A DNA stretch of 63,726 bases, filler included. It is 3 parts of 3 records of this genome, joined end to end, with 100 filler letters (N's around TTAATTAATTAA, not from the genome) between each part and the next. Parts side by side here need not be neighbours in the genome. Positions count along the whole stretch, not along the records: positions 47,172 to 63,726 come from SRR20825019_849; 2 more parts are not named here. The stretch is one strand, 5' to 3'. The notes beneath the pieces are model-generated. The model saw nothing but the letters and a program-made list of their open reading frames with translations. It had not been told where the DNA came from and did not search any database. The position numbers were made by a program, and so were the translations under genes. This document shows positions 1-63,726 of the stretch, piece by piece (position 1 is the stretch's first letter; each line of letters opens with the position of its first letter).

Positions 1-63
1 TAAGCGTTTCGATTCTGATTCTCTACCGTTTTTTGAACTACCTACACCTTTCTTGTGAGCCAT
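1..63 (-). CDS. rpmA: 50S ribosomal protein bL27, 5' part (runs off the window start)
   Basis: Reverse complement of 1-63 translates as MAHKKGVGSSKNGRESESKRL, the canonical L27 N-terminus. It lies directly downstream of rplU. Not in the ORF track. Confidence 0.97.
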   Translation of the reverse strand, partial: MAHKKGVGSSKNGRESESKRL

Positions 64-87
64 GATATATAAATTTTAGTTCTTTTC

Positions 88-627
88 TTATTTGCTTAAC
101 GCTTCGATCAACTCGGCCTTCTTCATGGAAGAGTAACCGGTAATTTCCTTGGCTTTTGCCATATCCCTTAATTCAGCAACAGTTTTGGAGCTCAAGTCCT
201 CGGTTGCTTTTGGAGCCTCTTTCTTAGGTGCTTCCGCTTTTTTCTCAGCTTTTTTAGGTTCTGCTGCTGGCTTGGATTCTTCCTTTGCCTTTGCAGGAGC
301 TGCTTTCTTGGCACCTTTTGTCAAAATTCCTTCAACAACGATCTCTGTCAAATATTGTCTGTGACCGTTCTTTTTCTGGTAACCTTTACGTCTTTTCTTT
401 TTAAAGACGATGACCTTGTCTCCTTTTAGGTGCTTTACAACTTTGGCCTCAACAGCCGCACCATCTATGACCGGGGCGCCAATGGTTACGTTATCACCAT
501 CTTCCAAAAGAAGAACTTTATCGAAAGTGATTTTATCACCTTCTTCTCCTTGCAAACGGTGAACGTACACTTTTTGGTCTTTAGCAACTTTAAATTGCTG
601 CCCTGCCATCTCTACAATTGCGTACAT
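88..627 (-). CDS. rplU: 50S ribosomal protein bL21 with C-terminal Ala/Lys/Glu linker and Rho-N-like helical domain
   Basis: MYAIVEMAGQQFKV...KKNGHRQYLT L21 core, rplU-rpmA gene order, ~75 aa C-terminal extension. Confidence 0.97.
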   Translation of the reverse strand: MYAIVEMAGQQFKVAKDQKVYVHRLQGEEGDKITFDKVLLLEDGDNVTIGAPVIDGAAVEAKVVKHLKGDKVIVFKKKRRKGYQKKNGHRQYLTEIVVEGILTKGAKKAAPAKAKEESKPAAEPKKAEKKAEAPKKEAPKATEDLSSKTVAELRDMAKAKEITGYSSMKKAELIEALSK

Positions 628-677
628 AATGCGTTAATTAGATTAAAATTATTGCGCTTTATCAAAATTAGCGGGTG

Positions 678-685
678 CAAATATA
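678..685 (-). promoter_or_regulatory. Bacteroidetes-type -7 promoter element (TAnnTTTG) for rplU-rpmA
   Basis: Minus strand reads TATATTTG about 50 nt upstream of the rplU ATG. Confidence 0.7.
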
Positions 686-722
686 CTGCTAAATCCTTAA
701 TCCACAAGTATTCCTCTCCAAT

Positions 723-1178
723 TTAACCCATAATTTTTTTGGAATTGTTGCTCGTTTTAAATAGTTGCATAAATGAAAGTGTCAAAACCAAGGTAGAGGC
801 AAACCCCATAATGGCCACGGTAAAAAACACTATTCCTTGAAAATTCTTGTAATCATTGGACCAGGCAACCGAAAGTTTGTCCAGAAAAGCACTATCCAAT
901 TCCGTTGCATAAAAGGCAAAAAAAATGGTGAACAACAATGTTGCGATAAAGCCAGTGGTTATACCGGCCGTGAACCCATTTCCATAACTGAAAGACTTAC
1001 CCTGTTTTATCTTGGTATATTTAATGGTCTCATAGATGCCAAAACCTGTTATTATACCATTGAACAGGCTATAAAAAACATTGGTATGCTTGCCCATTAA
1101 GGCCAAAATCAAAAAATACGCAATCAGCACAGCACTGGTGACTATGCCAAAACGAATCGGGAGAGTTAAATTTTTCAT
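723..1178 (-). CDS. DUF4199-like four-TM membrane protein
   Basis: Four hydrophobic segments and a SYGNGFTAG motif typical of this Bacteroidetes family. Start at MKNLTLP (1178) preferred over 1199. Confidence 0.65.
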   Translation of the reverse strand: MKNLTLPIRFGIVTSAVLIAYFLILALMGKHTNVFYSLFNGIITGFGIYETIKYTKIKQGKSFSYGNGFTAGITTGFIATLLFTIFFAFYATELDSAFLDKLSVAWSNDYKNFQGIVFFTVAIMGFASTLVLTLSFMQLFKTSNNSKKIMG

Positions 1179-1362
1179 ATTGTATTTTTTTGAATTCATT
1201 GTATAATTTACTGAATGTTTGCGAATTATCCCACTCTTTGAGACTAAAGACCAGGTTAAAATTTACCTGCTGCCCGAAAATATTTTATATTTAGCGTAAC
1301 ATCGATTGATAAATCGATACCAACCTCTTAGCAACATCAATTTTTAAATACTGACTATTAAA

Positions 1363-2685
1363 ATGAAAAAACATTTGTTTACTGCATCTGCCATGCTCTT
1401 TGCAGCAACTAGCCTTTTTGCACAAGAGGTGGTTTTTGAAGAGTATGACCTGGACAACGGGCTCCATGTGATCTTACATCAAGACAATGGTGCTCCAGTG
1501 GTGACCACATCGGTGATGTACCATGTGGGATCTAAAGACGAAGACCCGGACAAAACGGGTTTTGCACACTTTTTTGAACATCTGCTCTTCGAGGGCACCA
1601 AAAACATTGAACGAGGCCAGTGGGACCAAATAACCGCGGCCAACGGAGGGAGAAACAATGCCAATACCTTTTTGGATCGCACCTACTATTATGAGGTTTT
1701 CCCTTCCAATAGTTTGGAAGTTGGACTTTGGTTGGAGTCAGAGCGATTAATGCATCCCATTATTGGCCAAGTTGGCGTAGACACCCAAAAAGAAGTGGTA
1801 CAAGAAGAAAGAAGACTCAGGACCGACAATGCCCCCTATGGTGCATTTTTTGAGCAAATCTTGAAAAACCTCTACACAAAGCACTCTTATAGATGGGGAG
1901 TAATCGGTTCTTTAGACCATTTGGCAAGCGCCACTTTGGAGGACTTCAAAAAATTCAACCAAACTTATTATGTTCCCAACAATGGAGTATTGGTCGTAGC
2001 GGGTGATTTTGAAACCGCAAAAACCAAAAAAATGATAGAGGACTATTTTGGCCCCATTCCAAGGGGAGCCGAAATAAAGAGACCCAATATCAAGGAAGAC
2101 CCTATCACCGAGACAAAGTTTGCCAAATATTACGACCCGAATATTCAAATTCCGGCCATTCTATTGGCATACAGAACGCCTGGACAAGGACAACGGGACG
2201 CTTATGTCATTAACATGATCTCCACTTATCTGAGCGATGGTGAAAGTTCCAAGTTGTACAAAAAATTGGTTGACGAGAAAAAAATCGCACTTCAAATACT
2301 TTCTGTTCCCATTGATGCCGAAGATTACAGCTCGTACATTGTTGGTGGTCTTCCTGTTGGAGACAATTCCATTCAAGATATCAAAAAAGAAATCGATGAA
2401 GAGATTTTGAAGCTTCAAATGGAATTGATTTCCGAAAAAGATTATCAAAAACTTCAAAACAAGTTCGAAAATCAATTCGTGAATGCCAACAGCAGCGTGG
2501 AAGGCATTGCAAATTCCTTGGCCGAAAACTATATGCTAAAGGATGACACGAACCTCATCAATACCGAAATAGATATCTACCGCTCCATTACCCGCGAGGA
2601 AATCATGGAAGTGGCCAAAAAATATTTGAAGGTGAACCAACGTGTTGAGTTGGAATATTTGCCAGAACAAAAAGACGCTAATTAA
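1363..2685 (+). CDS. M16 (pitrilysin) zinc peptidase, catalytic subunit
   Basis: Signal peptide, LDNGLHV, inverted zinc motif HFFEH, NANT. Confidence 0.93.
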   Translation: MKKHLFTASAMLFAATSLFAQEVVFEEYDLDNGLHVILHQDNGAPVVTTSVMYHVGSKDEDPDKTGFAHFFEHLLFEGTKNIERGQWDQITAANGGRNNANTFLDRTYYYEVFPSNSLEVGLWLESERLMHPIIGQVGVDTQKEVVQEERRLRTDNAPYGAFFEQILKNLYTKHSYRWGVIGSLDHLASATLEDFKKFNQTYYVPNNGVLVVAGDFETAKTKKMIEDYFGPIPRGAEIKRPNIKEDPITETKFAKYYDPNIQIPAILLAYRTPGQGQRDAYVINMISTYLSDGESSKLYKKLVDEKKIALQILSVPIDAEDYSSYIVGGLPVGDNSIQDIKKEIDEEILKLQMELISEKDYQKLQNKFENQFVNANSSVEGIANSLAENYMLKDDTNLINTEIDIYRSITREEIMEVAKKYLKVNQRVELEYLPEQKDAN

Positions 2686-2686
2686 G

Positions 2687-4759
2687 ATGAAAAAGTATTT
2701 AGTTTTAGCTGCGCTGTCCTTGTTCATGACAGCCACATACGCACAGATAGACAGAAGCACGCCCCCTGAACCAGGGCCTGCACCAAAAATAAATTTAAAA
2801 GAACCCGCCCGTTTTGAACTAAAGAATGGTTTGAAGGTACTCGTAGTGGAAAATCACAAGTTGCCACGGGTCCGAATCCAGCTGTCCATCGACAACCCAC
2901 CTATTTTGGAAGGAGACAAAGCAGGAGTTTCCGCCTTGACGGGAAGCATGCTCGGCAAAGGATCCAAAAACATCCCAAAAGACGAGTTTTATGAAGAAGT
3001 GGATTTTTTAGGAGCCAATATTTACATCGGTGAGCAAAGCGCCTTTGCAAGTTCCTTATCCAAATATTTTCCAAGGGTTCTTGAGTTGATGGCAGATGCC
3101 GCTATCAACCCGAACTTTCTCCAAGAAGAGTTTGAAAAGGAAAAAGAAAAGGTGATTACCGGAATCAAATCGGAAGAAAAGGATGTTTCAGCGATTGCGG
3201 ACAGGGTTCAAGCAGCGTTAGCGTATGGCAAAAACCACCCGTATGGCGAATTTATGACCGAAGAAACGGTAAACAATGTTTCCCTAGTGGATGTGGAGCA
3301 GTTCTACCGGTCCTATTTTGTTCCAGCCAATGCCTATTTAGTAGTAATTGGTGATGTGGAGTTTGACACAGTTAAAGAACTTGTCACAGAAGCATTTACG
3401 CCATGGACCAAGGCCGTACCGCCATCCCTCAGCTATTCGGACCCACAAGACGTGCAGTACACACAAATCAACTTTGTTGATGTTCCGAACGCCGTTCAAT
3501 CCGAAGTAGCAGTGGAAAACATCACGAATTTAAAAATGAAGGACGAGGACTATTTGGATGCTCTTTTAGCCAATAGGATATTGGGCGGTGGATCACAAGC
3601 CCGTCTGTTCAAAAATTTAAGGGAGGACAAAGGGTATACCTATGGTTCGTATTCTGGTATCCGTGCCAATAAATTCAGTCCAATGCGGTTCAATGCCTAC
3701 GCCCAAGTTAGAAATGCCGTAACCGATAGCTCGGTGGTCGAAATTTTGAAAGAAATCGATAAAATGACCTCCGAACCCGTATCCGATGAAGAATTGGCCA
3801 ATGCCAAGGCCAAATATGCCGGTAGTTTTGTAATGGCTTTGGAAAAACCTGAAACAGTTGCAGAATACGCATTGAACATTGAAACAGAAAATCTTCCAAA
3901 AGACTTTTACGAAACGTATCTGGAGCGTTTGGACGCCATCTCAAAAGAAGATGTACTTAAAGCCTCCAAAAAATACTTTTCAACCTCCAATGCCCGTGTA
4001 GTGGTCACCGGAAAAGGTACGGATGTGCTAGAAAATTTGAAAAAAGTGAATTTTAATGGAAAAGCTGTTCCCGTTCTTTACTATGACAAATATGCCAATA
4101 AAACAGATAAACCAGAATATGGCGCAGCTATACCCGAAGGAATCGATGCCAATACTGTTTTGGAGAATTATATTGAGGCCATCGGCGGAAAAGCCAAATT
4201 GGACGCCGTGGATTCGTATTCAATGGTGGCAGAAGCCGAAATGCAGGGCATGAAATTGGAGCTTGAAATGAAGAAAACAACCCAAGACCAGTTTATGCAA
4301 AACATAAAAGTACAGGGCAACTCTATGCAAAAACAGGTTTTGGATGGTGACTCCGGATATATGGTAATGCAGGGTCAACGCAAAGACCTTTCCGCTGAAG
4401 AAGTCGCAAAAATCAAAGAAGAATCAGCGGCATTCCCAGAGCTGAACTATTTGGCCGCAGGCGATGTTACGCTCGAAGGAGTTGAACCCGTTGGCGACAA
4501 AAAAGCGTACAAATTGAAGATAAGCGATCGAAAAACCGCTTTTTATGACATGGAAACAGGACTAAAGGTACAGGAAATCGTTACCCAAGAAGTGCAAGGA
4601 CAGCAAATGACAAGTACTATTGGATACGGAGATTACCAAGAAGTTTCCGGAATCAAGTTCCCATTTAAGTTGATGCAGAGCATGGGGCCACAGAACATGG
4701 AGTTTATTGTGAAAGAAATTAAGGTGAACGAAGGCGTTGAAGCCTCAGACTTTAAATAA
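2687..4759 (+). CDS. M16 peptidase-like non-catalytic partner subunit with ~200 aa C-terminal extension
   Basis: Signal peptide MKKYLVLAALSLF, LKNGLKV, RLFKNLREDKGYTYG. No HXXEH. ATG lies 1 nt after the upstream stop. Confidence 0.9.
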   Translation: MKKYLVLAALSLFMTATYAQIDRSTPPEPGPAPKINLKEPARFELKNGLKVLVVENHKLPRVRIQLSIDNPPILEGDKAGVSALTGSMLGKGSKNIPKDEFYEEVDFLGANIYIGEQSAFASSLSKYFPRVLELMADAAINPNFLQEEFEKEKEKVITGIKSEEKDVSAIADRVQAALAYGKNHPYGEFMTEETVNNVSLVDVEQFYRSYFVPANAYLVVIGDVEFDTVKELVTEAFTPWTKAVPPSLSYSDPQDVQYTQINFVDVPNAVQSEVAVENITNLKMKDEDYLDALLANRILGGGSQARLFKNLREDKGYTYGSYSGIRANKFSPMRFNAYAQVRNAVTDSSVVEILKEIDKMTSEPVSDEELANAKAKYAGSFVMALEKPETVAEYALNIETENLPKDFYETYLERLDAISKEDVLKASKKYFSTSNARVVVTGKGTDVLENLKKVNFNGKAVPVLYYDKYANKTDKPEYGAAIPEGIDANTVLENYIEAIGGKAKLDAVDSYSMVAEAEMQGMKLELEMKKTTQDQFMQNIKVQGNSMQKQVLDGDSGYMVMQGQRKDLSAEEVAKIKEESAAFPELNYLAAGDVTLEGVEPVGDKKAYKLKISDRKTAFYDMETGLKVQEIVTQEVQGQQMTSTIGYGDYQEVSGIKFPFKLMQSMGPQNMEFIVKEIKVNEGVEASDFK

Positions 4760-4778
4760 TCAAAACTCTTAATAACGT

Positions 4779-4809
4779 AAAAAGGCGCTCTAAATAGCGC
4801 CTTTTTTTT
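4779..4809 (+). terminator. Intrinsic terminator
   Basis: AAAAAGGCGCT-ctaaat-AGCGCCTTTTTTTT hairpin plus U-tract. Confidence 0.85.
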
Positions 4810-4904
4810 GTGCCGTACTTTATAACCGTCGCTTAACACTTATTAGATATTTATTATGCGTTGATATTCCACATATCGTTATTTTTGTAACTAAACAATA
4901 CACC

Positions 4905-5339
4905 ATGAGAAAAGTATTACCCTTGCTGATATGCACCATTTTGCTTTTGAGTTTTTCCTGCAAGCAAGAGAAAAAAGCCTCTGAAGAACAAACCCAAATG
5001 AAAGAGGTTATGGCCATTCACGACGAGGTGATGCCTAAAATGAGTACGATAGGTAAATTGGTCGGAGAACTTAAGCCAAAAGTAGATTCCACCGAAATGG
5101 GCCAAAAATATGAAGTGGCCATGAAAGACCTTCAAGATGCCAACACCGCAATGATGGATTGGATGAAAGATTTTGGCGATCGCTTTAACCATGAGGAAAT
5201 CTTGAACGGCAAGGAACTCTCCGAAGAAAAACAACAATGGCTGGATGAGGAAGAAGAAAAGGTAAAAGTGGTGAAGGAAAAAATCAATGGTAGTATCGCT
5301 CGCGCCGAAGCTCTATTGACCAAGGATACAGTACAGTAA
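4905..5339 (+). CDS. Hypothetical helical lipoprotein
   Basis: Lipobox LLLSFSC, EVMAIHDEVMPKM and MMDWM motifs. TATTTTTG promoter element at 4880-4887. Confidence 0.75.
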   Translation: MRKVLPLLICTILLLSFSCKQEKKASEEQTQMKEVMAIHDEVMPKMSTIGKLVGELKPKVDSTEMGQKYEVAMKDLQDANTAMMDWMKDFGDRFNHEEILNGKELSEEKQQWLDEEEEKVKVVKEKINGSIARAEALLTKDTVQ

Positions 5340-5341
5340 TT

Positions 5342-5899
5342 TTATTTTTTCCAACGCAGACTTTCCATGATCCTCCGAATATCGTTCTGAAGGTACATCG
5401 CCGCAGGCAGAATGGAATCGTAATTAGGTTTGGCATAAAAATACAAGGAACCCGTCACAAAGTGATTGATGCTATCCGTTACATAAAACTGGGATTGTGA
5501 GGCGGCGTTTCCACTTACTTCGTAGAACATGCCATAAACCCCGTCTTCTCTATTTATAAATGGTTGTTCCACTATGTTGTCTGCCTTCACCACATGTTCG
5601 TAAGATAGTTTTTGTGCATCCACAAGCAACGTGTCCAAATTTCCTTTGACAGGTTTATAAGTCAAATAAATGGACCCGTTCATCATAGGATAATCAAGCA
5701 CCATGGAGCAATCTTTGCTTTCCTTTATTTCTGAAAGGGTGTTCTTATCAAAAGTATATACACAATCTGGGCCGGATTCCACATATTCAGCAGTAGGATA
5801 ATCCAATCGCAACATGGCTTTAGGTTTTGGTAATACCTCTTCCTTACATCCTATGAACATTGTTCCTATTAAAATGAGAAATAAAATCTTATGCTTCAT
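5342..5899 (-). CDS. gldD: Gliding motility lipoprotein GldD
   Basis: Lipobox FIGC, LPKPKAMLRLDYP, GNAASQSQFYVTDS, PNYDSILPA. Follows gldE. Confidence 0.93.
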   Translation of the reverse strand: MKHKILFLILIGTMFIGCKEEVLPKPKAMLRLDYPTAEYVESGPDCVYTFDKNTLSEIKESKDCSMVLDYPMMNGSIYLTYKPVKGNLDTLLVDAQKLSYEHVVKADNIVEQPFINREDGVYGMFYEVSGNAASQSQFYVTDSINHFVTGSLYFYAKPNYDSILPAAMYLQNDIRRIMESLRWKK

Positions 5900-7199
5900 G
5901 GGGCAAGGTTACTTTTATGCGTTTCAATCTCTTTTTATCCATACTCTCCACCACAAAAGTATACGTATTGAACAGCACCTTCTCTCCTATCTTCGGAAAA
6001 CTACCTGAAATTTCAAGCACAAATCCGGCAATGGTCTCAGACTCTCCCTTTTTGCTCTCGAACTCATCTTCTTCTTCAATTTTTACCACACGATAAAAAT
6101 CCTTCAGTGTAGTTTTTCCATCAAATACATAGTTATGGTCGTCCAATTTGGAAAATACAAGGTCTTCATCATCAAATTCATCGCTGATATCGCCAACGAT
6201 TTCTTCGATAATATCTTCCAAGGTTACAATTCCCGATGTCCCTCCATACTCATCCACCACAACGGCCAAATGGTTCTTCTTGTCCTGAAACTCCAACAGC
6301 AAGTCGTCCAGCTTTTTGTTCTCTGGAACAAAATAGGGTTCACGGATGAGCGACATCCAGTTAAAGGTTTTTCTATCAATATAGGGCAACAAGTCCTTCA
6401 CATATAGAACGCCCAAAACATTGTCCATATTCTCCGAAAACACGGGAATCCTAGAATAACCGTTCTTTTTTATTTCTAGAAGAACCTCTGGAAATTTCAT
6501 CTTTTCATTGACCGCGAATATATCTATCCGAGGTCGCATTACTTGTTTGGTATCAGTATTCCCAAAGGTTACTATGCCTTCCAAAATCTTCTGTTCTTCT
6601 TTGGTAGTATCACCTTCAGAGGCCAGTTCCAAAGCTTGGGAAAGATGGTTTATGCTCAAATTGGATTTTTTCTTCCCCAATTTATCCTCCATAAACAATG
6701 TAACCGAACGCATCGGAGAACTTAATGGTGTAAAAATATAGCTGAGCACTTTCAACGGAACAGCAATAAACTGAGAAAACTGTACACGGTTACGATTGGC
6801 GTATATTTTGGGGAGAATTTCCCCGAACATCAATATTAAGAAGGTCGCCGTTACCACTTCCAGTAAAAAACGAAGGGTTCCGTCAATATCGGCAAAAATG
6901 GTGTTGCCAATGGAACTGAACAGCAGCACAATTCCGATATTTATGGCATTATTGGTAATTAAAATAGTAGCCAACAGCTTTTTGGGCTTTTCCAATAATT
7001 CCACGATCATTTTTCCGCGGGACGAGTTGCTCTCTTGCATTTCGTTCAAGTCGGTCTGCGAAAGACCAAAAAAGGCCACTTCAGCGGCCGAAATCAATGC
7101 GGAGCAGGCCAAAAGAAGTACTAGTACAACTATCTTTAAAGTGAATATTCCACTGGTAGTGGACAGATAAAATGCCAAACTATGGGGCTCGGGATCCAA
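5889..7199 (-). CDS. gldE: Gliding motility-associated protein GldE (CNNM/DUF21-CBS-CorC)
   Basis: FGEILPK, GYSRIPV, VVDEYGGTSGIVTLEDIIEEIVG. ssb-gldE-gldD synteny. Confidence 0.92.
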   Translation of the reverse strand: MDPEPHSLAFYLSTTSGIFTLKIVVLVLLLACSALISAAEVAFFGLSQTDLNEMQESNSSRGKMIVELLEKPKKLLATILITNNAINIGIVLLFSSIGNTIFADIDGTLRFLLEVVTATFLILMFGEILPKIYANRNRVQFSQFIAVPLKVLSYIFTPLSSPMRSVTLFMEDKLGKKKSNLSINHLSQALELASEGDTTKEEQKILEGIVTFGNTDTKQVMRPRIDIFAVNEKMKFPEVLLEIKKNGYSRIPVFSENMDNVLGVLYVKDLLPYIDRKTFNWMSLIREPYFVPENKKLDDLLLEFQDKKNHLAVVVDEYGGTSGIVTLEDIIEEIVGDISDEFDDEDLVFSKLDDHNYVFDGKTTLKDFYRVVKIEEEDEFESKKGESETIAGFVLEISGSFPKIGEKVLFNTYTFVVESMDKKRLKRIKVTLPHEA

Positions 7200-7225
7200 T
7201 TTAGTATTGCTTTAGACTTTTTATT

Positions 7226-7693
7226 CTAGAATGGTAGGTCATCCTCTTCTTCTGTATTATCGATTGGTGACGCTGAACCTTGATTGTTGCTGGGCTCTTG
7301 GTAATTGGAAGGTGACGAACCTGAACCTGATGATTGTGCATTTGCCATACTTTCCTTCTTGGTCGTTAAAAAAGTAAAGTCTTGCACGTGCACCTCGGTG
7401 GTATACCTCATATTGCCATCTTCACCTTGCCATTGTCTGTTTTTTAAACGGCCCTCTACGTAAACTTTATCTCCCTTACTGAGATATTTTTCGCATATTT
7501 CCGCTCCTTTGTTGCGCACTACAATATTGTGCCAATCCGTATTGGTCACCTTTTCGCCCGTTTGCCTATTGGTATAGGTTTCGTTGGTGGCCAAAGGAAA
7601 TCTACCGATGCAGTTTCCGCCCTCAAAATAGTGCATTTTTACTTCGTCTCCCAAATGCCCGATCAGCATTACTTTGTTCAATGTTCCGCTCAT
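7226..7693 (-). CDS. ssb: Single-stranded DNA-binding protein
   Basis: LNKVMLIGHLG OB fold and acidic DDLPF tail. Confidence 0.97.
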   Translation of the reverse strand: MSGTLNKVMLIGHLGDEVKMHYFEGGNCIGRFPLATNETYTNRQTGEKVTNTDWHNIVVRNKGAEICEKYLSKGDKVYVEGRLKNRQWQGEDGNMRYTTEVHVQDFTFLTTKKESMANAQSSGSGSSPSNYQEPSNNQGSASPIDNTEEEDDLPF

Positions 7694-7717
7694 ATCTCTC
7701 TTAATTAATCAAAAGTA

Positions 7718-8755
7718 CTAAATTTTCAATGTCTTGATAAAATCTGCTATCAAAACTGGTACGGGAAAACCTCCGATTTCTTTCCAAGGTGTTCCTTCCT
7801 TTAATATATCAGAAGTTTTTAGGATCCAAAATTGTGTGTGTAAATGTTGATGTGATAGTTTGTGTACGACTGGTTTATTATTATATAATGATAGGGATTC
7901 TGTTTTTGGAAGGTTATTTTTTTTATTGATCAAGGGCCTCAATGCTTCGGCCTGAAGCATTTTCTCCGATTCAATCAATGGAAACTGATATAAATTCTGC
8001 CAAATCCCTTTTCCTGTTCGTTGCTCCAAAATGGTGTTTCCATCATCATCCAATAACACCAAATAATTAAAGTACCTATTCCGAATCTTTGTTTTGTTCA
8101 ACTTAACCGGAAGTTGATCAACTTTGTTCTCTTGGAGCGCAACACAACTTTCTTGTAGCGGACACAGCAAACAATATGGGTTTTTTGGTGCACATTGTAT
8201 TGCGCCGAACTCCATGATCCCTTGGTTGTAATCCCGGATGTTCTCCGGATCCATCACTTCACGAGCAAGTTCTTTAAAATATTTGATGCCCTCGGTACTA
8301 TTTATAGGTATATCTATTCCAAAATATCGTGACAAAACACGGTACACGTTGCCATCCACTACGGGTTCCGGAACATCAAAGCAGAAAGATGCAATGGCAC
8401 TTGCCGTATAATCACCCACTCCTTTTAACGATTTTAAGCCCTTGTAGGTTTCGGGAAACTTCCCCTCAAAATCCTCCGCCACCATTTTAGCCGTTGTGTG
8501 CAAATTGCGTGCCCGGGAATAATACCCGAGTCCCTGCCACAGTTTCAACACCTGTTCCTCGGGGGCATTGGCAAGATCGTGAACGGTGGGAAAGGCTTCC
8601 ACAAACCTTAAGTAATAAGGCATTCCCTGAGCAACGCGGGTCTGTTGAAGAATAATTTCCGACAGCCAAACTTTGTACGGGTCACGCGTTTGTCTCCAAG
8701 GAAGATCGCGTTGATGTTCACGGTACCAATTCAGTATTTTTGGGGCAAAAGTCAT
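7718..8755 (-). CDS. mutY: A/G-specific adenine glycosylase MutY
   Basis: WLSEIILQQT, GLGYYSRARN, HhH-GPD VDGNV, Fe-S motif C-x6-C-x2-C-x5-C. Confidence 0.97.
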   Translation of the reverse strand: MTFAPKILNWYREHQRDLPWRQTRDPYKVWLSEIILQQTRVAQGMPYYLRFVEAFPTVHDLANAPEEQVLKLWQGLGYYSRARNLHTTAKMVAEDFEGKFPETYKGLKSLKGVGDYTASAIASFCFDVPEPVVDGNVYRVLSRYFGIDIPINSTEGIKYFKELAREVMDPENIRDYNQGIMEFGAIQCAPKNPYCLLCPLQESCVALQENKVDQLPVKLNKTKIRNRYFNYLVLLDDDGNTILEQRTGKGIWQNLYQFPLIESEKMLQAEALRPLINKKNNLPKTESLSLYNNKPVVHKLSHQHLHTQFWILKTSDILKEGTPWKEIGGFPVPVLIADFIKTLKI

Positions 8756-8836
8756 GCAAGAAAGTAATAAAGCCCAAATGTATCAGTTTATATACTTAAA
8801 ATTAAAGGGTTAAAGGGAAAGATTAATTATAATGTT

Positions 8837-8844
8837 TATATTTG
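8837..8844 (+). promoter_or_regulatory. Bacteroidetes-type -7 promoter element for the HU gene
   Basis: TATATTTG about 35 nt upstream of ATG 8880. Confidence 0.7.
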
Positions 8845-8879
8845 CAAGCCGAAAAAAATTAGAAAATTAATAATACAAA

Positions 8880-9170
8880 ATGACGAAAGCAGATATTGTA
8901 ACTAGGATCTCGGAGAAACTAGGTATTGAAAAAGGAGATGTGCAAGCGACAGTGGAATCCTTTATGGAAGAAGTAAAATCATCCTTGGAGAATGGTGATA
9001 ATGTTTATTTAAGAGGTTTTGGTAGCTTTATCATCAAGACCAGAGCGGAAAAAACAGGTAGGAATATCTCTAAGAACACTACCATTAAAATTCCTGCACA
9101 CAATATCCCTGCATTCAAGCCAGCCAAAGTTTTTGTGGAAGGCGTAAAGACTAACGTACAAGTAAAATAA
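8880..9170 (+). CDS. HU/IHF family DNA-binding protein
   Basis: MTKADIV, LRGFGSF, GRNISKNTTIKIPA, PAFKP. Confidence 0.96.
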   Translation: MTKADIVTRISEKLGIEKGDVQATVESFMEEVKSSLENGDNVYLRGFGSFIIKTRAEKTGRNISKNTTIKIPAHNIPAFKPAKVFVEGVKTNVQVK

Positions 9171-9199
9171 TATAATTAACAACACTAAAGCAAGAGCAT

Positions 9200-9289
9200 A
9201 TGCCGAGTGGAAAGAAAAGAAAAAGACATAAGGTAGCCACGCACAAGCGTAAGAAGCGCAGAAGAGCTAACCGACACAAGAAAAAGTAG
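9200..9289 (+). CDS. Small basic ribosomal protein bS22 (AURKAIP1/COX24-like), 29 aa
   Basis: ATG 9200 to TAG 9289 translates as MPSGKKRKRHKVATHKRKKRRRANRHKKK. Below the ORF-track length cutoff. Confidence 0.85.
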   Translation: MPSGKKRKRHKVATHKRKKRRRANRHKKK

Positions 9290-9307
9290 TTGTTTCAACT
9301 ACTTTTT
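9281..9307 (+). terminator. Terminator-like hairpin overlapping the bS22 stop
   Basis: AAAAAGTAGTTG-ttt-CAACTACTTTTT, a perfect 12-bp stem. Confidence 0.7.
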
Positions 9308-9441
9308 CGTTTTACCCTATCACGTTCTTTGACATAGAGATTCAAGAAACGAATTTCAATCGGTCCGAAAAATGGCCGATTCCATATATTGTTTAATCAT
9401 TTATCCCGAAATTCATGCGGGATAAATAAAAATCGATTCAG

Positions 9442-10992
9442 GTGAATAGAGAATTAATCGTAAGATCTACGCCAGAAGCAGTCGATTTTGCCTTACTAAA
9501 GGATGGAAAACTAGTAGAATTACATAAAGAAGAGGACAACAACAACTTTTCCGTAGGGGATATCTTCCTAGCCAAGATAAGAAAACCTGTTACAGGCCTA
9601 AATGCAGCATTTGTCAATGTAGGTTATGAAAAAGATGCGTTCCTGCACTACCATGACCTGGGCCCGCAACTATCCTCCATGTTGAAATTCATTAAAAAAG
9701 CTAGAACAGGGAAGTTAAAAGATTATTCCCTTAGAAATTTTCCGTTTGAAAAAGACATTGACAAGAATGGCAGTATCAACGATGTGTTGAAGGCCAATCA
9801 GTCATTACTGGTACAAATAGTAAAAGAACCCATATCAACAAAGGGACCAAGAATCAGCTCCGAGCTTTCCATAGCAGGACGTTACTTGGTTATGGTACCT
9901 TTTTCCGATAGAGTTTCGGTATCCCAAAAAATAGCGAGCAAAGAGGAAAAAGACCGACTTATCAGGCTTGTAAAAAGTATCAAGCCGAAAGGATTTGGAG
10001 TAATCATACGTACCGTAGCAGAAGGCAAAAAAGTTGCTGAACTGGACAAAGATCTTCAGAACTTGTTTTCCAAATGGACAAACATGTGCAAAAAATTGCA
10101 CAAAGCGCCCCATCCATCCAAAGTTTTGGTGGAATTGAACAGGGCATCATCCATCCTTAGGGATGTTTTCAACGATTCCTTTACCGGAATACATATCGAT
10201 GAAGAAACACTCTACAACCAAATCAAGGATTATTTGCACGAGATTGCACCAGAAAAAGAATCCATTGTGAAGTTGTACACCGGTCCGGCCCCTATTTTTG
10301 AGAAATTTGGGATAGAGCGTCAAATTAAGACATCTTTTGGCCGAACAGCATCCATGAGCCGCGGGGCTTACCTTGTAATCGAGCATACCGAAGCTTTGCA
10401 CGTTATTGATGTAAACAGTGGTAATCGCTCCAACAAGGCAAAAAACCAAGAAGATACCGCACTTGAAGTCAACCTATTGGCCGCAACCGAAATTGCCAGG
10501 CAATTACGATTGCGCGATATGGGAGGGATTATTGTGGTAGATTTTATTGATATGACCAAAGGTGACCACAGACGCAAACTGTTTGACCACCTGCGCGACG
10601 AAATGAAGGACGACAGAGCCAAACATAAGATTTTGCCACCCAGTAAATTTGGTCTTGTCCAAATCACAAGACAAAGGGTCCGTCCGGAAATGAACATCAA
10701 AACTAGCGAGGAAGACCCGAATCTTTCGGGTGCCGAGGTAGAAGCGCCGATTGTCTTGATCGATAAGATTCAAGTAGATTTGGAGCGTATCCTTAAGCGA
10801 AACCAAAAAATAAACGGAATTGTCCTAAACATACATCCGTTTATTGCGGCTTACCTTACCAAAGGATTCCCTTCAATTCGTTCCAAGTGGTTTAAAACCC
10901 ATAAAAAATGGGTTAAAATACAACCTAGGGACGCATACAAATACCTTGAATATAGCTTTAAGGACAAAGACGGTAAGAAAATTCAAATATAG
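9442..10992 (+). CDS. Ribonuclease E/G family
   Basis: S1 domain (NAAFVNVG), KEPISTKGPR, IDVNSG, LRLRDMGGIIVVDFIDM. GTG start. Confidence 0.96.
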   Translation: MNRELIVRSTPEAVDFALLKDGKLVELHKEEDNNNFSVGDIFLAKIRKPVTGLNAAFVNVGYEKDAFLHYHDLGPQLSSMLKFIKKARTGKLKDYSLRNFPFEKDIDKNGSINDVLKANQSLLVQIVKEPISTKGPRISSELSIAGRYLVMVPFSDRVSVSQKIASKEEKDRLIRLVKSIKPKGFGVIIRTVAEGKKVAELDKDLQNLFSKWTNMCKKLHKAPHPSKVLVELNRASSILRDVFNDSFTGIHIDEETLYNQIKDYLHEIAPEKESIVKLYTGPAPIFEKFGIERQIKTSFGRTASMSRGAYLVIEHTEALHVIDVNSGNRSNKAKNQEDTALEVNLLAATEIARQLRLRDMGGIIVVDFIDMTKGDHRRKLFDHLRDEMKDDRAKHKILPPSKFGLVQITRQRVRPEMNIKTSEEDPNLSGAEVEAPIVLIDKIQVDLERILKRNQKINGIVLNIHPFIAAYLTKGFPSIRSKWFKTHKKWVKIQPRDAYKYLEYSFKDKDGKKIQI

Positions 10993-10996
10993 TTAG

Positions 10997-11027
10997 AAGC
11001 GACTCCAGAAATGGGGTCGCTTTTTTT
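10997..11027 (+). terminator. Intrinsic terminator
   Basis: AAGCGACTCCA-gaaa-TGGGGTCGCTT followed by a T-run. Confidence 0.85.
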
Positions 11028-11047
11028 GTTTTATGTACTTTTGAAAT

Positions 11048-11521
11048 ATGAATCATACCAAAAGCTACACCTTGGACGAAGCTACCAAAAAGATGGAAAG
11101 CTACTGCGCTTACCAAGAGCGCTGCCATAAAGAGGTATTGGAAAAATTAAAAGGTATGAACATGATTCCAGAAGCCATTGACCATATATTGGGCCACCTG
11201 ATTCAAGAGAACTACCTCAACGAAGAGCGCTTTGCCAAGGCATTTGCGCGTGGCAAATTCAGTATTAAAAAATGGGGAACCAATAGGATTATTAGAGAAT
11301 TGAAGTTTCGCGATATCTCAGCTTACAACATCAAAAGTGCATTGGCAGAAATACAAAATGAAGATTACCTAACAACTTTTGACGAGCTTGCTAAAAAAAG
11401 ATTGGGCCAAATCACAGAAAAAAATCCGTTCAAAAGAAAGAAGAAATTAGCGGACTACCTTCTTTACCGAGGCTGGGAAAGTCATTTGGTCTACGAAAAA
11501 GTGGGCGAACTTATCAAATAA
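11048..11521 (+). CDS. recX: Regulatory protein RecX
   Basis: YCAYQERC, YLNEERFA, KKWG, YLLYRGW. Confidence 0.92.
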   Translation: MNHTKSYTLDEATKKMESYCAYQERCHKEVLEKLKGMNMIPEAIDHILGHLIQENYLNEERFAKAFARGKFSIKKWGTNRIIRELKFRDISAYNIKSALAEIQNEDYLTTFDELAKKRLGQITEKNPFKRKKKLADYLLYRGWESHLVYEKVGELIK

Positions 11522-11522
11522 A

Positions 11523-12392
11523 TCACTCTTGCAGCAATAGCTTCTGTGTGCGTTCCACAGCTTTTTCATTCTTCCAGTCAATCCATTCTTGACCTTTGAG
11601 CTTGCGCATCAAATTATCAAAATGCCGCATCACGAAGATATTATAGACGGCCTGTCCAAAATTCTTGGGCTTTCTGGGAATCGACCTCAGACTCATGGAA
11701 AATCCAGGTGTGATATATTTCATATGGTGCCAATACCCTTCGGGTATATAGAGCACATTACCGTGTTCCAGGTTCGTCACATGACCCTTGGCATGCTTCA
11801 ATGCTGGCCATTTTTCAATATCGGGGTCGGCAAAATCGATATCTTCACGCGTAATCAGGGAGTGCGGAATCTTGTACAAAAACTTTGTTTCGGATTGTGA
11901 ATAGAGGATGCACTGCTTTTTTCCTTCAAAATGAAAATGGAAAATATTGGCCAAATCAATATCGTAGTGCATAAAAGTGTAGGAATCCTCACCACCAAAA
12001 AAGAGCATCGGTAAACCTTTCATCAACCGAAGTCCAAAGTCTGGATACGAAAAGTCTTTTTGGAGTTCTGGTACTTCCTTTAAAATGTTCCAAAGAAAAA
12101 TACGGTATTTGGTAGGACCACTTTTTAGAAGTTCCACATAGTCGGCCATCTTCATTTTGGCATGTGGCTCGTTGAATCCTTCATCGTGTTTTACCGGGCG
12201 GTCATCGTACAGGGGCACTTCCTTGTCCCCGGCAATCTCTTTCATATAATCCAAGTTCCATTTGGAATACGCCGGCCAATCCTCAATAAAGCGTTCTATT
12301 ACAACAGGCTTTTGGGGCTTGAAATATTTTTGGATAAACTCTTTCTTCGAAAGGGTTTTCTCCCGAGGTATTTGTTCAAGGTTCAGCTTCAA
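11523..12392 (-). CDS. JmjC/cupin-8 family 2-oxoglutarate-Fe(II) oxygenase
   Basis: PVVI..WPAYSKW, HYD...IPEGYWHHM (HxD...H triad). Confidence 0.88.
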   Translation of the reverse strand: MKLNLEQIPREKTLSKKEFIQKYFKPQKPVVIERFIEDWPAYSKWNLDYMKEIAGDKEVPLYDDRPVKHDEGFNEPHAKMKMADYVELLKSGPTKYRIFLWNILKEVPELQKDFSYPDFGLRLMKGLPMLFFGGEDSYTFMHYDIDLANIFHFHFEGKKQCILYSQSETKFLYKIPHSLITREDIDFADPDIEKWPALKHAKGHVTNLEHGNVLYIPEGYWHHMKYITPGFSMSLRSIPRKPKNFGQAVYNIFVMRHFDNLMRKLKGQEWIDWKNEKAVERTQKLLLQE

Positions 12393-12496
12393 AATTTCAA
12401 GGAATTTGAAATCGCTAAATTACTAAAAGGTTTTTAAATGTTTACGACATCTATTCCTTGGAAACCAGTTAAACCTTTCGCTTTGGCCTTTTGCGC

Positions 12497-14329
12497 CTAT
12501 TTAAAACTATATCGCAGACCGAAAAGCACATTACTTGGCGGCATTGGTATAAAGCCGGACTCTATGTAATCTGCATCGAAAATATTACTTGCAGTAATGG
12601 TAAACTCTGCCTGTTTTACTTTTATAGCCAATGATGCATCCCAAACATTATAGGTTTGTCCCGTGGTTCGTTCTGCATACTTATAAATTATATTCTGACG
12701 TACGTTTTTGAACAATTGTGTACTCAATCGTGTGGTGTATTGGTGCTTGAGTGTATTTAAAGAGTAACGTGACAATTCTTCATTCTGGTCTAAAATATTG
12801 TCATCCAAAAACGCATAGCCAACGCTTAATGTTTGGGTATAGTCCTTAAATTTAAAATTATAAGCAGCGTCCAACTCCAAGCCTTTGGTGTTTACCTCAG
12901 TAATATTTGTTGCCACAAACATATCCTCGGTAACATTGTTTCTGATAAAATCGATAAGGTTGTCCGCATCCCTATTAAAAACGGCAACGCTGGCATTCAC
13001 TTTTGGAGAAATGTACTTTAAGCCCAATTCCTGGGCAAAAGCTTCTTCTGGCTCCAAGTCTGTATTACCGCTAGTAACTGGATCATTGTAAAACAAATCC
13101 GTATACGTTGGTATGCGGTAGGTATAGCCAATATTACCATATACTTTAAATGTATTGGTAAGGTTATAACCAATATCCAATCCGGGAAAAGCACGGAACT
13201 TAAAATCTGAAAAATAGGTCAATGCAACGCCAGGAGTAATATCCAACTTGTTGTCCGCAATACTAAAACGATGTTCTAAAAACACATTGGACATGAAACG
13301 GCTTCGGTTACCCAAGTTGTTACTTCTAAGATATATTTCTGAAAGTTCTACCCCAAAACCCGTAATTCCTAATTTAGATGCATAAGAAGCATTGGTTTCT
13401 ACGCCTATCTTGTTGGAAATATGCATGTTCCTGTAGAAACCAGGCTCATTTCTTCTTAGTAGAAATAAATCTTGATTACGTTTCCAATAGATTCTTTGCT
13501 GTATTTTTAGCTTGTTTTTCTTGAAGGTGGTAGAAAACGCCAAAAGGCTGTTTTGGGTTTCTTCGTACTCGTTAAACGTAGGATTGGTAGTGTAAAAGTT
13601 CTCAGCCCCAAAATTGCGCTCCATGAAAGTAGCTGTCATTTCAATAGGCTGTGCATTTTTATTGAAAATGCTTTTTAAAAAGTAATTGCCATTATCGTAA
13701 TCTGAGTTATTTCTATAGCCCTCAGATGTCATCCTTCCGATATGTATGATATGAGACGAGTTTTCCTTATCCACACCAGCGGTAACGCTACCATTTAATT
13801 GTCCAAAAGATCCCGCTTCCACGTTTAAGGAAACGGAATTGTTCAGATTCTTTTTTGTAATGATATTGATGGCCCCAGCAAAGGCGTTTTGTCCAAAAAC
13901 CCGCGCTGCCGGACCTTTTATAATTTCTATTCTTTCTATCACCTCCAATGGCAAAGCTGCATTCATGGTATGATGACCCGTTTGCGCATCGTCCATTTTA
14001 ACTCCATCAATCAATACTAACGTTTGATCAAAACCACCACCCCTTATATACAAATCTGCTTGGCTACCACCTGTACCGCGTCTTCTAATATCTACCCCCG
14101 CAACTTGTTGCAATAAATCCGCAACATTGACCGCTGCACTATTTTTAATATCACTAGAGGTTATTAGGTTTATGGTTCTCGAATTTTCCTTAAATGGAAG
14201 GTTGATTCGGTTTGCGGTTACTACAACTTCGCTCAACGAATCCACTTTTACAGCGTCATCATCTTGTTGCGCTTTTGCCTGAAAAGCACCCACCAGTAAA
14301 ATCGTAGAAATTAAAATAGCCTTCTTCAT
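12497..14329 (-). CDS. TonB-dependent receptor (BtuB-like size)
   Basis: Signal peptide, TonB box EVVVTA, plug motif IRG...IERIEIIKGP...GAINIITK, C-terminal GLRYSFK. Confidence 0.93.
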   Translation of the reverse strand: MKKAILISTILLVGAFQAKAQQDDDAVKVDSLSEVVVTANRINLPFKENSRTINLITSSDIKNSAAVNVADLLQQVAGVDIRRRGTGGSQADLYIRGGGFDQTLVLIDGVKMDDAQTGHHTMNAALPLEVIERIEIIKGPAARVFGQNAFAGAINIITKKNLNNSVSLNVEAGSFGQLNGSVTAGVDKENSSHIIHIGRMTSEGYRNNSDYDNGNYFLKSIFNKNAQPIEMTATFMERNFGAENFYTTNPTFNEYEETQNSLLAFSTTFKKNKLKIQQRIYWKRNQDLFLLRRNEPGFYRNMHISNKIGVETNASYASKLGITGFGVELSEIYLRSNNLGNRSRFMSNVFLEHRFSIADNKLDITPGVALTYFSDFKFRAFPGLDIGYNLTNTFKVYGNIGYTYRIPTYTDLFYNDPVTSGNTDLEPEEAFAQELGLKYISPKVNASVAVFNRDADNLIDFIRNNVTEDMFVATNITEVNTKGLELDAAYNFKFKDYTQTLSVGYAFLDDNILDQNEELSRYSLNTLKHQYTTRLSTQLFKNVRQNIIYKYAERTTGQTYNVWDASLAIKVKQAEFTITASNIFDADYIESGFIPMPPSNVLFGLRYSFK

Positions 14330-14378
14330 TGTCTAAGCTGTAAGGTAAGTTTTTAAGTCGGTTAATTTTATGCTGTAA

Positions 14379-14435
14379 AAGTCCTAACTTTCCGGACGAT
14401 TAAACTAGTCCGCTTTTAAAACAATGAATAGTCCG
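14379..14435. promoter_or_regulatory. Probable MocR operator array in the divergent promoter
   Basis: CGGAC (14393-14397) is inverted relative to TAGTCCG (14406-14412). A second TAGTCCG (14429-14435) lies inside the regulator's first codons. AAGTCC at 14379. Confidence 0.5.
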
Positions 14436-15920
14436 GTTTTTGATTTGTTGGTTCAGCTTACATCTATAGACAAGTCCATTGTTCAGCCTGCATATGTGCA
14501 GGTGGCACAACAAATCATGAACGCCATTCAACGTGGTTATCTGGAAAAAGGTAGTAAGTTGCCCGGAACACGGGCTTTAAGTAAGTTATTGAACGTTCAT
14601 CGCAATACAGCTGTGGCCATCTATGATGAATTGGCCTCGCAAGGTTGGGTAGACATCATACCCAACAAGGGAACTTTTGTGGTGGTTCCGGAAGATTCCA
14701 AATCAAAAATCAAAGCGACCACACAGCATATCAACCAGGTTTACGAGTATCCAAAAATTCCAGGATTCCCGTTCCAACAATCCTTTAATCTAGCATCTAC
14801 CAAAGAGGAGACCGCGGCCAAATATTCCATAAATGATGGTAAGCCCGATTTGCGTTTACATCCCGTCCACCAATTTTCTAGGTGGTATAGCGCTGCAATG
14901 AAACGAAAGCCATTAATCAACAAATGGAATACAACCAATGCCTTGATTCCTTCCGTTTTTAGCATACAACTTTGCAACTACTTAAATACTACTAGGGGCT
15001 TCCATATAAAACCAACCAATTTATTGAATACCCGCAGTACGGAAATGAGCCTGTATATTGTTTCGCAGGTATTGATAAATCCAGGTGATTTGGTACTGGT
15101 TGGACAACTAAGTAACTATATGACCAACATGATATTTCAACAAGCCGGGGCAAAAATAAAAACAGTTCCTGTAGATGGAGAGGGATTGGATATTGGTTAC
15201 GTAAAAAAGCATTTTTTACATCAGCATATTCGATGTATCTATGTTTGCTCCAACCGGGACTATCCTACAACCACAACATTAAGCACCAAAAGAAGGTTGC
15301 AGTTACTACAATTGGCCAAAACCCATGGTTTTGCCATAATCGAGGACGATTTTGACCATGATTTTCAGTTTGAAGGGTCTTCCATGATGCCCATGGCCAG
15401 TGCAGATGCCAATGGGAATATAATCTACTTAGGTAAACTGGGCCAGTCTTTATTTCCGAGTTTTCACACAGGGTTTGTCGTGGCACCAGAACAATTAATT
15501 ACCGAAGCCAAGAATTACCTGCAATTATTGGATACCCAAGGAGATTTAATTCAGGAGCAAATGCTTTCTGAACTGATATCCGAAGGCGAAATATACCGGC
15601 TCAAGAAAAAAAATATTGTTACCTACAAACAACGTAGGGATGCTTTAAGCGTTTTTTTAAAAGAATTTTTCGACAACATACTTGATTGGCAAATACCCTC
15701 CGGAGGACTTGCCATGTGGTTGCGATTTAAAAATCACATATCCCTGGTAAAACTGGCCGAAGAAGCTGAAAAACTGGATCTATTCCTGCCAAAAACAATT
15801 CTGTACCAAGATAAAAATATCTGCGCCATACGTTTTGGTTATGGGCATTTAACCGAAGAGGAACTTAAAATCGTAATGGAAAAGTTAAAACAAGCGTACC
15901 TACAATTGTTGGCTGTTTAA
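14424..15920 (+). CDS. MocR/GabR family transcriptional regulator (GntR wHTH plus class I aminotransferase-like domain)
   Basis: KLPGTRALSKLLNVHRNT...YDELASQGW...GTFV wHTH, IIEDDFD, PSGGLAMW, IRFGYG. Confidence 0.93.
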   Translation: MNSPVFDLLVQLTSIDKSIVQPAYVQVAQQIMNAIQRGYLEKGSKLPGTRALSKLLNVHRNTAVAIYDELASQGWVDIIPNKGTFVVVPEDSKSKIKATTQHINQVYEYPKIPGFPFQQSFNLASTKEETAAKYSINDGKPDLRLHPVHQFSRWYSAAMKRKPLINKWNTTNALIPSVFSIQLCNYLNTTRGFHIKPTNLLNTRSTEMSLYIVSQVLINPGDLVLVGQLSNYMTNMIFQQAGAKIKTVPVDGEGLDIGYVKKHFLHQHIRCIYVCSNRDYPTTTTLSTKRRLQLLQLAKTHGFAIIEDDFDHDFQFEGSSMMPMASADANGNIIYLGKLGQSLFPSFHTGFVVAPEQLITEAKNYLQLLDTQGDLIQEQMLSELISEGEIYRLKKKNIVTYKQRRDALSVFLKEFFDNILDWQIPSGGLAMWLRFKNHISLVKLAEEAEKLDLFLPKTILYQDKNICAIRFGYGHLTEEELKIVMEKLKQAYLQLLAV

Positions 15921-15981
15921 ACCTTCAAATTTATCTATATTGCAAATATGATAATTAACGACCAAAAAGCTGAATACCGCC

Positions 15982-17457
15982 GTGCTTAAAAAATTACGTT
16001 CTCTGAGGTATCAAGATTTGGACTGGAAAACGGTCCTCTTTGTTTTGGTGGTGGTCGCGGTCTTTATCCGTTTTCCGTTCTTTTTTAGGGATTATGTGGA
16101 TCGCGATGAGAGCACTTTTATCCTAATGGGACAATCTTGGGTGAACGGACATTTGCCCTACACCCAATTGTGGGATTTAAAACCTCCGATTACCTTTCTG
16201 TATTTTGCCCTCATCATCAAGATTTTTGGGAAAAGCTTTTTTGCCATTCGCTTTTTTGGAGCGGTAATGGTGGCATTGACAAGTTTGTTCACATTTGGCA
16301 TTGCCACAAAATTGACTTCGAAAAAAATTGCTTTTTGGATAGCCATCTTCTGTGTATTTTTCCAGAGCCTGTTTGGCAGTTTACAGGGGGTAATGTCCGA
16401 ACACATTTGTACCTTCTTTTTTGTGGCGGCACTTTATATTTTGTTTTGGAAAGATGATGCAAAATGGTTTTTAACTTCTGGACTTCTATTGGGGCTATCG
16501 GTTATGACCAAGTTGAACATGGCCTATCCTGTTTTGTGCTTGGGCCTTTATTTTTTATACGAGGGTTTTCACGAAAAACAAATTTCAAAAACCATTGTTA
16601 ATTTGGTTTTTATGGGCACAGGTTTTTTTGTGACCATTGCGTGTACGGCAATTCCTTATTACCTTCAAGGAGATATTCAAATTTGGTCGGAGTCCATATT
16701 TGAGGCGCCCTTGGTCTATTCCGAAGGGAGGTTCCACTCACCTTGGAGAACATTGCCTTATGTGGGTACCATTGCACTGCTATTGGGCGCGGGGTTCTAT
16801 TTAAAACTTATCGATTGGAAATCAAAAAACATGCAATTGTTGACCATTGTCGTCATAGGGATTTTAATTTCTTACGTGCAATCGGGCAAAGTGAATGGGC
16901 ACTACCTCATCCAACTCTATCCGTTTATATTGATTCCTTTGGGCATGGCAGTTGCCAAACTCCCGCCCATCCAAAAAAAGTATCGTGCTGTAATCGCTGT
17001 CCTTCTCATATTCGTTCCTATGGAATCCTATCTGGAATATGGCAATATAGTCTCCAACAAAATTAAAAAGGGTTCTTTTTACAATGGTGAAGGCATTGAT
17101 GTGCCCAGATACATTCAAGACCATAATCTGGAAACCGAGCATATCTTTTTTACCGAGTACCATATCGGTTATTGGGTCTTGGATGAAACCCCTCCTACCA
17201 AACCTGCTACGCATCCCAGCAACATAACACGCGAGGAGTTGTTTCCCTATATGAACAACCCGCGAAAATCTGGGGTAGAAGAACTCAAATATATCATGGA
17301 TGTGATTCGGCCAAAAACTTTGGTGGCCCGAAATGGCAAAAAAATCTTTGATAAAAAACTGGTGGAGTATAACAGTTATATCGATGCTTACTTAGAAAAA
17401 CATTACCATTTGGAGGCAACTGTGGGTAGAGGCCTCATTTACCAACGTTTAGAATGA
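15982..17457 (+). CDS. GT-C membrane glycosyltransferase (ArnT/PMT-like)
   Basis: DRDE motif after TM1, PY..LWDLKPP, multiple TM segments. Confidence 0.8.
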   Translation: MLKKLRSLRYQDLDWKTVLFVLVVVAVFIRFPFFFRDYVDRDESTFILMGQSWVNGHLPYTQLWDLKPPITFLYFALIIKIFGKSFFAIRFFGAVMVALTSLFTFGIATKLTSKKIAFWIAIFCVFFQSLFGSLQGVMSEHICTFFFVAALYILFWKDDAKWFLTSGLLLGLSVMTKLNMAYPVLCLGLYFLYEGFHEKQISKTIVNLVFMGTGFFVTIACTAIPYYLQGDIQIWSESIFEAPLVYSEGRFHSPWRTLPYVGTIALLLGAGFYLKLIDWKSKNMQLLTIVVIGILISYVQSGKVNGHYLIQLYPFILIPLGMAVAKLPPIQKKYRAVIAVLLIFVPMESYLEYGNIVSNKIKKGSFYNGEGIDVPRYIQDHNLETEHIFFTEYHIGYWVLDETPPTKPATHPSNITREELFPYMNNPRKSGVEELKYIMDVIRPKTLVARNGKKIFDKKLVEYNSYIDAYLEKHYHLEATVGRGLIYQRLE

Positions 17458-17475
17458 CACCAGTCACAAATAATT

Positions 17476-17862
17476 TTATTGAACGGGTCTTGTGATAAAA
17501 TTGCATTGCATGCACCTATATTTGGTAGACTCAAAAAATGGGAAAAGTTTAAAGAAAATGTTCTTTCGCGAATAATAGATTTCCGACCGTGCGGCTTTGC
17601 AATTAGGACATACAATCGGGTTTCCTGAATCATCGGTGGCATAACTTCTGACTTCATCAAAAATCTGCTTGGCCCTTTCCATATCCGAGGAATAGACCTG
17701 AAGCCTAACACCTCCCATGGCATTGCTGACCATCGAATAGGAGTTAATGGTATTCTCATCCTTTAAGAATACTGGGATTCCTTCTGCTTCGAGTTTACCT
17801 TTAATGACCACGGCATCCGCAGGAAACTCAAATGTACCCAAAGTGTGAAACTCCTTTTTCAT
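17476..17862 (-). CDS. DUF2007-like protein with C-terminal zinc ribbon
   Basis: KGKLEAEGIPVFLKDE, GGVRLQV, CPNC...CMQC. Start at MKKEFH preferred. Confidence 0.75.
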   Translation of the reverse strand: MKKEFHTLGTFEFPADAVVIKGKLEAEGIPVFLKDENTINSYSMVSNAMGGVRLQVYSSDMERAKQIFDEVRSYATDDSGNPIVCPNCKAARSEIYYSRKNIFFKLFPFFESTKYRCMQCNFITRPVQ

Positions 17863-17975
17863 GTGGTTAAATAATTCATCAGCAATTGCAAAAATCGCCA
17901 TATTTCCTCATAACACAAATGTAGCACTTACGGTGATTAAACAGTATCTTAGTTGTTCTTAAACCTATTCCAAAA

Positions 17976-19772
17976 ATGAAATTTATCCTTTCCATTTTAG
18001 CACTATTCACTGGGCTATTAATGACCGCCCAGACCAATACCTATGAAATTTCTTTTGACAATGCCGTCCACCACGAAGCGGTCGTCCAAGCTACTTTTCC
18101 CGATTTAACCTCTGATATTGTGGAGTTTCGAATGAGCAGAACGTCTCCTGGACGCTACGCGCTTCACGAATTTGCCAAGAACGTGTATGGTTTTGAAGCT
18201 ACGGACAGTAAAGGAAACGTGTTGCCCGTTACCCGTCCCAACCCCTACGCTTGGAATGTGAGCGGACATGATGGCACCATCAATATCAAATATATTTTGT
18301 TTGCCAACCGAGGTGGCGGAACGTATTCTCAAGTGGATGAAACACATGCCCATTTGAACATTCCCGCAACTTTTATGTTTGCCCCTGAATTGAGCAAGCG
18401 TAAAATTGAAGTTACTTTTAATGTGCGTGGAGATTTGGATTGGAAAGTGGCCACGCAACTTCCAAAGGTTTCCGGTACTACCTATTCGGCGCCGAACCTT
18501 TATTATTTTATGGACAGCCCTACCGAAATCAGTAATTACATGCTTCGCTCTTTTGAAGTGGATGGAAAAACGATCAACCTTGCTTTGCACCACAACGGAA
18601 CCGAAGCAGAAGCCGATGAATATTTTGAAAAGGTGAAAAAGGTAGTGCTTGCTGAAAAAGAGGTGTACGACGAACTTCCCGATTTTGATTATGGAAATTA
18701 TACTTTCTTAGCCTGCTATATTCCCAATGCCTCCGGAGATGGCATGGAACATCGCAACTCTACCATATTGACGAGTACGCGTAGCTTGGCCGATGGAGGT
18801 ATGGAACGTAATATCGGGACGGTATCCCATGAATTTTTCCATGCGTGGAACGTGGAACGTATCCGCCCGAAAACTCTGGAACCCTTTGATTTTGAAGAAG
18901 CCAATATGAGCGGAGCCCTTTGGTTTGCCGAAGGTTTTACCAGTTACTATACTGGCTTGATTTTATGTAGAGCTGGACTTTCCACCCCGAAAGACTACGT
19001 AGAGGGATTGGCAGGAACCTTCAATTATGTGTGGAACTCACCCGCAAGACAATATTTTAATCCAATTGAAATGAGTTTCCAGGCACCATTTGTGGACGCG
19101 GCTACCTCGGTGGACCCCGTTAACCGAGAAAATATGTTTATCTCTTACTATTCCTACGGAAGTGTTTTGGGTTTGGCCTTAGATCTGTCGCTTCGTGAAG
19201 AGGGATTGAACCTTGATGATTTTATGAAGCTCGTCTGGAAAAAATATGGTAAAACGGAAATCCCCTATACTATCGAAAATCTTCATGATGCCTTAAATGA
19301 ATATGCTGGCAAATCTTATGGCGACAATTTTTTCAACAGTTACATCTACAAAAGCAATATGCCCGATTACAAAGCGCTAATGGATTCGGTAGGGGTTATC
19401 TTGGAACAACCCGAAGCAACCCCTTATTTTGGGGCCTATGTCTCCATGGCACCTGACAATTCTGGGTATATGATACGTAGAAATACCTCAATCGGCAGCC
19501 CGGCATACAAAGCTGGCCTGGACAATGGGGATATAGTTCTAGGTATAAACAATCAACCTATTACGGCAGGTCAATCTTTTGAAGATTATCTGGCTCAATT
19601 TAATTTAGGCGAACCTGTAGAGGTTAAATTTTCTAGATACGGAATTGAAAAGTCAACGGAAATGGTTCTGACACCTAGCCCAGATTACACGTTTAGTTTG
19701 ATGGAGGATAAGGAAGCAAAACCATCCAAAAAGATGCTAGAGCAACGAAAAGAATGGCTTAAGGTGGAATAA
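17976..19772 (+). CDS. M61 glycyl aminopeptidase with PDZ domain
   Basis: GMEHRNST, HEFFHAWN, LWFAEGFTSYY, GSPAYKAGL. Confidence 0.93.
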   Translation: MKFILSILALFTGLLMTAQTNTYEISFDNAVHHEAVVQATFPDLTSDIVEFRMSRTSPGRYALHEFAKNVYGFEATDSKGNVLPVTRPNPYAWNVSGHDGTINIKYILFANRGGGTYSQVDETHAHLNIPATFMFAPELSKRKIEVTFNVRGDLDWKVATQLPKVSGTTYSAPNLYYFMDSPTEISNYMLRSFEVDGKTINLALHHNGTEAEADEYFEKVKKVVLAEKEVYDELPDFDYGNYTFLACYIPNASGDGMEHRNSTILTSTRSLADGGMERNIGTVSHEFFHAWNVERIRPKTLEPFDFEEANMSGALWFAEGFTSYYTGLILCRAGLSTPKDYVEGLAGTFNYVWNSPARQYFNPIEMSFQAPFVDAATSVDPVNRENMFISYYSYGSVLGLALDLSLREEGLNLDDFMKLVWKKYGKTEIPYTIENLHDALNEYAGKSYGDNFFNSYIYKSNMPDYKALMDSVGVILEQPEATPYFGAYVSMAPDNSGYMIRRNTSIGSPAYKAGLDNGDIVLGINNQPITAGQSFEDYLAQFNLGEPVEVKFSRYGIEKSTEMVLTPSPDYTFSLMEDKEAKPSKKMLEQRKEWLKVE

Positions 19773-20303
19773 ATGGTCATTTACAAACAAGCGGACTCTT
19801 TGAAGGAACTGGAACAGATTCTAGAACTTCAGCAGCGAAATTTACCCAAAACCATAAGCGAAGACGAAAGCGCAAAAGAGGGTTTCGTGACCGTGGAACA
19901 CACCCTGAACCTACTAAAATCCATGAACGATGTGTGTGGACACATCATTGCAGTGGATGATGGTCAAGTTGTGGGCTATGCCCTGTGCATGCATCCCCAA
20001 TTTGCCAACGATATTGAGGTACTTCGCCCTATGTTCCAAGAAATCGATAAAACTATTAAAGGGCAGGTCAACTATATGGCCATGGGACAAATTTGCGTGG
20101 CCAAAAGCCATCGGGGGCAAGGTGTTTTCCGAAAATTGTATCAAACCATGCAAGAGAAACTGCCCGAGGGTTTTGATACCATTATCACTGAAGTGGATGG
20201 GAAAAACAAACGGTCTTTGGCGGCACATACGGCGATTGGGTTCCAAGAATTAAAGAGATACTATGCCTTGGATAAAGAGTGGGTCATTATCATTTTACAG
20301 TAA
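19773..20303 (+). CDS. GNAT family acetyltransferase
   Basis: Motif A GQICVAKSHRGQGVF, N.RSL.AH..IGF. Confidence 0.88.
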   Translation: MVIYKQADSLKELEQILELQQRNLPKTISEDESAKEGFVTVEHTLNLLKSMNDVCGHIIAVDDGQVVGYALCMHPQFANDIEVLRPMFQEIDKTIKGQVNYMAMGQICVAKSHRGQGVFRKLYQTMQEKLPEGFDTIITEVDGKNKRSLAAHTAIGFQELKRYYALDKEWVIIILQ

Positions 20304-20306
20304 ACA

Positions 20307-20355
20307 TTATTGTTTTTCGATAATTAAACGTATATTTGTTATCGTTAAACGATAA
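20307..20355. promoter_or_regulatory. Promoter flanked by two palindromic operators
   Basis: TTATTG-N5-CGATAA (20307-20323), -7 element TATATTTG (20331-20338), TTATCG-N5-CGATAA (20339-20355). Confidence 0.7.
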
Positions 20356-20359
20356 TTCT

Positions 20360-20899
20360 ATGAAAAAATCAATTACCTATTTAAAGTACATCGTTAACTT
20401 TTTGCTAATTGCTCTAGCGCTGGACATTATATCAAAGGGATTAAAGTTTCCGTTGATTATTTTGTCCACCTTCGATTTGATACATGAAAACCCTACCACA
20501 GATTTCAGTAGTACTGACACTGTCCTACTGACTATCAATTTCATCTTGTTGATTTATATGGGCTGGTTACTTTTGAAGCTCAGAAAAACAGTTTATGGTT
20601 CTGAATCAAAATCACTCTTTTCAAAAGAAAATAAATCTATTTTTAAAAAAGTTGGTGTGGGTATCATATACTACTCCATCGCTATTTTTATAATCAGGGC
20701 ACTGGAACTTTACTCTGATGAGATAGGAATTAACGATGATTCAAGCGCATACAGTTTTGGCTACAATTTAGGGTACCATTTAGGGGAGCTTATCGGGAGT
20801 AGAATACCTCTTCTGGTAATAGGGATATTTATTTTGATTTTAGCAGACCTCATTCAAGATGGCTACGAAATAAAACAAGAAAACGACCTTACTATCTAA
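20360..20899 (+). CDS. DUF2975-like membrane protein
   Basis: Four TM segments, C-terminal G.EIKQENDLTI signature, followed by a YozG-like HTH gene. ATG 20360 preferred because TTG 20336 lies inside the promoter element. Confidence 0.85.
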   Translation: MKKSITYLKYIVNFLLIALALDIISKGLKFPLIILSTFDLIHENPTTDFSSTDTVLLTINFILLIYMGWLLLKLRKTVYGSESKSLFSKENKSIFKKVGVGIIYYSIAIFIIRALELYSDEIGINDDSSAYSFGYNLGYHLGELIGSRIPLLVIGIFILILADLIQDGYEIKQENDLTI

Positions 20900-20901
20900 A
20901 C

Positions 20902-21111
20902 ATGGCTATTTTAATCAACTTGGATGTCATACTTGCGAAACGTGAGATGAAAAGCAATGAACTCGCAGAGAAAATCGGTATTACAACAGCCAATTTATCC
21001 ATACTGAAAACAGGAAAAGCCAAAGCAATTCGATTTTCAACTTTAGAGGCCATTTGTGAAGCCTTGGATTGTCAACCTGGCGACATATTGGAATACTCGG
21101 AAGAAAACTAA
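20902..21111 (+). CDS. Cro/C1-type HTH transcriptional regulator (YozG-like)
   Basis: ELAEKIGITTANLSILKTGKAKAIRFSTLEAICEALDCQPGDILEY. Confidence 0.95.
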   Translation: MAILINLDVILAKREMKSNELAEKIGITTANLSILKTGKAKAIRFSTLEAICEALDCQPGDILEYSEEN

Positions 21112-21141
21112 AAAAAGCCGCTCTATTGGAGCGGCTTTTTT
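21110..21141. terminator. Bidirectional intrinsic terminator between convergent genes
   Basis: AAAAAAAGCCGCTC-tattg-GAGCGGCTTTTTT. Confidence 0.88.
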
Positions 21142-21165
21142 ATTGTGAATCGATTCTCATTTACC

Positions 21166-21444
21166 CTAGTCGGCCAAAACAATCACTTTGTTGTCTTTCA
21201 TTTCGACCGTGCCACTTGAAATGTTCAAGATAGTTTCTCCATTGTTTCCTTTGGAAAATTTATCCGCAAAGGCTTCGTCAATGGTGATATTACCTTTCAC
21301 TTTTACTTTTCCAGCCTGTAAAAGAGACACGATTGCTGCGTGGTTCTCCAGCATCTGGAATTCCCCATCCATTCCGGGTACGGTAACCGAGGTTACCTCG
21401 CCTGAGAATAAAGTAGCTTCGGGTGATACTATTTCTAAATACAT
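21166..21444 (-). CDS. atpC: F1 ATP synthase epsilon subunit, short Bacteroidetes form
   Basis: LEIVSPE, VTVPG.DGEFQMLENHA. Downstream of atpD. Confidence 0.93.
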   Translation of the reverse strand: MYLEIVSPEATLFSGEVTSVTVPGMDGEFQMLENHAAIVSLLQAGKVKVKGNITIDEAFADKFSKGNNGETILNISSGTVEMKDNKVIVLAD

Positions 21445-21451
21445 GTTTCTT

Positions 21452-21514
21452 AGTATTGAGATGTGAGGTATAAGTATTGAGATATCTAAATACTCAATAC
21501 TTATATCTCAATTC
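21452..21514. repeat. Degenerate 7-mer tandem array forming an inverted repeat
   Basis: AGTATTG AGATGTG AGGTATA AGTATTG AGATATC TAAATAC TCAATAC TTATATC TCAATTC. 21464-21481 pairs with 21493-21510 with one mismatch. Confidence 0.75.
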
Positions 21515-21520
21515 TTTGTT

Positions 21521-22045
<525 letters not shown>

Positions 22046-22145
22046 NNNNNNNNNNNNNNNNNNNNNNNNNNNNNNNNNNNNNNNNNNNNTTAATTAATTA
22101 ANNNNNNNNNNNNNNNNNNNNNNNNNNNNNNNNNNNNNNNNNNNN
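22046..22145. other. Artificial contig-joining spacer
   Basis: N-run, TTAATTAATTAA (stops in all six frames), N-run. Composition and gene style change across it. Confidence 0.98.
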
Positions 22146-22706
22146 AAAAAAAAAAAAAAAAAAAAAAAGATCAGCTCGTGTTTTGATCTGAGGAGGCACT
22201 TCTGAAAACGAACCTTCGTGGGTGTCGAAGGGCCAATGCTCGAGTTTGTTTTGCCATCCACCACCGGTCGCAGGTCCTCCAGACCAACTATATCCGCAAC
22301 ACTTGTCGCACTGTTTACGCCGTCTGTGCCCTCGTCTTCCAGCCCTAGCTGAAGATAAGGGATGGTCACCCGGCCTTCGTTTTGGGTTGTCACGGGATCG
22401 TTGGGACTTCCTGGGTCTTCCCCGTCGCCGCCCAACCATGTATCACTCTTATTCAATCGGAACATTAACTTCTGTTCGCAGAAGAGTCAGCATCAAGCGT
22501 CGCCTCACTCGTTGCAACCGTACCTTTGACGACGGGCGGCGGAGAGTGGAGGAGTCAAACTGTGTCAACACGGGTGCCGAAGACTCCCTCTCTCCATCGC
22601 TGTCTGAGTCGCTCTCGTCTGGCTTCGGAGGCTTGTGCACATTGGCATGGTCGAGTTTCCGGACCACTATCCTTTGCACGTTCACCTTACTCTTGCCCGA
22701 GCCCAT
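22146..22706 (-). CDS. Eukaryotic spliced gene of unknown function, 3' truncated, possible N-myristoylation
   Basis: MGSGKSKVNV...RRPSSK, then an intron (gtacgg...gctgac...aacag), then KLMFRLNKSDTWLGG. Runs into a further intron and poly-T at the contig end. Confidence 0.55.
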
Positions 22707-24204
22707 GGCCAGGCAGTGGTATCAGCTCTTAGAGTGCAGTCCTTATCGCGGGCTTGCAGGCGGCATCATGTCTCCTTGTAGTAAAACCAACAGCCACCCT
22801 GAACCCTCGACAACCTGTCTATACAAAGGAGCGAGATGCGATCATATATCCAAGTTGCACACCAATGTGTTTTTTCCCATACGGTTCAAGCCTAACTGAC
22901 GGCAGTTGTAGTCAGCATCCACCCGCACTAAGGCACAAAGTGAGATTGGGTCACCCTTCCTAACCGAAATGTGAACCTTAGACCCCCGTCCCCCCACCCG
23001 CTCGCACGAGTTTAGTTTGAGACGTCTGAGAAACTAACTCCTTCGCGCGGAACTCCTTCGTGGGGTGGGCAGCTTAGATCCCAGTCCCGCTTCCGGGCGC
23101 ACTCACTTGTCGTCTTGCGGGCTGCCTTGCCTTTCCCTCTCACCCGGTCCGATTCTCCTCGAGGCCCGCTGACGACTGGGCAACAAGCCTAGAGTAGAGG
23201 TGTGAGTCGAACGGTCAAGGACATCAACGAGACCACCTCTTGAGTCGGCCCAGGAGTCATCGGACGAGGCGTGGCCCGTCGGGGCGGCAGTCCTCCGAAC
23301 CCACTCTGACGGCTGGGACCGTCCGCTGTCGGGCGGCGGCGTGCCGGGGAGCCCGGCCGGCAGGGCCCGGCGCCCGACTGTCGGACCCTATGACGGGCGG
23401 GATCGTCTCGTCCACCGCCAAGTACTCTGTCTGTCTGCGTGCTGACCAGGAGGCCAAGCCTTGTCCGGATCCGGAGCAGTCGTGGCATGGTCAAGCCCGG
23501 CACTGCCCGCCGTAGCAGAACCCCCCCGGCCGCCCGAGTACCTCCCTCTGGCCACATGACTGGGAGGCATTGAGTACCCCTCTCGTGAGAGGATTGAAAC
23601 GGAAAAGGGGAACCACCCTCAACACTCAATGTTCGTAATATATAGAATATTCGTTATATGATTGGGCACTGGACAAGACGTCTTGTGACGTGGTGATCAA
23701 GGTTAGTCCGTCCTCGGTAGTGCGCCTCATGCTCCTTGCCGAGAAGCGCGCACGCCGGGCCGGATTCGAATGGCCATGAGCCCGGTCTCGATACGGCCGC
23801 CGAGCCGGCCCCCGGACACCATGATGGCGCCGCAGTCAGCACTCACTCCCGCACCCCCCCCCCCCTGCGGAACCGGGCAGGAAGTGAGTATTATGCTCTC
23901 CGGACGATGAGCAGAGTCAACCTCCAATGAATAGGCCACCGGGCGCCACGTCACTGGACCGGGCAACAAGAGTACCTCAGGTTGCGCCCTTGCCGGATGC
24001 GTGCCATGGAACTACGTGTGGGCCAGTGTGTGGGCTAGCCCTTGCTCAACAAAATTGCCAGGCTGGGGACAGTCATCGTTTCGCTCCTCAGTTGCTCCGC
24101 GATGTCTCCTGGAGTTAAGAGCGATTCCAAAGAAAGATAAAGATATATTGCCGCTCATCAGATGTGTACCCGTTGTATACTAACTGACCGAAATCAATAC
24201 TATT

Positions 24205-25658
24205 ATGGGAGTTATTCAAGACTTTCTTTCAAACATACCAGTGTCAGAGTTCCCTGCGCCAGCGCACATGGTGACACTGCAGGACGACGCCTCTCTCCTA
24301 CTTGCCCTCCGCACACTTGTTCATGCAAATATTCTATCTGCCCCGGTGCTTCGGCAGGAAACCTGCATTGGATTTGTTGATATGGTGGATATCGTGGCGG
24401 AAGTATGTGAGGTCTACGAGTCGAAGAAGCTTTTTGGAGACTTCTACGTGAGTTTGAAACGCCTACTCTCTCTGTGCGTCAGTTTGATTTACTTGTGAAT
24501 GCGGCAGGGTGCTCTCATGAATGAAGAGATCCTTGGAGCAAAAACGATTGGCGAAGTTATCGATAAGTCGAACAGAAACCCATACAAACCCGTGAAGGAG
24601 AGCTCGTGAGTGCACAAGGCATAGGTGCACGTGGTCTGGCGGGCTAACAGTGATATGCGCAATAGGTCACTCCTGCAAGTGGTTATGGAGATGGCAAACG
24701 AAGGCGTGAGGCGAGTGCCTATTGTGAGCGATAGTAATGTGAGTGGAGTTCACTCGACCTTCTGCTTTGCTCGTAGCTAACTGCGGTGACCTTGCAGAGA
24801 ATTCTCAACGTGATCACACAGTCGGCTGTCATCGACTTTTTGTCGAAGAACACCGACAAGTTCTCCGGTGTGAAGGACCTCACCCTTAGCGAGATGAACA
24901 TCCGTGAGTGCCCCGTGCTGGCTGCCACGATGGTGCTGATCCTTTTCGCAGGATACAAAAAGAAAGTTTCACATGTCTACACGAGCACAAAGGTCATTGC
25001 TGCCTTCCAACTTATGGTGTTCCACGGCATCAGCTCGGTGGCTGTGTTTGATGATGACGATGACAAATTATTAACGAATATCTCTGTGCGGGATCTTAGG
25101 GTATGTGTATCCCGGATGATGCGACGGGATAGGGTTAGGCCGGGGTCGTAGCACTGTGTTTAATGATATAGGTGGAAGTATTCTTTGCTATTAGCTGTAC
25201 GTTTTGAGCGGCATAGATATGTGTGTTAGTTAGGGTGCACTCGAATTTGTAGGATGGCCCGAAAGCAGGGGGCTGGTCGCAGGGTGGAGTGATCGTAGAT
25301 ATTGTTTTGTTTTCTTTTTTTCTAACTTCAGAGTGAAACAGCTCTTGTTGGGCAGTGAATCCGCATTACGTTGCACAGACCTGTACATCAACTGTGGCGA
25401 CTTCGTCTCCAAGGTTCGCCAGGAGGTAAAAGTGACTACCAAACACCCGGCAATATCATGCCAAGAGAACTGCACTTTCGAGCAGGTGAATGTGCCCGGT
25501 ATTCAGGCGTTGTCTTACCGTACTCACGTCCGCTCCAGCTCCTGAAGAAGCTTCACGCAGCGCGTATCCATCACATGTTTGTACAATCTGAGGAAGATAT
25601 GAGGCTCGTGGGAATAGTGTCAACTATGGACATTGTACGCCCTCTTGTCTCCCACTAA
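24205..25658 (+). CDS. Eukaryotic CBS-domain protein (AMPK-gamma/Sds23-like, four CBS repeats), spliced
   Basis: Exons give ILSAPV...IGFVDMVDI, VRRVPIV...ILNVITQSAV, ISSVAVF...NISVRDLR, IHHMFV...VGIVSTMDIV, joined by GT-AG introns. Confidence 0.85.
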
Positions 25659-25715
25659 TGCGCGCGAATGTACATCTGAACTGATCAATGAACCCAATTT
25701 TTCCCTTGTTTCATT

Positions 25716-27822
25716 TTACTGGCCGGAGCCTTGGATGGATCCCTTGAGTTTCAAGGGGCGTTTCTTTCGGCGTTTCTTTGGTGCCCGTTTGCCACCGAAC
25801 ATCGTGTTCACCACCTGTGCAATGTCATCGGCCCATGAGGCCCACTTCATATAGGGCTGTATGTTGCGAATAGGTTGGCGGAACTCTATGACCATTTCAA
25901 GCGCCTTGGGGCGGATCTGGTGCGAACGTCAGCTTTTCAAGTATAGGACAAAACGCAGCACTCAGCCTGACCTGAATACCCAACTGGCTCATCGAGCCGT
26001 GATAAAGTTTCAGCTTATCATGAGGCCGAACCGGATCCACCAAACCCGCCAGCCATTCCTCGATAGAGACACCCTGTCACTGTGTCAGATCCTCAACATG
26101 ACGCAAGGCAATTATCTCACATCCTCATGAGTTCCCAATGCTTCATCAGTTGGCCGCTCGCCCACTCCAATTCGGCGATCGCGCAACATATCCCTCTTCA
26201 CACCGGCAACCTTGGCGATATCATCTAAGAATTTTTCCTTGTCATCCAAAGCCAATCCATTCGGGTTTTTCTGCAGGCCAACTATGAGCTCCAAATTCAA
26301 CACAAATCATGTTTCGGAGAGACCACATACCTCAATCTCACGCAACTTCCGCACTGCATTCAGAACGGCGACAAAATTGCTACGGCACATGAAGAAAATG
26401 ATGCCATTTTTAGGATTTCCGATCATATTCGGCTTGCCTCCTATAGTGACACCCTTGTACAGCCATTGGGTTATCATATACTACACGTTAATGGAGTCAG
26501 CACGAGAGACTCAGACAAAACGATGGGCAGAGGCCAGCCGGGAACTCACCGAAATGAACAAGGCCACTGACTTGTCACCCCTTGACCAGTCACGCATATA
26601 TTGTTCGGCCTGTTCATTGTCAACGACAGAGGCGGGCATCACCGACTTTGACAGCATTTTCACGGCGCGCTTATCCGTGAAGAAATCATAAACCATTTCG
26701 ATTGGTATACTGGTAGTAAACTGCATAGACGCCGACGGTATTTTTACGTCATCGCGCGTCAGAGTCTGGCCGTCAATACAAGCCGTTTCAAAATCCTTGC
26801 TGCTCAATTCCAACCATGGCACTGAGATAAAGTACCCGGGCTTCCAACCAGGCCCAAGTTGCTCAGACTTAAACGTTACCAAGTCCTGTCGCCGCAGTCA
26901 GCAAGCTATTGCGAGCGTTAAACCTTCAGATAAATACCAAGATCTCCTGCACAAGCTCCTCGGTTGCCCATCCATTCCCCTTGTGTGCGTCCAACATTGC
27001 GTCCAACATGCCATTACGCAAAGTTTGTCCAAATACTAAGCGCCCGTTCTTCTCCAAGAAGTTGCACCAGGTAAGTTTAAGGGCACCTGGCGAAGAGCTG
27101 CGAAGAAAAGTTGCTCTGTTAAACCGCGGTAAGTGTACCAAAATGGAGAAGACTTACGAACGAATAAGTTGCGCTTGCCCACGTTGATAATAATCAAGCA
27201 TGAACTTCTTGAACAAAGATATCTCTCCATCATGTTCCTCCTCAAATCTCCTGCGTGCCTCCTCATATTTGTCGAAGCTAAGTTCGCCAATTTTACTGAT
27301 AGGGCCACCTGGACGTGTCTTTTGCTCAAACATGCGCTCGTAGTATTGGCTTGCTTTGCGAACCTCTACAGGAACACGCTGCACAAACTCAAAGTCAAAG
27401 AACTTGAGACGGAATGGGATGTCGAGATCAGGTTCCGTCGTCCGCCGAGTCATCTCCCATTCCTCAAACTGGTGCGTCGAGTCAAGCTCCATAACATCAC
27501 TTGAATGGAAGTCCTTGGCCCACATAACGTCATGTTTCTTCGATGTGCTCTCGTTGTCTCTGAAGTCATCTTGAAACAGAACTAGCGGGGTCTCCGCCTC
27601 GAATCCAAAACTAGGGGAGTTTGCTTTCAACTTGATGTTCCCAATCTCTGGGGCTGGATCGGGCATATCCGCCTTCATGAAATTCGTCTCCTCGGGTGGA
27701 ATCAATGGCTTGAAGCGAGGAGTTGCTGGTTTCATACCCGCCTCAACCACCACACTGCACACCAGTATACCCACAACAGCCCATGACAGGCGGGACCCTT
27801 GTCCCCTCCCCCCCAAGGCCAT
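25716..27822 (-). CDS. Eukaryotic spliced gene, secreted or membrane-anchored protein of unknown function
   Basis: ATG 27822 MALGG...WAVVGILVCSVVVEA (signal-like). Successive ORF pieces are separated by short introns. Last exon IRPKALEMVIEFRQP...GSGQ ends at TAA 25716. Confidence 0.65.
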
Positions 27823-29223
27823 TCTTGTTACAAGAAAGCCAGACACGTTTCCTCCTGATATACAATGACTGCACCCACCAGCAGCCGGGTCTTCTTGGAT
27901 CGTCGAATGTGGCATGCGTCGGCACGACTGGCGGTCCTGGCGTGTGGGGGCTTCCGCTCCGACGACACCCGCGGCCGGTGACTCAGGGAACCACCAGGCT
28001 GACCCTGAGCCGGTCCGACCGGACCCCCCCGTGCTTGCCGTCCCCAGTCCGGCGGCCGCACTGCCTCCTGATCGGGCCCAAGAGTGCGCACGGGCCGCCG
28101 GGGCGTCGCACCCGCTCAAGGGCGACGACGGCCGCTTCGAGTTCGAACCTACGCATGTCCATATTTTGCACTCAATGATAATTATATAAAACTTTACGGT
28201 TATGAGTTAATTAGAGAAAGGGTGTTCTAGCTAGCTAGTGTCAGCCTGATACGGTAGGGACCGGACCGCACTTCAACAGGAGGGCCGGGTCACCCTCGGC
28301 TGGTTGACTGGGGCCATGCCGGCCGGTCCGCTGGACTGACGGGGTCCCGGGCAGGGCCGGCCCCCCAACAGCGAAGCTCGATCGGAACTCAAGGGGCGTC
28401 TTGTGCGAGTGCCGCCACCCAGTGCGGGCCGGGCCGGGCCAGTCCAGGGCCGCCCGGCACGGGGCCGGCTCGGGTGAGTCCGGCGGCCCTGGCTCACCGC
28501 GCCCCGGCCCGACGGTGTGGCCGCCGGCGCCGGGTCACGGGCCGGCCGCCCGGACGGGCCGGCGGTGACTCCGGCCGGCCTGACCGTATCGGAGCCGAGT
28601 CCACCGAGGCCGTCACTGCCGGCCCCCGGCCCGCACTGACTGATGCATGCAATTCCGGCCGGACGTTCACGGCCCACGACGCATGATGCGGTTGGGGTGA
28701 TACAACAGCCCAACCGCCACTCACTTGACAGCGAGTCCGCCACACTGATCGGTGGGGCCGCCGAGGGTGGTAGTGAATTGGATCAGTCCATATAAATGGT
28801 TCACTGAGAGGCAGTGCTCACGTCCATTCTCTCTGCCGGTGTTGGAAGCTGTGCTATCGCGCTTCGGAGCCGTGGGTAGCGCAAGCAAGAACCCTGGGGG
28901 CTCTTGTTTGAAATATGTTTACTAGTGTCCTGCTCAAACTAGGGCAAGATGTGGACACCTTTTCCACCAACCACTGGTGGGTCTTGGTGAGTCTGTGTGT
29001 CTGGCAAATATCCCAGTGGTATGTAGTCCTCACTCCTGGACTCTCCCAAAGTTGATCATAGGCCTGGTGGGGTGCTGCATATGTGGATTTGGGATCTTGT
29101 GCCAGTGTAATGTCATGATATGTACGCACACCATGCTGTGCTGCTGCTGTTTGCCAATGCGACTGTAAGTTGATTCTTGGTGAATTTATTGCGACACTCA
29201 AAGCATCAACCAAACCTCAACCC

Positions 29224-31453
29224 ATGTCACCAATATTACACGCACCCCAACATCTCCATGTCTATGAGTGTGCTTCCGCGCTATACTTATGGCCTGACAT
29301 GACACCAGACGCCCACGTTGGGCCCGGAAGCGACGGAAGGCCTTTGCCCAGCAGTTGGCTTGCACAGAGGAAGAAGAGCAAATACAACTGGTTGACACGC
29401 GGCGACTGAAGGTGGGCCCTCGAACCTGAGCAGCAGAAATTGTGACGGTGGCTGAGGCTTTTTCTGCAGGCAGCAGAGACTGTGGAAAAACTTAGACAAC
29501 AGCTAGAGGAGGCGGAGGCCTTATACCAAGTCAACACCGAAATATTCGGACTTCTCACGGTACGTACCTTGCCCACAGTGTTCGGACGAGTGCTACTGCA
29601 GATCCGTTGTTATTTGAGGAGTCTGCAGTGCTTACGCTGTGTCAGGCCCGATCTATTACTGGAGTCAAGTTGGACTTTGAAGAGATAGACACGATGGTGC
29701 GGGAGAAACTCTACGAGGCCGAGGAAAAAATGCTGGAGAAGGAAGGTATGATCGCCTTGCCTCGTCAACTTGACGCTGAACGCGCGTGTTTCGGTTGGAT
29801 GCCAATTGCAATATGAAATATTCACTGCATGTTCCTTGCAGAAAAGACCAGATTGGCCGGCTATAAGGATCTTGAGAATGTCCAGAAGGATGCTCTTGAT
29901 GCGACAAAGAAGTATGTTGGCCAACTGACGGCCCGGGGTGATCTCCCTAAGGATCCGAACTGTAAGTTGCTCGGTAGCTTCTATTTAATATTCGATGAAC
30001 ACGTCGTGGGTCGGATGGATGCCTGAGTTTTTTATCTTGGTGGGGATGGATTGAGTATCAAACGGAAGAGAATGGTTTGGCGTTGCGTGAATATGAAGAT
30101 GATCGTGTTTCTGCGGTACCTTTGACTGATTTTAGATGTATCTAAAGTGGAAGAGAAGGAGAATCTTCTCGGCGAGAACGGCTCGCCGCTGACCAAACGA
30201 TCGTCAGCTGTCAAGAGTGTCATATCAACCCTCCTAGGACGGAAACAGAACTGCAATATCATCGATGCTGATGGCAATGTGGTGCGTATGGGATTGTGCA
30301 TTTCTTGGCTTGGTTCCGACTGATCATTGCTGTTTTAGATCAAGGGCGGGGCAAGTACGGGATTGGTGGCACCGGCACCAGGGCCGTCTCTGTTTTCCGA
30401 TGACGAGGAAGCTCAACCAGGATTCCTGGATCGTATCAGCGGGAGCAACATGGTGACATCAGTGACTGTTTGATGACTTGTTTACAGATGCTGATTCGGT
30501 CACCGGTGTTGTAGATTGTGCCGCTTGGAGCAAACGGTTTGCCAATCAATCCGAAAGATCCACAGGACGCGAATATGTTCTTTGGCAATACACCGGACGG
30601 CGGGGGGGCTCCGCAGACCTCTGCACGGAAGAAGGGTAGGTGGAACCGCGTTACGCGGGTTTGTGGTGATCGCTAACTGATGTGTATCGCAGGTATTATC
30701 AGCACCCTCGCAGATCGCCTCACTGGACGCAGCACTGCAGATATTAAGATTGCACCCGGTCCGGTGGAAATGGAGGAAGGTGCATCTGGAGGCGAAAAAG
30801 CTGTGTCATTTGGGAAGAATGTAGGTTTCGATCTATTGAAATGTTTCGTCACATTCACATGCTCTGGTTTTAGACAATGATTCTGCCAAAGCCCGACTCA
30901 GTTTCGGCAGCGCCGGCGTTACCCGTGGTAATGCGGAATATTAGTTCCGACAGCGACGACGCAGAGACTCCAGTGAAGACACAATCAAGGCGTAGGAAGG
31001 AGAGGTCAGGGGGGCCGCCTTTGGGAACTGGAATGACATCAGTATGTAATCGGTCATGTCAATTTCCGCGATGTATGTTGAGCTTTTGTGCAGGACACAC
31101 CCGCCGTTCCGTTCCTGCCCTTGGCTGATGACAACCAGATCCTTGCGCGGATGGAAGAGGCCAAAGCAAAGAAGGAGGCGCAAGGGGGTATGTTGTACCA
31201 GCTGCATTCTTGTGTTCAGAGATGTTGATCGATAACGCATCTGCGTGTATCAGGGCTGCCGGTATCAGAAGAATTCGCCAGCAAGATCTCCAAAAAGTCT
31301 AAAAAGAAATCTGCCAAGAAGTCGAAGGGCGTAGTAATGAAAGAGGAAGATGACGACGAAGCTCTTGTAGGCATCAAGCTCCCGAGCATCCCGAAATTAG
31401 ACTTTGCCCGAGTCAATGCCATGGGCATGGGTGGCCGCATGCCATTCAACTGA
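29224..31453 (+). CDS. Eukaryotic multi-exon gene, coiled-coil and low-complexity protein of unknown function
   Basis: Spliced pieces RWARKRRKAFAQQL, VEKLRQQLEEAEALYQ, VREKLYEAEEKMLE, KKSKKKSAKKSK, ending GGRMPFN-TGA. Start and internal exons are tentative. Confidence 0.55.
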
Positions 31454-31743
31454 TGTTGATAAACACCATAGAATCCCAGGTAGGTCCAGAGAGGAAGTGC
31501 CGATATTGAGGCACTAACTGGTTTTGCTGGTTAGCATGTCGATCTGACTATATTCAAAACATTATACACGTTCGAGACAGTATCAAGAGCCCAACAATCC
31601 CAGTGCTAACACCAGCCGCCATTGCCATCATAAGATTCAATTTCGCAAGCACGTACGACAAGCAACATCAATCTTCAACCGCCCACCTGCACACCGCTGA
31701 ATATTCCGCAAGATTCAATGTAAAGTAACATACACCAATTCCT

Positions 31744-34638
31744 TTATTTCATTTCAACAAGCTCATTCACGCAACCCGACTTGTCAAGCCGGATCCTTTT
31801 GTGAATGTCACGATCCTTTAAATCCTCTTCTGCCTGGAGCCGTTTCTTGCTTCGAATGCGGTCCAGTGGAATCTCGTTTTGACTTAGAGAAAGAGGCATA
31901 CCATTGTCATTGCACTCGTCCATGGAGTCGATATCCATTCCCATCGAAAAGATTGCCGCGGCACTCACGCTGGCCTCTCGGGTGCCAGGGCCCGCATTGA
32001 TGAAGGAAGATATATGGTTGACGATATCGGCTGGGAGCGATTCAAAGTACCCAAGCTGCTCAAACGATTCACGACGCGAAGAAGCGCGCGACTGCTTGGT
32101 CATGCGGCGGTGAATCATGGCTAAAGTCATACGACTGGGAATGCAGGTGACCCTCAAAGAGGCGCATCGTTTAGCAATGGCAGCACCAGTGAGCGCTGAT
32201 CCTTTCAGTCTCTCCACCTCGGCTTTCAGGAACATGACCGCGCCCATACTGTCATCAAGATCAAGAAGCGACTTCTCATTGGCTGTCGGAAGTGTTGGGT
32301 CCGCCCCGAGAAGCAATAGAGAACGGATGGTCTCCCGAGCACGAAAGGGAACGGCGTTGTAGTCTACAGCACATGCTAAGCGGAGGGGCGAGACTCCGTT
32401 CGTCCACTGTCGTCTGTTGGCATCCGCACCCAGGGCAACAAGGCTCCTCACTGCCTCCACATTTCCCTTGGCCGCAGCGTGGTGGAGGGATGTCGATCCA
32501 TTATCATCAATAGCGTTCACATTGGCTCCACCCTCGTTTACCAGCAGCGAACAGGCCTCCGCATGGTTGCATCTCGCCGCACGGTCCAAAGGCGACCTCC
32601 CATTCGCATCCTCGCGGGTCACATCTACGTCCGGTCTTGATAGAAGCAGGCGAGTCATCGCGACGTGGTTCATCGTTATAGCCACGTGAAGAGGAGTGGA
32701 GTTCAACCGGCATATAACCGGCTTGTTCACGCGAGCACCACTGTCGAGTAATAAGCGTGCGATGTCCAAATAATTCTTCAAAGCGGCAGTGTACAGGGGC
32801 GTCAGACCGTTGGCAGTCTTGAATGGAACATCAACAGGAACGCCGACTTCGACCAATGCCTTCACAACCTCGAGGTGGTTGCCACTGACTGCGGTATGCA
32901 GAGCACGGCACCCAGAGATCCGGAGGAGGTCCGGCCCGCGCGAAAGAAGGAGTCTCACAACGCCAACATGACCGCGCTTTGCAGCACCCTCGAGGCAGGA
33001 AGGTGACCCGACCTGTCTGAGTATACACGTATCAGCGCCCTCGTCGATCAGCATCTGAACCATCTCCACAGACCCCCTTCCGCAGGCAATGTGGAGGACA
33101 GTGCCCCCGGAGTTGGCCGGGGTTTCGTGGTTGATATTGAGACCAGATCGGATCAGAAATCTTGCCACTCCGGTCAAGTCCTTTTGTACTGCACAGGCAA
33201 GGGCGGCATATCTCTCCTGGCGAACTCGTGTGTACATTTTGGAGTCATTCAGCTGATCTGGAGTCGCCTCCAAAATGGCTTGTACACATGCCTCTAGCCG
33301 CCCCTTCGCTGCACCATGGTAGTTCTGGACGGCAGCGACGAGCAAAGACTTGGAAACAGGAGAAGAGAGATCCGGGGTCGTCAGTGCAGGGTTGAACTTC
33401 AACATCAGCCTCAAAAGGTGCGAGTGACCATGCTTGAGTGCCAGTTCTAGTGGGCTCTGTCGCATGACCTCGCGACACATCTCGTAGCTCCGGCACCATG
33501 TCTCCGTCCCAGCTGGCAACCCTTCCACCCCAGGGAGCGTCTCCAATTCCCCGATATCTTTTCCACATCCAACATCCATTCTTGCTCCAGCCTCGACCAG
33601 CGCGGTCAGACACTCGATGCTCCACCGAGTGCGGTCGTCATCATCTACACCACGCACCATCTGAGCCACCGCAACAAACATCGCAAGCCGCATTGGTGTC
33701 ATTCCCGAGAATCGGCAGCAGTTGCTATTCACATCACATCCTGAGGACACCAACCTGCGCACCAGGTCCGCTCCCAAGGGACCTGTCACGTGCGCCGCTG
33801 CGTAAAAGCACGGGGTCCGTGCCAGACCATCCTCGATATGACAAACGCGCTCGCTTCTTCCGGGATCTGCACCTGCCTCGAGTAGGATCAGTGCACAGCG
33901 CGGGTGTTCTTTCCGCAGAGCCCAGAGCAATGGTGGCAGGGGGTCCATAGGGGTTGTGAAGTCAGGCGCGGCTCCAAACTCAAGGAGAGTGCGAATCACC
34001 TCGTCATGACCAGCACGGGCTGCCAGCTGACATGCTGACTGGGTCCCATTGGATACCAAGGTGGAGGGGCTGACTCCATATGAGCACAGAGCGCGCACCG
34101 CTCCAGCACTCCCACCCGCCACAGCATACTGCCATGCAGTGTGGCCTTGTGGTGTAGTCTTTGTCGGGTCCGCGCCCAAAGCCAGTAACTGCTCGACTCC
34201 TAAACAAATATGGGGTTAACATGAATCTACGATGGCTGCTGGCCTAGGTTCACACGTACCATCGACAAGTTCATCCCTCCAACAGCACATCATGAGTGGC
34301 GTCATGCCCTCATGTGAAGTCTCATCACAAACACCGCTTGGAAGGGGAGAGTCCCTCCATCCCCGCGACAGCTCCAGAAAGGACTCCACATCTCGGCTTG
34401 CCCATGCCCGCCGAAGTTCAGTGGCATCAGGCTTTGTTTCATAGCTGACAGGAAGGGTGCGATCTTCATGATCCGGTCCGCCTTCTTGTGTCAGTGTGTT
34501 GGGATCTAGATGATCATCATAGTCGCAAGACATTTGGGACTCCCCGTACGAAAACGGAAGAGATGACATAGCCGGGACGTTAGATGCGCCCTGCTCAATG
34601 TCACAGCCATCGTCAATATGCTTGTCGCTGAAAGCCAT
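31744..34638 (-). CDS. Ankyrin-repeat protein (two exons)
   Basis: Many ankyrin motifs (GTVLHIAC, LTPLYTAA, STPLHVA, STSLHHAA). Intron 34200-34259 joins ELVDG to VEQLLALGADP. Confidence 0.9.
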
Positions 34639-36020
34639 TCGATCGTTTAATTATTTCACAGTGGCATCGCAGCCCATAAATGTACATGCTGGCCCCATTG
34701 CGAGAGGATAAGTGGCAGCAGACAGTGAAGCTGCATAAGTTTGGCAATGTGTGTGAGTGAAAGTGGGGGAGTAGGAGTGCCGGAGTGAGATCCAGTGGTT
34801 GCTGTGTTTGTGATCAGTAGCGGTCACGTGACGAACAGTCCCTCAATGTTCATGACCAGTTCTCCACAGTCGAGTGACTCACTCTAAAGGCAGCCTTCCA
34901 AGTTATTCGGGACTTTGAGCAACTCCTTCAGTAAGGCAGGCTCAGCAGTTCCCGTATCATACCTCAGTTGGTGCAGGTAGTCACGGGCAGTAGCGGCAGC
35001 GCGGGGCCAGTACCGTTCCGTTCGACCCAGGCCGGTAGGGCCGGGGGGCGGTGGACCCGCTGCAGTAGGCGGCGCGTCTGCGGGTGTCGCACACAAAGCA
35101 CGGGCCGCCCGGACCGACCGCGTCTCATCGGCACTGGCGGTCGGGTGCTTGAGAGCATGAGTCCGATCATGGGCACCCCGATACCAGTACGGCGCCCCAC
35201 ACCGCGGTGACCCGGCAGCCGGGCCCAGCGGCTGCCGTTGACTGCACTGATGATGGCTGTGTCGGTACAGTCGTGGGCCAGAGTGGGAACTTTCCCGGAA
35301 ACAGAATGATCCGACGAGGAGTCACGCGGGCCCCACCGCCGGGCACGCGCCGCCGCCGGACCCACAGGAAGCGGCCGGGCGACGCCGGCCGCCCGCCGCC
35401 CGACTCTTTGGCTGAATTGAAAATGCGACAGGTCAGTCAGTGCTCGGGCTACCGGGGTATCTCTATCGTCCCTAGAGGTAAGCCAGAGGCACCGGCCGAC
35501 ACAGATGATAGACTTATACATATACAGAGTGAATCGATCCGGGTCACAGCGGTTGTTCAGGGCACAGTGATCCAGCGTGGCCGGGCCCGGCGTACCGGCA
35601 CCCGACTGCTCACACTCGTCACTGAGCTTGAGAAGGGGCGGGGGCGACACTAGCCCGGCAGTGGCGACCCGGCGGGGGCCCGCGGGGCTGGCCGGTAGCG
35701 CACGGTATGCCGGCCAGCCCGGGGTGGCATGTGCCTGCGGCCACGTCGGCCCGGGTCAGGTGGCAAGCGCGTTCGATATCGATGGCACCCGCGTCCGGCC
35801 GGGCACGCAGGATGGGCGCTGCGCCACTCGCTGGGCCCGGGGCCGGCACGGTGCGGTCGGGACCGCAACGGGGCCGGCAGAGGCCGCGGGCACGCAGGAG
35901 CGCCGATTGCCGTTGAGTGAGCGTGTTACCGGGACGGCCGAGCTTCACGGGGCTTGTGTTGTTCGGCACACATAAATATGGACGGTTCCTTCGGAGTTGG
36001 CAACGTGCCGGCAGAATACG

Positions 36021-38095
36021 ATGCACCTGGTACGTCGCTTCCGTTGTGCCGAGTGCTGCAAGGCGGTGGACAAGGATGACTTTCCACCCGACGCCATATA
36101 CAAGGGACCTCATGAACGCAGATGCAAGCCTTGTGTAGCAAGGTGTGTAAGCCATCGTAGTTATGCGGTCTAGTTGTAGCTGATCTGGTCCCTACAGATT
36201 GTCGGTGAATGAATTCACCAAAGCGGCATCGCCAGCTGCCGCGGCGGCAAGCCCTGGAAGCCCAGGGACTCCTGTGCGGCCAGCAAGTGCCCCAGTTCAC
36301 TCCTCCCCGCTCCCCACCCCTGCCACAGTCACCGGTGTGTCGTATGCAAGCCCTGCCGCCTCGGCCAGCCCTGCTGCGACGGGTGCTGGAGTCAGCGGTA
36401 TTTCATATCCAAGCCCTGCTGCTCCAGCGAGCCCCGGTATTCTGGGTGAGGTGAGTGTGCTCATTTGCGACCACACTAAGCTGCAGTGCTTACTTATTGC
36501 ATTTGGAAGACTGCTCCGGCTGCACTGAGCAGTCTCGGATCAACATACGTGGACGATACCCACGTTTCTACGCCACTCAAGAGTTTAAATATAGACTACA
36601 GGTGAGGCCCAGCGTGCACTCGCAATATTCAGTGCCTAGGATCCCGACACCTAGCTTACAGGCTTTGTAATAGCATGTCACCTAAAACACCCGCGGCACC
36701 TCCCGCGGCAGCAGGGCCGGTCACTCCAAAGATTGAAGAAGCCAGTCCAGGATCACAGAGCGAAGGGGCGGGATCCGCCCGTCGCAAGTCGGTCAGTTTC
36801 TCTGAGAAGATCGAGGAATCATATGTATCCTCATCATTCGACCTGACTCGTGCCCACGTCACATCTGAAGAGGTGCGAATATTCTCCTAGAGGAAGGGCG
36901 GGATGTGGATGTGTGGCCAGGGTGTTTGCTTTTGTTTAGTGGGGTGCTCGGGCGTTGAAGGCAATTGAAATCTCGCGGGAGTGATGGGTGGCATCTCCGC
37001 AGAATTCCTATGTTTGAGTGTGAATGGATTAGGGAGACTGAGGGCGAATCGGGCGAGGCATGGCAGAATGGTTCCTGATGAATAGAAAACGACTGATACT
37101 TTCCGCATACAGACATCACACTCAAATAAGTGGCTTCGCCTTAAGACAGTCCACTACCAGGATGTCCAAGGAAGAGATAGAGTATGTGCCTGGTGTCAGA
37201 TGGGAAGGAGGCTTGCGTGATGATGCAACGGTTGCCAAATTCGGATTTTGTGACAATGTTTAGACTGCGGCACTCAATTGACGTATCTTACTGTTGTGAT
37301 TGGTGTCAGGTGTGGGAGAAGGTGGAACGGACGACACGTGTAGAAGGGAAAGACTGCGATGGGGTGGGGATTATAGCCATCGTGGAGAAGAGAGGGAGGC
37401 CAAAGTAGGACTCCAAACCATGGTGTAGTTGTGTTGAAACTGACGCAGCTATGTGTGCAGAGGGGTTGTTCTTGTGCGTCAATTTCGGCCTGCAAGTGAG
37501 TCGCACGTTCTGTGACTTCAGCCAATCTAACTTGACTATGTAGTTGGCAAGATCACAGTCGAGTTTCCTGCCGGCCTGTTGGACCCCGGAGAGACGGTTG
37601 AGGATTGTGCATTGAGAGAACTCAAGGTGCGTATTCGATGAATGGATGGGGTGGTAGCGATGCTGACCGTCATTTCTACGCCTCAGGAGGAGACTGGATT
37701 CACTGGGCACTCCTCCTACACAATGCCTGCTCTTGGTTTCAATGATCCTGGCATCACCAATACTAACTTCAGAACAGTGGTTGTTAAGGTTGCTACGGTT
37801 TCAGAAGGTTGCTTTACTCAGATGTACTGATTTTGTGATAGGTTGACGGCGATGCACCCGAGAACATAGAGCCCGCCGCATCTCTGATGGAATCGGAACA
37901 GATCAACGTCGAAGGTATGCTCTTTTTATTGACATTCGTGATATCAAACCTCCTGATTGACGTGCAGTGTGCCCGCTGGTTCAATTCCACGCTCGTCTGG
38001 ACTACTATGCCACAAAGGTGGAAGGTCACGCTGTGGATGGGCGAATGTACATGTTTGCTGCTGGGATGAGTATCGGCCCCGGCCTCATGATCTAG
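36021..38095 (+). CDS. Spliced gene: C4 zinc finger, Ser/Pro-rich linker and NUDT5-like Nudix hydrolase (ADP-ribose pyrophosphatase family)
   Basis: Nudix exons: KWLRLKTVHYQDVQGRDR, VWEKVERTTR, VVLVRQFRPA, VEFPAGLLDPGETVEDCALRELK, EETG, VDGRMYMFA. Upstream exons join in phase through intron 36873-37112. Confidence 0.8.
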
Positions 38096-39060
38096 TGATC
38101 TACCGTGACCCCGCCACAGTGTCGTCTAGATTAAATGGGGAGCAGTGAATTGAGTCTCTTTTCCACCATATTACCTCGTCCAATCTAACATTGAGAGTAA
38201 AGTCTCAGTCGTTACCTGGGCACTAGGGCCGTCCCATGCATTGAGTGCTCAGTTTAAAATTGTTCTTATTTGTCTGCGAAGGGCTGATTTAAGGGCAGAG
38301 GGACTCAACACATGTGTCGAAGCGAGTCTCGGCAGCTGCCGACACTCTAGGCGGTATCCTCTTGGTCGGACGGGCAATAGAGCCCTGGTGAATGAGTCGA
38401 AGTCTTGTCAGGTGCGGTCCTAATGGCCTCTATAGGAGTTGCGGACATGTTCATACGAGCTCAAGCTTGCGGTGTCGTGGCTTTTGACGTCCTCGGAGTG
38501 GCATTGACGCGGAACGACAGCACTGGCACAGGCTCGCGAGATTGCATCGAGATCTAAACAACACCACACAACACATTTTATATGAAGGTATTCTGTTATA
38601 TCGAGATGGAAATGATTGTCTTGAATTTCCCACTCCGGCGACCGCCGCACCCCAGTGACTCCGGCGACCCGTGGCCACCCAACCCCATGAGCCCGTCCTG
38701 CCTCCGCTGTCAGTCACATCCACTATGCGGCGGGTTCCGATCTTCCGGCCATCAAGTCCGGGAGGACCGCGGCGCCCGGCCTGGCACGTTCCCCGAACCG
38801 TCCAGGCTCCACTGACCAAGAACTCCATTATGTGGACGAGCGCAGAATCGGCTCAGCCCACTCACATGCCACTCATCCCTGAGTCACCATGACGCGGAGA
38901 GAGCGCACAATCAGTCAGCCCTGGCTAGGCGGGCACCATAGTCTAACCGGCCCCTAGTTACGTGGCTTGGCACACCAGCAGGTTGCTCCTGTGATATATG
39001 ATAGAGTTGTGTGCTTAGGGAGTTTAGGGTGTGAGCTGAGGGGAGGTTACCAGCGCAAGG

Positions 39061-42000
39061 ATGTCTCTCCGAGCCGGACGGGCACCACCGAGCAGTAACC
39101 CCAACGTGCCTCCTCCAACTACTGAGATGACTACGGTGGTAAGGGGCGGAGAGACTCGAGTGGACAGGCCCGAAAGATGCTAACTGTGGCTTGGTAGGGA
39201 GAAGGAGACGAGGAGTCACAAGCCGAGGAGAACTATGAAGCTGACGTCAAGGTTGTCAAGGCTCCTAAGAAGAAGAAGGAGAAAAAGCCTCGGTAAGAAC
39301 TCGCACTCACACTGGGACTTGGCCCCTCTGACTCGGCTGCAGCATCATCAAGTTCAACCATCGAATGAAGAAGTATCGTTCAAACTACGTCTCGACGACA
39401 AAGTACAACATAATCACGTTTATTCCGCGGAACCTTTTGGAGCAGTTCCTCCGCCTGGCGAACGTGTATTTCTTGATCGTGTCCATTCTGCAACAGATTC
39501 CTGGTGTATCGCCCACCGGAAGATGGACTACCCTGGGGTAATGACGAGTCTGTGGGGGTGCGGGGTGCAGCCTGACATGCTTTTGTAGACCACTTATTAT
39601 TGTGCTGAGTGTCACTGCTCTCAAGGAGGCTTTGGAGGACTTGCGGCGATATCAACAGGACCGAAAGATCAACAACAAGAAGGTGCGGGTCCGACTGGTT
39701 TGGGCTCATCCCGGCTGACTCGACATGAATAGGTGGATGTCTTGCAGGCTGATAACACCTGGAAGGAAACTCGCTGGAAGAAGCTCAGGGTGGGACAAGT
39801 CATTCGCATCAAGAACTATGAGCAGGTATAGGGGGTGGCAGGCTCCCGTGGGGAGTCATTCATTCTTTTGCAGGTGCCTGCGGATATTGTGCTGCTCTCA
39901 TCCACTCGAGAGAATGGCACAGCGTACATTGAGACCTCCTCACTGGACGGCGAAACTAATTTGAAGGTGGGGATAACCTAGTAATTCCTAGAATAGCGGT
40001 AGTTGTAACTTACGGTTGGCATAGCTGCGGTCGCCGGTCGCAGAGACGAGTGAGCTCATGTTTAACAGTCAAAATATCATCGATACCAAGGCCGAGCTGA
40101 TCGTGGAGGCCCCAAACAAGGAAATCTATGAGTTCAAAGGAAGCATGAAGGTACGAGGGGGGAATTTGGTGGCAGGTGATGGCTCGTAGCCGACTCGTCT
40201 TTCAGATCTACAAGACTGTCACTGGGGTAGAGAATGCCAACAATGGCGATGACGTAACAATCCCGGCCCCCCAGCCGGACGGAGACGAGGCTGAGAAGCT
40301 TGAGGCTGGAGATGAGACAGTAGATCACGTGCCTTTGGACAACAAGAGCGTGATTCTTCGCGGTTGCTTCATCCGCAACACGGAGTGGCTGCACGGAGTC
40401 ATTGTGTACACAGGCAAGGACACCAAACTCATGAAGAATTCCAAGCGGGCCAAAATCAAGCGGTCGCGTGTGGAAAGGTTAGCGAAGTTGTATTCTGGGT
40501 TCATGGACCCCGCTGATTGCATTGCTAGGCGTGCGAATGTGAATATCGCTCTCATTCTGATCCTCCTTCTCGTGGTATCTCTCTCCGCCACCATAGCGTC
40601 GTTCACTTGGCACGAGTATAACCTGAGCAAGGCGTGGTACCTTCCGCAGGTACGGTGTGTGAATGGTGGATTGAAACACGTGCCTAATTGCCCGGTGACA
40701 GGATTGGGAATCCACTGATTACTTGTACAAGGGCTTCATGACATTTATGATTCTCTTTAACAATTTGGTACCCATCTCACTGTATGTCTCTATGGAGATT
40801 GTCAAGGCAAGATTTTCGTGGTGTCTTCTCGCCAGTTTCACCTGACTCATGTGCCTTCACGCAGGTTGTCCAAGCCATGTTGATCAACAATGACAGGGAG
40901 ATGTATCACGAAGAAACCAACACTCCCGCAGCAGCCCGGACGTCCAATTTGAACGAGGAGCTTGGTCAGATTTCCTATATTTTCAGTGACAAGACGGGGA
41001 CGTTGACACGCAACCTGCTCGAGTTTCGGAAGTGCGCAATCGATGGCGACATTTATGGGTTTGGTGAGTCTTCTCACGTCATCAGTATCTGTCGTTGCTC
41101 ACAACAGCTGGCGCAGGGACCACGGAGATCGGCATTGCTGCTGCTAAGCGGATGGGCAAGGAGGTCCAGGACCACATTCCGTCCGATGCAAGCAAGAAGA
41201 AGGCGCAGGTTAGTTTCTGAAGAGGATTGAGGGCGGGCTTTGTAGTCCCTTTCTTTTTGTAGTCCTTTCTCACGAATGTCTTAGTATCACTACGATCCCA
41301 AGTTCAACTTTGATGACGAAAGGCTGTTAAAGAACCTCAAGGGCGGAGCCAAGGCGGACAAGATCAAGATGTTTCTCCGTATCCTCTCCGTGTGTCATGA
41401 GGTAGAGTGCCGTGAAGTCTGATTTTGGTATCAATACTAATGTTCCTTTGCCAGGTCATTCCGGAGACACCCGACCCAAGCCAGCCCGACAAGATCACTT
41501 ATCAGGCACCCAATCCTGACGATGCCGCCCTCGTCAATGCTGCAAAGGCTTTTGGGTGAGTACTGTCGCATCTGACCCTGGTACCCGTATCCTTGTGCTA
41601 AGTCTCTCTGAAAGATTCAAGTTCTTCGGGCGGTCGGCCAAAATGGTCACGGTTGATGTCATGGGAATAGAGGAACAATGGGAGGTGGGTCGACTTCATT
41701 CGGTTTAGAGTCTGAATATCCCCGTACTGATGCCTGTTACTGCAGATGCTCAACACCCTTCAATTCAACTCGACGCGGAAGCGTATGAGCGTCATCGTGA
41801 AGAATGCTCAGGGAAAGATTATTCTCATGTGCAAAGGCGCGGACAGTACGATTATGGCCAGGCTCGATCCCAAGGTCAAGCAAGGCGACGACCTCGCCAA
41901 GGAGCAGCTGCTCGTGTTTTCTGGAGAAGGTCTGCGGACCCTCTGCCTGGCGTACAAGGAAATTCCGGCGCCAAAGTACGAGGAATGGGCCAAGAGGTAA

Positions 42001-44215
42001 GAAGCTGAAGCGGATTGAAGGGCAGTGCTGAGGGCTGGACTAGGTACGCCGAGGCGTCAGTGAGTATGGGCGATCGTGAGGCCGAGATGGAGGAGCTGAA
42101 CGACGAGATTGAGCGAGATTTGGTCCTGGCAGGCTGGTATGGAACTCTGTGGATCGTGCACTCTCTTTGGGGTGCTTACGCGGCATTGTTTGTGCAGCAC
42201 TGCGATCGAGGACAAGTTGCAAGAGGGAGTGCCCCAGACTATTGCTGATCTGGCCAAGGCTGGAATCAAGATCTGGGTGTTGACAGGCGATAAGAAAGAA
42301 ACGGCTATCAACATCGGATTTGCGTGCTCGCTGCTCGTTGAAGGTATAGGTCTCATCCTCAGTGGCCATCGGTGGACAGTTTCTGACTGTACCTCTTGCA
42401 GGCATGCTCCGTATCGAGATTGATGCCGAGACAGATGGTGAGCTTCGGGAACAAATGGCGGCCCGCTATGAGGAATTCAAGGTTCCATTGGAGAACCCTG
42501 GCACCGCCGATCTCGCACTGATCATCGAGGGTGCCCCATTGTCATTTGTGATGGAAGACAAGGCCCTTCGCCTTAAGCTGCTCAAGATCGCGAGGCGATG
42601 CAAGTCCGTTATCTGCTGTCGCGTCTCCCCGGCGCAGAAAGCGCAGGTGGGTGCCCTAAGCTTCAAACTGAGGTATCCTCTGATACCAAGCTATGTTCAG
42701 GTTACGAGGCTCATCAAGGACAACATTGGCCGAGGACAGTTCAAGGACGAGGCTCGACCTATCACACTTTCCATTGGTGATGGCGCGAACGATGTCCCCA
42801 TGATCATGGAAGCGCACATTGGAGTCGGAATATCTGGTCTTGAAGGTGGGCGGCGTCGTCGTGTTTGCACTTTCGCACCCGAGTACTCAATCACCCTTAG
42901 GTATGCAGGCGGTACGCGCGAGCGACTACGCAATTGCCCAGTTTAGATTCCTGAAGAGACTGTTGCTAGTCCATGGATCATGGTCTTACAAGCGCATTTC
43001 AAAGGTGAGGCCAGCAACAAACAAGCCCTTGCTGTCGTATTCTAGCATTCCGGATTGGTCTTATATTTGTGTGTTATGGAATCTGGCTTATACCTTGGCT
43101 ATGTAGGTTATTATCTACTCATTCTATAAGAATGTTGCGTTTGTCTTCACTCTGTTTTGGTTCCAATTCTTCACTGGTTTCTCCGGACAAGTGCTATACG
43201 ACAGGTATGTGCAGCGCCGAGCATCAGTACCAGCGAATCGACGCTAACTGAACCACCGATAGATGGCTGATGGTTTGTTATAATGTTGTGTTCACCAACA
43301 TCCCCATCATCATCTGGGGCATCATGGAGCAAGACGTATCAGCCGAGGGTCTCATGAAATATCCTCAACTTTATCAGCCGGCCCAGAAGGGAGAATATTT
43401 CAACGTGTTTATCTTTTGGAAATATCAGATCGAAGCCATTTTCATCTCAATCTGTGTGTTCTTTATTCCGGTAAGAAGAGTTTTCACTTGATTATGATCT
43501 TGGTCTCATACTGCTGCGCGTTTAGTTCACCATCTTTGGACAAAAGGAGACGTGGATGGCCAGTGGTCAGTCGGCTGGCCTGTGGTCCATGGGCACTGTG
43601 GTGTATGCCTGCATTGTCCTGGCAATCAACGGCAAGCTGATCCTCGAGACCACTTACTGGTACGCACTTGATGAACATCCCGCACGTGATTGCTAATGCA
43701 GTTTTGCAGGAATTGGGTCACACACATAGTACAATGGTGCACCGTTCTTTCCTGGCCAGTCGTCTTCGCGGCTTATGGAGGGTTCTGGATCGACTTCACC
43801 GCAACGTGAGTGGACCCGGCGCATGCGGTGACCAGTGGGACTGATGGATTTGCAGATATACCACCAATGTTTATTTTGTTCCATATGAGGTCTGGAGCTC
43901 TATCAACTTCTGGTTCACGGTGCCGCTCGTCACATGCATCTGCCTTCTGCCGGATTTCACTTACAAGGTAATCACTCGCCCCCACGTCATTTCTGTGTCA
44001 GCTAACGCATCTGTGCCTTTCAGTACTTCAAAAAGAATTACTTCCCGGGCCTTATTGACGTCATGCAACGACTCGAACGTTCGCGCAAATACAAGAAGGC
44101 ACTCAAAGCCGAGAAGATGCGTCTCAAGGCAGAGCGTGAGGAGCAGCTGAGGCAGGAGGAGGAAGAGAACGCGGCATATGAGGCCGAGCACGCCGGGGAA
44201 ACTCAATTGGATTAA
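39061..44215 (+). CDS. P4-type ATPase (phospholipid flippase, Drs2/ATP8A-like), many introns
   Basis: [79 protein letters not shown]. Confidence 0.96.
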
Positions 44216-44335
44216 GGAATTACACTAAATATTTGTTATGGGGTTTTAGCTAGTGTACACCTGGCTGTCTCCACGACTGAGGTTCATATAGACTGCGGGA
44301 CTGCGGTTCATCGAGAGTGTGTCAAGGAGCAAGAG

Positions 44336-46895
44336 TCATTCGTCCTCCTGAGACCACCTCAAGCGGGGATCGTCAAGCGTCAACCGATACATCTTTGAGC
44401 GCACAGTAGTGTGAATGGACCAGCCACACAATGTTGACACACCACTGTCGGGCTCACCTGATTGTTGTACTCATATTCGGGAACGGCCGCCCCATCAGTG
44501 AACATCTTAGTGTGGGTTCCTTCAAAATAAATCACTCTGCGCCATGATCAGATATCACATATGCCGGACACCATCCCAAGCTTGGCAACCATGAACTGAC
44601 CTTCCATGATCCTTATCAAAGTCTCTGTGATGTTGGATATTGTAGAATGACATCACGTCGTGTGTTACAATCTTGACGGCACGTGTGAATGGCCCGGAGG
44701 CAGACGGCCCCTCTGAATAATAAACCTAAATGCAATGAGCGGTTAGTACACTTAGCCGCCTGGAGTACGTTGAATGCAAACCTGGCCAAGCGAAGAGGGT
44801 TTGTCGTAAACGGATTGGAATATCAAGATCCACTTGCCACGGTAAGGGTTCGGGCTAACAGTACCTGCCATATGAAGGTGTATCAGATGACTAGCAAATA
44901 CATATACAGGATTTGTAATCGGACCTGTCTTGATGGTAATGAAGGCGTCATCACCCTCCGCCCGGACTATGGCCAGCCGAGCCTCGCTCCTCGTCATCAA
45001 TCCCCTAACGTGACTGGTATCAGAACCATGGAACACCAAAGGCCGCTTTTCTGTCATACTTGGACACAAACTGCTCTTCCTGTTCACAGTTCAATGGCGG
45101 AGTGCCAACTTTCCAATCATATGCGAGCTTTCGGTGCCACCCCAGCGGCGATTTACCAAGCAAAACTGAATCCACGGCATCTTGAATAATTTAAGTGATT
45201 TGAGTTCTCTATTCTCATTGCCGCTCCGCCATCCCACAATACCTGTCAGTGTTGCTACCCAACCCTTTCGATCTAACTTCTCATCCGCCACTGAAGTGCC
45301 CTTGACCAGTGGAGTGAGGCCTTCGTACTTCGAAACGTCAAGAAGATCCTCCTCTCGAACTCTGATAGTCGCCGGAGCCCCAAAGAATATCATACTGCGT
45401 TGCGTGAACAGTTAGAACCTAGGGTGAACTGTCTATTCGTAACGGTGCCGACCTTTGGCCGTCGACATCGGTGCGAACCGCCGCATCCATAGGATATGGC
45501 CCGGCGTAGTCACTCCTCACCATCCACTCATCACGGAGCTCAAACTTTCCACTTGATTCGTCAAGAACCGCCCAGCCCTGACGGGTGATCGCCCAGTCAC
45601 TCTGCCTCACGGTGTACCTGCATCAAATATCAGAAGTATTATTTCGGATTCAGCGGTTCCATACCAAGCGTAGAGACGCTCGCCCGAACCGTCAGGATTG
45701 GCCACGACTACAGGTCCAAACCATAGTAGGCCCCCTTCACCTGGAGGATCTGCCATGGCTCTGACTATAGATAGTGACCAGCTTAGCTCAACGGCAACTA
45801 TAGTAACAGACCAAGCCCACCTATGCCATCGCCACCGACGAAATACTCATAGGCGACACCATGATCAAGATCGGTTTCGGCGGCCTTAGATTTAGCCCCG
45901 GAGGCATGGAAATTCCCTGTGACCAGCATGTAAGGAGAGAGCAGCAGGGATGCATTGCAAAAGCTCCGCACCGAGTGGTCTGGACTGGACATTCGTGTCT
46001 CCCCACACCCAGTAGTCATATCCATTGAGCCGCCCGTGCAGAATGGAGTCCTGTGGGATATTGAGGAAACAGGTATATTCCGTGGATAGTATACTCACCT
46101 GGCCCGTCACATCTGCGTAAGTATCGTTCGGACGAAATGCGCCTAGGCCAGCCGCAACGGAGTGTGCATATATCCCCTTCACAACTCACGTCAGCACCCC
46201 GATACCTATCGCCGTCACGGTCACCTTCTACAACCCACCTTTCCGGTCGTTCGGTATATCCGCTCCGCCGCCAATATCCTATCTACAAACACCTTGGACA
46301 CGCCTCCCGCTGCCCAATACTTAGCCGCCGCTGTCGAAACTTCACGACAGAGCACTCACGTCTCAGCTCGAGGCTAACCCCATATATACCAAACACGTTT
46401 TCTTTCACAGCGTAGCCATTGGCGTGAGGGATGTGGAACCACACACCACGGCCCAGCCGCGAGACGAACAAGTCCTCGTCACGGATAGACACCACCCCCT
46501 GGCTGGTATTTGTAACACTTGCATTAGTAATTGAAACTCAAGATGAGTATTGGGGCCGGTCTTGCCTGTCACTCCAATAAGAGACCTCCGCGGTGGTACG
46601 CAGCTCGATCATGGGCACACCACGCCCGGTGGACCTGTCGGGAGTCGGGTCAGCGAGAGGCTGATCATGTCATCTACAGAAGACACGCAGCTCAAATAAG
46701 ATATCATAGCTACCTGTCAAGAATATGAATAACGTGGGGCCGAGTGGAGTGAAGTGCGTCCGACTGACATCGTGTAAGTTCTGGCCGGGCACCCTCAGTG
46801 GTGGAAGCGGAACGGGTACCACCGTCGCTGGGGGTTGCCGCACACGCCGTCAGGGCGAACGCAAGTGCGAGCAGACCAACCAAGTGCTTCGCCAT
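44336..46895 (-). CDS. Spliced gene for a secreted protein resembling an uncharacterised bacterial family
   Basis: Signal peptide MAKHLVGLLALAFALTACA. Exons read ILDRSTGRGVPMIELRTT, AERIYRTTGK-GIYAHS, YWVWGDTN..PLGNFHASGA, GPFTRAVKIVTHDVMSFYN, VIYFEGTHT, MYRLTLDDPRL...TGA. Confidence 0.75.
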
Positions 46896-47071
46896 ATTTC
46901 AAAGAGTGATTGGGGAAAAGGTTGGTCGCACTACTTATCTGTAGCCGGCTTCGAGCAAGTCACTGACTCAGTCGGGTCGGCCAGCGGGACGCGGCGTCAG
47001 CCGCCTCGGGATGAGCCAGCGGGCGGCCGGACCGGCCGCAGGGTGATGATGAATGAATTTATTGGTTTGAA

Positions 47072-47171
47072 NNNNNNNNNNNNNNNNNNNNNNNNNNNNN
47101 NNNNNNNNNNNNNNNTTAATTAATTAANNNNNNNNNNNNNNNNNNNNNNNNNNNNNNNNNNNNNNNNNNNN
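47072..47171. other. Artificial contig-joining spacer
   Basis: Same N-TTAATTAATTAA-N linker as at 22046. Confidence 0.98.
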
Positions 47172-48604
47172 ATGCCGATGCGCTGGCGCTGGCCGCCGGA
47201 GAAACTGTGCGGATAGCGGTTCAGGTGCCGGGCATCGAGCCCGACCAGCTTCATCAGCTCCGATACCATCTCGCGGCGATAGGCATCGTCGCCGATACCG
47301 TGGATCACCAGCGGCTCACTGACGATATCGAACACCGTCATGCGCGGATTGAGAGAGCTGAACGGGTCCTGGAAAACGAATTGCAGCTTCTGACGGAAAT
47401 CCGTGAGCCGGTCGCCATCAAGGCCCAGCACATCAATCTCGCCATCCTGGTCCGCATAGGTGACCGCCCCCTGATCCGGCGTCAGAGCGCGCATGATGGT
47501 CTTGCTGAGAGTGGTCTTGCCGCAGCCGGATTCCCCGACAAGGCCAAGACATTCACCCGGCCGCACTTCGAAGCTCACATCGTCCAGCGCATAGACCTTC
47601 GATTCCTCGCTGGAGAGCCAGGAGCCCTGACGGATGGTGAAGCATTTCGAAAGGCTATCGACCTTCAGGATCGGTTTCTTGCTGTCGACCGGAGCCTTCG
47701 CGGCCTCGGTCGGCGCCAGCAGATGTCCGGTTTCGCTCTTGATGTCACGGATTGGGACCAGTCTTTCGCCCGGCTCCATGTTGAAGCGGGGGACCGCCGC
47801 CATCAGGGCTTTCAGATAGGGATGCTGCGGATCATTGAACAACTGCTCGCGCGTACCGCTTTCCATCACCCGGCCGCGATACATGACCACAACATCGTCG
47901 GCCATGTTGGCGACGACACCGAGATCGTGGGTGATCATCAGCACCGCCATGCCGAGCTCGGCCTGCAGATCCTTCATCAGCTTCAGGATCTGGGCTTGAA
48001 TAGTGACGTCGAGCGCAGTGGTCGGCTCATCCGCGATCAGCAGGGACGGACGGCAGATCAGCGCCATCGAGATCATCGCCCGCTGACGCAATCCACCGGA
48101 CAGCTCGAACGGATAGGTGCGCAGCGCCCGGGCCGGGTCCGGAAAACCGACCATCCGGAGCATATCCTCGGTCAGTTCCTGCGCCTCGCGGCCGGAAACG
48201 TCCCGATGCAGCTCCAGTGCCTCGCGGATCTGGTTCCCCACCGTGTGCAGCGGCGAGAGCGAGGTCATCGGTTCCTGGAAAATCAGCGATATCTGGCCGC
48301 CACGAATCTGCCGCATCGCCTTGCTGTTGCGATTGAGCCGGGCGATGTCGATGATCGTACCTTTTTTACGGTCATCCGCGAACAGGATGGAGCCATTGCG
48401 GATCTGGGCAATCGGGGGAAGCAGACCCATGATAGCCTGGCTGACAACGCTCTTGCCGGAGCCGGATTCACCAACCAGAGCCACGGTTTTACCAGCACGG
48501 ACCTGGAAGGACACCCTGTTTACGGCAAGCAGCTCCCCGCCCGGTAAATCGAACGCAACCTGCAAGTCCCTGACCCGCAGCAGCGGTGTCAGTTGGTCGT
48601 TCAT
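47172..48604 (-). CDS. Opp/Dpp-type ABC importer ATP-binding protein with two fused NBDs, 3' truncated
   Basis: GESGSGKS and GESGCGKT Walker A motifs, YPFELSGGLRQR, DEPTTALDVTIQAQIL, YPHSFSGGQRQRI. Confidence 0.95.
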
Positions 48605-48633
48605 GCCTTTAATCCCCCTGATCCGCCGGCATC

Positions 48634-49134
48634 CTACTGATCCCTTGCGGCCAGCCCCGTGTTTATCCCTGCGGCCACCAGATTATCCGTTGTCGTCTGG
48701 GTTAGTCCAAGATCGTTTTGCCTGGCAGCGGAAGCGGCATGCTCAAGCACGGTCTCAAAACCGTCAAGCGTCGATTCCAGGCTGATTTTCACGCCATTCC
48801 GGTCCTTCAGGACAAGATGCATCCAGCCGGAGTTCTTCTCCTTCTGAGTCGAGTAATAGCGCAGATCCAGTACAGCAAGTTCCGGCCATTTGATGGTCTT
48901 GCTCAAGGGTCCATGCGCCTGAATGCCGACGTCATCGACCTCGTACCTGGTTTGCGCCCGGAGCCAGGTTTTGGCGATAAAGCCGGCGAAAATCAGTGCG
49001 ATCAGCAAAAAGACGATCTGGAAGGTTCCAAGCATCGGCGCAAAGGCGACCGGAAAGGCGGTAACCGCGAACCCAAGGCCGCCGCGCACATAGTCCCCCG
49101 TAACCGCGCCTTTCTTGTATCCGTGCAGGCTCAT
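48634..49134 (-). CDS. Small two-TM membrane protein with soluble C-terminal domain (possibly bacterial PH-like)
   Basis: Two TM helices followed by YEVDDVGI...TIKWPEL...LRYYST...GWMHLVL. 4-nt overlap with the upstream gene. Confidence 0.7.
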   Translation of the reverse strand: MSLHGYKKGAVTGDYVRGGLGFAVTAFPVAFAPMLGTFQIVFLLIALIFAGFIAKTWLRAQTRYEVDDVGIQAHGPLSKTIKWPELAVLDLRYYSTQKEKNSGWMHLVLKDRNGVKISLESTLDGFETVLEHAASAARQNDLGLTQTTTDNLVAAGINTGLAARDQ

Positions 49135-49907
49135 CCCAGATCCTCTACAGGTAAAAAACAGTCATGCGGCGCAATCAGCTCGACGGCCCGATGGGACTTC
49201 ACTTCCAGCATCAAAGCCTCAAGCGCACGCCAGTCCTCGCCCACCATTACCAGATGATGCGTCAAAAGTCCGCTCGGCTCCGCCGGGTCGGCCCGGCCCG
49301 TACGGCGCGCTTCAAGATGCGCCGCCAAAGCGGCCGCCACGGCTCCCGAGCCGACAAATTCACGCGTACCGCGCCAGTCAATGACATCGCTGTGGGTGTT
49401 CACACAGCGCAGGCCCGGCACGGCCGAGGATGCCTGCCGCGGGCCGAAGGTCGAAAGCCCCCTGAAACCGCACCCGGGAAGCGCCTCGACCAGATCCGGT
49501 GCGATGCGATTCCAGGGCGGCACAAAACAGGGAAGCAGAAGCTCCGGAAATGCGTCGCGCAAGGCGCTCAAGGCCGCGCGCGCATCCCCGCATTTATCAT
49601 CCAGCGCGCGGGAGGCCGGGAATTCGCACTTCTTTTCACCGTCCGCCGCATGGTTCCGGTGAGCAAATCCATGCACCAGAAGTTCCGTGCCGGCTCCCGC
49701 AAGACGCGCCGCCAGCCCGCCCATGTCGGCGCCTTCCGGCACAATTGCCAGCCCCGGAACCCATTCCGTCGCCTCCGCCATGGCAAGCAACGGCTCCAAT
49801 GCCGGGGTCGGGCGCTGCAGGTCGTCGTCCCGCCACCAGATCGTGGCGGTCAGTCCCTCCGCATCCCAGCGATCAAGCTCCCGCAGGAGAATGCCGGTCC
49901 CGGTCAC
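49131..49907 (-). CDS. Polysaccharide deacetylase-like (NodB/CE4 fold) protein
   Basis: WWRDDD, LVHGFAHRNH, FVPPWNRI, LLTHH. Confidence 0.8.
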   Translation of the reverse strand: MTGTGILLRELDRWDAEGLTATIWWRDDDLQRPTPALEPLLAMAEATEWVPGLAIVPEGADMGGLAARLAGAGTELLVHGFAHRNHAADGEKKCEFPASRALDDKCGDARAALSALRDAFPELLLPCFVPPWNRIAPDLVEALPGCGFRGLSTFGPRQASSAVPGLRCVNTHSDVIDWRGTREFVGSGAVAAALAAHLEARRTGRADPAEPSGLLTHHLVMVGEDWRALEALMLEVKSHRAVELIAPHDCFLPVEDLG

Positions 49908-51067
49908 GCCGGCTCCAGCAACTGGCTGAGAATGCGCGCCGTTCCGGCAGCGCCATCAAGATCGATGCCCGAAACACCCACCTCACGGCCCGCCACCGCC
50001 TGCTGCATCGCCTGTGCAAGCGCGTCATGGGTCAGGGCATCTTCCGGCACCACGGCAAGGCGTCCGCGCTTCGCCAGCAGATCCGCGCGGATCCGTTGCT
50101 CGGTCTCGACGCCGCCCTCATAGGGAATCACCACGGACGCCGTCCCTGCCGTCAGCACTTCGGCCAGAGTGTTGTAGCCAGCTTGTGAAATCGAAAGGAA
50201 CGCTCTCGAAATGATTGAGGCAAGATCGGGACGGCTGCGCTCGACGATCACGCCCGGCCCGGCCAACTTTTCAATCTCGCGCGCTGCCTCGTCCGGCATG
50301 TGCGGCCCGGTAACAAAGCGCCATGTCCGGTCGGCAAAGGGGAGAGCGGAGCGAAGCTCTGCCACCGCGCGCATGATATCCCCGCCAACGGCCCCGCCAC
50401 CGGCCGAGACCACAACCTCGCCCGCGCCGTCACCAGTTTCATTGCCCGCTATATCGATCGGGTTCAGCACATAGCCGGTATAGCGGACCGGAGGTGTCAG
50501 TTCGTCATACATCGGGAAGGTATCGGCGAGGCTGATGACCGCCTCATCGCCATGCACCAGCACCATGTCGTAGTACCGGTCGACGGTTTCGACGATCTCC
50601 CGGTTGCGGTCCGGGCGCGGTTTGGTGACCAGAATATCCCGCATCGAAGAGACAATTTTCGGTTGCCAGTCCACCGCCTTGGCCCGGTCGAGCAGCGGCA
50701 GCAATTCGAAGCGCATCTGCCGCCGTCCGAAAGGAAACAGCTCCGTGAAAACGATATCGGGGCGGATTTCCTCGAACAGGGCGAGCAATGTGTCGCACCG
50801 GGCAGCGCGCCATGCATCGTCGATTTCCCGGCCGTTCTCGTCCGCCAGAACCTTGAACAGGCTGTCCACGGCACGCACGGGCGGCAACTGATGCAGGATC
50901 GCACCGCCAATATCCAGATGCGGAACCGGCATGCCGCCGGAGACGAAATGCACCTCGAAACCATCAGCGACCGCGGCCTGCGCGACTGCCGCCGCCCGGC
51001 GCAGATGGCCAATGCCCAGGAGGTTCTGGACATAGAGAAAAAGCGTCTTGGGCCGGGTATCCGTCAT
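49904..51067 (-). CDS. GT-B glycosyltransferase, COG4671/GT28-C-like
   Basis: YVQNLLGIGHLRR, ELFPFGRR, VSAGGGAVG, SQAGYNT, EQRIRA. Confidence 0.88.
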   Translation of the reverse strand: MTDTRPKTLFLYVQNLLGIGHLRRAAAVAQAAVADGFEVHFVSGGMPVPHLDIGGAILHQLPPVRAVDSLFKVLADENGREIDDAWRAARCDTLLALFEEIRPDIVFTELFPFGRRQMRFELLPLLDRAKAVDWQPKIVSSMRDILVTKPRPDRNREIVETVDRYYDMVLVHGDEAVISLADTFPMYDELTPPVRYTGYVLNPIDIAGNETGDGAGEVVVSAGGGAVGGDIMRAVAELRSALPFADRTWRFVTGPHMPDEAAREIEKLAGPGVIVERSRPDLASIISRAFLSISQAGYNTLAEVLTAGTASVVIPYEGGVETEQRIRADLLAKRGRLAVVPEDALTHDALAQAMQQAVAGREVGVSGIDLDGAAGTARILSQLLEPA

Positions 51068-51657
51068 GACAGCAGGCTCACATTCATTGCATCCGGACGG
51101 ATCTCCCCGTCCGGGTCGAGACGGACCATATGCATGGCCGACCAGTCAAGCCGGACCGGCGGCTTTCCCATCATGTCCCAGTCCCAGGCGAGTGCCAGCG
51201 CGGCGCGGATCACCCCCTTGTGGGTGACGGCGAGGCAGCGTTCCGGCAGTGGCTGCCGTGCCTGAAGTTTTTCAAAAAACACCTGCAGCCGGCGCTGCAC
51301 ATCGCGTGGAGATTCCCCGCCCGGGGGCCGGAAATCCAGACCCCGGTCCTCGTTCTCTTTCATTTCGGATCCGAGTTGATCCCTGAGCTCGGCAAGCCGC
51401 CGGCCTTCCCAATCTCCCCAATGCATTTCCGTCAGAAGCGGCTCCTCTTCCAGGTAGGCACACCCCGCCAGCGAGGCTGTCTCCCGGGCACGCTGAAGCG
51501 GTGAGATCAGGGCCGGTGCTAGCCGGAAGGCTTCCGGAAGCCGGTAGCGGGCCACCTGTGCCCGGCCTTCTGCGGAAAGCGGGATATCGGTCCGGCCCTG
51601 CAAACGTTGCTCGGCATTCCACGCGGTCGGCCCATGCCGCAGAAATCCGATCAGCAT
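51064..51657 (-). CDS. Histidine phosphatase (phosphoglycerate mutase family)
   Basis: RHGPTAWN..RLQGRTDIPLS, SPLQRARET, EMHWGDWEG, PGGES, VTHKG. Confidence 0.93.
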   Translation of the reverse strand: MLIGFLRHGPTAWNAEQRLQGRTDIPLSAEGRAQVARYRLPEAFRLAPALISPLQRARETASLAGCAYLEEEPLLTEMHWGDWEGRRLAELRDQLGSEMKENEDRGLDFRPPGGESPRDVQRRLQVFFEKLQARQPLPERCLAVTHKGVIRAALALAWDWDMMGKPPVRLDWSAMHMVRLDPDGEIRPDAMNVSLLS

Positions 51658-52778
51658 GGCAGGGCCTCGAGCGCCGCATTCAGCCGGGCCGCAGCGCTTT
51701 CGAGACTATGAGCGCGATTGGCCTGCTCCCGGCCTGCGGCACCGAAGCGGCGCGCAAGATCCATATCGAGAAGCAGCCGATCAAGGTTGACGGCAAAACC
51801 GGCGCTGTCTCCTTCGGCGGAAAGCAGGCCCGTTACGCCATCGCTGACGATATCCGGCACCCCGCCGACATCGCCCGCCACGACCGGAAGTCCGTTGGCC
51901 TGGGCCTCCAACAATGCCATGCCGTAGGCTTCGTTGATCGCGGGCCAGACGAAGATATCCACCGCCTGATAGAGAGCCTGGAGCTGCGCAGCATCTACCG
52001 CCCCAAGCAGATGAACGCGGCCCCGATGCGGCGCGAAACAGGCCTCGACCTCCGGCCGGCCGTCACCATCACCGGCAATGACCAGCGCCCACGGCCGCTC
52101 CGGCGGGATCCGCGACAGGGCATCCGCCAGCACTCTGTAGGACTGGATTTTCACCCCCGGCCGCATCATGCCGACGGCAAGCAGCAACGGAACACCCGCT
52201 GCAATCCCGAGACGTTCCCTCAGCGCGGTCCCGGCACCCGGGTCTTCCGGATAGGGCAGGCCATCGAGGAACGGCTTGATCTCAAGATACCGGCCAGCCG
52301 GCCCAAGACACGGTGCCACACAGCCTTTGTCCCGGCTGTTGAAGCCGATGGCAAGCGCGGCCTGACCGAGCGCTTCCAAAACCCTCTGGTGTGAATCCGC
52401 CCACGGTCCCGACGCCCGTTTCGGGGCATTCGACGCCTCGGCGACCACATAGGGAATGCCAAGCCGGGCCGCGATCCCGGGCCCGATCAGGTCGGGAGCC
52501 TTGTAATAAAGGTGATAGGTGAACCAGAGGTCCGGCGGCACAATCTTTCCGGACTCGCAACATTTCACGAACCGGTCCGTATAACGCGCGCCAAGCCGGA
52601 CGAGCCGGGCCTGACGGGCCAGGTCGCCCTTGCCGTCCCTGCTGCGCAGCCGGGAGGCGAGGAACACCTCATGTCCACCGACACGGAGAGCTGCCATAAG
52701 CAAACGCGCCATGCGCCGGTCTCCGGAGGGTGTCGGTGCATCCGGGGATTTCAGCGGCGCGTGGAAAGCGATCCTCAC
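51651..52778 (-). CDS. GT4 family glycosyltransferase
   Basis: PSGDRRMARL, EAYGMALLEAQANGLPVVA (E-x7-E), DGVTG. Confidence 0.9.
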   Translation of the reverse strand: MRIAFHAPLKSPDAPTPSGDRRMARLLMAALRVGGHEVFLASRLRSRDGKGDLARQARLVRLGARYTDRFVKCCESGKIVPPDLWFTYHLYYKAPDLIGPGIAARLGIPYVVAEASNAPKRASGPWADSHQRVLEALGQAALAIGFNSRDKGCVAPCLGPAGRYLEIKPFLDGLPYPEDPGAGTALRERLGIAAGVPLLLAVGMMRPGVKIQSYRVLADALSRIPPERPWALVIAGDGDGRPEVEACFAPHRGRVHLLGAVDAAQLQALYQAVDIFVWPAINEAYGMALLEAQANGLPVVAGDVGGVPDIVSDGVTGLLSAEGDSAGFAVNLDRLLLDMDLARRFGAAGREQANRAHSLESAAARLNAALEALPC

Positions 52779-54037
52779 GCTGCTTCGTCCGTTCCCGTAG
52801 CAGCCCCCGTAGCAAGCCCAAGCAACGCCGCCAGCGTTCCAATCGCCGTCAGATGATCAAACCGGCTGCGGACCCTGGCCTCTCCGGCCGCCCCATACCG
52901 TGCCCTGAGAGCCGGGTTCCGGATCAGTTCCTCCACCGCCTTCGCCAGAGCCGCAATATCGTCCGGCGGAACAAGGGCGCCGGTGACACCGTCTTCCATC
53001 AGCTCCGGGATGGCGGACACATCCGTGGCAAGGCAGCAAAGTCCCTGGCTCTGCGCCTCCATCAACACATTCGGCAGCCCGTCCCGATCCCCGTCTTCGG
53101 CAATCCGGCTCGGCAGGATGAAGAGATCGGAGCCGCGATAGGCCTCAAGCACCTCACTCTGCGCCGCCGCCCCCCGCCAGGTGATACGCCCGGAAAGACC
53201 CAGACCCTCCGCCTGACCCTTCAGCGCCTTCAGCTCCTTGCCGCCACCGATATGCGTCCAGTGCCAGGATAATTCTTCCGGAAGCCGGGCGAGCGCATCC
53301 AGAAGCTGGTCGAACCCCTTTTTCGGGACCGCGCGGCCGACCGAAAGCAGACGCACAGGTTCACCGGCGCCGTCGCGCTGCACCGGACGTTCAACCCCGG
53401 GCGCGAAACTGGAGAGATCGAGGCCGTGATAGACCAGTCTGGTTTTGCCGGGCACGAGAGACTCCAGATGCTCAAAGCCATAGCGGGTGCAGGTCACGGC
53501 CCAGGCCGCATCGGCCAGCTTTTCGCGCTTCTCCCACTCCGGCGAGAGCCAGATATCCTTGGCATGCGCCGAGGCGGACCAGCTCCGTCCGCTCATCAGC
53601 GCCGCATAGCGGGCGACCGAGGACGGCGTGTGCAGGAAATGCGCATAGATATGGCGAAACTTCGGATCAAGCTCGGTTGCCAGCACCAGTGCCTGGCCGA
53701 AGCGGCGTCCCCGGTTTGGGGTAAAATCACGCTTCAGGTCCTTCAGCCAGAGACGGAAAGTCGCGCCATAGCCGGGCATCCGGCGGGCCTTCCACCAGGC
53801 CTTCAGAACCCGGAGAGGCTCCTGATAGAGGTATTCCGGCAGATAATTGACCCCGGCCGAGATCTTGCCATGCACCGGATGGCTGGCCGTATCCGTCGGA
53901 TGGCGCAGGGAAATGATGGTGTAATCGAGCCCGAGGCGCTGCAGCTCGAGAATTTCCTGCGCGATGAAGGTTTCCGAAAGGCGCGGATAGCCCTTCAGAA
54001 CGATGGCCGTCGGAACGCTCGTCTGTGATCTTGCCAT
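52775..54037 (-). CDS. GT4 family glycosyltransferase (WcaL-like)
   Basis: KGYPRLSETFIAQE, VGRAVPKKG, DRDGLPNVLMEA. Start MARSQ at 54037 preferred over the ORF-track start, which overlaps the upstream gene. Confidence 0.9.
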   Translation of the reverse strand: MARSQTSVPTAIVLKGYPRLSETFIAQEILELQRLGLDYTIISLRHPTDTASHPVHGKISAGVNYLPEYLYQEPLRVLKAWWKARRMPGYGATFRLWLKDLKRDFTPNRGRRFGQALVLATELDPKFRHIYAHFLHTPSSVARYAALMSGRSWSASAHAKDIWLSPEWEKREKLADAAWAVTCTRYGFEHLESLVPGKTRLVYHGLDLSSFAPGVERPVQRDGAGEPVRLLSVGRAVPKKGFDQLLDALARLPEELSWHWTHIGGGKELKALKGQAEGLGLSGRITWRGAAAQSEVLEAYRGSDLFILPSRIAEDGDRDGLPNVLMEAQSQGLCCLATDVSAIPELMEDGVTGALVPPDDIAALAKAVEELIRNPALRARYGAAGEARVRSRFDHLTAIGTLAALLGLATGAATGTDEAA

Positions 54038-54083
54038 AACCTGCTGAACCAATGTGACGCCTGTCCGCGAGCCGGACGCTGGC

Positions 54084-55331
54084 TCAGGCTTCCCGTCGGA
54101 GCACGGCGACCTTGGCGGTGGGGCCCTGCCCATACAACCAGTTCTGTGCCAGCCGATTGACTTCTTCAAGCCCATCCAGCAAACCGGATTCCATCGTCTC
54201 CGACGGAGTCGGCTGACTGGGCAGGCGCCGCAGCGCCTCCGACATGACGTCCGGGTCACGCTCGCCGTCATCCACGAGCATGGCGGTGATCCCCAGCTCT
54301 TCGGCGCGGGCGGCGCGAATATACTGCTCCATCCGCGGCTCCGTCCGGGGCACGATCAGCGCCCGCTTGTCGAAGGACAGAATCTCGCAGAAAGTGTTGT
54401 AACCACCCATGGCGACAATACCCGCCGCGCGCGCCATCAGGCTCTCGATGCGTGAGTCGAAAGTGATGACATCGACCCGGTCGAGCTCGGCGGCCCGCTC
54501 CATGAAGTCGTTCTGCAACTCCGCCGGCATGAACGGTCCAAGCACGAGAAGAGCGCGGTACGGAAGATCCGCATCCGCTTCGTAAGCCTTGAGAACCCAG
54601 TCCATCAGCCCGTCGCCATCGCCACCGCCACCGGCCGTGACAAGAATGAACGGATCTTCAAGATCCGTCGTCATGATCGGGTGCACGTGACTTGGCACCT
54701 TGCGTTTCAGATAGCCCGTATAGGACGTCTTGGCCTGCACGGAGTCCGGCATTGGCATGCCGGAATACGGATCGCAGACAGACTGCAGGCCATAGACCCA
54801 GATGTCGTCATAGACATCGCGCAGGGCTTCGACCGCGTTCTTGCGCTCCCACTCCGGCAGCAGCTTTTCCGGCTCGTCCATGACGTCACGCAGGCCAAGC
54901 ACCAGCGGTGTTCCGCGCTCCTTCAGCATCTCCAGGGTCGGCCGGACCTCGCCGCGCAGCCCCCAGGGCTCCTTGTCCACGATGAAGAGATCAGGGTCGA
55001 ACGCATCCGCCGTATGCTTGATGATCGAGGAGCGCAGATTCAGCGTATCCTCGATATCCAGATGCAGATTGAGCGAGGTGTAATCGCCGTTGCGCAGCTT
55101 GATCACGCCCGGAATGCGGACGAAATCGACGCGCGTGCGAAAATCGAAACTGCCTATGATCGGCGACCCGGACAGAATCAGCACGGACAGGTCGGACTGC
55201 CGTTCCACCAAAGAGTGCGCAATTGCCCGGCAACGCCGGAGGTGACCCAGCCCCATTGTATCGTGGCTGTACATCAGCACACGTTTTGGGCCGCGTTTGT
55301 TGCTAGCAGCGTACGTCAAACGCTCATCCAC
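54084..55331 (-). CDS. GT-B glycosyltransferase, COG4671-like
   Basis: YSHDTMGLGHLRR, LGLRDVMD, VTAGGGGDG, MGGYNTFCE, EQYIRA. Confidence 0.88.
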   Translation of the reverse strand: MDERLTYAASNKRGPKRVLMYSHDTMGLGHLRRCRAIAHSLVERQSDLSVLILSGSPIIGSFDFRTRVDFVRIPGVIKLRNGDYTSLNLHLDIEDTLNLRSSIIKHTADAFDPDLFIVDKEPWGLRGEVRPTLEMLKERGTPLVLGLRDVMDEPEKLLPEWERKNAVEALRDVYDDIWVYGLQSVCDPYSGMPMPDSVQAKTSYTGYLKRKVPSHVHPIMTTDLEDPFILVTAGGGGDGDGLMDWVLKAYEADADLPYRALLVLGPFMPAELQNDFMERAAELDRVDVITFDSRIESLMARAAGIVAMGGYNTFCEILSFDKRALIVPRTEPRMEQYIRAARAEELGITAMLVDDGERDPDVMSEALRRLPSQPTPSETMESGLLDGLEEVNRLAQNWLYGQGPTAKVAVLRREA

Positions 55332-55542
55332 TCACACATCGGCCTTGAAAGCTGAAGGCCCCGCTGAACCGCGGGTTTGATCCCCACGCATATCCCCATT
55401 TTCTTATCACTATGCCACAGTGTTACTTGTGGCAAAACCAGTTTGGCCTAACCCGCATTTACGTTATGACACTGTTCGGTTACTGTTTTGCGCACAAACG
55501 ATTTTTGCCGACATCGCCAACCTGCATAGGCTGACGGACCGC

Positions 55543-58179
55543 ATGGAACCTACGATTTTCCGGTTCATCCTCCGGCACAGCAAGAAAGAACAGATCTTCC
55601 TTCTTGTACTGACCGGACTCTCTTTCCCTTTTCTCTATTATTCTCTCGACCTTCCAAAAACCATCATCAACCAGGCCATCGGCGGAAAAGACTTTCCCCG
55701 CGACCTGTTCGGGTATCAGCTCGACCAAATCCCGTACCTGCTGCTGCTGAGCGTGATCTTCCTCGCCCTCGTCTGCGTCAATGGGGGTTTCAAATACTAT
55801 ATCAACGTCTTTCGCGGCCAGCTTGGCGAGCGCATGCTGCGGCGTCTGCGCTACGACCTTTATGCCCGGGTCCTGCGCTTCCCTCTGCCGCATTTCAAAA
55901 AAGTCAGTCAGGGCGAAGTGATTCCGATGATCACCGCCGAGGTCGAGCCGCTTGGCGGCTTCATCGGCGATGCGGTCTCCCTGCCGGCTTTTCAGGGCGG
56001 CACGCTGCTGACCATTCTGGTCTTCATGTTCGTGCAGGACCCGATCCTCGGCACCGCCGCAATCGCGCTCTATCCGGTCCAGGGCTATATCATTCCGAAG
56101 CTGCAGCGCCGGGTGAACGAGCTTGGCAAGGAGCGGGTAAAGGCAGTCCGCAAACTGTCGGACCGGATTGGCGAGAGCATTTCCGGCGTTCAGGAGATCC
56201 ACGCCAACAATACGGCGCGCTTCGCCCTCGCCAATTTCACTGCCCGTCTGGGCGAGATCTACACGATCCGCTACGAGATCTATCGGCGCAAATTCTTCAT
56301 CAAGTTCCTGAACAACTTCATCGCCCAGCTGACCCCGTTCTTCTTCTATTCGATCGGCGGCGTGCTGGTGATCAAGGGGGATCTCACCTTCGGGGCTCTG
56401 GTTGCCATTCTGGCCGCCTACAAGGATCTGTCCGCGCCCTGGAAGGAATTGCTGAGCTACTACCAGCGCAAGGAAGATTCCCGGATCAAGTACGATCAGG
56501 TGATCGAGCAGTTCGACACGGCGGGCAGCCTGACCGAAGCCCAGCAGCTGGATGAGCCGGAAGAGCCGGTTTCGCTGGCTGGACCGGTGGCACTGCGCAA
56601 TCTCGGCCTGATGGATGACGACGGCGAAGTCCTGCTGGAAAACGTCACCTTCGAAATCAAGCAGGGCGAAAAAGTCGCGATTGCAGGTCCCGGCGGCGGC
56701 GGCAAGGATCTCCTGGCAATGGTGGCGGCGCGCCTGCTGTTACCGACATCCGGCAGCATCACCATGAACGGGATCGACATCTCGGGCCTGCCGGAGGCCG
56801 TCACGGGACGGCGGATCGGCTATGTCGGGCCAAGCGCTTTCGTATTCTCCAGCACAATCCGCGAGAATATGCTGCTGGGCGCCCGTCATGTTCCGCACGG
56901 CGATCCGGACCCCGAATGCTATCCGGATTCCCCCGGCCAGCGCGAAGCCGCGGAAGCATCCGGAAACTCGCTTGACCCGATTTCGGCCAACTGGGTCGAC
57001 TACCAGGCGGTTGGCGTCGAGGAAGACCGCCTGAATGCGCGCCTCGCCGACCTGCTGCGCGTGGTCGGCCTTGAAGACGAGGTCTATGCTTTCGGGTTGC
57101 GCGGCTCCCTTGATCTGGCCAGTCGCGACGAAACCGGACAGCGCATCCTCGGAGCCCGGGCAAAGCTCCGTTCCCGTCTCGGGGAACTGGATCTCGACAC
57201 TCTGGTCGAGCCGTTCGATGCGGAGAAGTTCAACACCAATGCAAGCGTGGCCGAGAACCTGCTGTTCGGCACGCCGGTCGGTGAGCAGTTCAAGCTCGAC
57301 CGTCTCGCCAGCGATCCCTATGTCCGCTCGGTTCTCGACCAGGTTGGCCTGACCGAGGATTTTGTCCGGATCGGCCGCGACGTGGCGGCAACGATGGTCG
57401 AGCTGTTCAAGGATTTGCCACCCGATCATGAATTCTTCGCGCAATATGCCTTCATCTCGGCCGACGAGCTGCCGGATTATCAGACACTGGTGCAGCGGGC
57501 CGACAGGGTTGGCCTGGATGAAATGGGGCCGGAGGACCGGAACCGTTTCCTCGATCTGCCGTTCAAGCTGATCCCGGCCCGGCACCGCCTCGGCATGATC
57601 GAAGAGGATCTGAAAGACCGGATCCTCGAAGCCCGCAAGGCTTTCCGCGAAGGGTTGCCGGAAGACCAGCAGTCCGCGCTGGAGTTCTTCTCTGTCGATC
57701 AGTTCAATCTTGCCGCCTCGGTGCAGGACAACATCCTGTTCGGCAAGATCGCCTACGGACAGGCCGACGCCGGTAACCGGGTCGGCGCAGTGCTCGCGGA
57801 AGTCATCGAGTCCGAAGGGCTGCGCGACACGGTTATCGAGATCGGCCTGGGAGCGGAGGCGGGTATCGCCGGCTCCCGCCTGACCACACCGCAGCGGCAA
57901 AAGGTCGCGATTGCCCGCATGCTACTCCGCCGGCCGGATATCCTGATCCTGAACGAAGCGGTTTCGACCCTCGATTCCGGGGTTCAGGCGCCAACCGTGG
58001 CCCGCATCCTGAAGGAGGCCGGCGACCGGACGGTTATTCTCATTGCCCAGCGCGCCCGCTTGGCGCAACCGTTCGATCGTGTTCTGGTAATGCGCGGCGG
58101 CCGGGTGATCGAAGACGGCACATTTGATACTCTCGACAAGGAAGGGACCGTGTTCCGGGGATTACTCGATGAGGAATAA
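55543..58179 (+). CDS. ABC exporter-like fused TMD-NBD protein with degenerate ATPase motifs and an internal duplication
   Basis: Type IV exporter TMD (LGERMLRRLR..LY..VLRFPLPHF), Walker A region GPGGGGKD, signature region LTTPQRQK, Walker B region ILILNEA. Start MEPTIF at 55543 preferred. Confidence 0.9.
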   Translation: MEPTIFRFILRHSKKEQIFLLVLTGLSFPFLYYSLDLPKTIINQAIGGKDFPRDLFGYQLDQIPYLLLLSVIFLALVCVNGGFKYYINVFRGQLGERMLRRLRYDLYARVLRFPLPHFKKVSQGEVIPMITAEVEPLGGFIGDAVSLPAFQGGTLLTILVFMFVQDPILGTAAIALYPVQGYIIPKLQRRVNELGKERVKAVRKLSDRIGESISGVQEIHANNTARFALANFTARLGEIYTIRYEIYRRKFFIKFLNNFIAQLTPFFFYSIGGVLVIKGDLTFGALVAILAAYKDLSAPWKELLSYYQRKEDSRIKYDQVIEQFDTAGSLTEAQQLDEPEEPVSLAGPVALRNLGLMDDDGEVLLENVTFEIKQGEKVAIAGPGGGGKDLLAMVAARLLLPTSGSITMNGIDISGLPEAVTGRRIGYVGPSAFVFSSTIRENMLLGARHVPHGDPDPECYPDSPGQREAAEASGNSLDPISANWVDYQAVGVEEDRLNARLADLLRVVGLEDEVYAFGLRGSLDLASRDETGQRILGARAKLRSRLGELDLDTLVEPFDAEKFNTNASVAENLLFGTPVGEQFKLDRLASDPYVRSVLDQVGLTEDFVRIGRDVAATMVELFKDLPPDHEFFAQYAFISADELPDYQTLVQRADRVGLDEMGPEDRNRFLDLPFKLIPARHRLGMIEEDLKDRILEARKAFREGLPEDQQSALEFFSVDQFNLAASVQDNILFGKIAYGQADAGNRVGAVLAEVIESEGLRDTVIEIGLGAEAGIAGSRLTTPQRQKVAIARMLLRRPDILILNEAVSTLDSGVQAPTVARILKEAGDRTVILIAQRARLAQPFDRVLVMRGGRVIEDGTFDTLDKEGTVFRGLLDEE

Positions 58180-58209
58180 TCCGGAACCGGTAAGACAAAG
58201 GGTCCACCC

Positions 58210-58665
58210 ATGAGTCTGAATGAAGAAGTCGAGCTCCTGAAGAACATCCCGCTCTTCGCCAAGATCGAGCCATCGAAGCTGAAACTTCTCGCCTTCACCT
58301 CCGAGCGCTTGGTCTATGCGGACGGGCAGGTGCTGTTCAGTCAGGGGGATTCCGGCGATGCCGCCTATATCATCATCGGCGGAACCGCCTCGGTGCTGAT
58401 CAAAACGGAGAACGGCATGGTCGAGGTAGCCCAGCTCAGCAAGGGCGACGTGGTCGGCGAGATCGCCATTCTGTGCGATGTGCCGCGCACGGCAACCGTA
58501 CAGGCCAAGGAAGCCCTGACCACCCTGAAGATCAACAAGGAAGCGTTCTTCCGTCTCGTCACCGATTTCCCGCTGATCGCGGTCGAGATCATGCGTGAGC
58601 TGGCGGCCCGCCTGGAGCAGACCAATGTCCAGCTCCGCGCCGCGCTTTCCGATAACGGAAACTAG
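58210..58665 (+). CDS. Stand-alone cyclic-nucleotide-binding domain protein
   Basis: LKNIPLF, LFSQGDSGDAAYII, GEIAILCDVPRTATV. No HTH follows. Confidence 0.93.
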   Translation: MSLNEEVELLKNIPLFAKIEPSKLKLLAFTSERLVYADGQVLFSQGDSGDAAYIIIGGTASVLIKTENGMVEVAQLSKGDVVGEIAILCDVPRTATVQAKEALTTLKINKEAFFRLVTDFPLIAVEIMRELAARLEQTNVQLRAALSDNGN

Positions 58666-58674
58666 CAGCAGCCC

Positions 58675-59163
58675 GTGAGCCGTCTCGACAGTGCCATCCG
58701 CCGCTTGCAGGCGCAGAAGCTGAGCCTGGAATGGGCCGTCTCGGCCATCGAAAATCATTCCGGAAATGCAATAGAGCTCGGTCTCGGCAATGGCCGGACC
58801 TTCGACCATCTGCGCTCCCTGATGCCGGAGCGCCCCTTCTATGTGTTCGACCGGCAAATCGCAGCGCATCCGGACTGCATCCCGGCGGATGACCGGATTT
58901 TCCTCGGCGATTTCCGCGAGACGCTGGTCACAGCACGGCAGGCGCTCGGCCAGACCGTGCTGCTGGCCCATCTCGATATCGGCACTGGCGAAAAGGCGGC
59001 GAGCATCGCATTGGCGGCGCAAATCGCGCCTCTGGTGGATGCTTTGCTGGCCGACGGCGCCGTGGTTGTCAGCGACCAGCCGGTATCGTTGCCGCGCTGG
59101 ACAGCCGCCGATCTGCCAGAAGAAATCAAGCCCGGCCGTATCCACCTCTACCGAATCGGTTAG
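58675..59163 (+). CDS. Small class I SAM-dependent methyltransferase
   Basis: Motif I AIELGLGNGRTFDHLR, YVFDR, LAHLDIG. Confidence 0.82.
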   Translation: MSRLDSAIRRLQAQKLSLEWAVSAIENHSGNAIELGLGNGRTFDHLRSLMPERPFYVFDRQIAAHPDCIPADDRIFLGDFRETLVTARQALGQTVLLAHLDIGTGEKAASIALAAQIAPLVDALLADGAVVVSDQPVSLPRWTAADLPEEIKPGRIHLYRIG

Positions 59164-59238
59164 CCCCGGCGGGTTGAACCGGGTCGCAACAAGACGCATG
59201 TCACAGCCAGAAAAGCGCCATTTACGCGAGGAAGAGCG

Positions 59239-60324
59239 TTGGATTCACTGACCCAGATCGTGCTCGGCGCGGCCGTCTCCGTTGCCGTCTCCGGACGCCG
59301 CATCGGCCCCCGCAAGGCTGCTCTGCTGGGCGCGGGCCTCGGTACCCTGCCCGATCTCGACGTACTGGTGCGCCATGGCGATGCGGTAAGCGACTTCATC
59401 CTGCATCGAAGCTGGAGCCATTCCCTGCTGGTGCATGCCGCGCTCGCGCCGCTGATCGGCGAAGGCGTGATGCGGGTCTTCAGCGGCCTTCGGGAGCACC
59501 GCGTCACGGCCTATCTGACCGTGTTCCTCTGCCTCGCCACCCACGCGCTGCTTGATGGCATGACGGTCTATGGCACCCAGCTGCTATGGCCTCTGACGAA
59601 TACGCCCTACGGCATCGGGTCCATCTTCATCATCGATCCGCTCTATACCCTGCCGCTGGCCGTCGCCACCGTCTGGGCGCTGCTGCGGCGCGACTGGTCG
59701 GCGAAGGTCGGGCGGGTGACGGCGGTAGCCCTCGCGCTTTCCACTCTCTATCTCGGCTGGTCCCTGGTGGCGCAGCAGGTTGCCAACGGGAAGGCCCGGG
59801 ATGTTCTCGCAAATGCCGGGATCAGGGCCGAGAAGGTATTGGCCACGCCGATGCCCTTCAACACCGTGTTCTGGCGCACCATCGCGATCGATGGCAGCCA
59901 TTACTACAATATCTATCAACCGCTTCTTGCCGGCCCGGACGCGGCCCGCATCCATGCCCACCCGCGCCTCGCCGACGGTGCTCCCTGTCTGGATACGATC
60001 CCCAGCGCTGCCGCCGTCGCGGCTTTCTCGAAGGGCTATTACCGTGTCTTCAGGGACGAGAGCGGACTCCGGATCGCCGATCTCAGAATGGGCGTGACGC
60101 CGAGTTTCGTCTTCGATTTCCGGATCGCATCACCGGATGGCGATAGCTGGAAAGCGATCCTGCCGGAGCGGGTCATAAACGCCCGGTCAGCGCCCGGCGA
60201 CATAGGCTGGCTGCTTGATGGCATGTTCGGCGGAAACACTGTGCGCCCGTCGGAAGCGGCCGCTCTTTTCGATCCGGCGGCGCCGTTAATTGCCGTTCTG
60301 CCAGAGACGCCTGCCTGCGGGTGA
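59239..60324 (+). CDS. Membrane-bound metal-dependent hydrolase (YdjM-like)
   Basis: MDSLTQIVLGA, LPDLD, HRSWSHS, THALLD.MTVYGT, IFIIDPLYT. Confidence 0.88.
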   Translation: MDSLTQIVLGAAVSVAVSGRRIGPRKAALLGAGLGTLPDLDVLVRHGDAVSDFILHRSWSHSLLVHAALAPLIGEGVMRVFSGLREHRVTAYLTVFLCLATHALLDGMTVYGTQLLWPLTNTPYGIGSIFIIDPLYTLPLAVATVWALLRRDWSAKVGRVTAVALALSTLYLGWSLVAQQVANGKARDVLANAGIRAEKVLATPMPFNTVFWRTIAIDGSHYYNIYQPLLAGPDAARIHAHPRLADGAPCLDTIPSAAAVAAFSKGYYRVFRDESGLRIADLRMGVTPSFVFDFRIASPDGDSWKAILPERVINARSAPGDIGWLLDGMFGGNTVRPSEAAALFDPAAPLIAVLPETPACG

Positions 60325-60339
60325 GTTCACTTTCTAAAA

Positions 60340-60424
60340 CCGTCATTCCCTCGAAAGAGGGAACCTAGCGATCATCGAACCATGTCCGTCTTCCCCTGGG
60401 TCCCCGCGTTCGCGAGGATGACGG
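60340..60424. repeat. Alphaproteobacterial REP-like palindromic element
   Basis: CCGTCATTCCCTCGAAAGAGGGAACC...GGGTCCCCGCGTTCGCGAGGATGACGG: terminal inverted repeat with two internal hairpins, between convergent genes. Confidence 0.8.
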
Positions 60425-60451
60425 CTCTTTCTTTTTATTATTTTTAGCCGC

Positions 60452-61243
60452 TCAATCCAGATCGACGATCACCGGGGCATGGTCGGACGGCTTCTCGCCG
60501 CCGCGCATGGCTTTCACCACGGCAGCAGATTTCAGCCGGCTTTTCAGCGGCTCCGTCACCCAGACATGGTCGAGGCGGCGGCCCTTGTCGGCCAGCTCCC
60601 AGTTCTTCGACCGGTAGCTCCACCAGGAATAGAGCTTTTCCGTTTCGGGAACGAAATGGCGAACCGCATCGACCCAGCCGAGTCCGGCCTGCAGCTTGCC
60701 CAGCTCCTCGACCTCGATCGGGGTGTGGCTGACCACTTTCAGCAGCTGCTTGTGCGACCAGACATCATGCTCCAGCGGCGCAATGTTGAGGTCGCCGACC
60801 AGCACCATCGGATCGCTGCCCTTACGTTCGGCCCCGAACCAGCTCTGCATCTCGGCCAGGAAATCGAGCTTGTGGGCGAACTTGTCGTTCACCGCCGGAT
60901 CCGGCTCGTCGCCGCCCGCCGGTACATAGAAATTATGCACTTCGGGTCCGCCGTCGAGACGAACCGCGAGATGCCGGCAATCCGTCTTGCCGCACCAGTC
61001 ACGCTGGCCCTCATCCGTGAAGGGCACGCGGGAGACCACGGCAACGCCGTTATAGCTCTTCATGCCCCGGATCGCCTGATGGACATATCCCGCATCCTTC
61101 AGTGCCTCTGCCGGGAAGGTTTTGTCCTCGGTCTTGGTTTCTTGCAGGCAGAGCACGTCGGGTGCCTGTTCTTGCAGGAAACGCAGCACCGTCGGCAGGC
61201 GCAGGCGCACGGAATTGATGTTCCAGGTGGCAATCCGCATCAC
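60452..61243 (-). CDS. xth: Exodeoxyribonuclease III
   Basis: ATWNINSVRLR, LQETK, YNGVA, GDLNIAP, WWSYR, RLDH, SDHAPV. Confidence 0.95.
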   Translation of the reverse strand: MMRIATWNINSVRLRLPTVLRFLQEQAPDVLCLQETKTEDKTFPAEALKDAGYVHQAIRGMKSYNGVAVVSRVPFTDEGQRDWCGKTDCRHLAVRLDGGPEVHNFYVPAGGDEPDPAVNDKFAHKLDFLAEMQSWFGAERKGSDPMVLVGDLNIAPLEHDVWSHKQLLKVVSHTPIEVEELGKLQAGLGWVDAVRHFVPETEKLYSWWSYRSKNWELADKGRRLDHVWVTEPLKSRLKSAAVVKAMRGGEKPSDHAPVIVDLD

Positions 61244-61271
61244 TCTGTCTTTCGGTTCGGGGAGTTAAGGA

Positions 61272-62060
61272 TTATTCGGCTGCGGCGGCGAGGCCGAGAC
61301 GGGCATTGAGATGGGCCCGGCAGGCATCGCCGAAAGCCTCGAAGATTTTCTTGTTCAGCCCCTCGATCGGAACCGGCCATTCCGGGTGCCACTGCACGCC
61401 GAGCACGAATGCCTTGGCGCCGGGCACGCTGATCGCCTCGACGATACCGTCCGGCGCCACCGCCTCCACAACCACGCCGTCGCCCGGCTGATCAATGCCC
61501 TGGGCATGCAGCGAGTTGACCAGCGCGGTATCGGTCCCGGCGATGCGGGCAAGCTTGCCGCCTTCGGTTATGCGAATTTCATGGGCAGGTCGGTATTTGC
61601 GCGTGTACGCGACATCCCGGCGCATGCGGTGATCGAACCGGTCTTCCATGTCGAAGATGCGCTGATGCAGGGTGCCGCCGAGGGCGACATTCATTTCCTG
61701 GATCCCCCGGCAGATCCCGAGCACCGGCACACCGGCTTCGATCGCCTTGCGGATCAGCGGCAGGGTAACGCCGTCGCGGCGCGGATCGTGCTCGGTACCC
61801 TCGACACTGTCGGGGCCGTTGAAGTTATGCGGCTCGACATTCGACGGGCTGCCGGTCAGCAGCAATCCGTCGAGATGGGCCACCAGACTGTCCAGATCCA
61901 GCGCGCCCGCTTCCAGCGCCGGAATGATCATCGGCAGGCCGCCAACCGGGGTCGGCACGCAGCTGACGTATTTTTCGGAGACCTTCTGCGTCGAATGGTC
62001 CTCGCTCTGCAGATGACAGGCAGTGACACCGATCAGGGGCAGGTTCGGGACGGACAGCAT
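61272..62060 (-). CDS. Gamma-glutamyl-gamma-aminobutyrate hydrolase family (peptidase C26, PuuD-like)
   Basis: DGLLLTGSPSNV, LGICRGIQEMNVALGG, VNSLH.QG, GVQWHPE. Confidence 0.92.
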   Translation of the reverse strand: MLSVPNLPLIGVTACHLQSEDHSTQKVSEKYVSCVPTPVGGLPMIIPALEAGALDLDSLVAHLDGLLLTGSPSNVEPHNFNGPDSVEGTEHDPRRDGVTLPLIRKAIEAGVPVLGICRGIQEMNVALGGTLHQRIFDMEDRFDHRMRRDVAYTRKYRPAHEIRITEGGKLARIAGTDTALVNSLHAQGIDQPGDGVVVEAVAPDGIVEAISVPGAKAFVLGVQWHPEWPVPIEGLNKKIFEAFGDACRAHLNARLGLAAAAE

Positions 62061-62156
62061 CTAAGGCTCCTCGGCTCATGACTGGTAACGCCCGGATCTC
62101 CGGGCTGTGAGGGCGCGCAACTGGCGGCGCCGGAATTCGCCTGCCATATTCGCTCC

Positions 62157-62927
62157 ATGAACGACGCCACGCAACAGCTAGTGCAGCATAAGGGCGTGTT
62201 GATCCTTGCATGGATTGCCGTGCTCTTCGCCGCCGAACGATGGCTCCCCGCCGCACCGCGACGGGGCGGCTGGGCCCGTGTGATCCGCAATGCCCTGCTC
62301 TGGCTCATTAACAGCGCCCTCTCGCCATTGATCGTGATCCCGGTCTCTCTCTGGGCCGCGCAGCATGCGCTCGGCTGGCGCCCGGACTGGCTCACCGGCG
62401 GGCCGGGCCTGATCGCGGATATCCTGGTGCTTGATATGCTGATCTACTGGTGGCACCGGCTGAACCACGAAATCCCGTTCCTCTGGCGCTTCCACGAGGT
62501 GCACCATCTGGACGAATTCCTCGATGTCAGTTCTGCCGTGCGTTTTCATTTCGGCGAGGTCCTGCTGAGTGCCGGTGCCCGCGCCGCGATCATCATCCTG
62601 CTCGGCATCCCCTTCACCTCGGTCATCGTCTTCGAGACCCTGGTGATTCTGTCCGCCCTGTTCCACCACTCGAACCTGAGGCTCGGGGCAAAGCTGGAAG
62701 CCGCGCTCGCCCGGATCATCGTGACGCCGTCGATCCACTGGGTGCATCACCACGCGATCCGGGCGGATACGGATTCGAATTATGCGACGATTTTCAGCTG
62801 GTGGGATCTTGTGTTCCGCTCACGCAGCGCGACGGCGAGGACGGCGGAAATGAAGATCGGGGTGGAAGGGCGGAGCGATGAGGACGCTGTCCCGCTGATT
62901 GTTCTACCGTTCAGAAACAACCGCTGA
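62157..62927 (+). CDS. Sterol desaturase / fatty-acid hydroxylase family
   Basis: His boxes HRLNH, HEVHH, HHSN, HWVHH; NYA.IFSWWD. Confidence 0.9.
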   Translation: MNDATQQLVQHKGVLILAWIAVLFAAERWLPAAPRRGGWARVIRNALLWLINSALSPLIVIPVSLWAAQHALGWRPDWLTGGPGLIADILVLDMLIYWWHRLNHEIPFLWRFHEVHHLDEFLDVSSAVRFHFGEVLLSAGARAAIIILLGIPFTSVIVFETLVILSALFHHSNLRLGAKLEAALARIIVTPSIHWVHHHAIRADTDSNYATIFSWWDLVFRSRSATARTAEMKIGVEGRSDEDAVPLIVLPFRNNR

Positions 62928-62936
62928 GATCACCGC

Positions 62937-63560
62937 CTATTTGTCGACGAAAGTATCGCCTTCGAAATCCTGCGGCTTGAACAGGTCGTCTTTCAGGGTC
63001 ATCCCGCGCCGGGTTTCCAGCAACGCCACCTTCACTTCGACACCCTGCGCGTCGGTGATGGTCCATTGCCTGAGGGCAAGCGGCGCATCGGAAAACACCA
63101 TCTGCACCATGCCGGCCTCGGGATCATCCCGCATCCGCATCAGCAGGCGGATGACGCCGGGATTGCGGACCACGTCCAGAACCTCAAGACCGGTCTTGAA
63201 GTCCACCGGATCCTCGACCAGCACCGAAAGCGGCGTGCTGCCGAGCGGAACATGCGTGGTCTGTTCCAGCTCATTGTCCTGAAACACCAGCCAGGTACCG
63301 TCGGAGACCAGCAGGATCGGGGACGGCTCGTCATACTCGAACCGCATCAGGCCCGGCCGCTTCAGGGAGAGAATGCCCTGCGCCGTCGCTCCTGTGCTGG
63401 CGACTTGCAGGAAGCGCGCCTGCAGGGTGGTGATGCCGTTGAAATAGGCCTCGATTTTCTTCAGGTTGGCCTTGTCTTCCGCGCTGAGCGGGGCTGCTTT
63501 CGCGCCGAGCGGGAAGGCCAGGAACAGGATGGTGGCAAAGGTGGCGATCAGTTTTTTCAT
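62937..63560 (-). CDS. lolA: Outer-membrane lipoprotein carrier LolA-like protein
   Basis: Signal peptide MKKLIATF, TLQARFLQ, KRPGLMRFEY, LLVSDG, TPLSVL. Confidence 0.85.
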   Translation of the reverse strand: MKKLIATFATILFLAFPLGAKAAPLSAEDKANLKKIEAYFNGITTLQARFLQVASTGATAQGILSLKRPGLMRFEYDEPSPILLVSDGTWLVFQDNELEQTTHVPLGSTPLSVLVEDPVDFKTGLEVLDVVRNPGVIRLLMRMRDDPEAGMVQMVFSDAPLALRQWTITDAQGVEVKVALLETRRGMTLKDDLFKPQDFEGDTFVDK

Positions 63561-63645
63561 AAAACCTGAAATGGCAGGCGTTCGCCCCGCTTGCAAGCGG
63601 CAATTCCAAGGCAGACCTGCTCCCACGACCATCATCACTCTCAAA

Positions 63646-63726
63646 CGTCATCCCTGCGCACGCAGGGACCCAGGAATGGCGGGCACACCTCTATGGTCGC
63701 CTGGGTCCCGGCTCTCCGGCCGGGAT
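63646..63726. repeat. Second REP-like palindromic element, truncated by window end
   Basis: CGTCATCCCTGCGCACGCAGGGACCCAG...CTGGGTCCCGGCTCTCCGGCCGGGAT has the same architecture as 60340-60424. Confidence 0.75.

Follow-up and report, generated by a model that had tools for sequence, protein, structure and literature searches.

A conserved alphaproteobacterial gene cluster that may make, release, and recapture a small glycan or glycoside under cyclic-nucleotide control

The window, a 63,726-nucleotide stretch of DNA, consists of three unrelated contigs joined with N linkers, and the cluster described here lies on one Nisaea contig at positions 47172 to 63726. Position 47172 is the start of this contig, and the N runs at 47072-47171 flank the TTAATTAATTAA linker. 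The minus strand encodes, in order of transcription, the glycosyltransferases GT28a, GT4a, and GT4b, a histidine phosphatase, the glycosyltransferase GT28b, a deacetylase-like protein (p258), a 166-aa membrane protein, and the ATPase of an Opp-family importer; a divergent plus-strand unit encodes an ABC-like protein, a cyclic-nucleotide-binding protein, and a methyltransferase. The gene run of the original prediction was recovered with all ORFs in place on both strands and with domains assigned from Pfam and NCBIfam, so the observation itself is confirmed. The ORF coordinates also bear out the reported series of five consecutive overlaps of 4 to 7 nt: GT4a/GT4b (4 nt), GT4b/phosphatase (7 nt), phosphatase/GT28b, GT28b/p258, and p258/membrane protein (4 nt each). 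A gap of 46 nt lies between GT28a and GT4a (GT28a stop codon at 54084-54086, in-frame ATG of GT4a at 54037), and 29 nt separate the gene for the 166-aa membrane protein from that for the Opp ATPase. No priming transferase and no flippase or polymerase gene was found in the 16.5-kb contig, and the reported lack of nucleotide-sugar and priming genes extends through its remaining 4.5 kb, which is a statement about a contig of only 16.5 kb. Contigs from an RNA library match the cluster, which is not proof of its transcription.

GT28a (54084..55331, minus strand) is a GT-B glycosyltransferase with a GT28-type C-terminal domain (Glyco_tran_28_C, PF04101, 36.8 bits) and is homologous to RedA of Rhizobium etli CIAT 652, with 52.7% identity. 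It has no solved relative that is recognizable by sequence, its profile reaching only as far as MurG (E value of 0.079); the closest folds to its AF2 model (pLDDT of 83) are GT1 small-molecule UDP/TDP-glycosyltransferases (E values of ∼1e-14, TM scores of 0.52-0.61). GT28b (49904..51067, minus strand), with the same type of C-terminal domain (PF04101, 43 bits), is a distant paralogue of GT28a (26% identical), and its gene stays adjacent to the phosphatase gene across the compared loci. The other two enzymes belong to the GT4 family. GT4a (52775..54037, minus strand; Glycos_transf_1, PF00534, 115.7 bits; start at the in-frame ATG at 54037) has Tll1590, PimB', PimA, and PglA as its closest solved relatives. 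Those of GT4b (51651..52778, minus strand; PF13692, 103 bits, and PF00534, Glycos_transf_1, 97 bits) are, by sequence, 3c4q/3c48, maltose-1-phosphate synthase, BshA, a sucrose-phosphate-synthase-like protein, and an inositol-3-phosphate glycosyltransferase, all aligned only in the C-terminal (donor-binding) half; these enzymes use soluble, often phosphorylated or small acceptors. GT4 families retain the anomeric configuration, and GT28/GT1-like families invert it.

The histidine phosphatase of branch 1 (51064..51657, minus strand; His_Phos_1, PF00300, 141 bits; RHG motif near the N terminus) is most similar, among solved proteins, to alpha-ribazole phosphatase (2.5e-24), PhoE (3e-15), and glucosyl-3-phosphoglycerate phosphatase (5.6e-11), and it scores below every NCBIfam equivalog cutoff. 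The original prediction drew an analogy with sugar osmolytes made through a phosphorylated intermediate, and the cluster could accordingly be read as a compatible-solute pathway of the glycosyltransferase-plus-phosphatase type (GpgS/GpgP, SPS/SPP, or TPS/TPP) with extra decorating enzymes. Such a reading would account for the translational coupling of GT4b with the phosphatase, for the match of the latter to the mycobacterial glucosyl-3-phosphoglycerate enzyme, and for those of GT4b to the sucrose-phosphate-synthase-like protein and maltose-1-phosphate synthase. However, no GpgS, TPS, or SPS equivalog was matched in the cluster by NCBIfam, where all equivalog scores are far below cutoff, and there is no GT81 or GT20 enzyme; known osmolyte operons do not combine four glycosyltransferases with a deacetylase, an exporter-fold protein with a cyclic-nucleotide sensor, and an importer. 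Moreover, the rhizobial versions of the cluster (see below) lack the phosphatase. A compatible solute is thus a very unlikely product, and this is the part of the original prediction that found no support.

The next gene encodes p258 (49131..49907, minus strand), a protein of 258 aa for which Pfam gives no match even at an E value of 10 and which is named "polysaccharide deacetylase family protein" in some sources. Its AF2 model (mean pLDDT of 96.5) has a predicted CE4/NodB fold, the top Foldseek matches being CE4 deacetylases and esterases (E values of 2e-8 to 1e-5, TM scores of 0.51-0.63), and residues D27, D28, D29, H79, H83, P130-R134, H217, and H218 do not vary among 36 sequences. The earlier label of CE4 deacetylase therefore stands as far as the predicted fold and the motifs go, with Pfam remaining silent. 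In none of the six enzymes, p258 included, is there a hydrophobic segment (a 19-residue window with mean hydropathy of 1.6 or more), which agrees, by this crude test, with the reported absence of signal peptides. The 166-aa membrane protein (48634..49134, minus strand) consists of an N-terminal hydrophobic hairpin (residues 20-60 in the hydropathy profile) followed by a soluble C-terminal portion; it belongs to no family recognized by Pfam or NCBIfam.

The Opp/Dpp-family double ATPase (47172..48604, minus strand; ABC_tran, 179.9 bits, and oligo_HPY) is represented by its N-terminal 477 residues because the contig begins at 47172; these match 477 of the 632 aa of the full form in N. denitrificans, where the gene is followed by those for an SBP_bac_5 protein and two permeases. 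Its best NCBIfam matches, GsiA (460 bits) and YejF (413 bits), are both far below their cutoffs. Opp-family importers mostly carry peptides. The closest solved relative of the Nisaea binding protein (5ipw, 6e-76) has no named ligand and is labeled a putative oligopeptide binder. Among solved relatives with defined ligands, the closest ones bind sugars: the Nisaea protein aligns over its full length with SPH1118 (3.5e-66) and partially with an alpha-galactoside binder (1.5e-26) and with chitin-oligosaccharide binders. According to the accessible part of the source (PMC9314435), SPH1118 binds pectin and its oligosaccharides. These similarities are in line with the earlier idea that an Opp-type importer might carry an oligosaccharide here.

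The divergent unit begins with an 878-aa membrane protein of the ABC exporter fold (55543..58179, plus strand; ABC_membrane, PF00664, 84 bits, and a split ABC_tran match, PF00005), which falls below all NCBIfam cutoffs, the best subthreshold matches being MsbA and HepA. It combines a degenerate ATPase domain with a tripled Q-loop/helical module. A comparison of 24 sequences shows a Walker A of GxxGSGK with D or E next, a Walker B in which S or N usually replaces D, an LSxxQ signature, and a variable H-loop, so the "pseudo-ABC" character originally noted is a family-wide feature. The best-conserved part of the protein is the transmembrane domain, with many invariant residues. The ABC protein is followed by a stand-alone cyclic-nucleotide-binding protein of 151 aa (58210..58665, plus strand; cNMP_binding, PF00027, 72 bits) with no second Pfam domain above the cutoff and a CRP equivalog score of 53 bits against a cutoff of 266; G83, R93, T94, and A95 are invariant in 24 sequences, and E84 nearly so. 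The link between the two proteins made in the original prediction is reinforced by gene fusions, as 45 of the best 150 representatives of the ABC family carry a fused C-terminal cNMP-like domain, and by a predicted complex. For residues 340-878 of the ABC protein with the cNMP protein, ESMFold2 gave an ipSAE of 0.69 (runs of 0.69, 0.70, and 0.69; best control, 0.00), which is a confidence score rather than a measurement, and one that fusion partners of the same family can pass by likeness; 51 of 78 solved complexes attained this mark, as did 2 of 108 mismatched pairs. At least 95% of the contacts agree among runs, with a partner pLDDT of at least 83. The predicted docking site comprises residues 620-742 of the ABC protein (57400-57768), within the inserted module, and the interface would include the family-invariant residues E620, F622, H681, R682, and G739 of the ABC protein and K25, L26, F29, and R33 of the cNMP sensor. 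The last gene encodes a SAM-dependent methyltransferase (58675..59163, plus strand; Methyltransf_17, PF12692, 172.8 bits), whose solved relative 3iht (1.2e-29) has no named function.

Between GT28a and the ABC gene lies a spacer of 211 nt (55332..55542), matching the reported divergent region of ∼210 nt with M42 (55543) taken as the start of the ABC protein, the position at which relatives begin and upstream of which two of them have a stop codon. In an alignment of the window with six Nisaea loci, its mean column identity is 87%. It contains a perfect inverted repeat, TGCCACA-N8-TGTGGCA (55413-55434), found once in the window and in 0 of 100 shuffles; an exact copy occurs in 4 of the 6 Nisaea loci but in none of the 75 other loci compared. 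No sigma-70-like site was found in the spacer.

The complete gene order is kept in all six Nisaea loci, where the ATPase gene is followed by genes for a family 5 binding protein and two permeases. Homologs of p258 (E value of 1e-10 or better) are encoded in 126 of the 401 sampled alphaproteobacterial genomes, and 40 of these loci, chosen for lying in long contigs, were fetched for comparison. At least three of the glycosyltransferase genes adjoin p258 in 30 of the 40; within 20 kb, these 30 loci include an Opp ATPase in 27 cases and the divergent ABC-like gene in 23. The remaining seven have no ABC unit within the 20-kb frame (L051 has the ABC gene at the frame edge), and the Opp ATPase was not seen in three. 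The phosphatase gene is present in 28 of the 40 loci, always between GT4b and GT28b; the binding protein with both permeases, also in 28; a cNMP gene following the ABC gene, in 25; a homolog of the 166-aa protein between p258 and the Opp ATPase, in 23; and the methyltransferase gene, in 16. Of the 32 loci scanned with Pfam, 7 have a class III cyclase gene in the vicinity, as do the rhizobial versions. Co-occurrence of the two divergent units far beyond Nisaea and the presence of importer and cyclase genes were the checks proposed with the original prediction, and these, together with the pseudo-ABC reading and the cNMP link, are among the parts of it that stand; a lack of co-occurrence, which would have refuted it, is not what the loci show.

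It could still be argued that the glycosyltransferase operon, the Opp importer, and the ABC/cNMP unit are merely adjacent in Nisaea, given the 29-nt gap before the Opp ATPase, the divergent transcription of the ABC unit, and the loci where one or the other unit is missing. This view is highly improbable, as the adjacency survives at 40-70% protein identity and through rearrangements such as the rhizobial gene order. The cluster is a real, tightly packed gene set common to many Alphaproteobacteria, including rhizobia.

Rhizobial counterparts were found in R. etli CIAT 652 (plasmid pA, redA/redB), Rhizobium johnstonii (leguminosarum) 3841 (pRL11, pRL110046-56), and Sinorhizobium meliloti, on a replicon of pSymB size. 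Their GT28a proteins are 50-53% identical to that of Nisaea; in S. meliloti, GT4a is 54%, GT4b 42%, GT28b 41%, and p258 37% identical. They likewise encode an ABC-like protein of ∼900 aa followed by a cNMP-binding protein, and alongside these are genes for a full Opp-type importer and for a cyclase of class III. In contrast to Nisaea, the cluster opens with the Opp genes, which precede redA on its own strand, and the ABC gene, encoded on that strand as well, comes after the glycosyltransferase genes. The rhizobial versions have an extra nucleotide-sugar dehydrogenase, DUF3095, and FkbM/class I methyltransferases, and that of S. meliloti has an additional PF14099 polysaccharide lyase. The histidine phosphatase is missing from them, as well as from loci L063 and L075. 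No paper on redA/redB was found, and the literature search yielded no characterized product, substrate, or phenotype for any gene of this exact module, in agreement with the earlier claim; the accessible texts on the rhizobial counterparts contain only transposon-screen statements. In the accessible part of one of these (bioRxiv 10.1101/2020.05.07.082560), pRL110047 ("permease of ABC exporter") is classed as needed in pea nodules; judging from the pRL11 gene order and a presumed mapping of the old tags to RefSeq, it probably corresponds to the ABC gene.

Taken together, these data can be explained, at somewhat less than an even chance, by a widely conserved module that, under cyclic-nucleotide control, synthesizes a small glycan or glycoside, releases it, and takes it up again. 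Four soluble GT-B transferases would assemble a short chain of sugars in the cytoplasm, independently of any polyprenol carrier, with GT4b probably starting on, or adding to, a phosphorylated acceptor; the translationally coupled phosphatase would then remove the phosphate, the cytoplasmic CE4-fold enzyme would take off an acetyl group, and one or more methyltransferases may cap the product. The ABC-exporter-fold protein, with its canonical catalytic residues lost and its helical module tripled, would move the product across the inner membrane under the control of the cAMP/cGMP-binding protein docked on the inserted module, and the Opp-family importer would recover either the product itself or a processed form. 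Carrier-free chemistry in the cytoplasm fits the lack of hydrophobic segments in the enzymes and of priming, flippase, or polymerase genes in the contig, the GT1 folds closest to GT28a, the soluble acceptors used by the solved relatives of GT4b, and the 7-nt overlap of GT4b with the phosphatase gene. Each chemical step, which way transport runs, and what the product is are all matters of inference: the product may be a small cytoplasmic oligosaccharide, may pass through a phosphorylated intermediate, and may be N-deacetylated and methylated. Such an intermediate cannot be universal, because the rhizobial versions, L063, and L075 have no phosphatase gene. Further points count against this explanation: the similarities of GT4a and GT4b, which are mainly in the donor-binding half, do not name the acceptor; of the 30 loci with glycosyltransferase genes, 7 show no ABC unit within the frame and 3 no Opp ATPase; peptides are the usual cargo of Opp-family importers, and 5ipw is labeled accordingly; an exporter fold without a working ATPase might not transport; and folds of the MsbA type generally act on lipids or lipid-linked cargo.

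The last point leads to a membrane glycolipid or lipid-linked glycan as the product, with peripheral GT-B enzymes decorating an inner-leaflet lipid, the CE4-fold enzyme de-N-acetylating it, and the MsbA-like protein flipping it. De-N-acetylation of this kind is known from aminoglycolipid pathways. The transmembrane domain is of the type IV/MsbA-like ABC_membrane kind, with MsbA and HepA as the best, albeit subthreshold, NCBIfam matches; the solved relatives of GT4a include the phosphatidylinositol mannosyltransferases PimA and PimB' and the lipid-linked PglA; weak GT4 matches in NCBIfam include glycolipid synthase models; MurG has the GT28-type C-terminal domain; and the R. etli annotators termed RedA "membrane-anchored." However, no hydrophobic or obviously amphipathic anchor was seen in the enzymes, the closest folds to GT28a are soluble small-molecule GT1 enzymes and not MurG, the phosphatase would have no clear role, and a lipid product is hard to square with a dedicated importer that has sugar-binding relatives. 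A glycolipid therefore appears unlikely. Alternatively, the module might face inward, the Opp system importing an environmental or host oligosaccharide or peptide for remodeling or salvage by the cytoplasmic enzymes, with the ABC-like protein acting as a sensor or regulator; the original prediction likewise raised glycosylation of an imported substrate. The importer is indeed the part most often kept beside p258 (31 of 40 loci, including L038 and L069, which lack glycosyltransferase genes), and the degenerate ATPase motifs would suit a regulatory role. Four biosynthetic glycosyltransferases in a core without a glycoside hydrolase or kinase do not make a catabolic layout, though, and a transmembrane domain with so many invariant residues suggests a substrate path, which leaves the inward-facing arrangement quite improbable.

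The favored reading, a small glycan or glycoside that is made, released, and recaptured, can be compared with several known systems. In the accessible descriptions of the S. meliloti msbA2 operon (SMb21188-SMb21191; PMC3687685, PMC12239276), glycosyltransferases are similarly cotranscribed with an MsbA-type exporter of an unknown symbiosis-relevant polysaccharide; the four genes listed there, coding for an acyltransferase, two glycosyltransferases, and MsbA2, set it apart by description, which mentions no importer, cNMP protein, phosphatase, or deacetylase. The Nisaea importer is akin to sugar-binding family 5 proteins such as SPH1118 (Sphingomonas sp. A1), MelB (Agrobacterium), and chitin-oligosaccharide binders, but those systems are catabolic or chemotactic and are not paired with a biosynthetic operon. 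In the NdvB/NdvA (ChvB/ChvA) system, cyclic beta-1,2-glucan is synthesized in the cytoplasm with no lipid carrier involved, and a type IV ABC exporter then passes it to the periplasm. The ABC protein matches the NdvA and ChvA models weakly (145 and 123 bits, far below the cutoffs of 733 and 585); moreover, NdvA has a working ATPase, a single giant synthase takes the place of the four small glycosyltransferases, and there is neither a cNMP sensor nor an importer. The early steps of mycothiol and bacillithiol syntheses (MshA, the phosphatase MshA2, and the deacetylase MshB; BshA and BshB) rely on a GT4 enzyme acting on a small, partly phosphorylated acceptor, followed by dephosphorylation and de-N-acetylation. 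MshA and BshA are among the best model and structure matches of GT4b (78 and 74 bits, far below the cutoffs of 462 and 274); the deacetylase here, however, is predicted to be of the CE4 fold and not LmbE-type, and the cluster has three further glycosyltransferases and no cysteine ligase. Finally, in c-di-GMP systems with BcsA-PilZ, Alg44, or PelD, a second messenger at the cytoplasmic face licenses the passage of a glycan. The Nisaea cluster shares this concept, with a receptor of the cAMP/cGMP type (PF00027) that is predicted to dock on a degenerate ABC ATPase domain and with no fused synthase.

The 63.7-kb window consists of three contigs (positions 1-22045, 22146-47071, and 47172-63726) with G+C contents of approximately 40%, 52%, and 62%, respectively, which are joined at 22046-22145 and 47072-47171 by linkers of the form N44 + TTAATTAATTAA + N44. 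Contig 1 encodes a TonB receptor, an M16/M61 peptidase, and RNase E/G; long open reading frames (ORFs) are scarce on contig 2, where an ankyrin-repeat protein of 811 aa is encoded at 31744-34179 on the minus strand. The bin from which the contigs come looks mixed. The module under study is located entirely on contig 3 (47172-63726), whose proteins are 82 to 97% identical to those of six Nisaea genomes.

The gene run described in the original prediction was confirmed from ORFs and from Pfam and NCBIfam matches. In the order of transcription, the minus-strand unit encodes the GT28-type glycosyltransferase GT28a (54084-55331), the GT4 family members GT4a (52775-54037) and GT4b (51651-52778), a histidine phosphatase (51064-51657), a second GT28-type enzyme, GT28b (49904-51067), the 258-aa protein p258 (49131-49907), a 166-aa membrane protein (48634-49134), and, last, an Opp-type ATPase. 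The five consecutive start/stop overlaps are of 4, 7, 4, 4, and 4 nt, and the 46-nt gap between GT28a and GT4a is the same in N. denitrificans. Position 47172 is a contig end, so the ATPase is truncated: its 477 residues in the window match a protein of 632 residues in N. denitrificans DSM 18348. The divergent unit begins with an 878-aa ABC-like protein (55543-58179), the start of which was placed at M42 (55543), where its relatives begin and upstream of which two of them have a stop codon. This start leaves a divergent spacer of 211 nt, close to the roughly 210 nt first noted. As had also been claimed, every enzyme of the module is free of a hydrophobic segment that could serve as a signal peptide, and the rest of contig 3, which encodes a YdjM-family membrane hydrolase, an EEP-family phosphatase/nuclease, a C26 peptidase, a fatty-acid hydroxylase, and LolA, includes no nucleotide-sugar, priming, or Wzx/Wzy gene. 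Overall, the observations behind the original prediction stand with corrections, and its interpretation is borne out in part.

The divergent spacer contains a perfect inverted repeat, TGCCACA-N8-TGTGGCA (55413-55434), that is exact in four of the six Nisaea loci, has one base changed in the other two, and is absent from the 75 other loci examined. This palindrome, confined to Nisaea, is a candidate operator for some regulator; a scan of the spacer found no sigma-70-like promoter and no terminator. Contigs from RNA libraries of three studies (150 to 330 nt, with 0 to 9 differences) map to both units, which does not by itself show transcription, and the stretches that they leave uncovered carry no meaning. 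On the 3' side of the methyltransferase gene, the YdjM-family and EEP-family genes occupy 59239-61243. The YdjM gene (59239-60324), which follows the methyltransferase gene, is present in all six Nisaea loci; it was left outside the module because none of the 40 other loci matched it. The EEP gene is found in the window, at the edge of the N. denitrificans locus, and in 4 of 32 core-bearing loci.

The twelve genes are collinear in all six Nisaea loci. In N. denitrificans, the ATPase gene is followed by genes for an SBP_bac_5 protein and two permeases and then by pgk. Used as the marker gene, p258 was found (E value of 1e-10 or better) in 126 of the 401 species-representative genomes of the class of N. 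denitrificans and in none of the 401 genomes of the class of G001, the genome nearest to the window by k-mers, which is kin to a different contig. Carriers include marine Nisaea, Azospirillum, roseobacters, and model rhizobia. Gene counts were obtained by tblastn, as non-overlapping best hits, in 40 loci of 20 kb fetched around p258 places, which were picked for long contigs rather than at random. At least three glycosyltransferase genes adjoin p258 in 30 of these loci, 27 of which also carry the Opp ATPase gene and 23 the ABC-like gene; L051, one of the other seven, has the ABC-like gene at the edge of its frame. Genes for the phosphatase, the Opp binding protein, and each of the two permeases were detected in 28 of the 40 loci, those for the cNMP protein in 25, for the membrane protein in 23, and for Methyltransf_17 in 16. 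Failure of the two units to co-occur in other genomes would have refuted the original prediction, and they do co-occur, with the ABC-like gene in those 23 of 30 glycosyltransferase-bearing loci. Mere adjacency of the neighboring genes is the last in order of the four alternatives considered here. The predicted binding protein and permeases of the importer likewise accompany the module, in N. denitrificans as well as in the 28 loci. The cyclase looked for alongside the units, a class III adenylate/guanylate cyclase, was found in 7 of 32 core-bearing loci, a set whose criterion also counted cross-hits and is two loci more generous than the 30. Other recurrent flanking genes in these 32 loci encode a Methyltransf_24 enzyme (11 loci), an MBL-fold hydrolase (8 loci), and an enoyl-CoA hydratase (6 loci). 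In a further locus, L064 (G607:C6:423400-443399), which is additional to the 30, the ABC, GT28a, GT4b, and GT28b genes each match only as several short pieces, as if the module were decaying there. The best plasmid match for GT28a is a lone homologue, 68% identical, on Azospirillum oryzae plasmid unnamed7 (L081, 3549-4793), where it adjoins transposase genes of the Tn3 and IS6 families and the rest of the module is absent. As GT28a stands alone there by transposases, this match was set aside as evidence of the cluster.

The p258 protein has no match in Pfam (including Polysacc_deac_1) even at an E value of 10 and none in NCBIfam, which places it in a divergent branch of the CE4 family. Its AF2 model, built on a 36-sequence alignment (pLDDT of 96.5), is a distorted (beta/alpha) barrel of the NodB fold, and its top Foldseek matches are all CE4 proteins: 3rxz, PgdA, chitin deacetylases, acetylxylan esterases, and ArnD (E values of 2e-8 to 1e-5, TM scores of 0.51 to 0.63). 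The segments DDD27-29, H79-x3-H83, PPWNR130-134, and HH217-218 are invariant in the 36 sequences. They are consistent with the CE4 motifs, namely, TFDD, HxxxH, RxPY-like, and LxH, which presumably provide the Asp-His-His metal site and the catalytic Asp and His. Judged by fold and motifs, p258 is a putative cytoplasmic deacetylase-like enzyme, a divergent one of CE4 fold, that would act on N- or O-acetyl groups. The 166-aa membrane protein matched no Pfam family, with chance-level matches only (E values of 0.13 and 4.8).

Among the glycosyltransferases, GT28a and GT28b match the GT28 C-terminal domain (PF04101) with 36.8 and 43 bits, respectively, and the remainder of each is unmatched by MurG-type models. 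Since only the C-terminal domain matches, assignment of either protein as a full GT28 enzyme (MurG or MGDG synthase) was rejected. GT28b scores 37.9 with murG against a cut-off of 250, and GT28a has no match to murG models at an E value of 0.001. Sequence searches found no solved relative of GT28a; its profile (27 sequences) reaches only the C-terminal half of MurG, with an E value of 0.079, and the folds nearest to its model (pLDDT of 83) are those of GT1 small-molecule UDP/TDP-glycosyltransferases. For GT4b, the nearest solved relatives include maltose-1-phosphate synthase, BshA, inositol-3-phosphate glycosyltransferase, and a sucrose-phosphate-synthase-like protein; GT4a shares the last of these and is also related to PimA, PimB', and PglA. 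In both GT4 proteins, only the donor-binding half aligns. A glycolipid product, to which some of these relatives and the GT28 C-terminal domains could be fitted and with which the GT1-like fold of GT28a fits less readily, comes first in order among the alternatives.

The histidine phosphatase is a generic branch-1 enzyme (PF00300, 141.2 bits against a threshold of 21.7) with the FLRHGPT motif at residues 5 to 11, and it falls under all equivalog cut-offs (CobC, 110 against 162.9). The original prediction had likened the pairing of glycosyltransferases with a phosphatase to the osmolyte pathways GpgS/GpgP, SPS/SPP, and TPS/TPP. That analogy, third in order among the alternatives, has in its favor the pairing itself and the GT4 relatives named above; it fared poorly at the level of scores, where SPS-type models reached at most 44.6 bits against cut-offs of at least 576, the phosphatase matched GpgP at only 5.6e-11, and no equivalog-level synthase was seen adjacent to the phosphatase.

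The importer set comprises the ATPase with its oligo_HPY region, a family-5 binding protein, and two BPD_transp_1 permeases; the genes for the last three lie beyond the contig end in the window and are seen in N. denitrificans and in 28 of the 40 loci. The truncated ATPase scores best against GsiA (460.6 against a cut-off of 1077) and YejF (412.9 against 834), ahead of OppD (377 against 575). All these scores are below the cut-offs, and it was rejected as an equivalog of GsiA, YejF, OppD/F, or DppD/F. The solved structures closest to the Nisaea binding protein are 5ipw (6e-76), which is labelled a putative oligopeptide binder and for which no ligand is given, SPH1118 (3.5e-66), and an alpha-galactoside binder (1.5e-26), followed by a partial match to chitin-oligosaccharide binders. 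SPH1118 is described as binding pectin and its oligosaccharides (PMC9314435). These similarities favor, but do not prove, a carbohydrate cargo, perhaps an acidic one. An importer of this kind could also belong to an inward-working salvage system, the second alternative in order. In nine loci, p258 occurs with one glycosyltransferase gene or none, and four of these (L038, L039, L060, and L069) still carry the importer; at least three such genes stand beside p258 in the 30 loci described above.

The ABC-like protein combines an ABC_membrane domain (PF00664, 84 bits) with a following ATPase domain (PF00005, 62 bits in two stretches), which is the layout of type IV (MsbA/ABCB-like) ABC exporters, and all its NCBIfam equivalog scores are far under the cut-offs. 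In the window, its Walker A motif reads GPGGGGKD, its Walker B motif ILILNE, and its signature LTTPQ, and the H-loop residue is Q; these depart from the canonical motifs of such exporters (Walker A GxxGxGK[ST], Walker B hhhhDE, LSGGQ, and the H-loop His). In 24 sequences of this family, the Walker A Lys/Arg is mostly followed by D/E, the Walker B Asp is mostly replaced by S/N, and the H-loop residue varies. The acidic Mg ligand appears, from these alignments (residues 380-391 and 798-811 of the 878-aa protein), to have moved between Walker A and Walker B, and the protein may bind ATP with a changed geometry. Three copies of the post-Q-loop module (S-x-x-x-N-[ILM]-L-[FL]-G ... G-L-x-D) lie between Walker A and the signature, and signature-like and Walker-B-like remnants persist in the first of them. 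This insert matched no Pfam family at an E value of 10.

The neighboring cNMP protein (151 aa) consists of PF00027 alone, with no second domain above the cut-off. Residues G83, R93, T94, and A95 are invariant and E84 is nearly so; they can be read as the phosphate-binding cassette. Rhizobial records label this protein Crp/Fnr; its domain content does not back that label, and with no helix-turn-helix domain and a CRP equivalog score of 53 against 266, it was rejected as a CRP/FNR regulator. In 45 of the 150 best representatives of the ABC-like family, drawn from a library of 1.84 billion proteins, the C-terminal stretch is similar to the cNMP protein. ESMFold2 models of a complex between residues 340-878 of the ABC-like protein and the cNMP protein scored 0.69, 0.70, and 0.69, with 0.00 for the best control; of 78 solved complexes, 51 attain this mark, as do 2 of 108 mismatched pairs. 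Our own alignments were not used in these models, at least 95% of contacts are shared between the runs, and the partner has a pLDDT of at least 83. The predicted interface covers residues 620-635, 681-684, and 738-742 of the ABC-like protein, within the inserted modules, and includes the invariant residues E620, F622, H681, R682, and G739 of that protein and K25, L26, F29, and R33 of the sensor. The model supports, short of demonstrating, binding between the two proteins.

Our best reading, to which we give somewhat less than an even chance, is that a small glycan or glycoside is built in the cytoplasm without a lipid carrier, would cross the membrane via the ABC-fold protein with its degenerate ATPase under cyclic-nucleotide control, and would be recaptured by the sugar-type Opp importer. 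A bolder version, which we consider improbable, sees the module as a loop of glycan "release and recapture" whose gate is of a new type. The exporter fold would have abandoned canonical ATP hydrolysis, its acidic residue passing from Walker B to Walker A; the tripled ATPase module would serve as a docking platform for the cAMP/cGMP sensor, and the ABC-like protein would act as a glycan conduit gated by cyclic nucleotides. The cargo would be an oligosaccharide, methylated and partly de-N-acetylated, whose assembly needs no lipid carrier; outside the cell or in the periplasm it would serve as a signal or public good that its producers take back up. In rhizobia, the module could be the long-missing genetic basis of glucuronan-type products.

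A tblastn search of plasmids with GT28a returned 274 records, 143 of them from Rhizobium and 80 from Sinorhizobium. The R. etli CIAT 652 homologue carries the annotation redA, and redB comes next; the corresponding region of R. johnstonii 3841 is on pRL11; and a S. meliloti megaplasmid encodes homologues of all four glycosyltransferases and p258. The S. meliloti version (L079, Ak57 megaplasmid) also includes genes for a PF14099 polysaccharide lyase, located between the cyclase and Opp genes, and, nearby, a nucleotide-sugar dehydrogenase (7699-8667 and 4575-5912); sequence searches found no solved relative of the lyase. These two genes hint at a product with uronic acid and, on the bolder version, would imply a uronic-acid-rich cargo. 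The glucuronan link itself is given a low probability, since four transferases are more than a homopolymer would require; a 2023 paper states that the genes for rhizobial glucuronan are unknown (PMC10180729).

Transposon-screen data in two preprints touch the same region. By INSeq, pRL110047 ("permease of ABC exporter") is required in pea nodules (bioRxiv 10.1101/2020.05.07.082560); pRL110046, there called an FNR/CRP regulator, is required at certain pH values for attachment to roots; and loss of optAD (pRL110053-54) is advantageous in the rhizosphere. Literature searches on COG4671 and on redA/redB in Rhizobium found no paper, and those on optA/optD in leguminosarum found only unrelated ones. 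The marker gene is present in about a third of the alphaproteobacterial species genomes sampled, yet no paper naming the product of the module was found. The module unites three features that seldom occur together: putatively carrier-free assembly of a glycan, a protein of exporter fold that lacks a canonical ATPase and is linked to a cAMP/cGMP sensor, and a dedicated importer. Solving it would assign a role to a large family of degenerate ABC proteins and would provide a bacterial cyclic-mononucleotide output that does not act through transcription. Because pRL110047 is required in pea nodules, the module is possibly a source of a new glycan, at the surface or as a signal, that matters for life in the nodule. 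Its rhizobial copies open it to direct testing in harmless strains with tractable genetics.

The rhizobial versions differ from that of Nisaea in gene arrangement, with the cyclase and Opp genes placed upstream and those for the ABC-like and cNMP proteins downstream, in lacking the histidine phosphatase, and in adding a nucleotide-sugar dehydrogenase and DUF3095. The S. meliloti msbA2 operon is described (PMC3687685 and PMC12239276) as a different one, of four genes, for an acyltransferase, two glycosyltransferases, and MsbA2.

Follow-up and report, generated by a model that had tools for sequence, protein, structure and literature searches.

Homodimeric type-IV ABC exporters such as MsbA, Sav1866, PglK, NdvA/ChvA and HepA carry one transmembrane domain (TMD; PF00664) followed by one nucleotide-binding domain (NBD; PF00005) in each chain, and exporters of glycans and glycolipids often adjoin glycosyltransferase genes. 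Alternating access powered by ATP is what defines ABC exporters as a class. Heterodimeric exporters in which one ATP site is degenerate are common, the degenerate site serving regulation and not turnover, and SbmA/BacA-type transporters use an ABC-related membrane domain of another TMD lineage, with no NBD at all, that works without ATP hydrolysis. Cyclic-nucleotide-binding (CNB) domains share a phosphate-binding cassette with the consensus G-E...R-[ST]-A, and alphaproteobacterial cAMP/cGMP signalling is known for its many cyclases and few known targets. The exporters with one degenerate site are reviewed in PMC7756269, and HetC of Nostoc PCC 7120 (TIGR03797 type), an exporter coupled to a CNB-fold ligand sensor, needs that sensor for function (PMC10986499).

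Here we describe an ABC gene in a window of 63,726 nucleotides (the whole stretch of DNA that was analysed, made of three contigs with N runs between them, its positions 47,172 to 63,726 coming from record SRR20825019_849); the features of the locus are collected in Table 1. The frame is open throughout its 878 codons, as the earlier note had read it, and its ATG at 55543 agrees with the N-termini of homologues (MEPTIF...). The product is a type-IV ABC exporter homologue. Pfam recognises a six-helix ABC_membrane domain (PF00664; residues 46-291, 84.3 bits against a cut-off of 28) and ABC_tran (PF00005; 62.1 bits, cut-off 25), the latter match being split by an insert of ~265 aa at about residues 450 and 713. 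In an AF2 model of residues 335-878 (pLDDT 90.5) ~249 residues superpose on canonical NBDs with Z ~29 and an rmsd of ~2 A, and the modelled NBD core still folds as an NBD. The protein reached neither of the curated equivalogs MsbA (TIGR02203; 181.7 against a cut-off of 602) and HepA (NF045513; 185 against 725), nor TIGR03797, the family of CNB-containing bacteriocin-type exporters (136.3 against 709.4), and all of its NCBIfam scores lie far under their cut-offs.

Table 1. Coordinates, within the window, of the degenerate ABC exporter gene, its parts and the surrounding genes.
Feature	Coordinates	Strand	Remarks
Degenerate ABC exporter gene	55543..58179	+	TMD residues 1-330, then NBD ~355-878 including insert
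Transmembrane domain, residues 1-330	55543..56532	+	best-conserved part of the ABC protein
Walker A GPGGGGKD, residues 382-389, Asp replaces Ser/Thr	56686..56709	+	aligned to GssGcGKS
Repeat 1, residues 423-550	56809..57192	+	degenerate Q-loop YVGP, TIRENMLLG, helical segment to ...GARAKL
Repeat 2, residues 551-712	57193..57678	+	extra copy SVAENLLFG ... EARKAF, with ELFKDLPPDHEFF and PARHRLG motifs
Predicted CNB docking surface, part 1, residues 620-635	57400..57447	+	interface of complex prediction
Predicted CNB docking surface, part 2, residues 681-684 HRLG	57583..57594	+	interface of complex prediction
Repeat 3, residues 713-800	57679..57942	+	runs on through LTTPQRQK, the degenerate signature, and IARMLL
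Walker B ILILNE, residues 800-805; Asn replaces Asp, Glu retained	57940..57957	+	opposite ilLLDE
H-loop position, residue 836 = Gln	58048..58050	+	IAQR opposite IAHR
Stand-alone CNB protein, 151 aa	58210..58665	+	30 bp past ABC stop; cNMP_binding (PF00027) 72.3 bits, cut-off 27.5
SAM methyltransferase (Methyltransf_17), same operon	58675..59163	+	Pfam 172.8 bits; at least 35% identity in 43/80 loci
YdjM-family membrane protein	59239..60324	+	adjacent in Nisaea loci only; tblastn matches only L004-L006
Palindrome TGCCACA-N8-TGTGGCA, divergent promoter region	55413..55434	.	both arms identical in L005 and L006, but the entire region is 94% identical
GT-B glycosyltransferase (Glyco_tran_28_C)	54084..55331	-	divergent from ABC gene; 57/80 loci
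GT4 glycosyltransferase, 498 aa	52775..54271	-	66/80 loci
GT4 glycosyltransferase, 375 aa	51651..52778	-	59/80 loci
Histidine phosphatase (His_Phos_1)	51064..51657	-	56/80 loci
Second Glyco_tran_28_C glycosyltransferase	49904..51067	-	55/80 loci
orf258, polysaccharide-deacetylase-like (lead only)	49131..49907	-	44/80 loci
orf166, small protein, hydrophobic N-terminal stretch	48634..49134	-	always beside importer ATPase
Canonical double-NBD ATPase, PepT (Opp/Dpp)-type ABC importer	47172..48604	-	truncated at contig end

We placed the ATP-site motifs by aligning the protein with ABCB4 and ABCB1 (phmmer). All five motifs named in the earlier note (Walker A, Q-loop, signature, Walker B, H-loop) fall where it had put them, and all are degenerate: besides the substitutions given in Table 1, the Q-loop reads YVGPS opposite vVsQE, with Pro at the Gln position, and the signature LTTPQ opposite LSGGQ. 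The A-loop Tyr of ABCB4 stands opposite a gap, leaving no A-loop aromatic. The canonical GxxGxGK[ST], Q-loop Gln, LSGGQ, hhhhDE, H-loop His and A-loop aromatic are thus all missing from this protein, which does keep the lysine of Walker A, the catalytic Glu that follows Walker B, and the Asp of the D-loop. The A-loop gap, these retained residues and the insert that splits the NBD had escaped the earlier note.

The protein belongs to a large and widespread, mainly alphaproteobacterial family with an ABCB-like half-transporter fold, of which we found no description in the literature; its hallmarks (a triplicated segment, degenerate motifs, and a CNB gene downstream or fused) are all present here. 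We aligned the window protein with 140 representatives of at least 780 aa, among 150 listed (n=141). Conservation fails at every catalytic position, and of 10 canonical residues each of the 141 sequences has 6 at most. At the Walker A Lys position 43 sequences have K, 51 R and 21 A; at the Ser/Thr position 34 have S or T and 54 have D or E; the Asp of Walker B is retained in 42 and replaced by N in 63. Nine sequences have the Q-loop Gln, 30 the catalytic Glu and 8 the H-loop His, and each of the signature glycine positions is G in only 8. Two such chains paired together would lack any consensus ATP site, just as had been proposed from the window sequence. The same degeneracy recurs in homologues from 98% down to 34% identity, and dN/dS is 0.077-0.090 overall and 0.03-0.14 in each region, including the degenerate NBD and the insert. 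Family-wide substitutions with dN/dS well under 1, the check proposed in the earlier note, are thereby borne out, and the result that would have refuted the note, canonical motifs kept by homologues, did not appear. Strain-specific decay, a pseudogene in the making, has only the degenerate motifs themselves in its favour; it is refuted by the motif tables and by a dN/dS of 0.08, and sits no better with an open frame and synteny in 80 loci, so that its probability is close to nil. The degeneracy, judged from these alignments, is selected and not a product of chance. Because the substitutions are family-wide and under strong purifying selection, we take the ABC protein to be a functional, non-canonical one.

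Five of the five family-bearing genomes checked hold one full-length copy each; the nearest genome, G001, which is probably related to another contig of the window, lacks the family, its best match being 22% identical. Orthologues occur in S. meliloti, on the pSymB chromid, and in R. leguminosarum, on plasmids, which places genetics at hand; that of R. leguminosarum WSM1325 is RLEG_RS29510. The S. meliloti homologue, at 841.7-844.4 kb of pSymB (NC_020560.1 841727-844399), is named only as 'ABC transporter ATP-binding protein'. It could not be linked to SMb20813 (msbA1) of the same species, for which the papers naming that tag report neither a length nor coordinates. We considered msbA2 as the S. 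meliloti orthologue and rejected it, its operon lying at about 938 kb of pSymB (PMC3687685).

Conservation is concentrated in the membrane. Across the 141 sequences 54 positions are at least 90% conserved, 45 of them within the TMD, which contains many invariant polar residues and has a dN/dS of 0.03-0.07. NBD-less relatives in copper clusters are 44-48% identical over the TMD; relatives of this TMD are therefore encoded without any NBD. In the window's own clade, among 17 homologues (60-91% identity), the Walker A position is Asp in 12, Glu in 5 and never Ser/Thr, Asn804 is invariant, and the P-loop glycines, Walker A Lys (14/17), the D/E that follows it and the D-loop Asp are likewise highly conserved. 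At the H-loop position 13 of them carry Gln, 3 His and 1 Arg; His is the residue of the three nearest Nisaea homologues, and of L005 and L006.

This clade-level conservation raises an alternative, namely that the degenerate site, with no meaningful hydrolysis, still accommodates a phosphate-bearing ligand such as ATP or GTP, that closure around it drives the switch, much as happens at the degenerate site of heterodimeric exporters, and that the CNB protein only modulates this. The conserved P-loop could indeed still bind such a ligand: GxxGGGK[DE], the Asn-Glu of Walker B and the Asp of the D-loop show strong conservation in the clade, and the NBD core is intact in the AF2 model. Walker A D/E also tends to accompany Walker B N (31/54, against 13/34 for S/T, the sequences being related and not independent), a pairing that could reflect a compensated metal site with a swapped metal ligand. 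However, the Walker A Lys is present in fewer than a third of the 141 sequences, the positions that contact phosphate or metal vary freely, the A-loop aromatic is missing and the signature glycines are nearly always lost. We consider ligand-driven closure unlikely.

The insert itself proves to be two extra copies of the segment that runs from the Q-loop to the signature, that is, of the helical subdomain, such that three tandem repeats can be delineated. By hhalign, repeat 1 matches repeat 3 with 96.2% probability (E 2.6e-9) and repeat 2 with 94.0% (E 1.4e-7), and repeat 2 matches repeat 3 with 98.5% (E 1.6e-15), whereas six controls all gave at most 1.1%. When the insert was modelled alone and compared VIA-wide, all 50 among the matches listed were ABC NBDs or ABC transporters, covering ~70 residues of the helical-subdomain region at Z 3.6-6.4. 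A Foldseek search with the insert alone returned nothing at E <=0.001 (best E 1.0), and taken on its own the structural backing for extra helical subdomains is weak.

The partner of the ABC protein is the CNB protein. In 68 of 80 loci its gene follows the ABC gene in the same orientation, and in 6 more the two are fused (74/80 together); it is missing in 3 of the 77 loci with enough downstream sequence, and 3 further loci end too soon. The nine long representatives tested all end in a cNMP_binding domain, two of them with a GGDEF-like region too (one above the Pfam cut-off). The GEIAILCDVPRTATV cassette of the CNB protein is conserved, with its G-E...P-R-T-A pattern kept, and across 50 CNB partners G83, R93 and A95 never vary, while E84 and T94 are at least 90% conserved. 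Class III cyclase matches number 7-19 per genome in all five family-bearing genomes checked. CNB domains can bind ligands other than cyclic nucleotides: that of HetC binds ppGpp in vitro (PMC10986499).

A complex prediction for the ABC and CNB proteins, made without the family alignments, scored 0.69, against 0.02 for the best of three controls; this mark is reached by 51 of 78 solved complexes and by 2 of 108 mismatched pairs. Separate runs agree in at least 97% of contacts, with a partner pLDDT of at least 83. Positions at least 90% conserved are enriched at the ABC-side interface (10/20 against 92/524 elsewhere; one-sided Fisher p 0.0012), where H681 and L683 are invariant in 50 sequences; the CNB-side interface is not enriched (7/22 against 32/129, p 0.32). 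In a subclade without the CNB gene the docking motifs are replaced, ARHRLG by ARDPLD and AYGQA by VRGES. This loss in the sensor-less subclade represents a single evolutionary event. The prediction, which is no proof of binding, supports docking of the CNB sensor on the second repeat, and the link to the cNMP protein, which the earlier note had proposed to model, is borne out by gene pairing, fusion and complex score alike.

The ABC protein could instead have ceased to transport anything and be a membrane-anchored scaffold or sensor, its exporter fold detecting a membrane or periplasmic cue and passing it to the CNB domain and, in some relatives, to GGDEF; the C-terminal CNB of every long form tested, the two GGDEF-like regions and the loss of all ATPase motifs fit this. 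Against it stand a TMD that is the most conserved part of the protein and has many invariant polar residues, as expected of a specific substrate path, and tight synteny with biosynthetic glycosyltransferases and an importer, though both are compatible with sensing. We rate a pure scaffold or sensor as quite improbable. Glycosyltransferase synteny and the very conserved TMD point, at the level of sequence, to real transport of a specific substrate. The earlier label of pseudo-transporter or sensor gave too little weight to these two features.

The synteny in question involves a conserved cluster of four glycosyltransferases, a histidine phosphatase, a deacetylase-like protein and a PepT-type importer. 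The glycosyltransferase and phosphatase genes recur in 55-66 of 80 loci and also occur in R. leguminosarum, and the importer ATPase, with two ABC_tran stretches and oligo_HPY (Pfam), is matched in 47 of 80; SBP_bac_5 and two permeases come after it where loci extend that far. PDB sequence searches returned generic GT4 relatives only for both GT4 enzymes and nothing at E <=0.01 for the first Glyco_tran_28_C protein. For orf258 there was no Pfam match and a single weak PDB match (E 0.014), and in the ESM Atlas its closest clusters bear the name polysaccharide deacetylase (score 0.98). The N-terminal stretch of orf166, judged by eye, could form two membrane helices. We found no Pfam or NCBIfam name for orf166, orf258 or the gene cluster. 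The linkage of glycosyltransferase genes with an importer points towards a glycoconjugate yet to be characterised.

The neighbourhood also bears on the possibility, offered in the earlier note, that the ABC protein forms a heterodimer, as its inactive half, with a competent partner whose gene lies at another locus. The absence of a consensus site in a homodimer and the frequency of exporters with one degenerate site would make this natural. However, an adjacent exporter-type paralogue occurs in 0 of 80 loci, a weak NBD-like match (E about 1e-6) in 9 loci lies >1.5 kb away, mostly about 7 kb, and in five genomes, with their one full-length copy each, the next full-length exporters are <=26% identical. 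The sole canonical ATPase of the cluster is the PepT importer subunit, which has its own permeases and binding protein. The search for a partner half-transporter in these 80 loci and five genomes therefore yielded no paralogous partner, and a heterodimer is very improbable.

Because the CNB gene is nearly always adjacent or fused and sugar transferases are its neighbours, the ABC protein probably moves a sugar compound under second-messenger control, not by burning ATP. In its full form, we lean modestly towards a homodimeric exporter or flippase of the cluster's glycoconjugate that would be independent of ATP hydrolysis and gated through the CNB protein by a cyclic nucleotide. The pseudo-NBD keeps its fold but has lost the residues for productive Mg-ATP binding and hydrolysis, and is enlarged by two extra tandem copies of the helical subdomain, the second of which would serve as the CNB docking platform. 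Working as a homodimer, the protein would export or flip the glycoconjugate that the neighbouring genes for glycosyltransferases, phosphatase and deacetylase-like protein presumably produce, and ligand on the CNB partner, in place of ATP hydrolysis, would drive or gate the switch from pseudo-NBD to membrane domain. The canonical, ATP-driven PepT-type importer may retrieve this product or supply a precursor. A more detailed version, speculative and on the whole doubtful, has a second-messenger-gated, ATP-independent conduit in which a cyclic nucleotide on the docked sensor opens or closes a homodimeric pseudo-NBD clamp, so releasing an amino-sugar glycoside made in the cytoplasm, which the importer would then retrieve; this product is suggested by the GT4, phosphatase and deacetylase-like genes, which are reminiscent of the opening steps of mycothiol or bacillithiol synthesis. 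If true, release and recapture would form a regulated cycle for a solute or signal.

Should the favoured homodimer model hold, it would add a membrane-transport effector to bacterial cAMP/cGMP signalling. The family would offer a natural system for asking what an exporter scaffold can achieve in the absence of hydrolysis and how ligands other than ATP might close the NBDs, and it suits such questions because its helical subdomain is triplicated into a predicted docking platform for a cyclic-nucleotide sensor.

Compared with known systems, the ABC protein shares with the MsbA-type homodimeric exporters its one TMD and one NBD per chain, both folds being recognised, and its glycosyltransferase neighbours. 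It differs from them in its degenerate motifs, the ~265-aa insert and a nearly obligate CNB partner. TM287/288, TmrAB, BmrCD, MsRv1273c/72c, CFTR, SUR and TAP1 resemble it in their non-canonical Walker B, H-loop and signature, and NBDs of the heterodimeric exporters, CFTR, SUR and TAP1 are among the tied best structural matches to the AF2 model. Yet these proteins always keep one consensus site, contributed by a partner chain or a second half, whereas both sites of the presumed homodimer would be degenerate, and the ABC protein has no TMD0/L0 or R domain; the likeness to SUR and CFTR drawn in the earlier note is an analogy only. HetC likewise couples an exporter to a CNB-fold sensor, but it has an N-terminal CNB, a C39 peptidase domain, an essential ATPase Glu and ppGpp as ligand in vitro (PMC10986499), whereas in the present family the CNB domain is C-terminal or separate, is predicted to dock on the NBD insert, and accompanies an apparently dead ATPase. 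The existence of NBD-less relatives of its own TMD recalls SbmA/BacA, and unlike in those transporters the NBD here has been kept, enlarged and held under selection.

The ABC gene very probably encodes a functional, ATPase-dead protein of ABC-exporter fold that is coupled to a cyclic-nucleotide-binding (CNB) partner and belongs to a conserved family. As the earlier note had held, its reading frame is open, running for 878 aa from an ATG that agrees with the N-termini of homologues. Pfam recognised ABC_membrane at 84.3 bits and, in a split match, ABC_tran at 62.1 bits. NCBIfam exporter models also matched in two parts, about residues 56-450 and 713-877, with all scores far under their cut-offs. 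Alignment to ABCB4 and ABCB1 confirmed every motif placement first read from the sequence alone (GPGGGGKD, YVGP, LTTPQ, ILILNE and IAQR), and the A-loop Tyr position is a gap. The protein does keep the Lys of Walker A, the D-loop Asp and the Glu that follows Walker B.

Features of the ABC locus and of related loci
Feature	Position	Strand	Remarks
Contig bearing the ABC gene	47172-63726		third of three
Canonical double-NBD Opp/Dpp-type ATPase	47172-48604	-	left contig edge; only 5' part of gene on contig
orf258	49131-49907	-	no Pfam match
Block divergent from the ABC gene			in order: Glyco_tran_28_C glycosyltransferase, two GT4, histidine phosphatase, second Glyco_tran_28_C, orf258, orf166
Perfect palindrome TGCCACA-N8-TGTGGCA	55413-55434		in 211-bp divergent promoter region between glycosyltransferase and ABC operons
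ABC gene	55543-58179	+	
cNMP_binding protein (CNB partner), 151 aa	58210-58665	+	30 bp downstream of ABC gene
NBD-less relative, 413 aa	L087 7540-8781	-	Nisaea genome; between copB and PCuAC gene
NBD-less relative, 489 aa	L088 4797-6266	+	Phaeobacter plasmid; 45% identical over first ~320-340 residues

A word-index search gave at least 120 homologues of 60-98% identity, all save one partial protein covering 97-100% of the query. When 17 homologues (60-91% identity) were aligned, the Walker A Ser/Thr position was Ser or Thr in none, Asp in 12 and Glu in five; the Q-loop was G-P, Asn804 was invariant, and the H-loop residue was Gln in 13, His in three and Arg in one. An exhaustive search of 50%-identity representatives returned at least 150 proteins, all at E 4e-147 or better, and 140 of the 150 listed, each of at least 780 aa, were aligned with the window protein. 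Across these 141 sequences no catalytic position is conserved and none has more than six of ten canonical residues, so that the strain-specific decay which the earlier note had offered as its own refutation was not seen; of the 54 positions with at least 90% conservation, 45 fall in the TMD. Against two Nisaea loci the overall dN/dS is 0.077-0.090, and no region lies outside 0.03-0.14; these values are far below 1, the check that the earlier note had proposed. The lack of canonical motifs in homologues and the low dN/dS mean that the degeneracy is family-wide, not decay, and that the gene is functional. The strongest rival reading is that the degenerate site still binds nucleotide, because the local clade retains GxxGGGK[DE] and N-E.

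The NBD of this ATPase-dead protein is also enlarged. Residues 423-550, 551-712 and 713-800 each contain an [ED]N[ILM]L[FL]G motif and terminate in an xARxxL helix, and profile-profile comparisons among their sub-alignments gave probabilities of 94.0% (E 1.4e-7), 96.2% (E 2.6e-9) and 98.5% (E 1.6e-15), against at most 1.1% for six control pairs. Judged by these comparisons, the insert is a triplication of the segment. The AF2 model of residues 335-878 has a pLDDT of 90.5, and roughly 249 of its residues can be superposed on those of canonical NBDs (Z ~29, rmsd ~2 Å), with the ComA NBD, for instance, superposed over 239 of 239 residues; about 295 residues are surplus. Modelled by itself (pLDDT 83.9), the insert gave no Foldseek match at E ≤0.001. 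In a Foldseek-independent search each of the 50 matches listed was an ABC NBD or an ABC transporter, and the alignments spanned ~70 residues in the region of the helical subdomain; since Z was only 3.6-6.4, this structural match supports rather than proves the triplication.

In 68 of 80 related loci the CNB gene lies downstream of the ABC gene in the same orientation. In 65 of these it follows directly, within 400 bp; the other three are L065, where it overlaps the ABC stop, L072, where the ABC gene is truncated 5', and L054, where one gene lies between the two. Six loci have it fused to the ABC protein, three with enough room are without it, and three end too early to tell. All nine long representatives tested (1032-1206 aa) have a C-terminal cNMP_binding domain and two of them additionally a GGDEF-like region beyond it, at 34 bits in P0147, above the Pfam cut-off, and at 20.7 bits in P0142, below it. 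Judged by length alone, the fused forms at L042, L077 and L079 perhaps have this extension too. Such extensions hint at a link to c-di-GMP. The partner keeps the consensus PKA-like phosphate-binding cassette, and class III cyclase matches number 7-19 per genome in all five family-bearing genomes checked.

Structure prediction with the cNMP protein, which the earlier note had proposed, was run on NBD residues 335-878. Its score was 0.69, whereas the highest of three controls had 0.02; 51 of 78 solved complexes attained this mark, as did 2 of 108 mismatched pairs. Runs reached at least 97% contact agreement, with a partner pLDDT no lower than 83; the model supports binding to the NBD, and does not show it. 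The predicted interface comprises residues 1-6, 22-42 and 105-120 of the partner and residues 620-635, 681-684 and 738-742 of the ABC protein, the latter corresponding to the family motifs ELFxDLPxDHEF, ARHRLG and AYGQA in repeats 2 and 3. Conserved residues are enriched on the ABC side (10/20 vs 92/524, p 0.0012), with no enrichment on the partner side (7/22 vs 32/129, p 0.32). In a CNB-less subclade (L064 and L074, with L046 and L066 placed by sequence) the motifs are ARDPLD and VRGES, and L021 keeps ARHRLD and has lost AYGQA; this motif loss fits the predicted interface, but is a single evolutionary event. Loci L064, L021 and L074 are also without the glycosyltransferase block, and there is a Bac_transf sugar transferase upstream in L064 and an MBOAT acyltransferase downstream in L021.

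The suggestion that the protein is the inactive half of a heterodimer with a partner encoded elsewhere found no support: no adjacent exporter paralogue occurs in the 80 loci, and five family-bearing genomes have one full-length copy each, the next full-length exporters being at most 26% identical. A weak NBD-like match (E about 1e-6) appears in nine loci, more than 1.5 kb from the ABC gene and mostly at about 7 kb. Nisaea nitritireducens has a 413-aa paralogue 48% identical to ABC residues 3-320; neither this gene nor the 489-aa Phaeobacter gene has an NBD, and relatives of the TMD are therefore encoded without one. Their neighbours are multicopper oxidase, CopB, PCuAC and cupredoxin genes, that is, copper-resistance clusters, the 489-aa gene sitting after copper oxidase and cupredoxin genes. 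Many roseobacter plasmids yield a similar partial TMD match, the 489-aa gene being the one inspected.

Genes of the divergent block are present in 26-66 of the 80 loci (at least 35% identity). For orf258, protein-language-model features give polysaccharide deacetylase as the name of the closest ESM Atlas clusters (score 0.98), which is no more than a lead. Mycothiol synthesis proceeds by glycosylation, dephosphorylation and deacetylation, an order that the GT4 enzymes, histidine phosphatase and orf258 may recall. The Opp/Dpp-type ATPase gene is found in 47 of 80 loci; of the 47 loci with a match to orf166, 43 have the two genes side by side and the other four stop at the locus edge, and the two stay together in rearranged clusters. 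An SBP_bac_5 gene comes next in 13 of 13 loci reaching far enough, then two permeases in four of four, and L069 holds a complete PepT (Opp/Dpp)-type importer at 11693-17711 (double-NBD ATPase, SBP_bac_5 protein, two permeases). This importer is part of the degenerate exporter's conserved cluster. R. leguminosarum WSM1325 carries, all in one direction, the ATPase, binding protein, two permeases, three glycosyltransferases, degenerate ABC gene and CNB gene. Plasmid or chromid records bearing the family number 345, among them 144 from Rhizobium and 80 from Sinorhizobium, and the S. meliloti pSymB copy is degenerate too. The palindrome arms are identical in two further Nisaea loci, which says little because the region as a whole is 94% identical. 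Downstream, at 60452-63644, are ordinary housekeeping genes, whose products are peptidase C26, LolA, a fatty acid hydroxylase and a protein resembling exonuclease III; several related loci likewise have exonuclease-, C26- and LolA-like genes downstream.

The nearest relatives of the ABC gene are in Nisaea. N runs at 22046-22145 and 47072-47171 divide the window into contigs of about 40%, 52% and 62% G+C. The genome G001, the closest to the window among those compared and sharing 38% of sampled window words, has no member of the ABC family (best match 22% identity) and is therefore probably kin of another piece; with the differing G+C, this suggests that the three pieces may derive from different organisms of one bin.

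As a full mechanism, which we favour by a modest degree, the protein would act as a homodimer moving the glycoconjugate made by the cluster, gated by cyclic nucleotide binding to the docked CNB sensor, and transport would proceed without ATP hydrolysis. We found no published description of a degenerate ABC and CNB family in the literature, supplementary files lying outside the search. The predicted docking site on repeat 2 and its loss in the CNB-less subclade appear to be new, and new too are the linked PepT importer, the deacetylase-like gene and the NBD-less relatives in copper clusters. MsbA-type homodimeric exporters have the same build, but the protein fails the catalytic-motif test and the curated cut-offs. 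Its mode of action may have something in common with that of the degenerate sites in TM287/288-type heterodimers, or with CFTR and SUR, although it is without any consensus site. HetC is an ABC exporter under control of a CNB domain whose ligand found in vitro was ppGpp; unlike the protein described here, its ATPase is active (PMC10986499).
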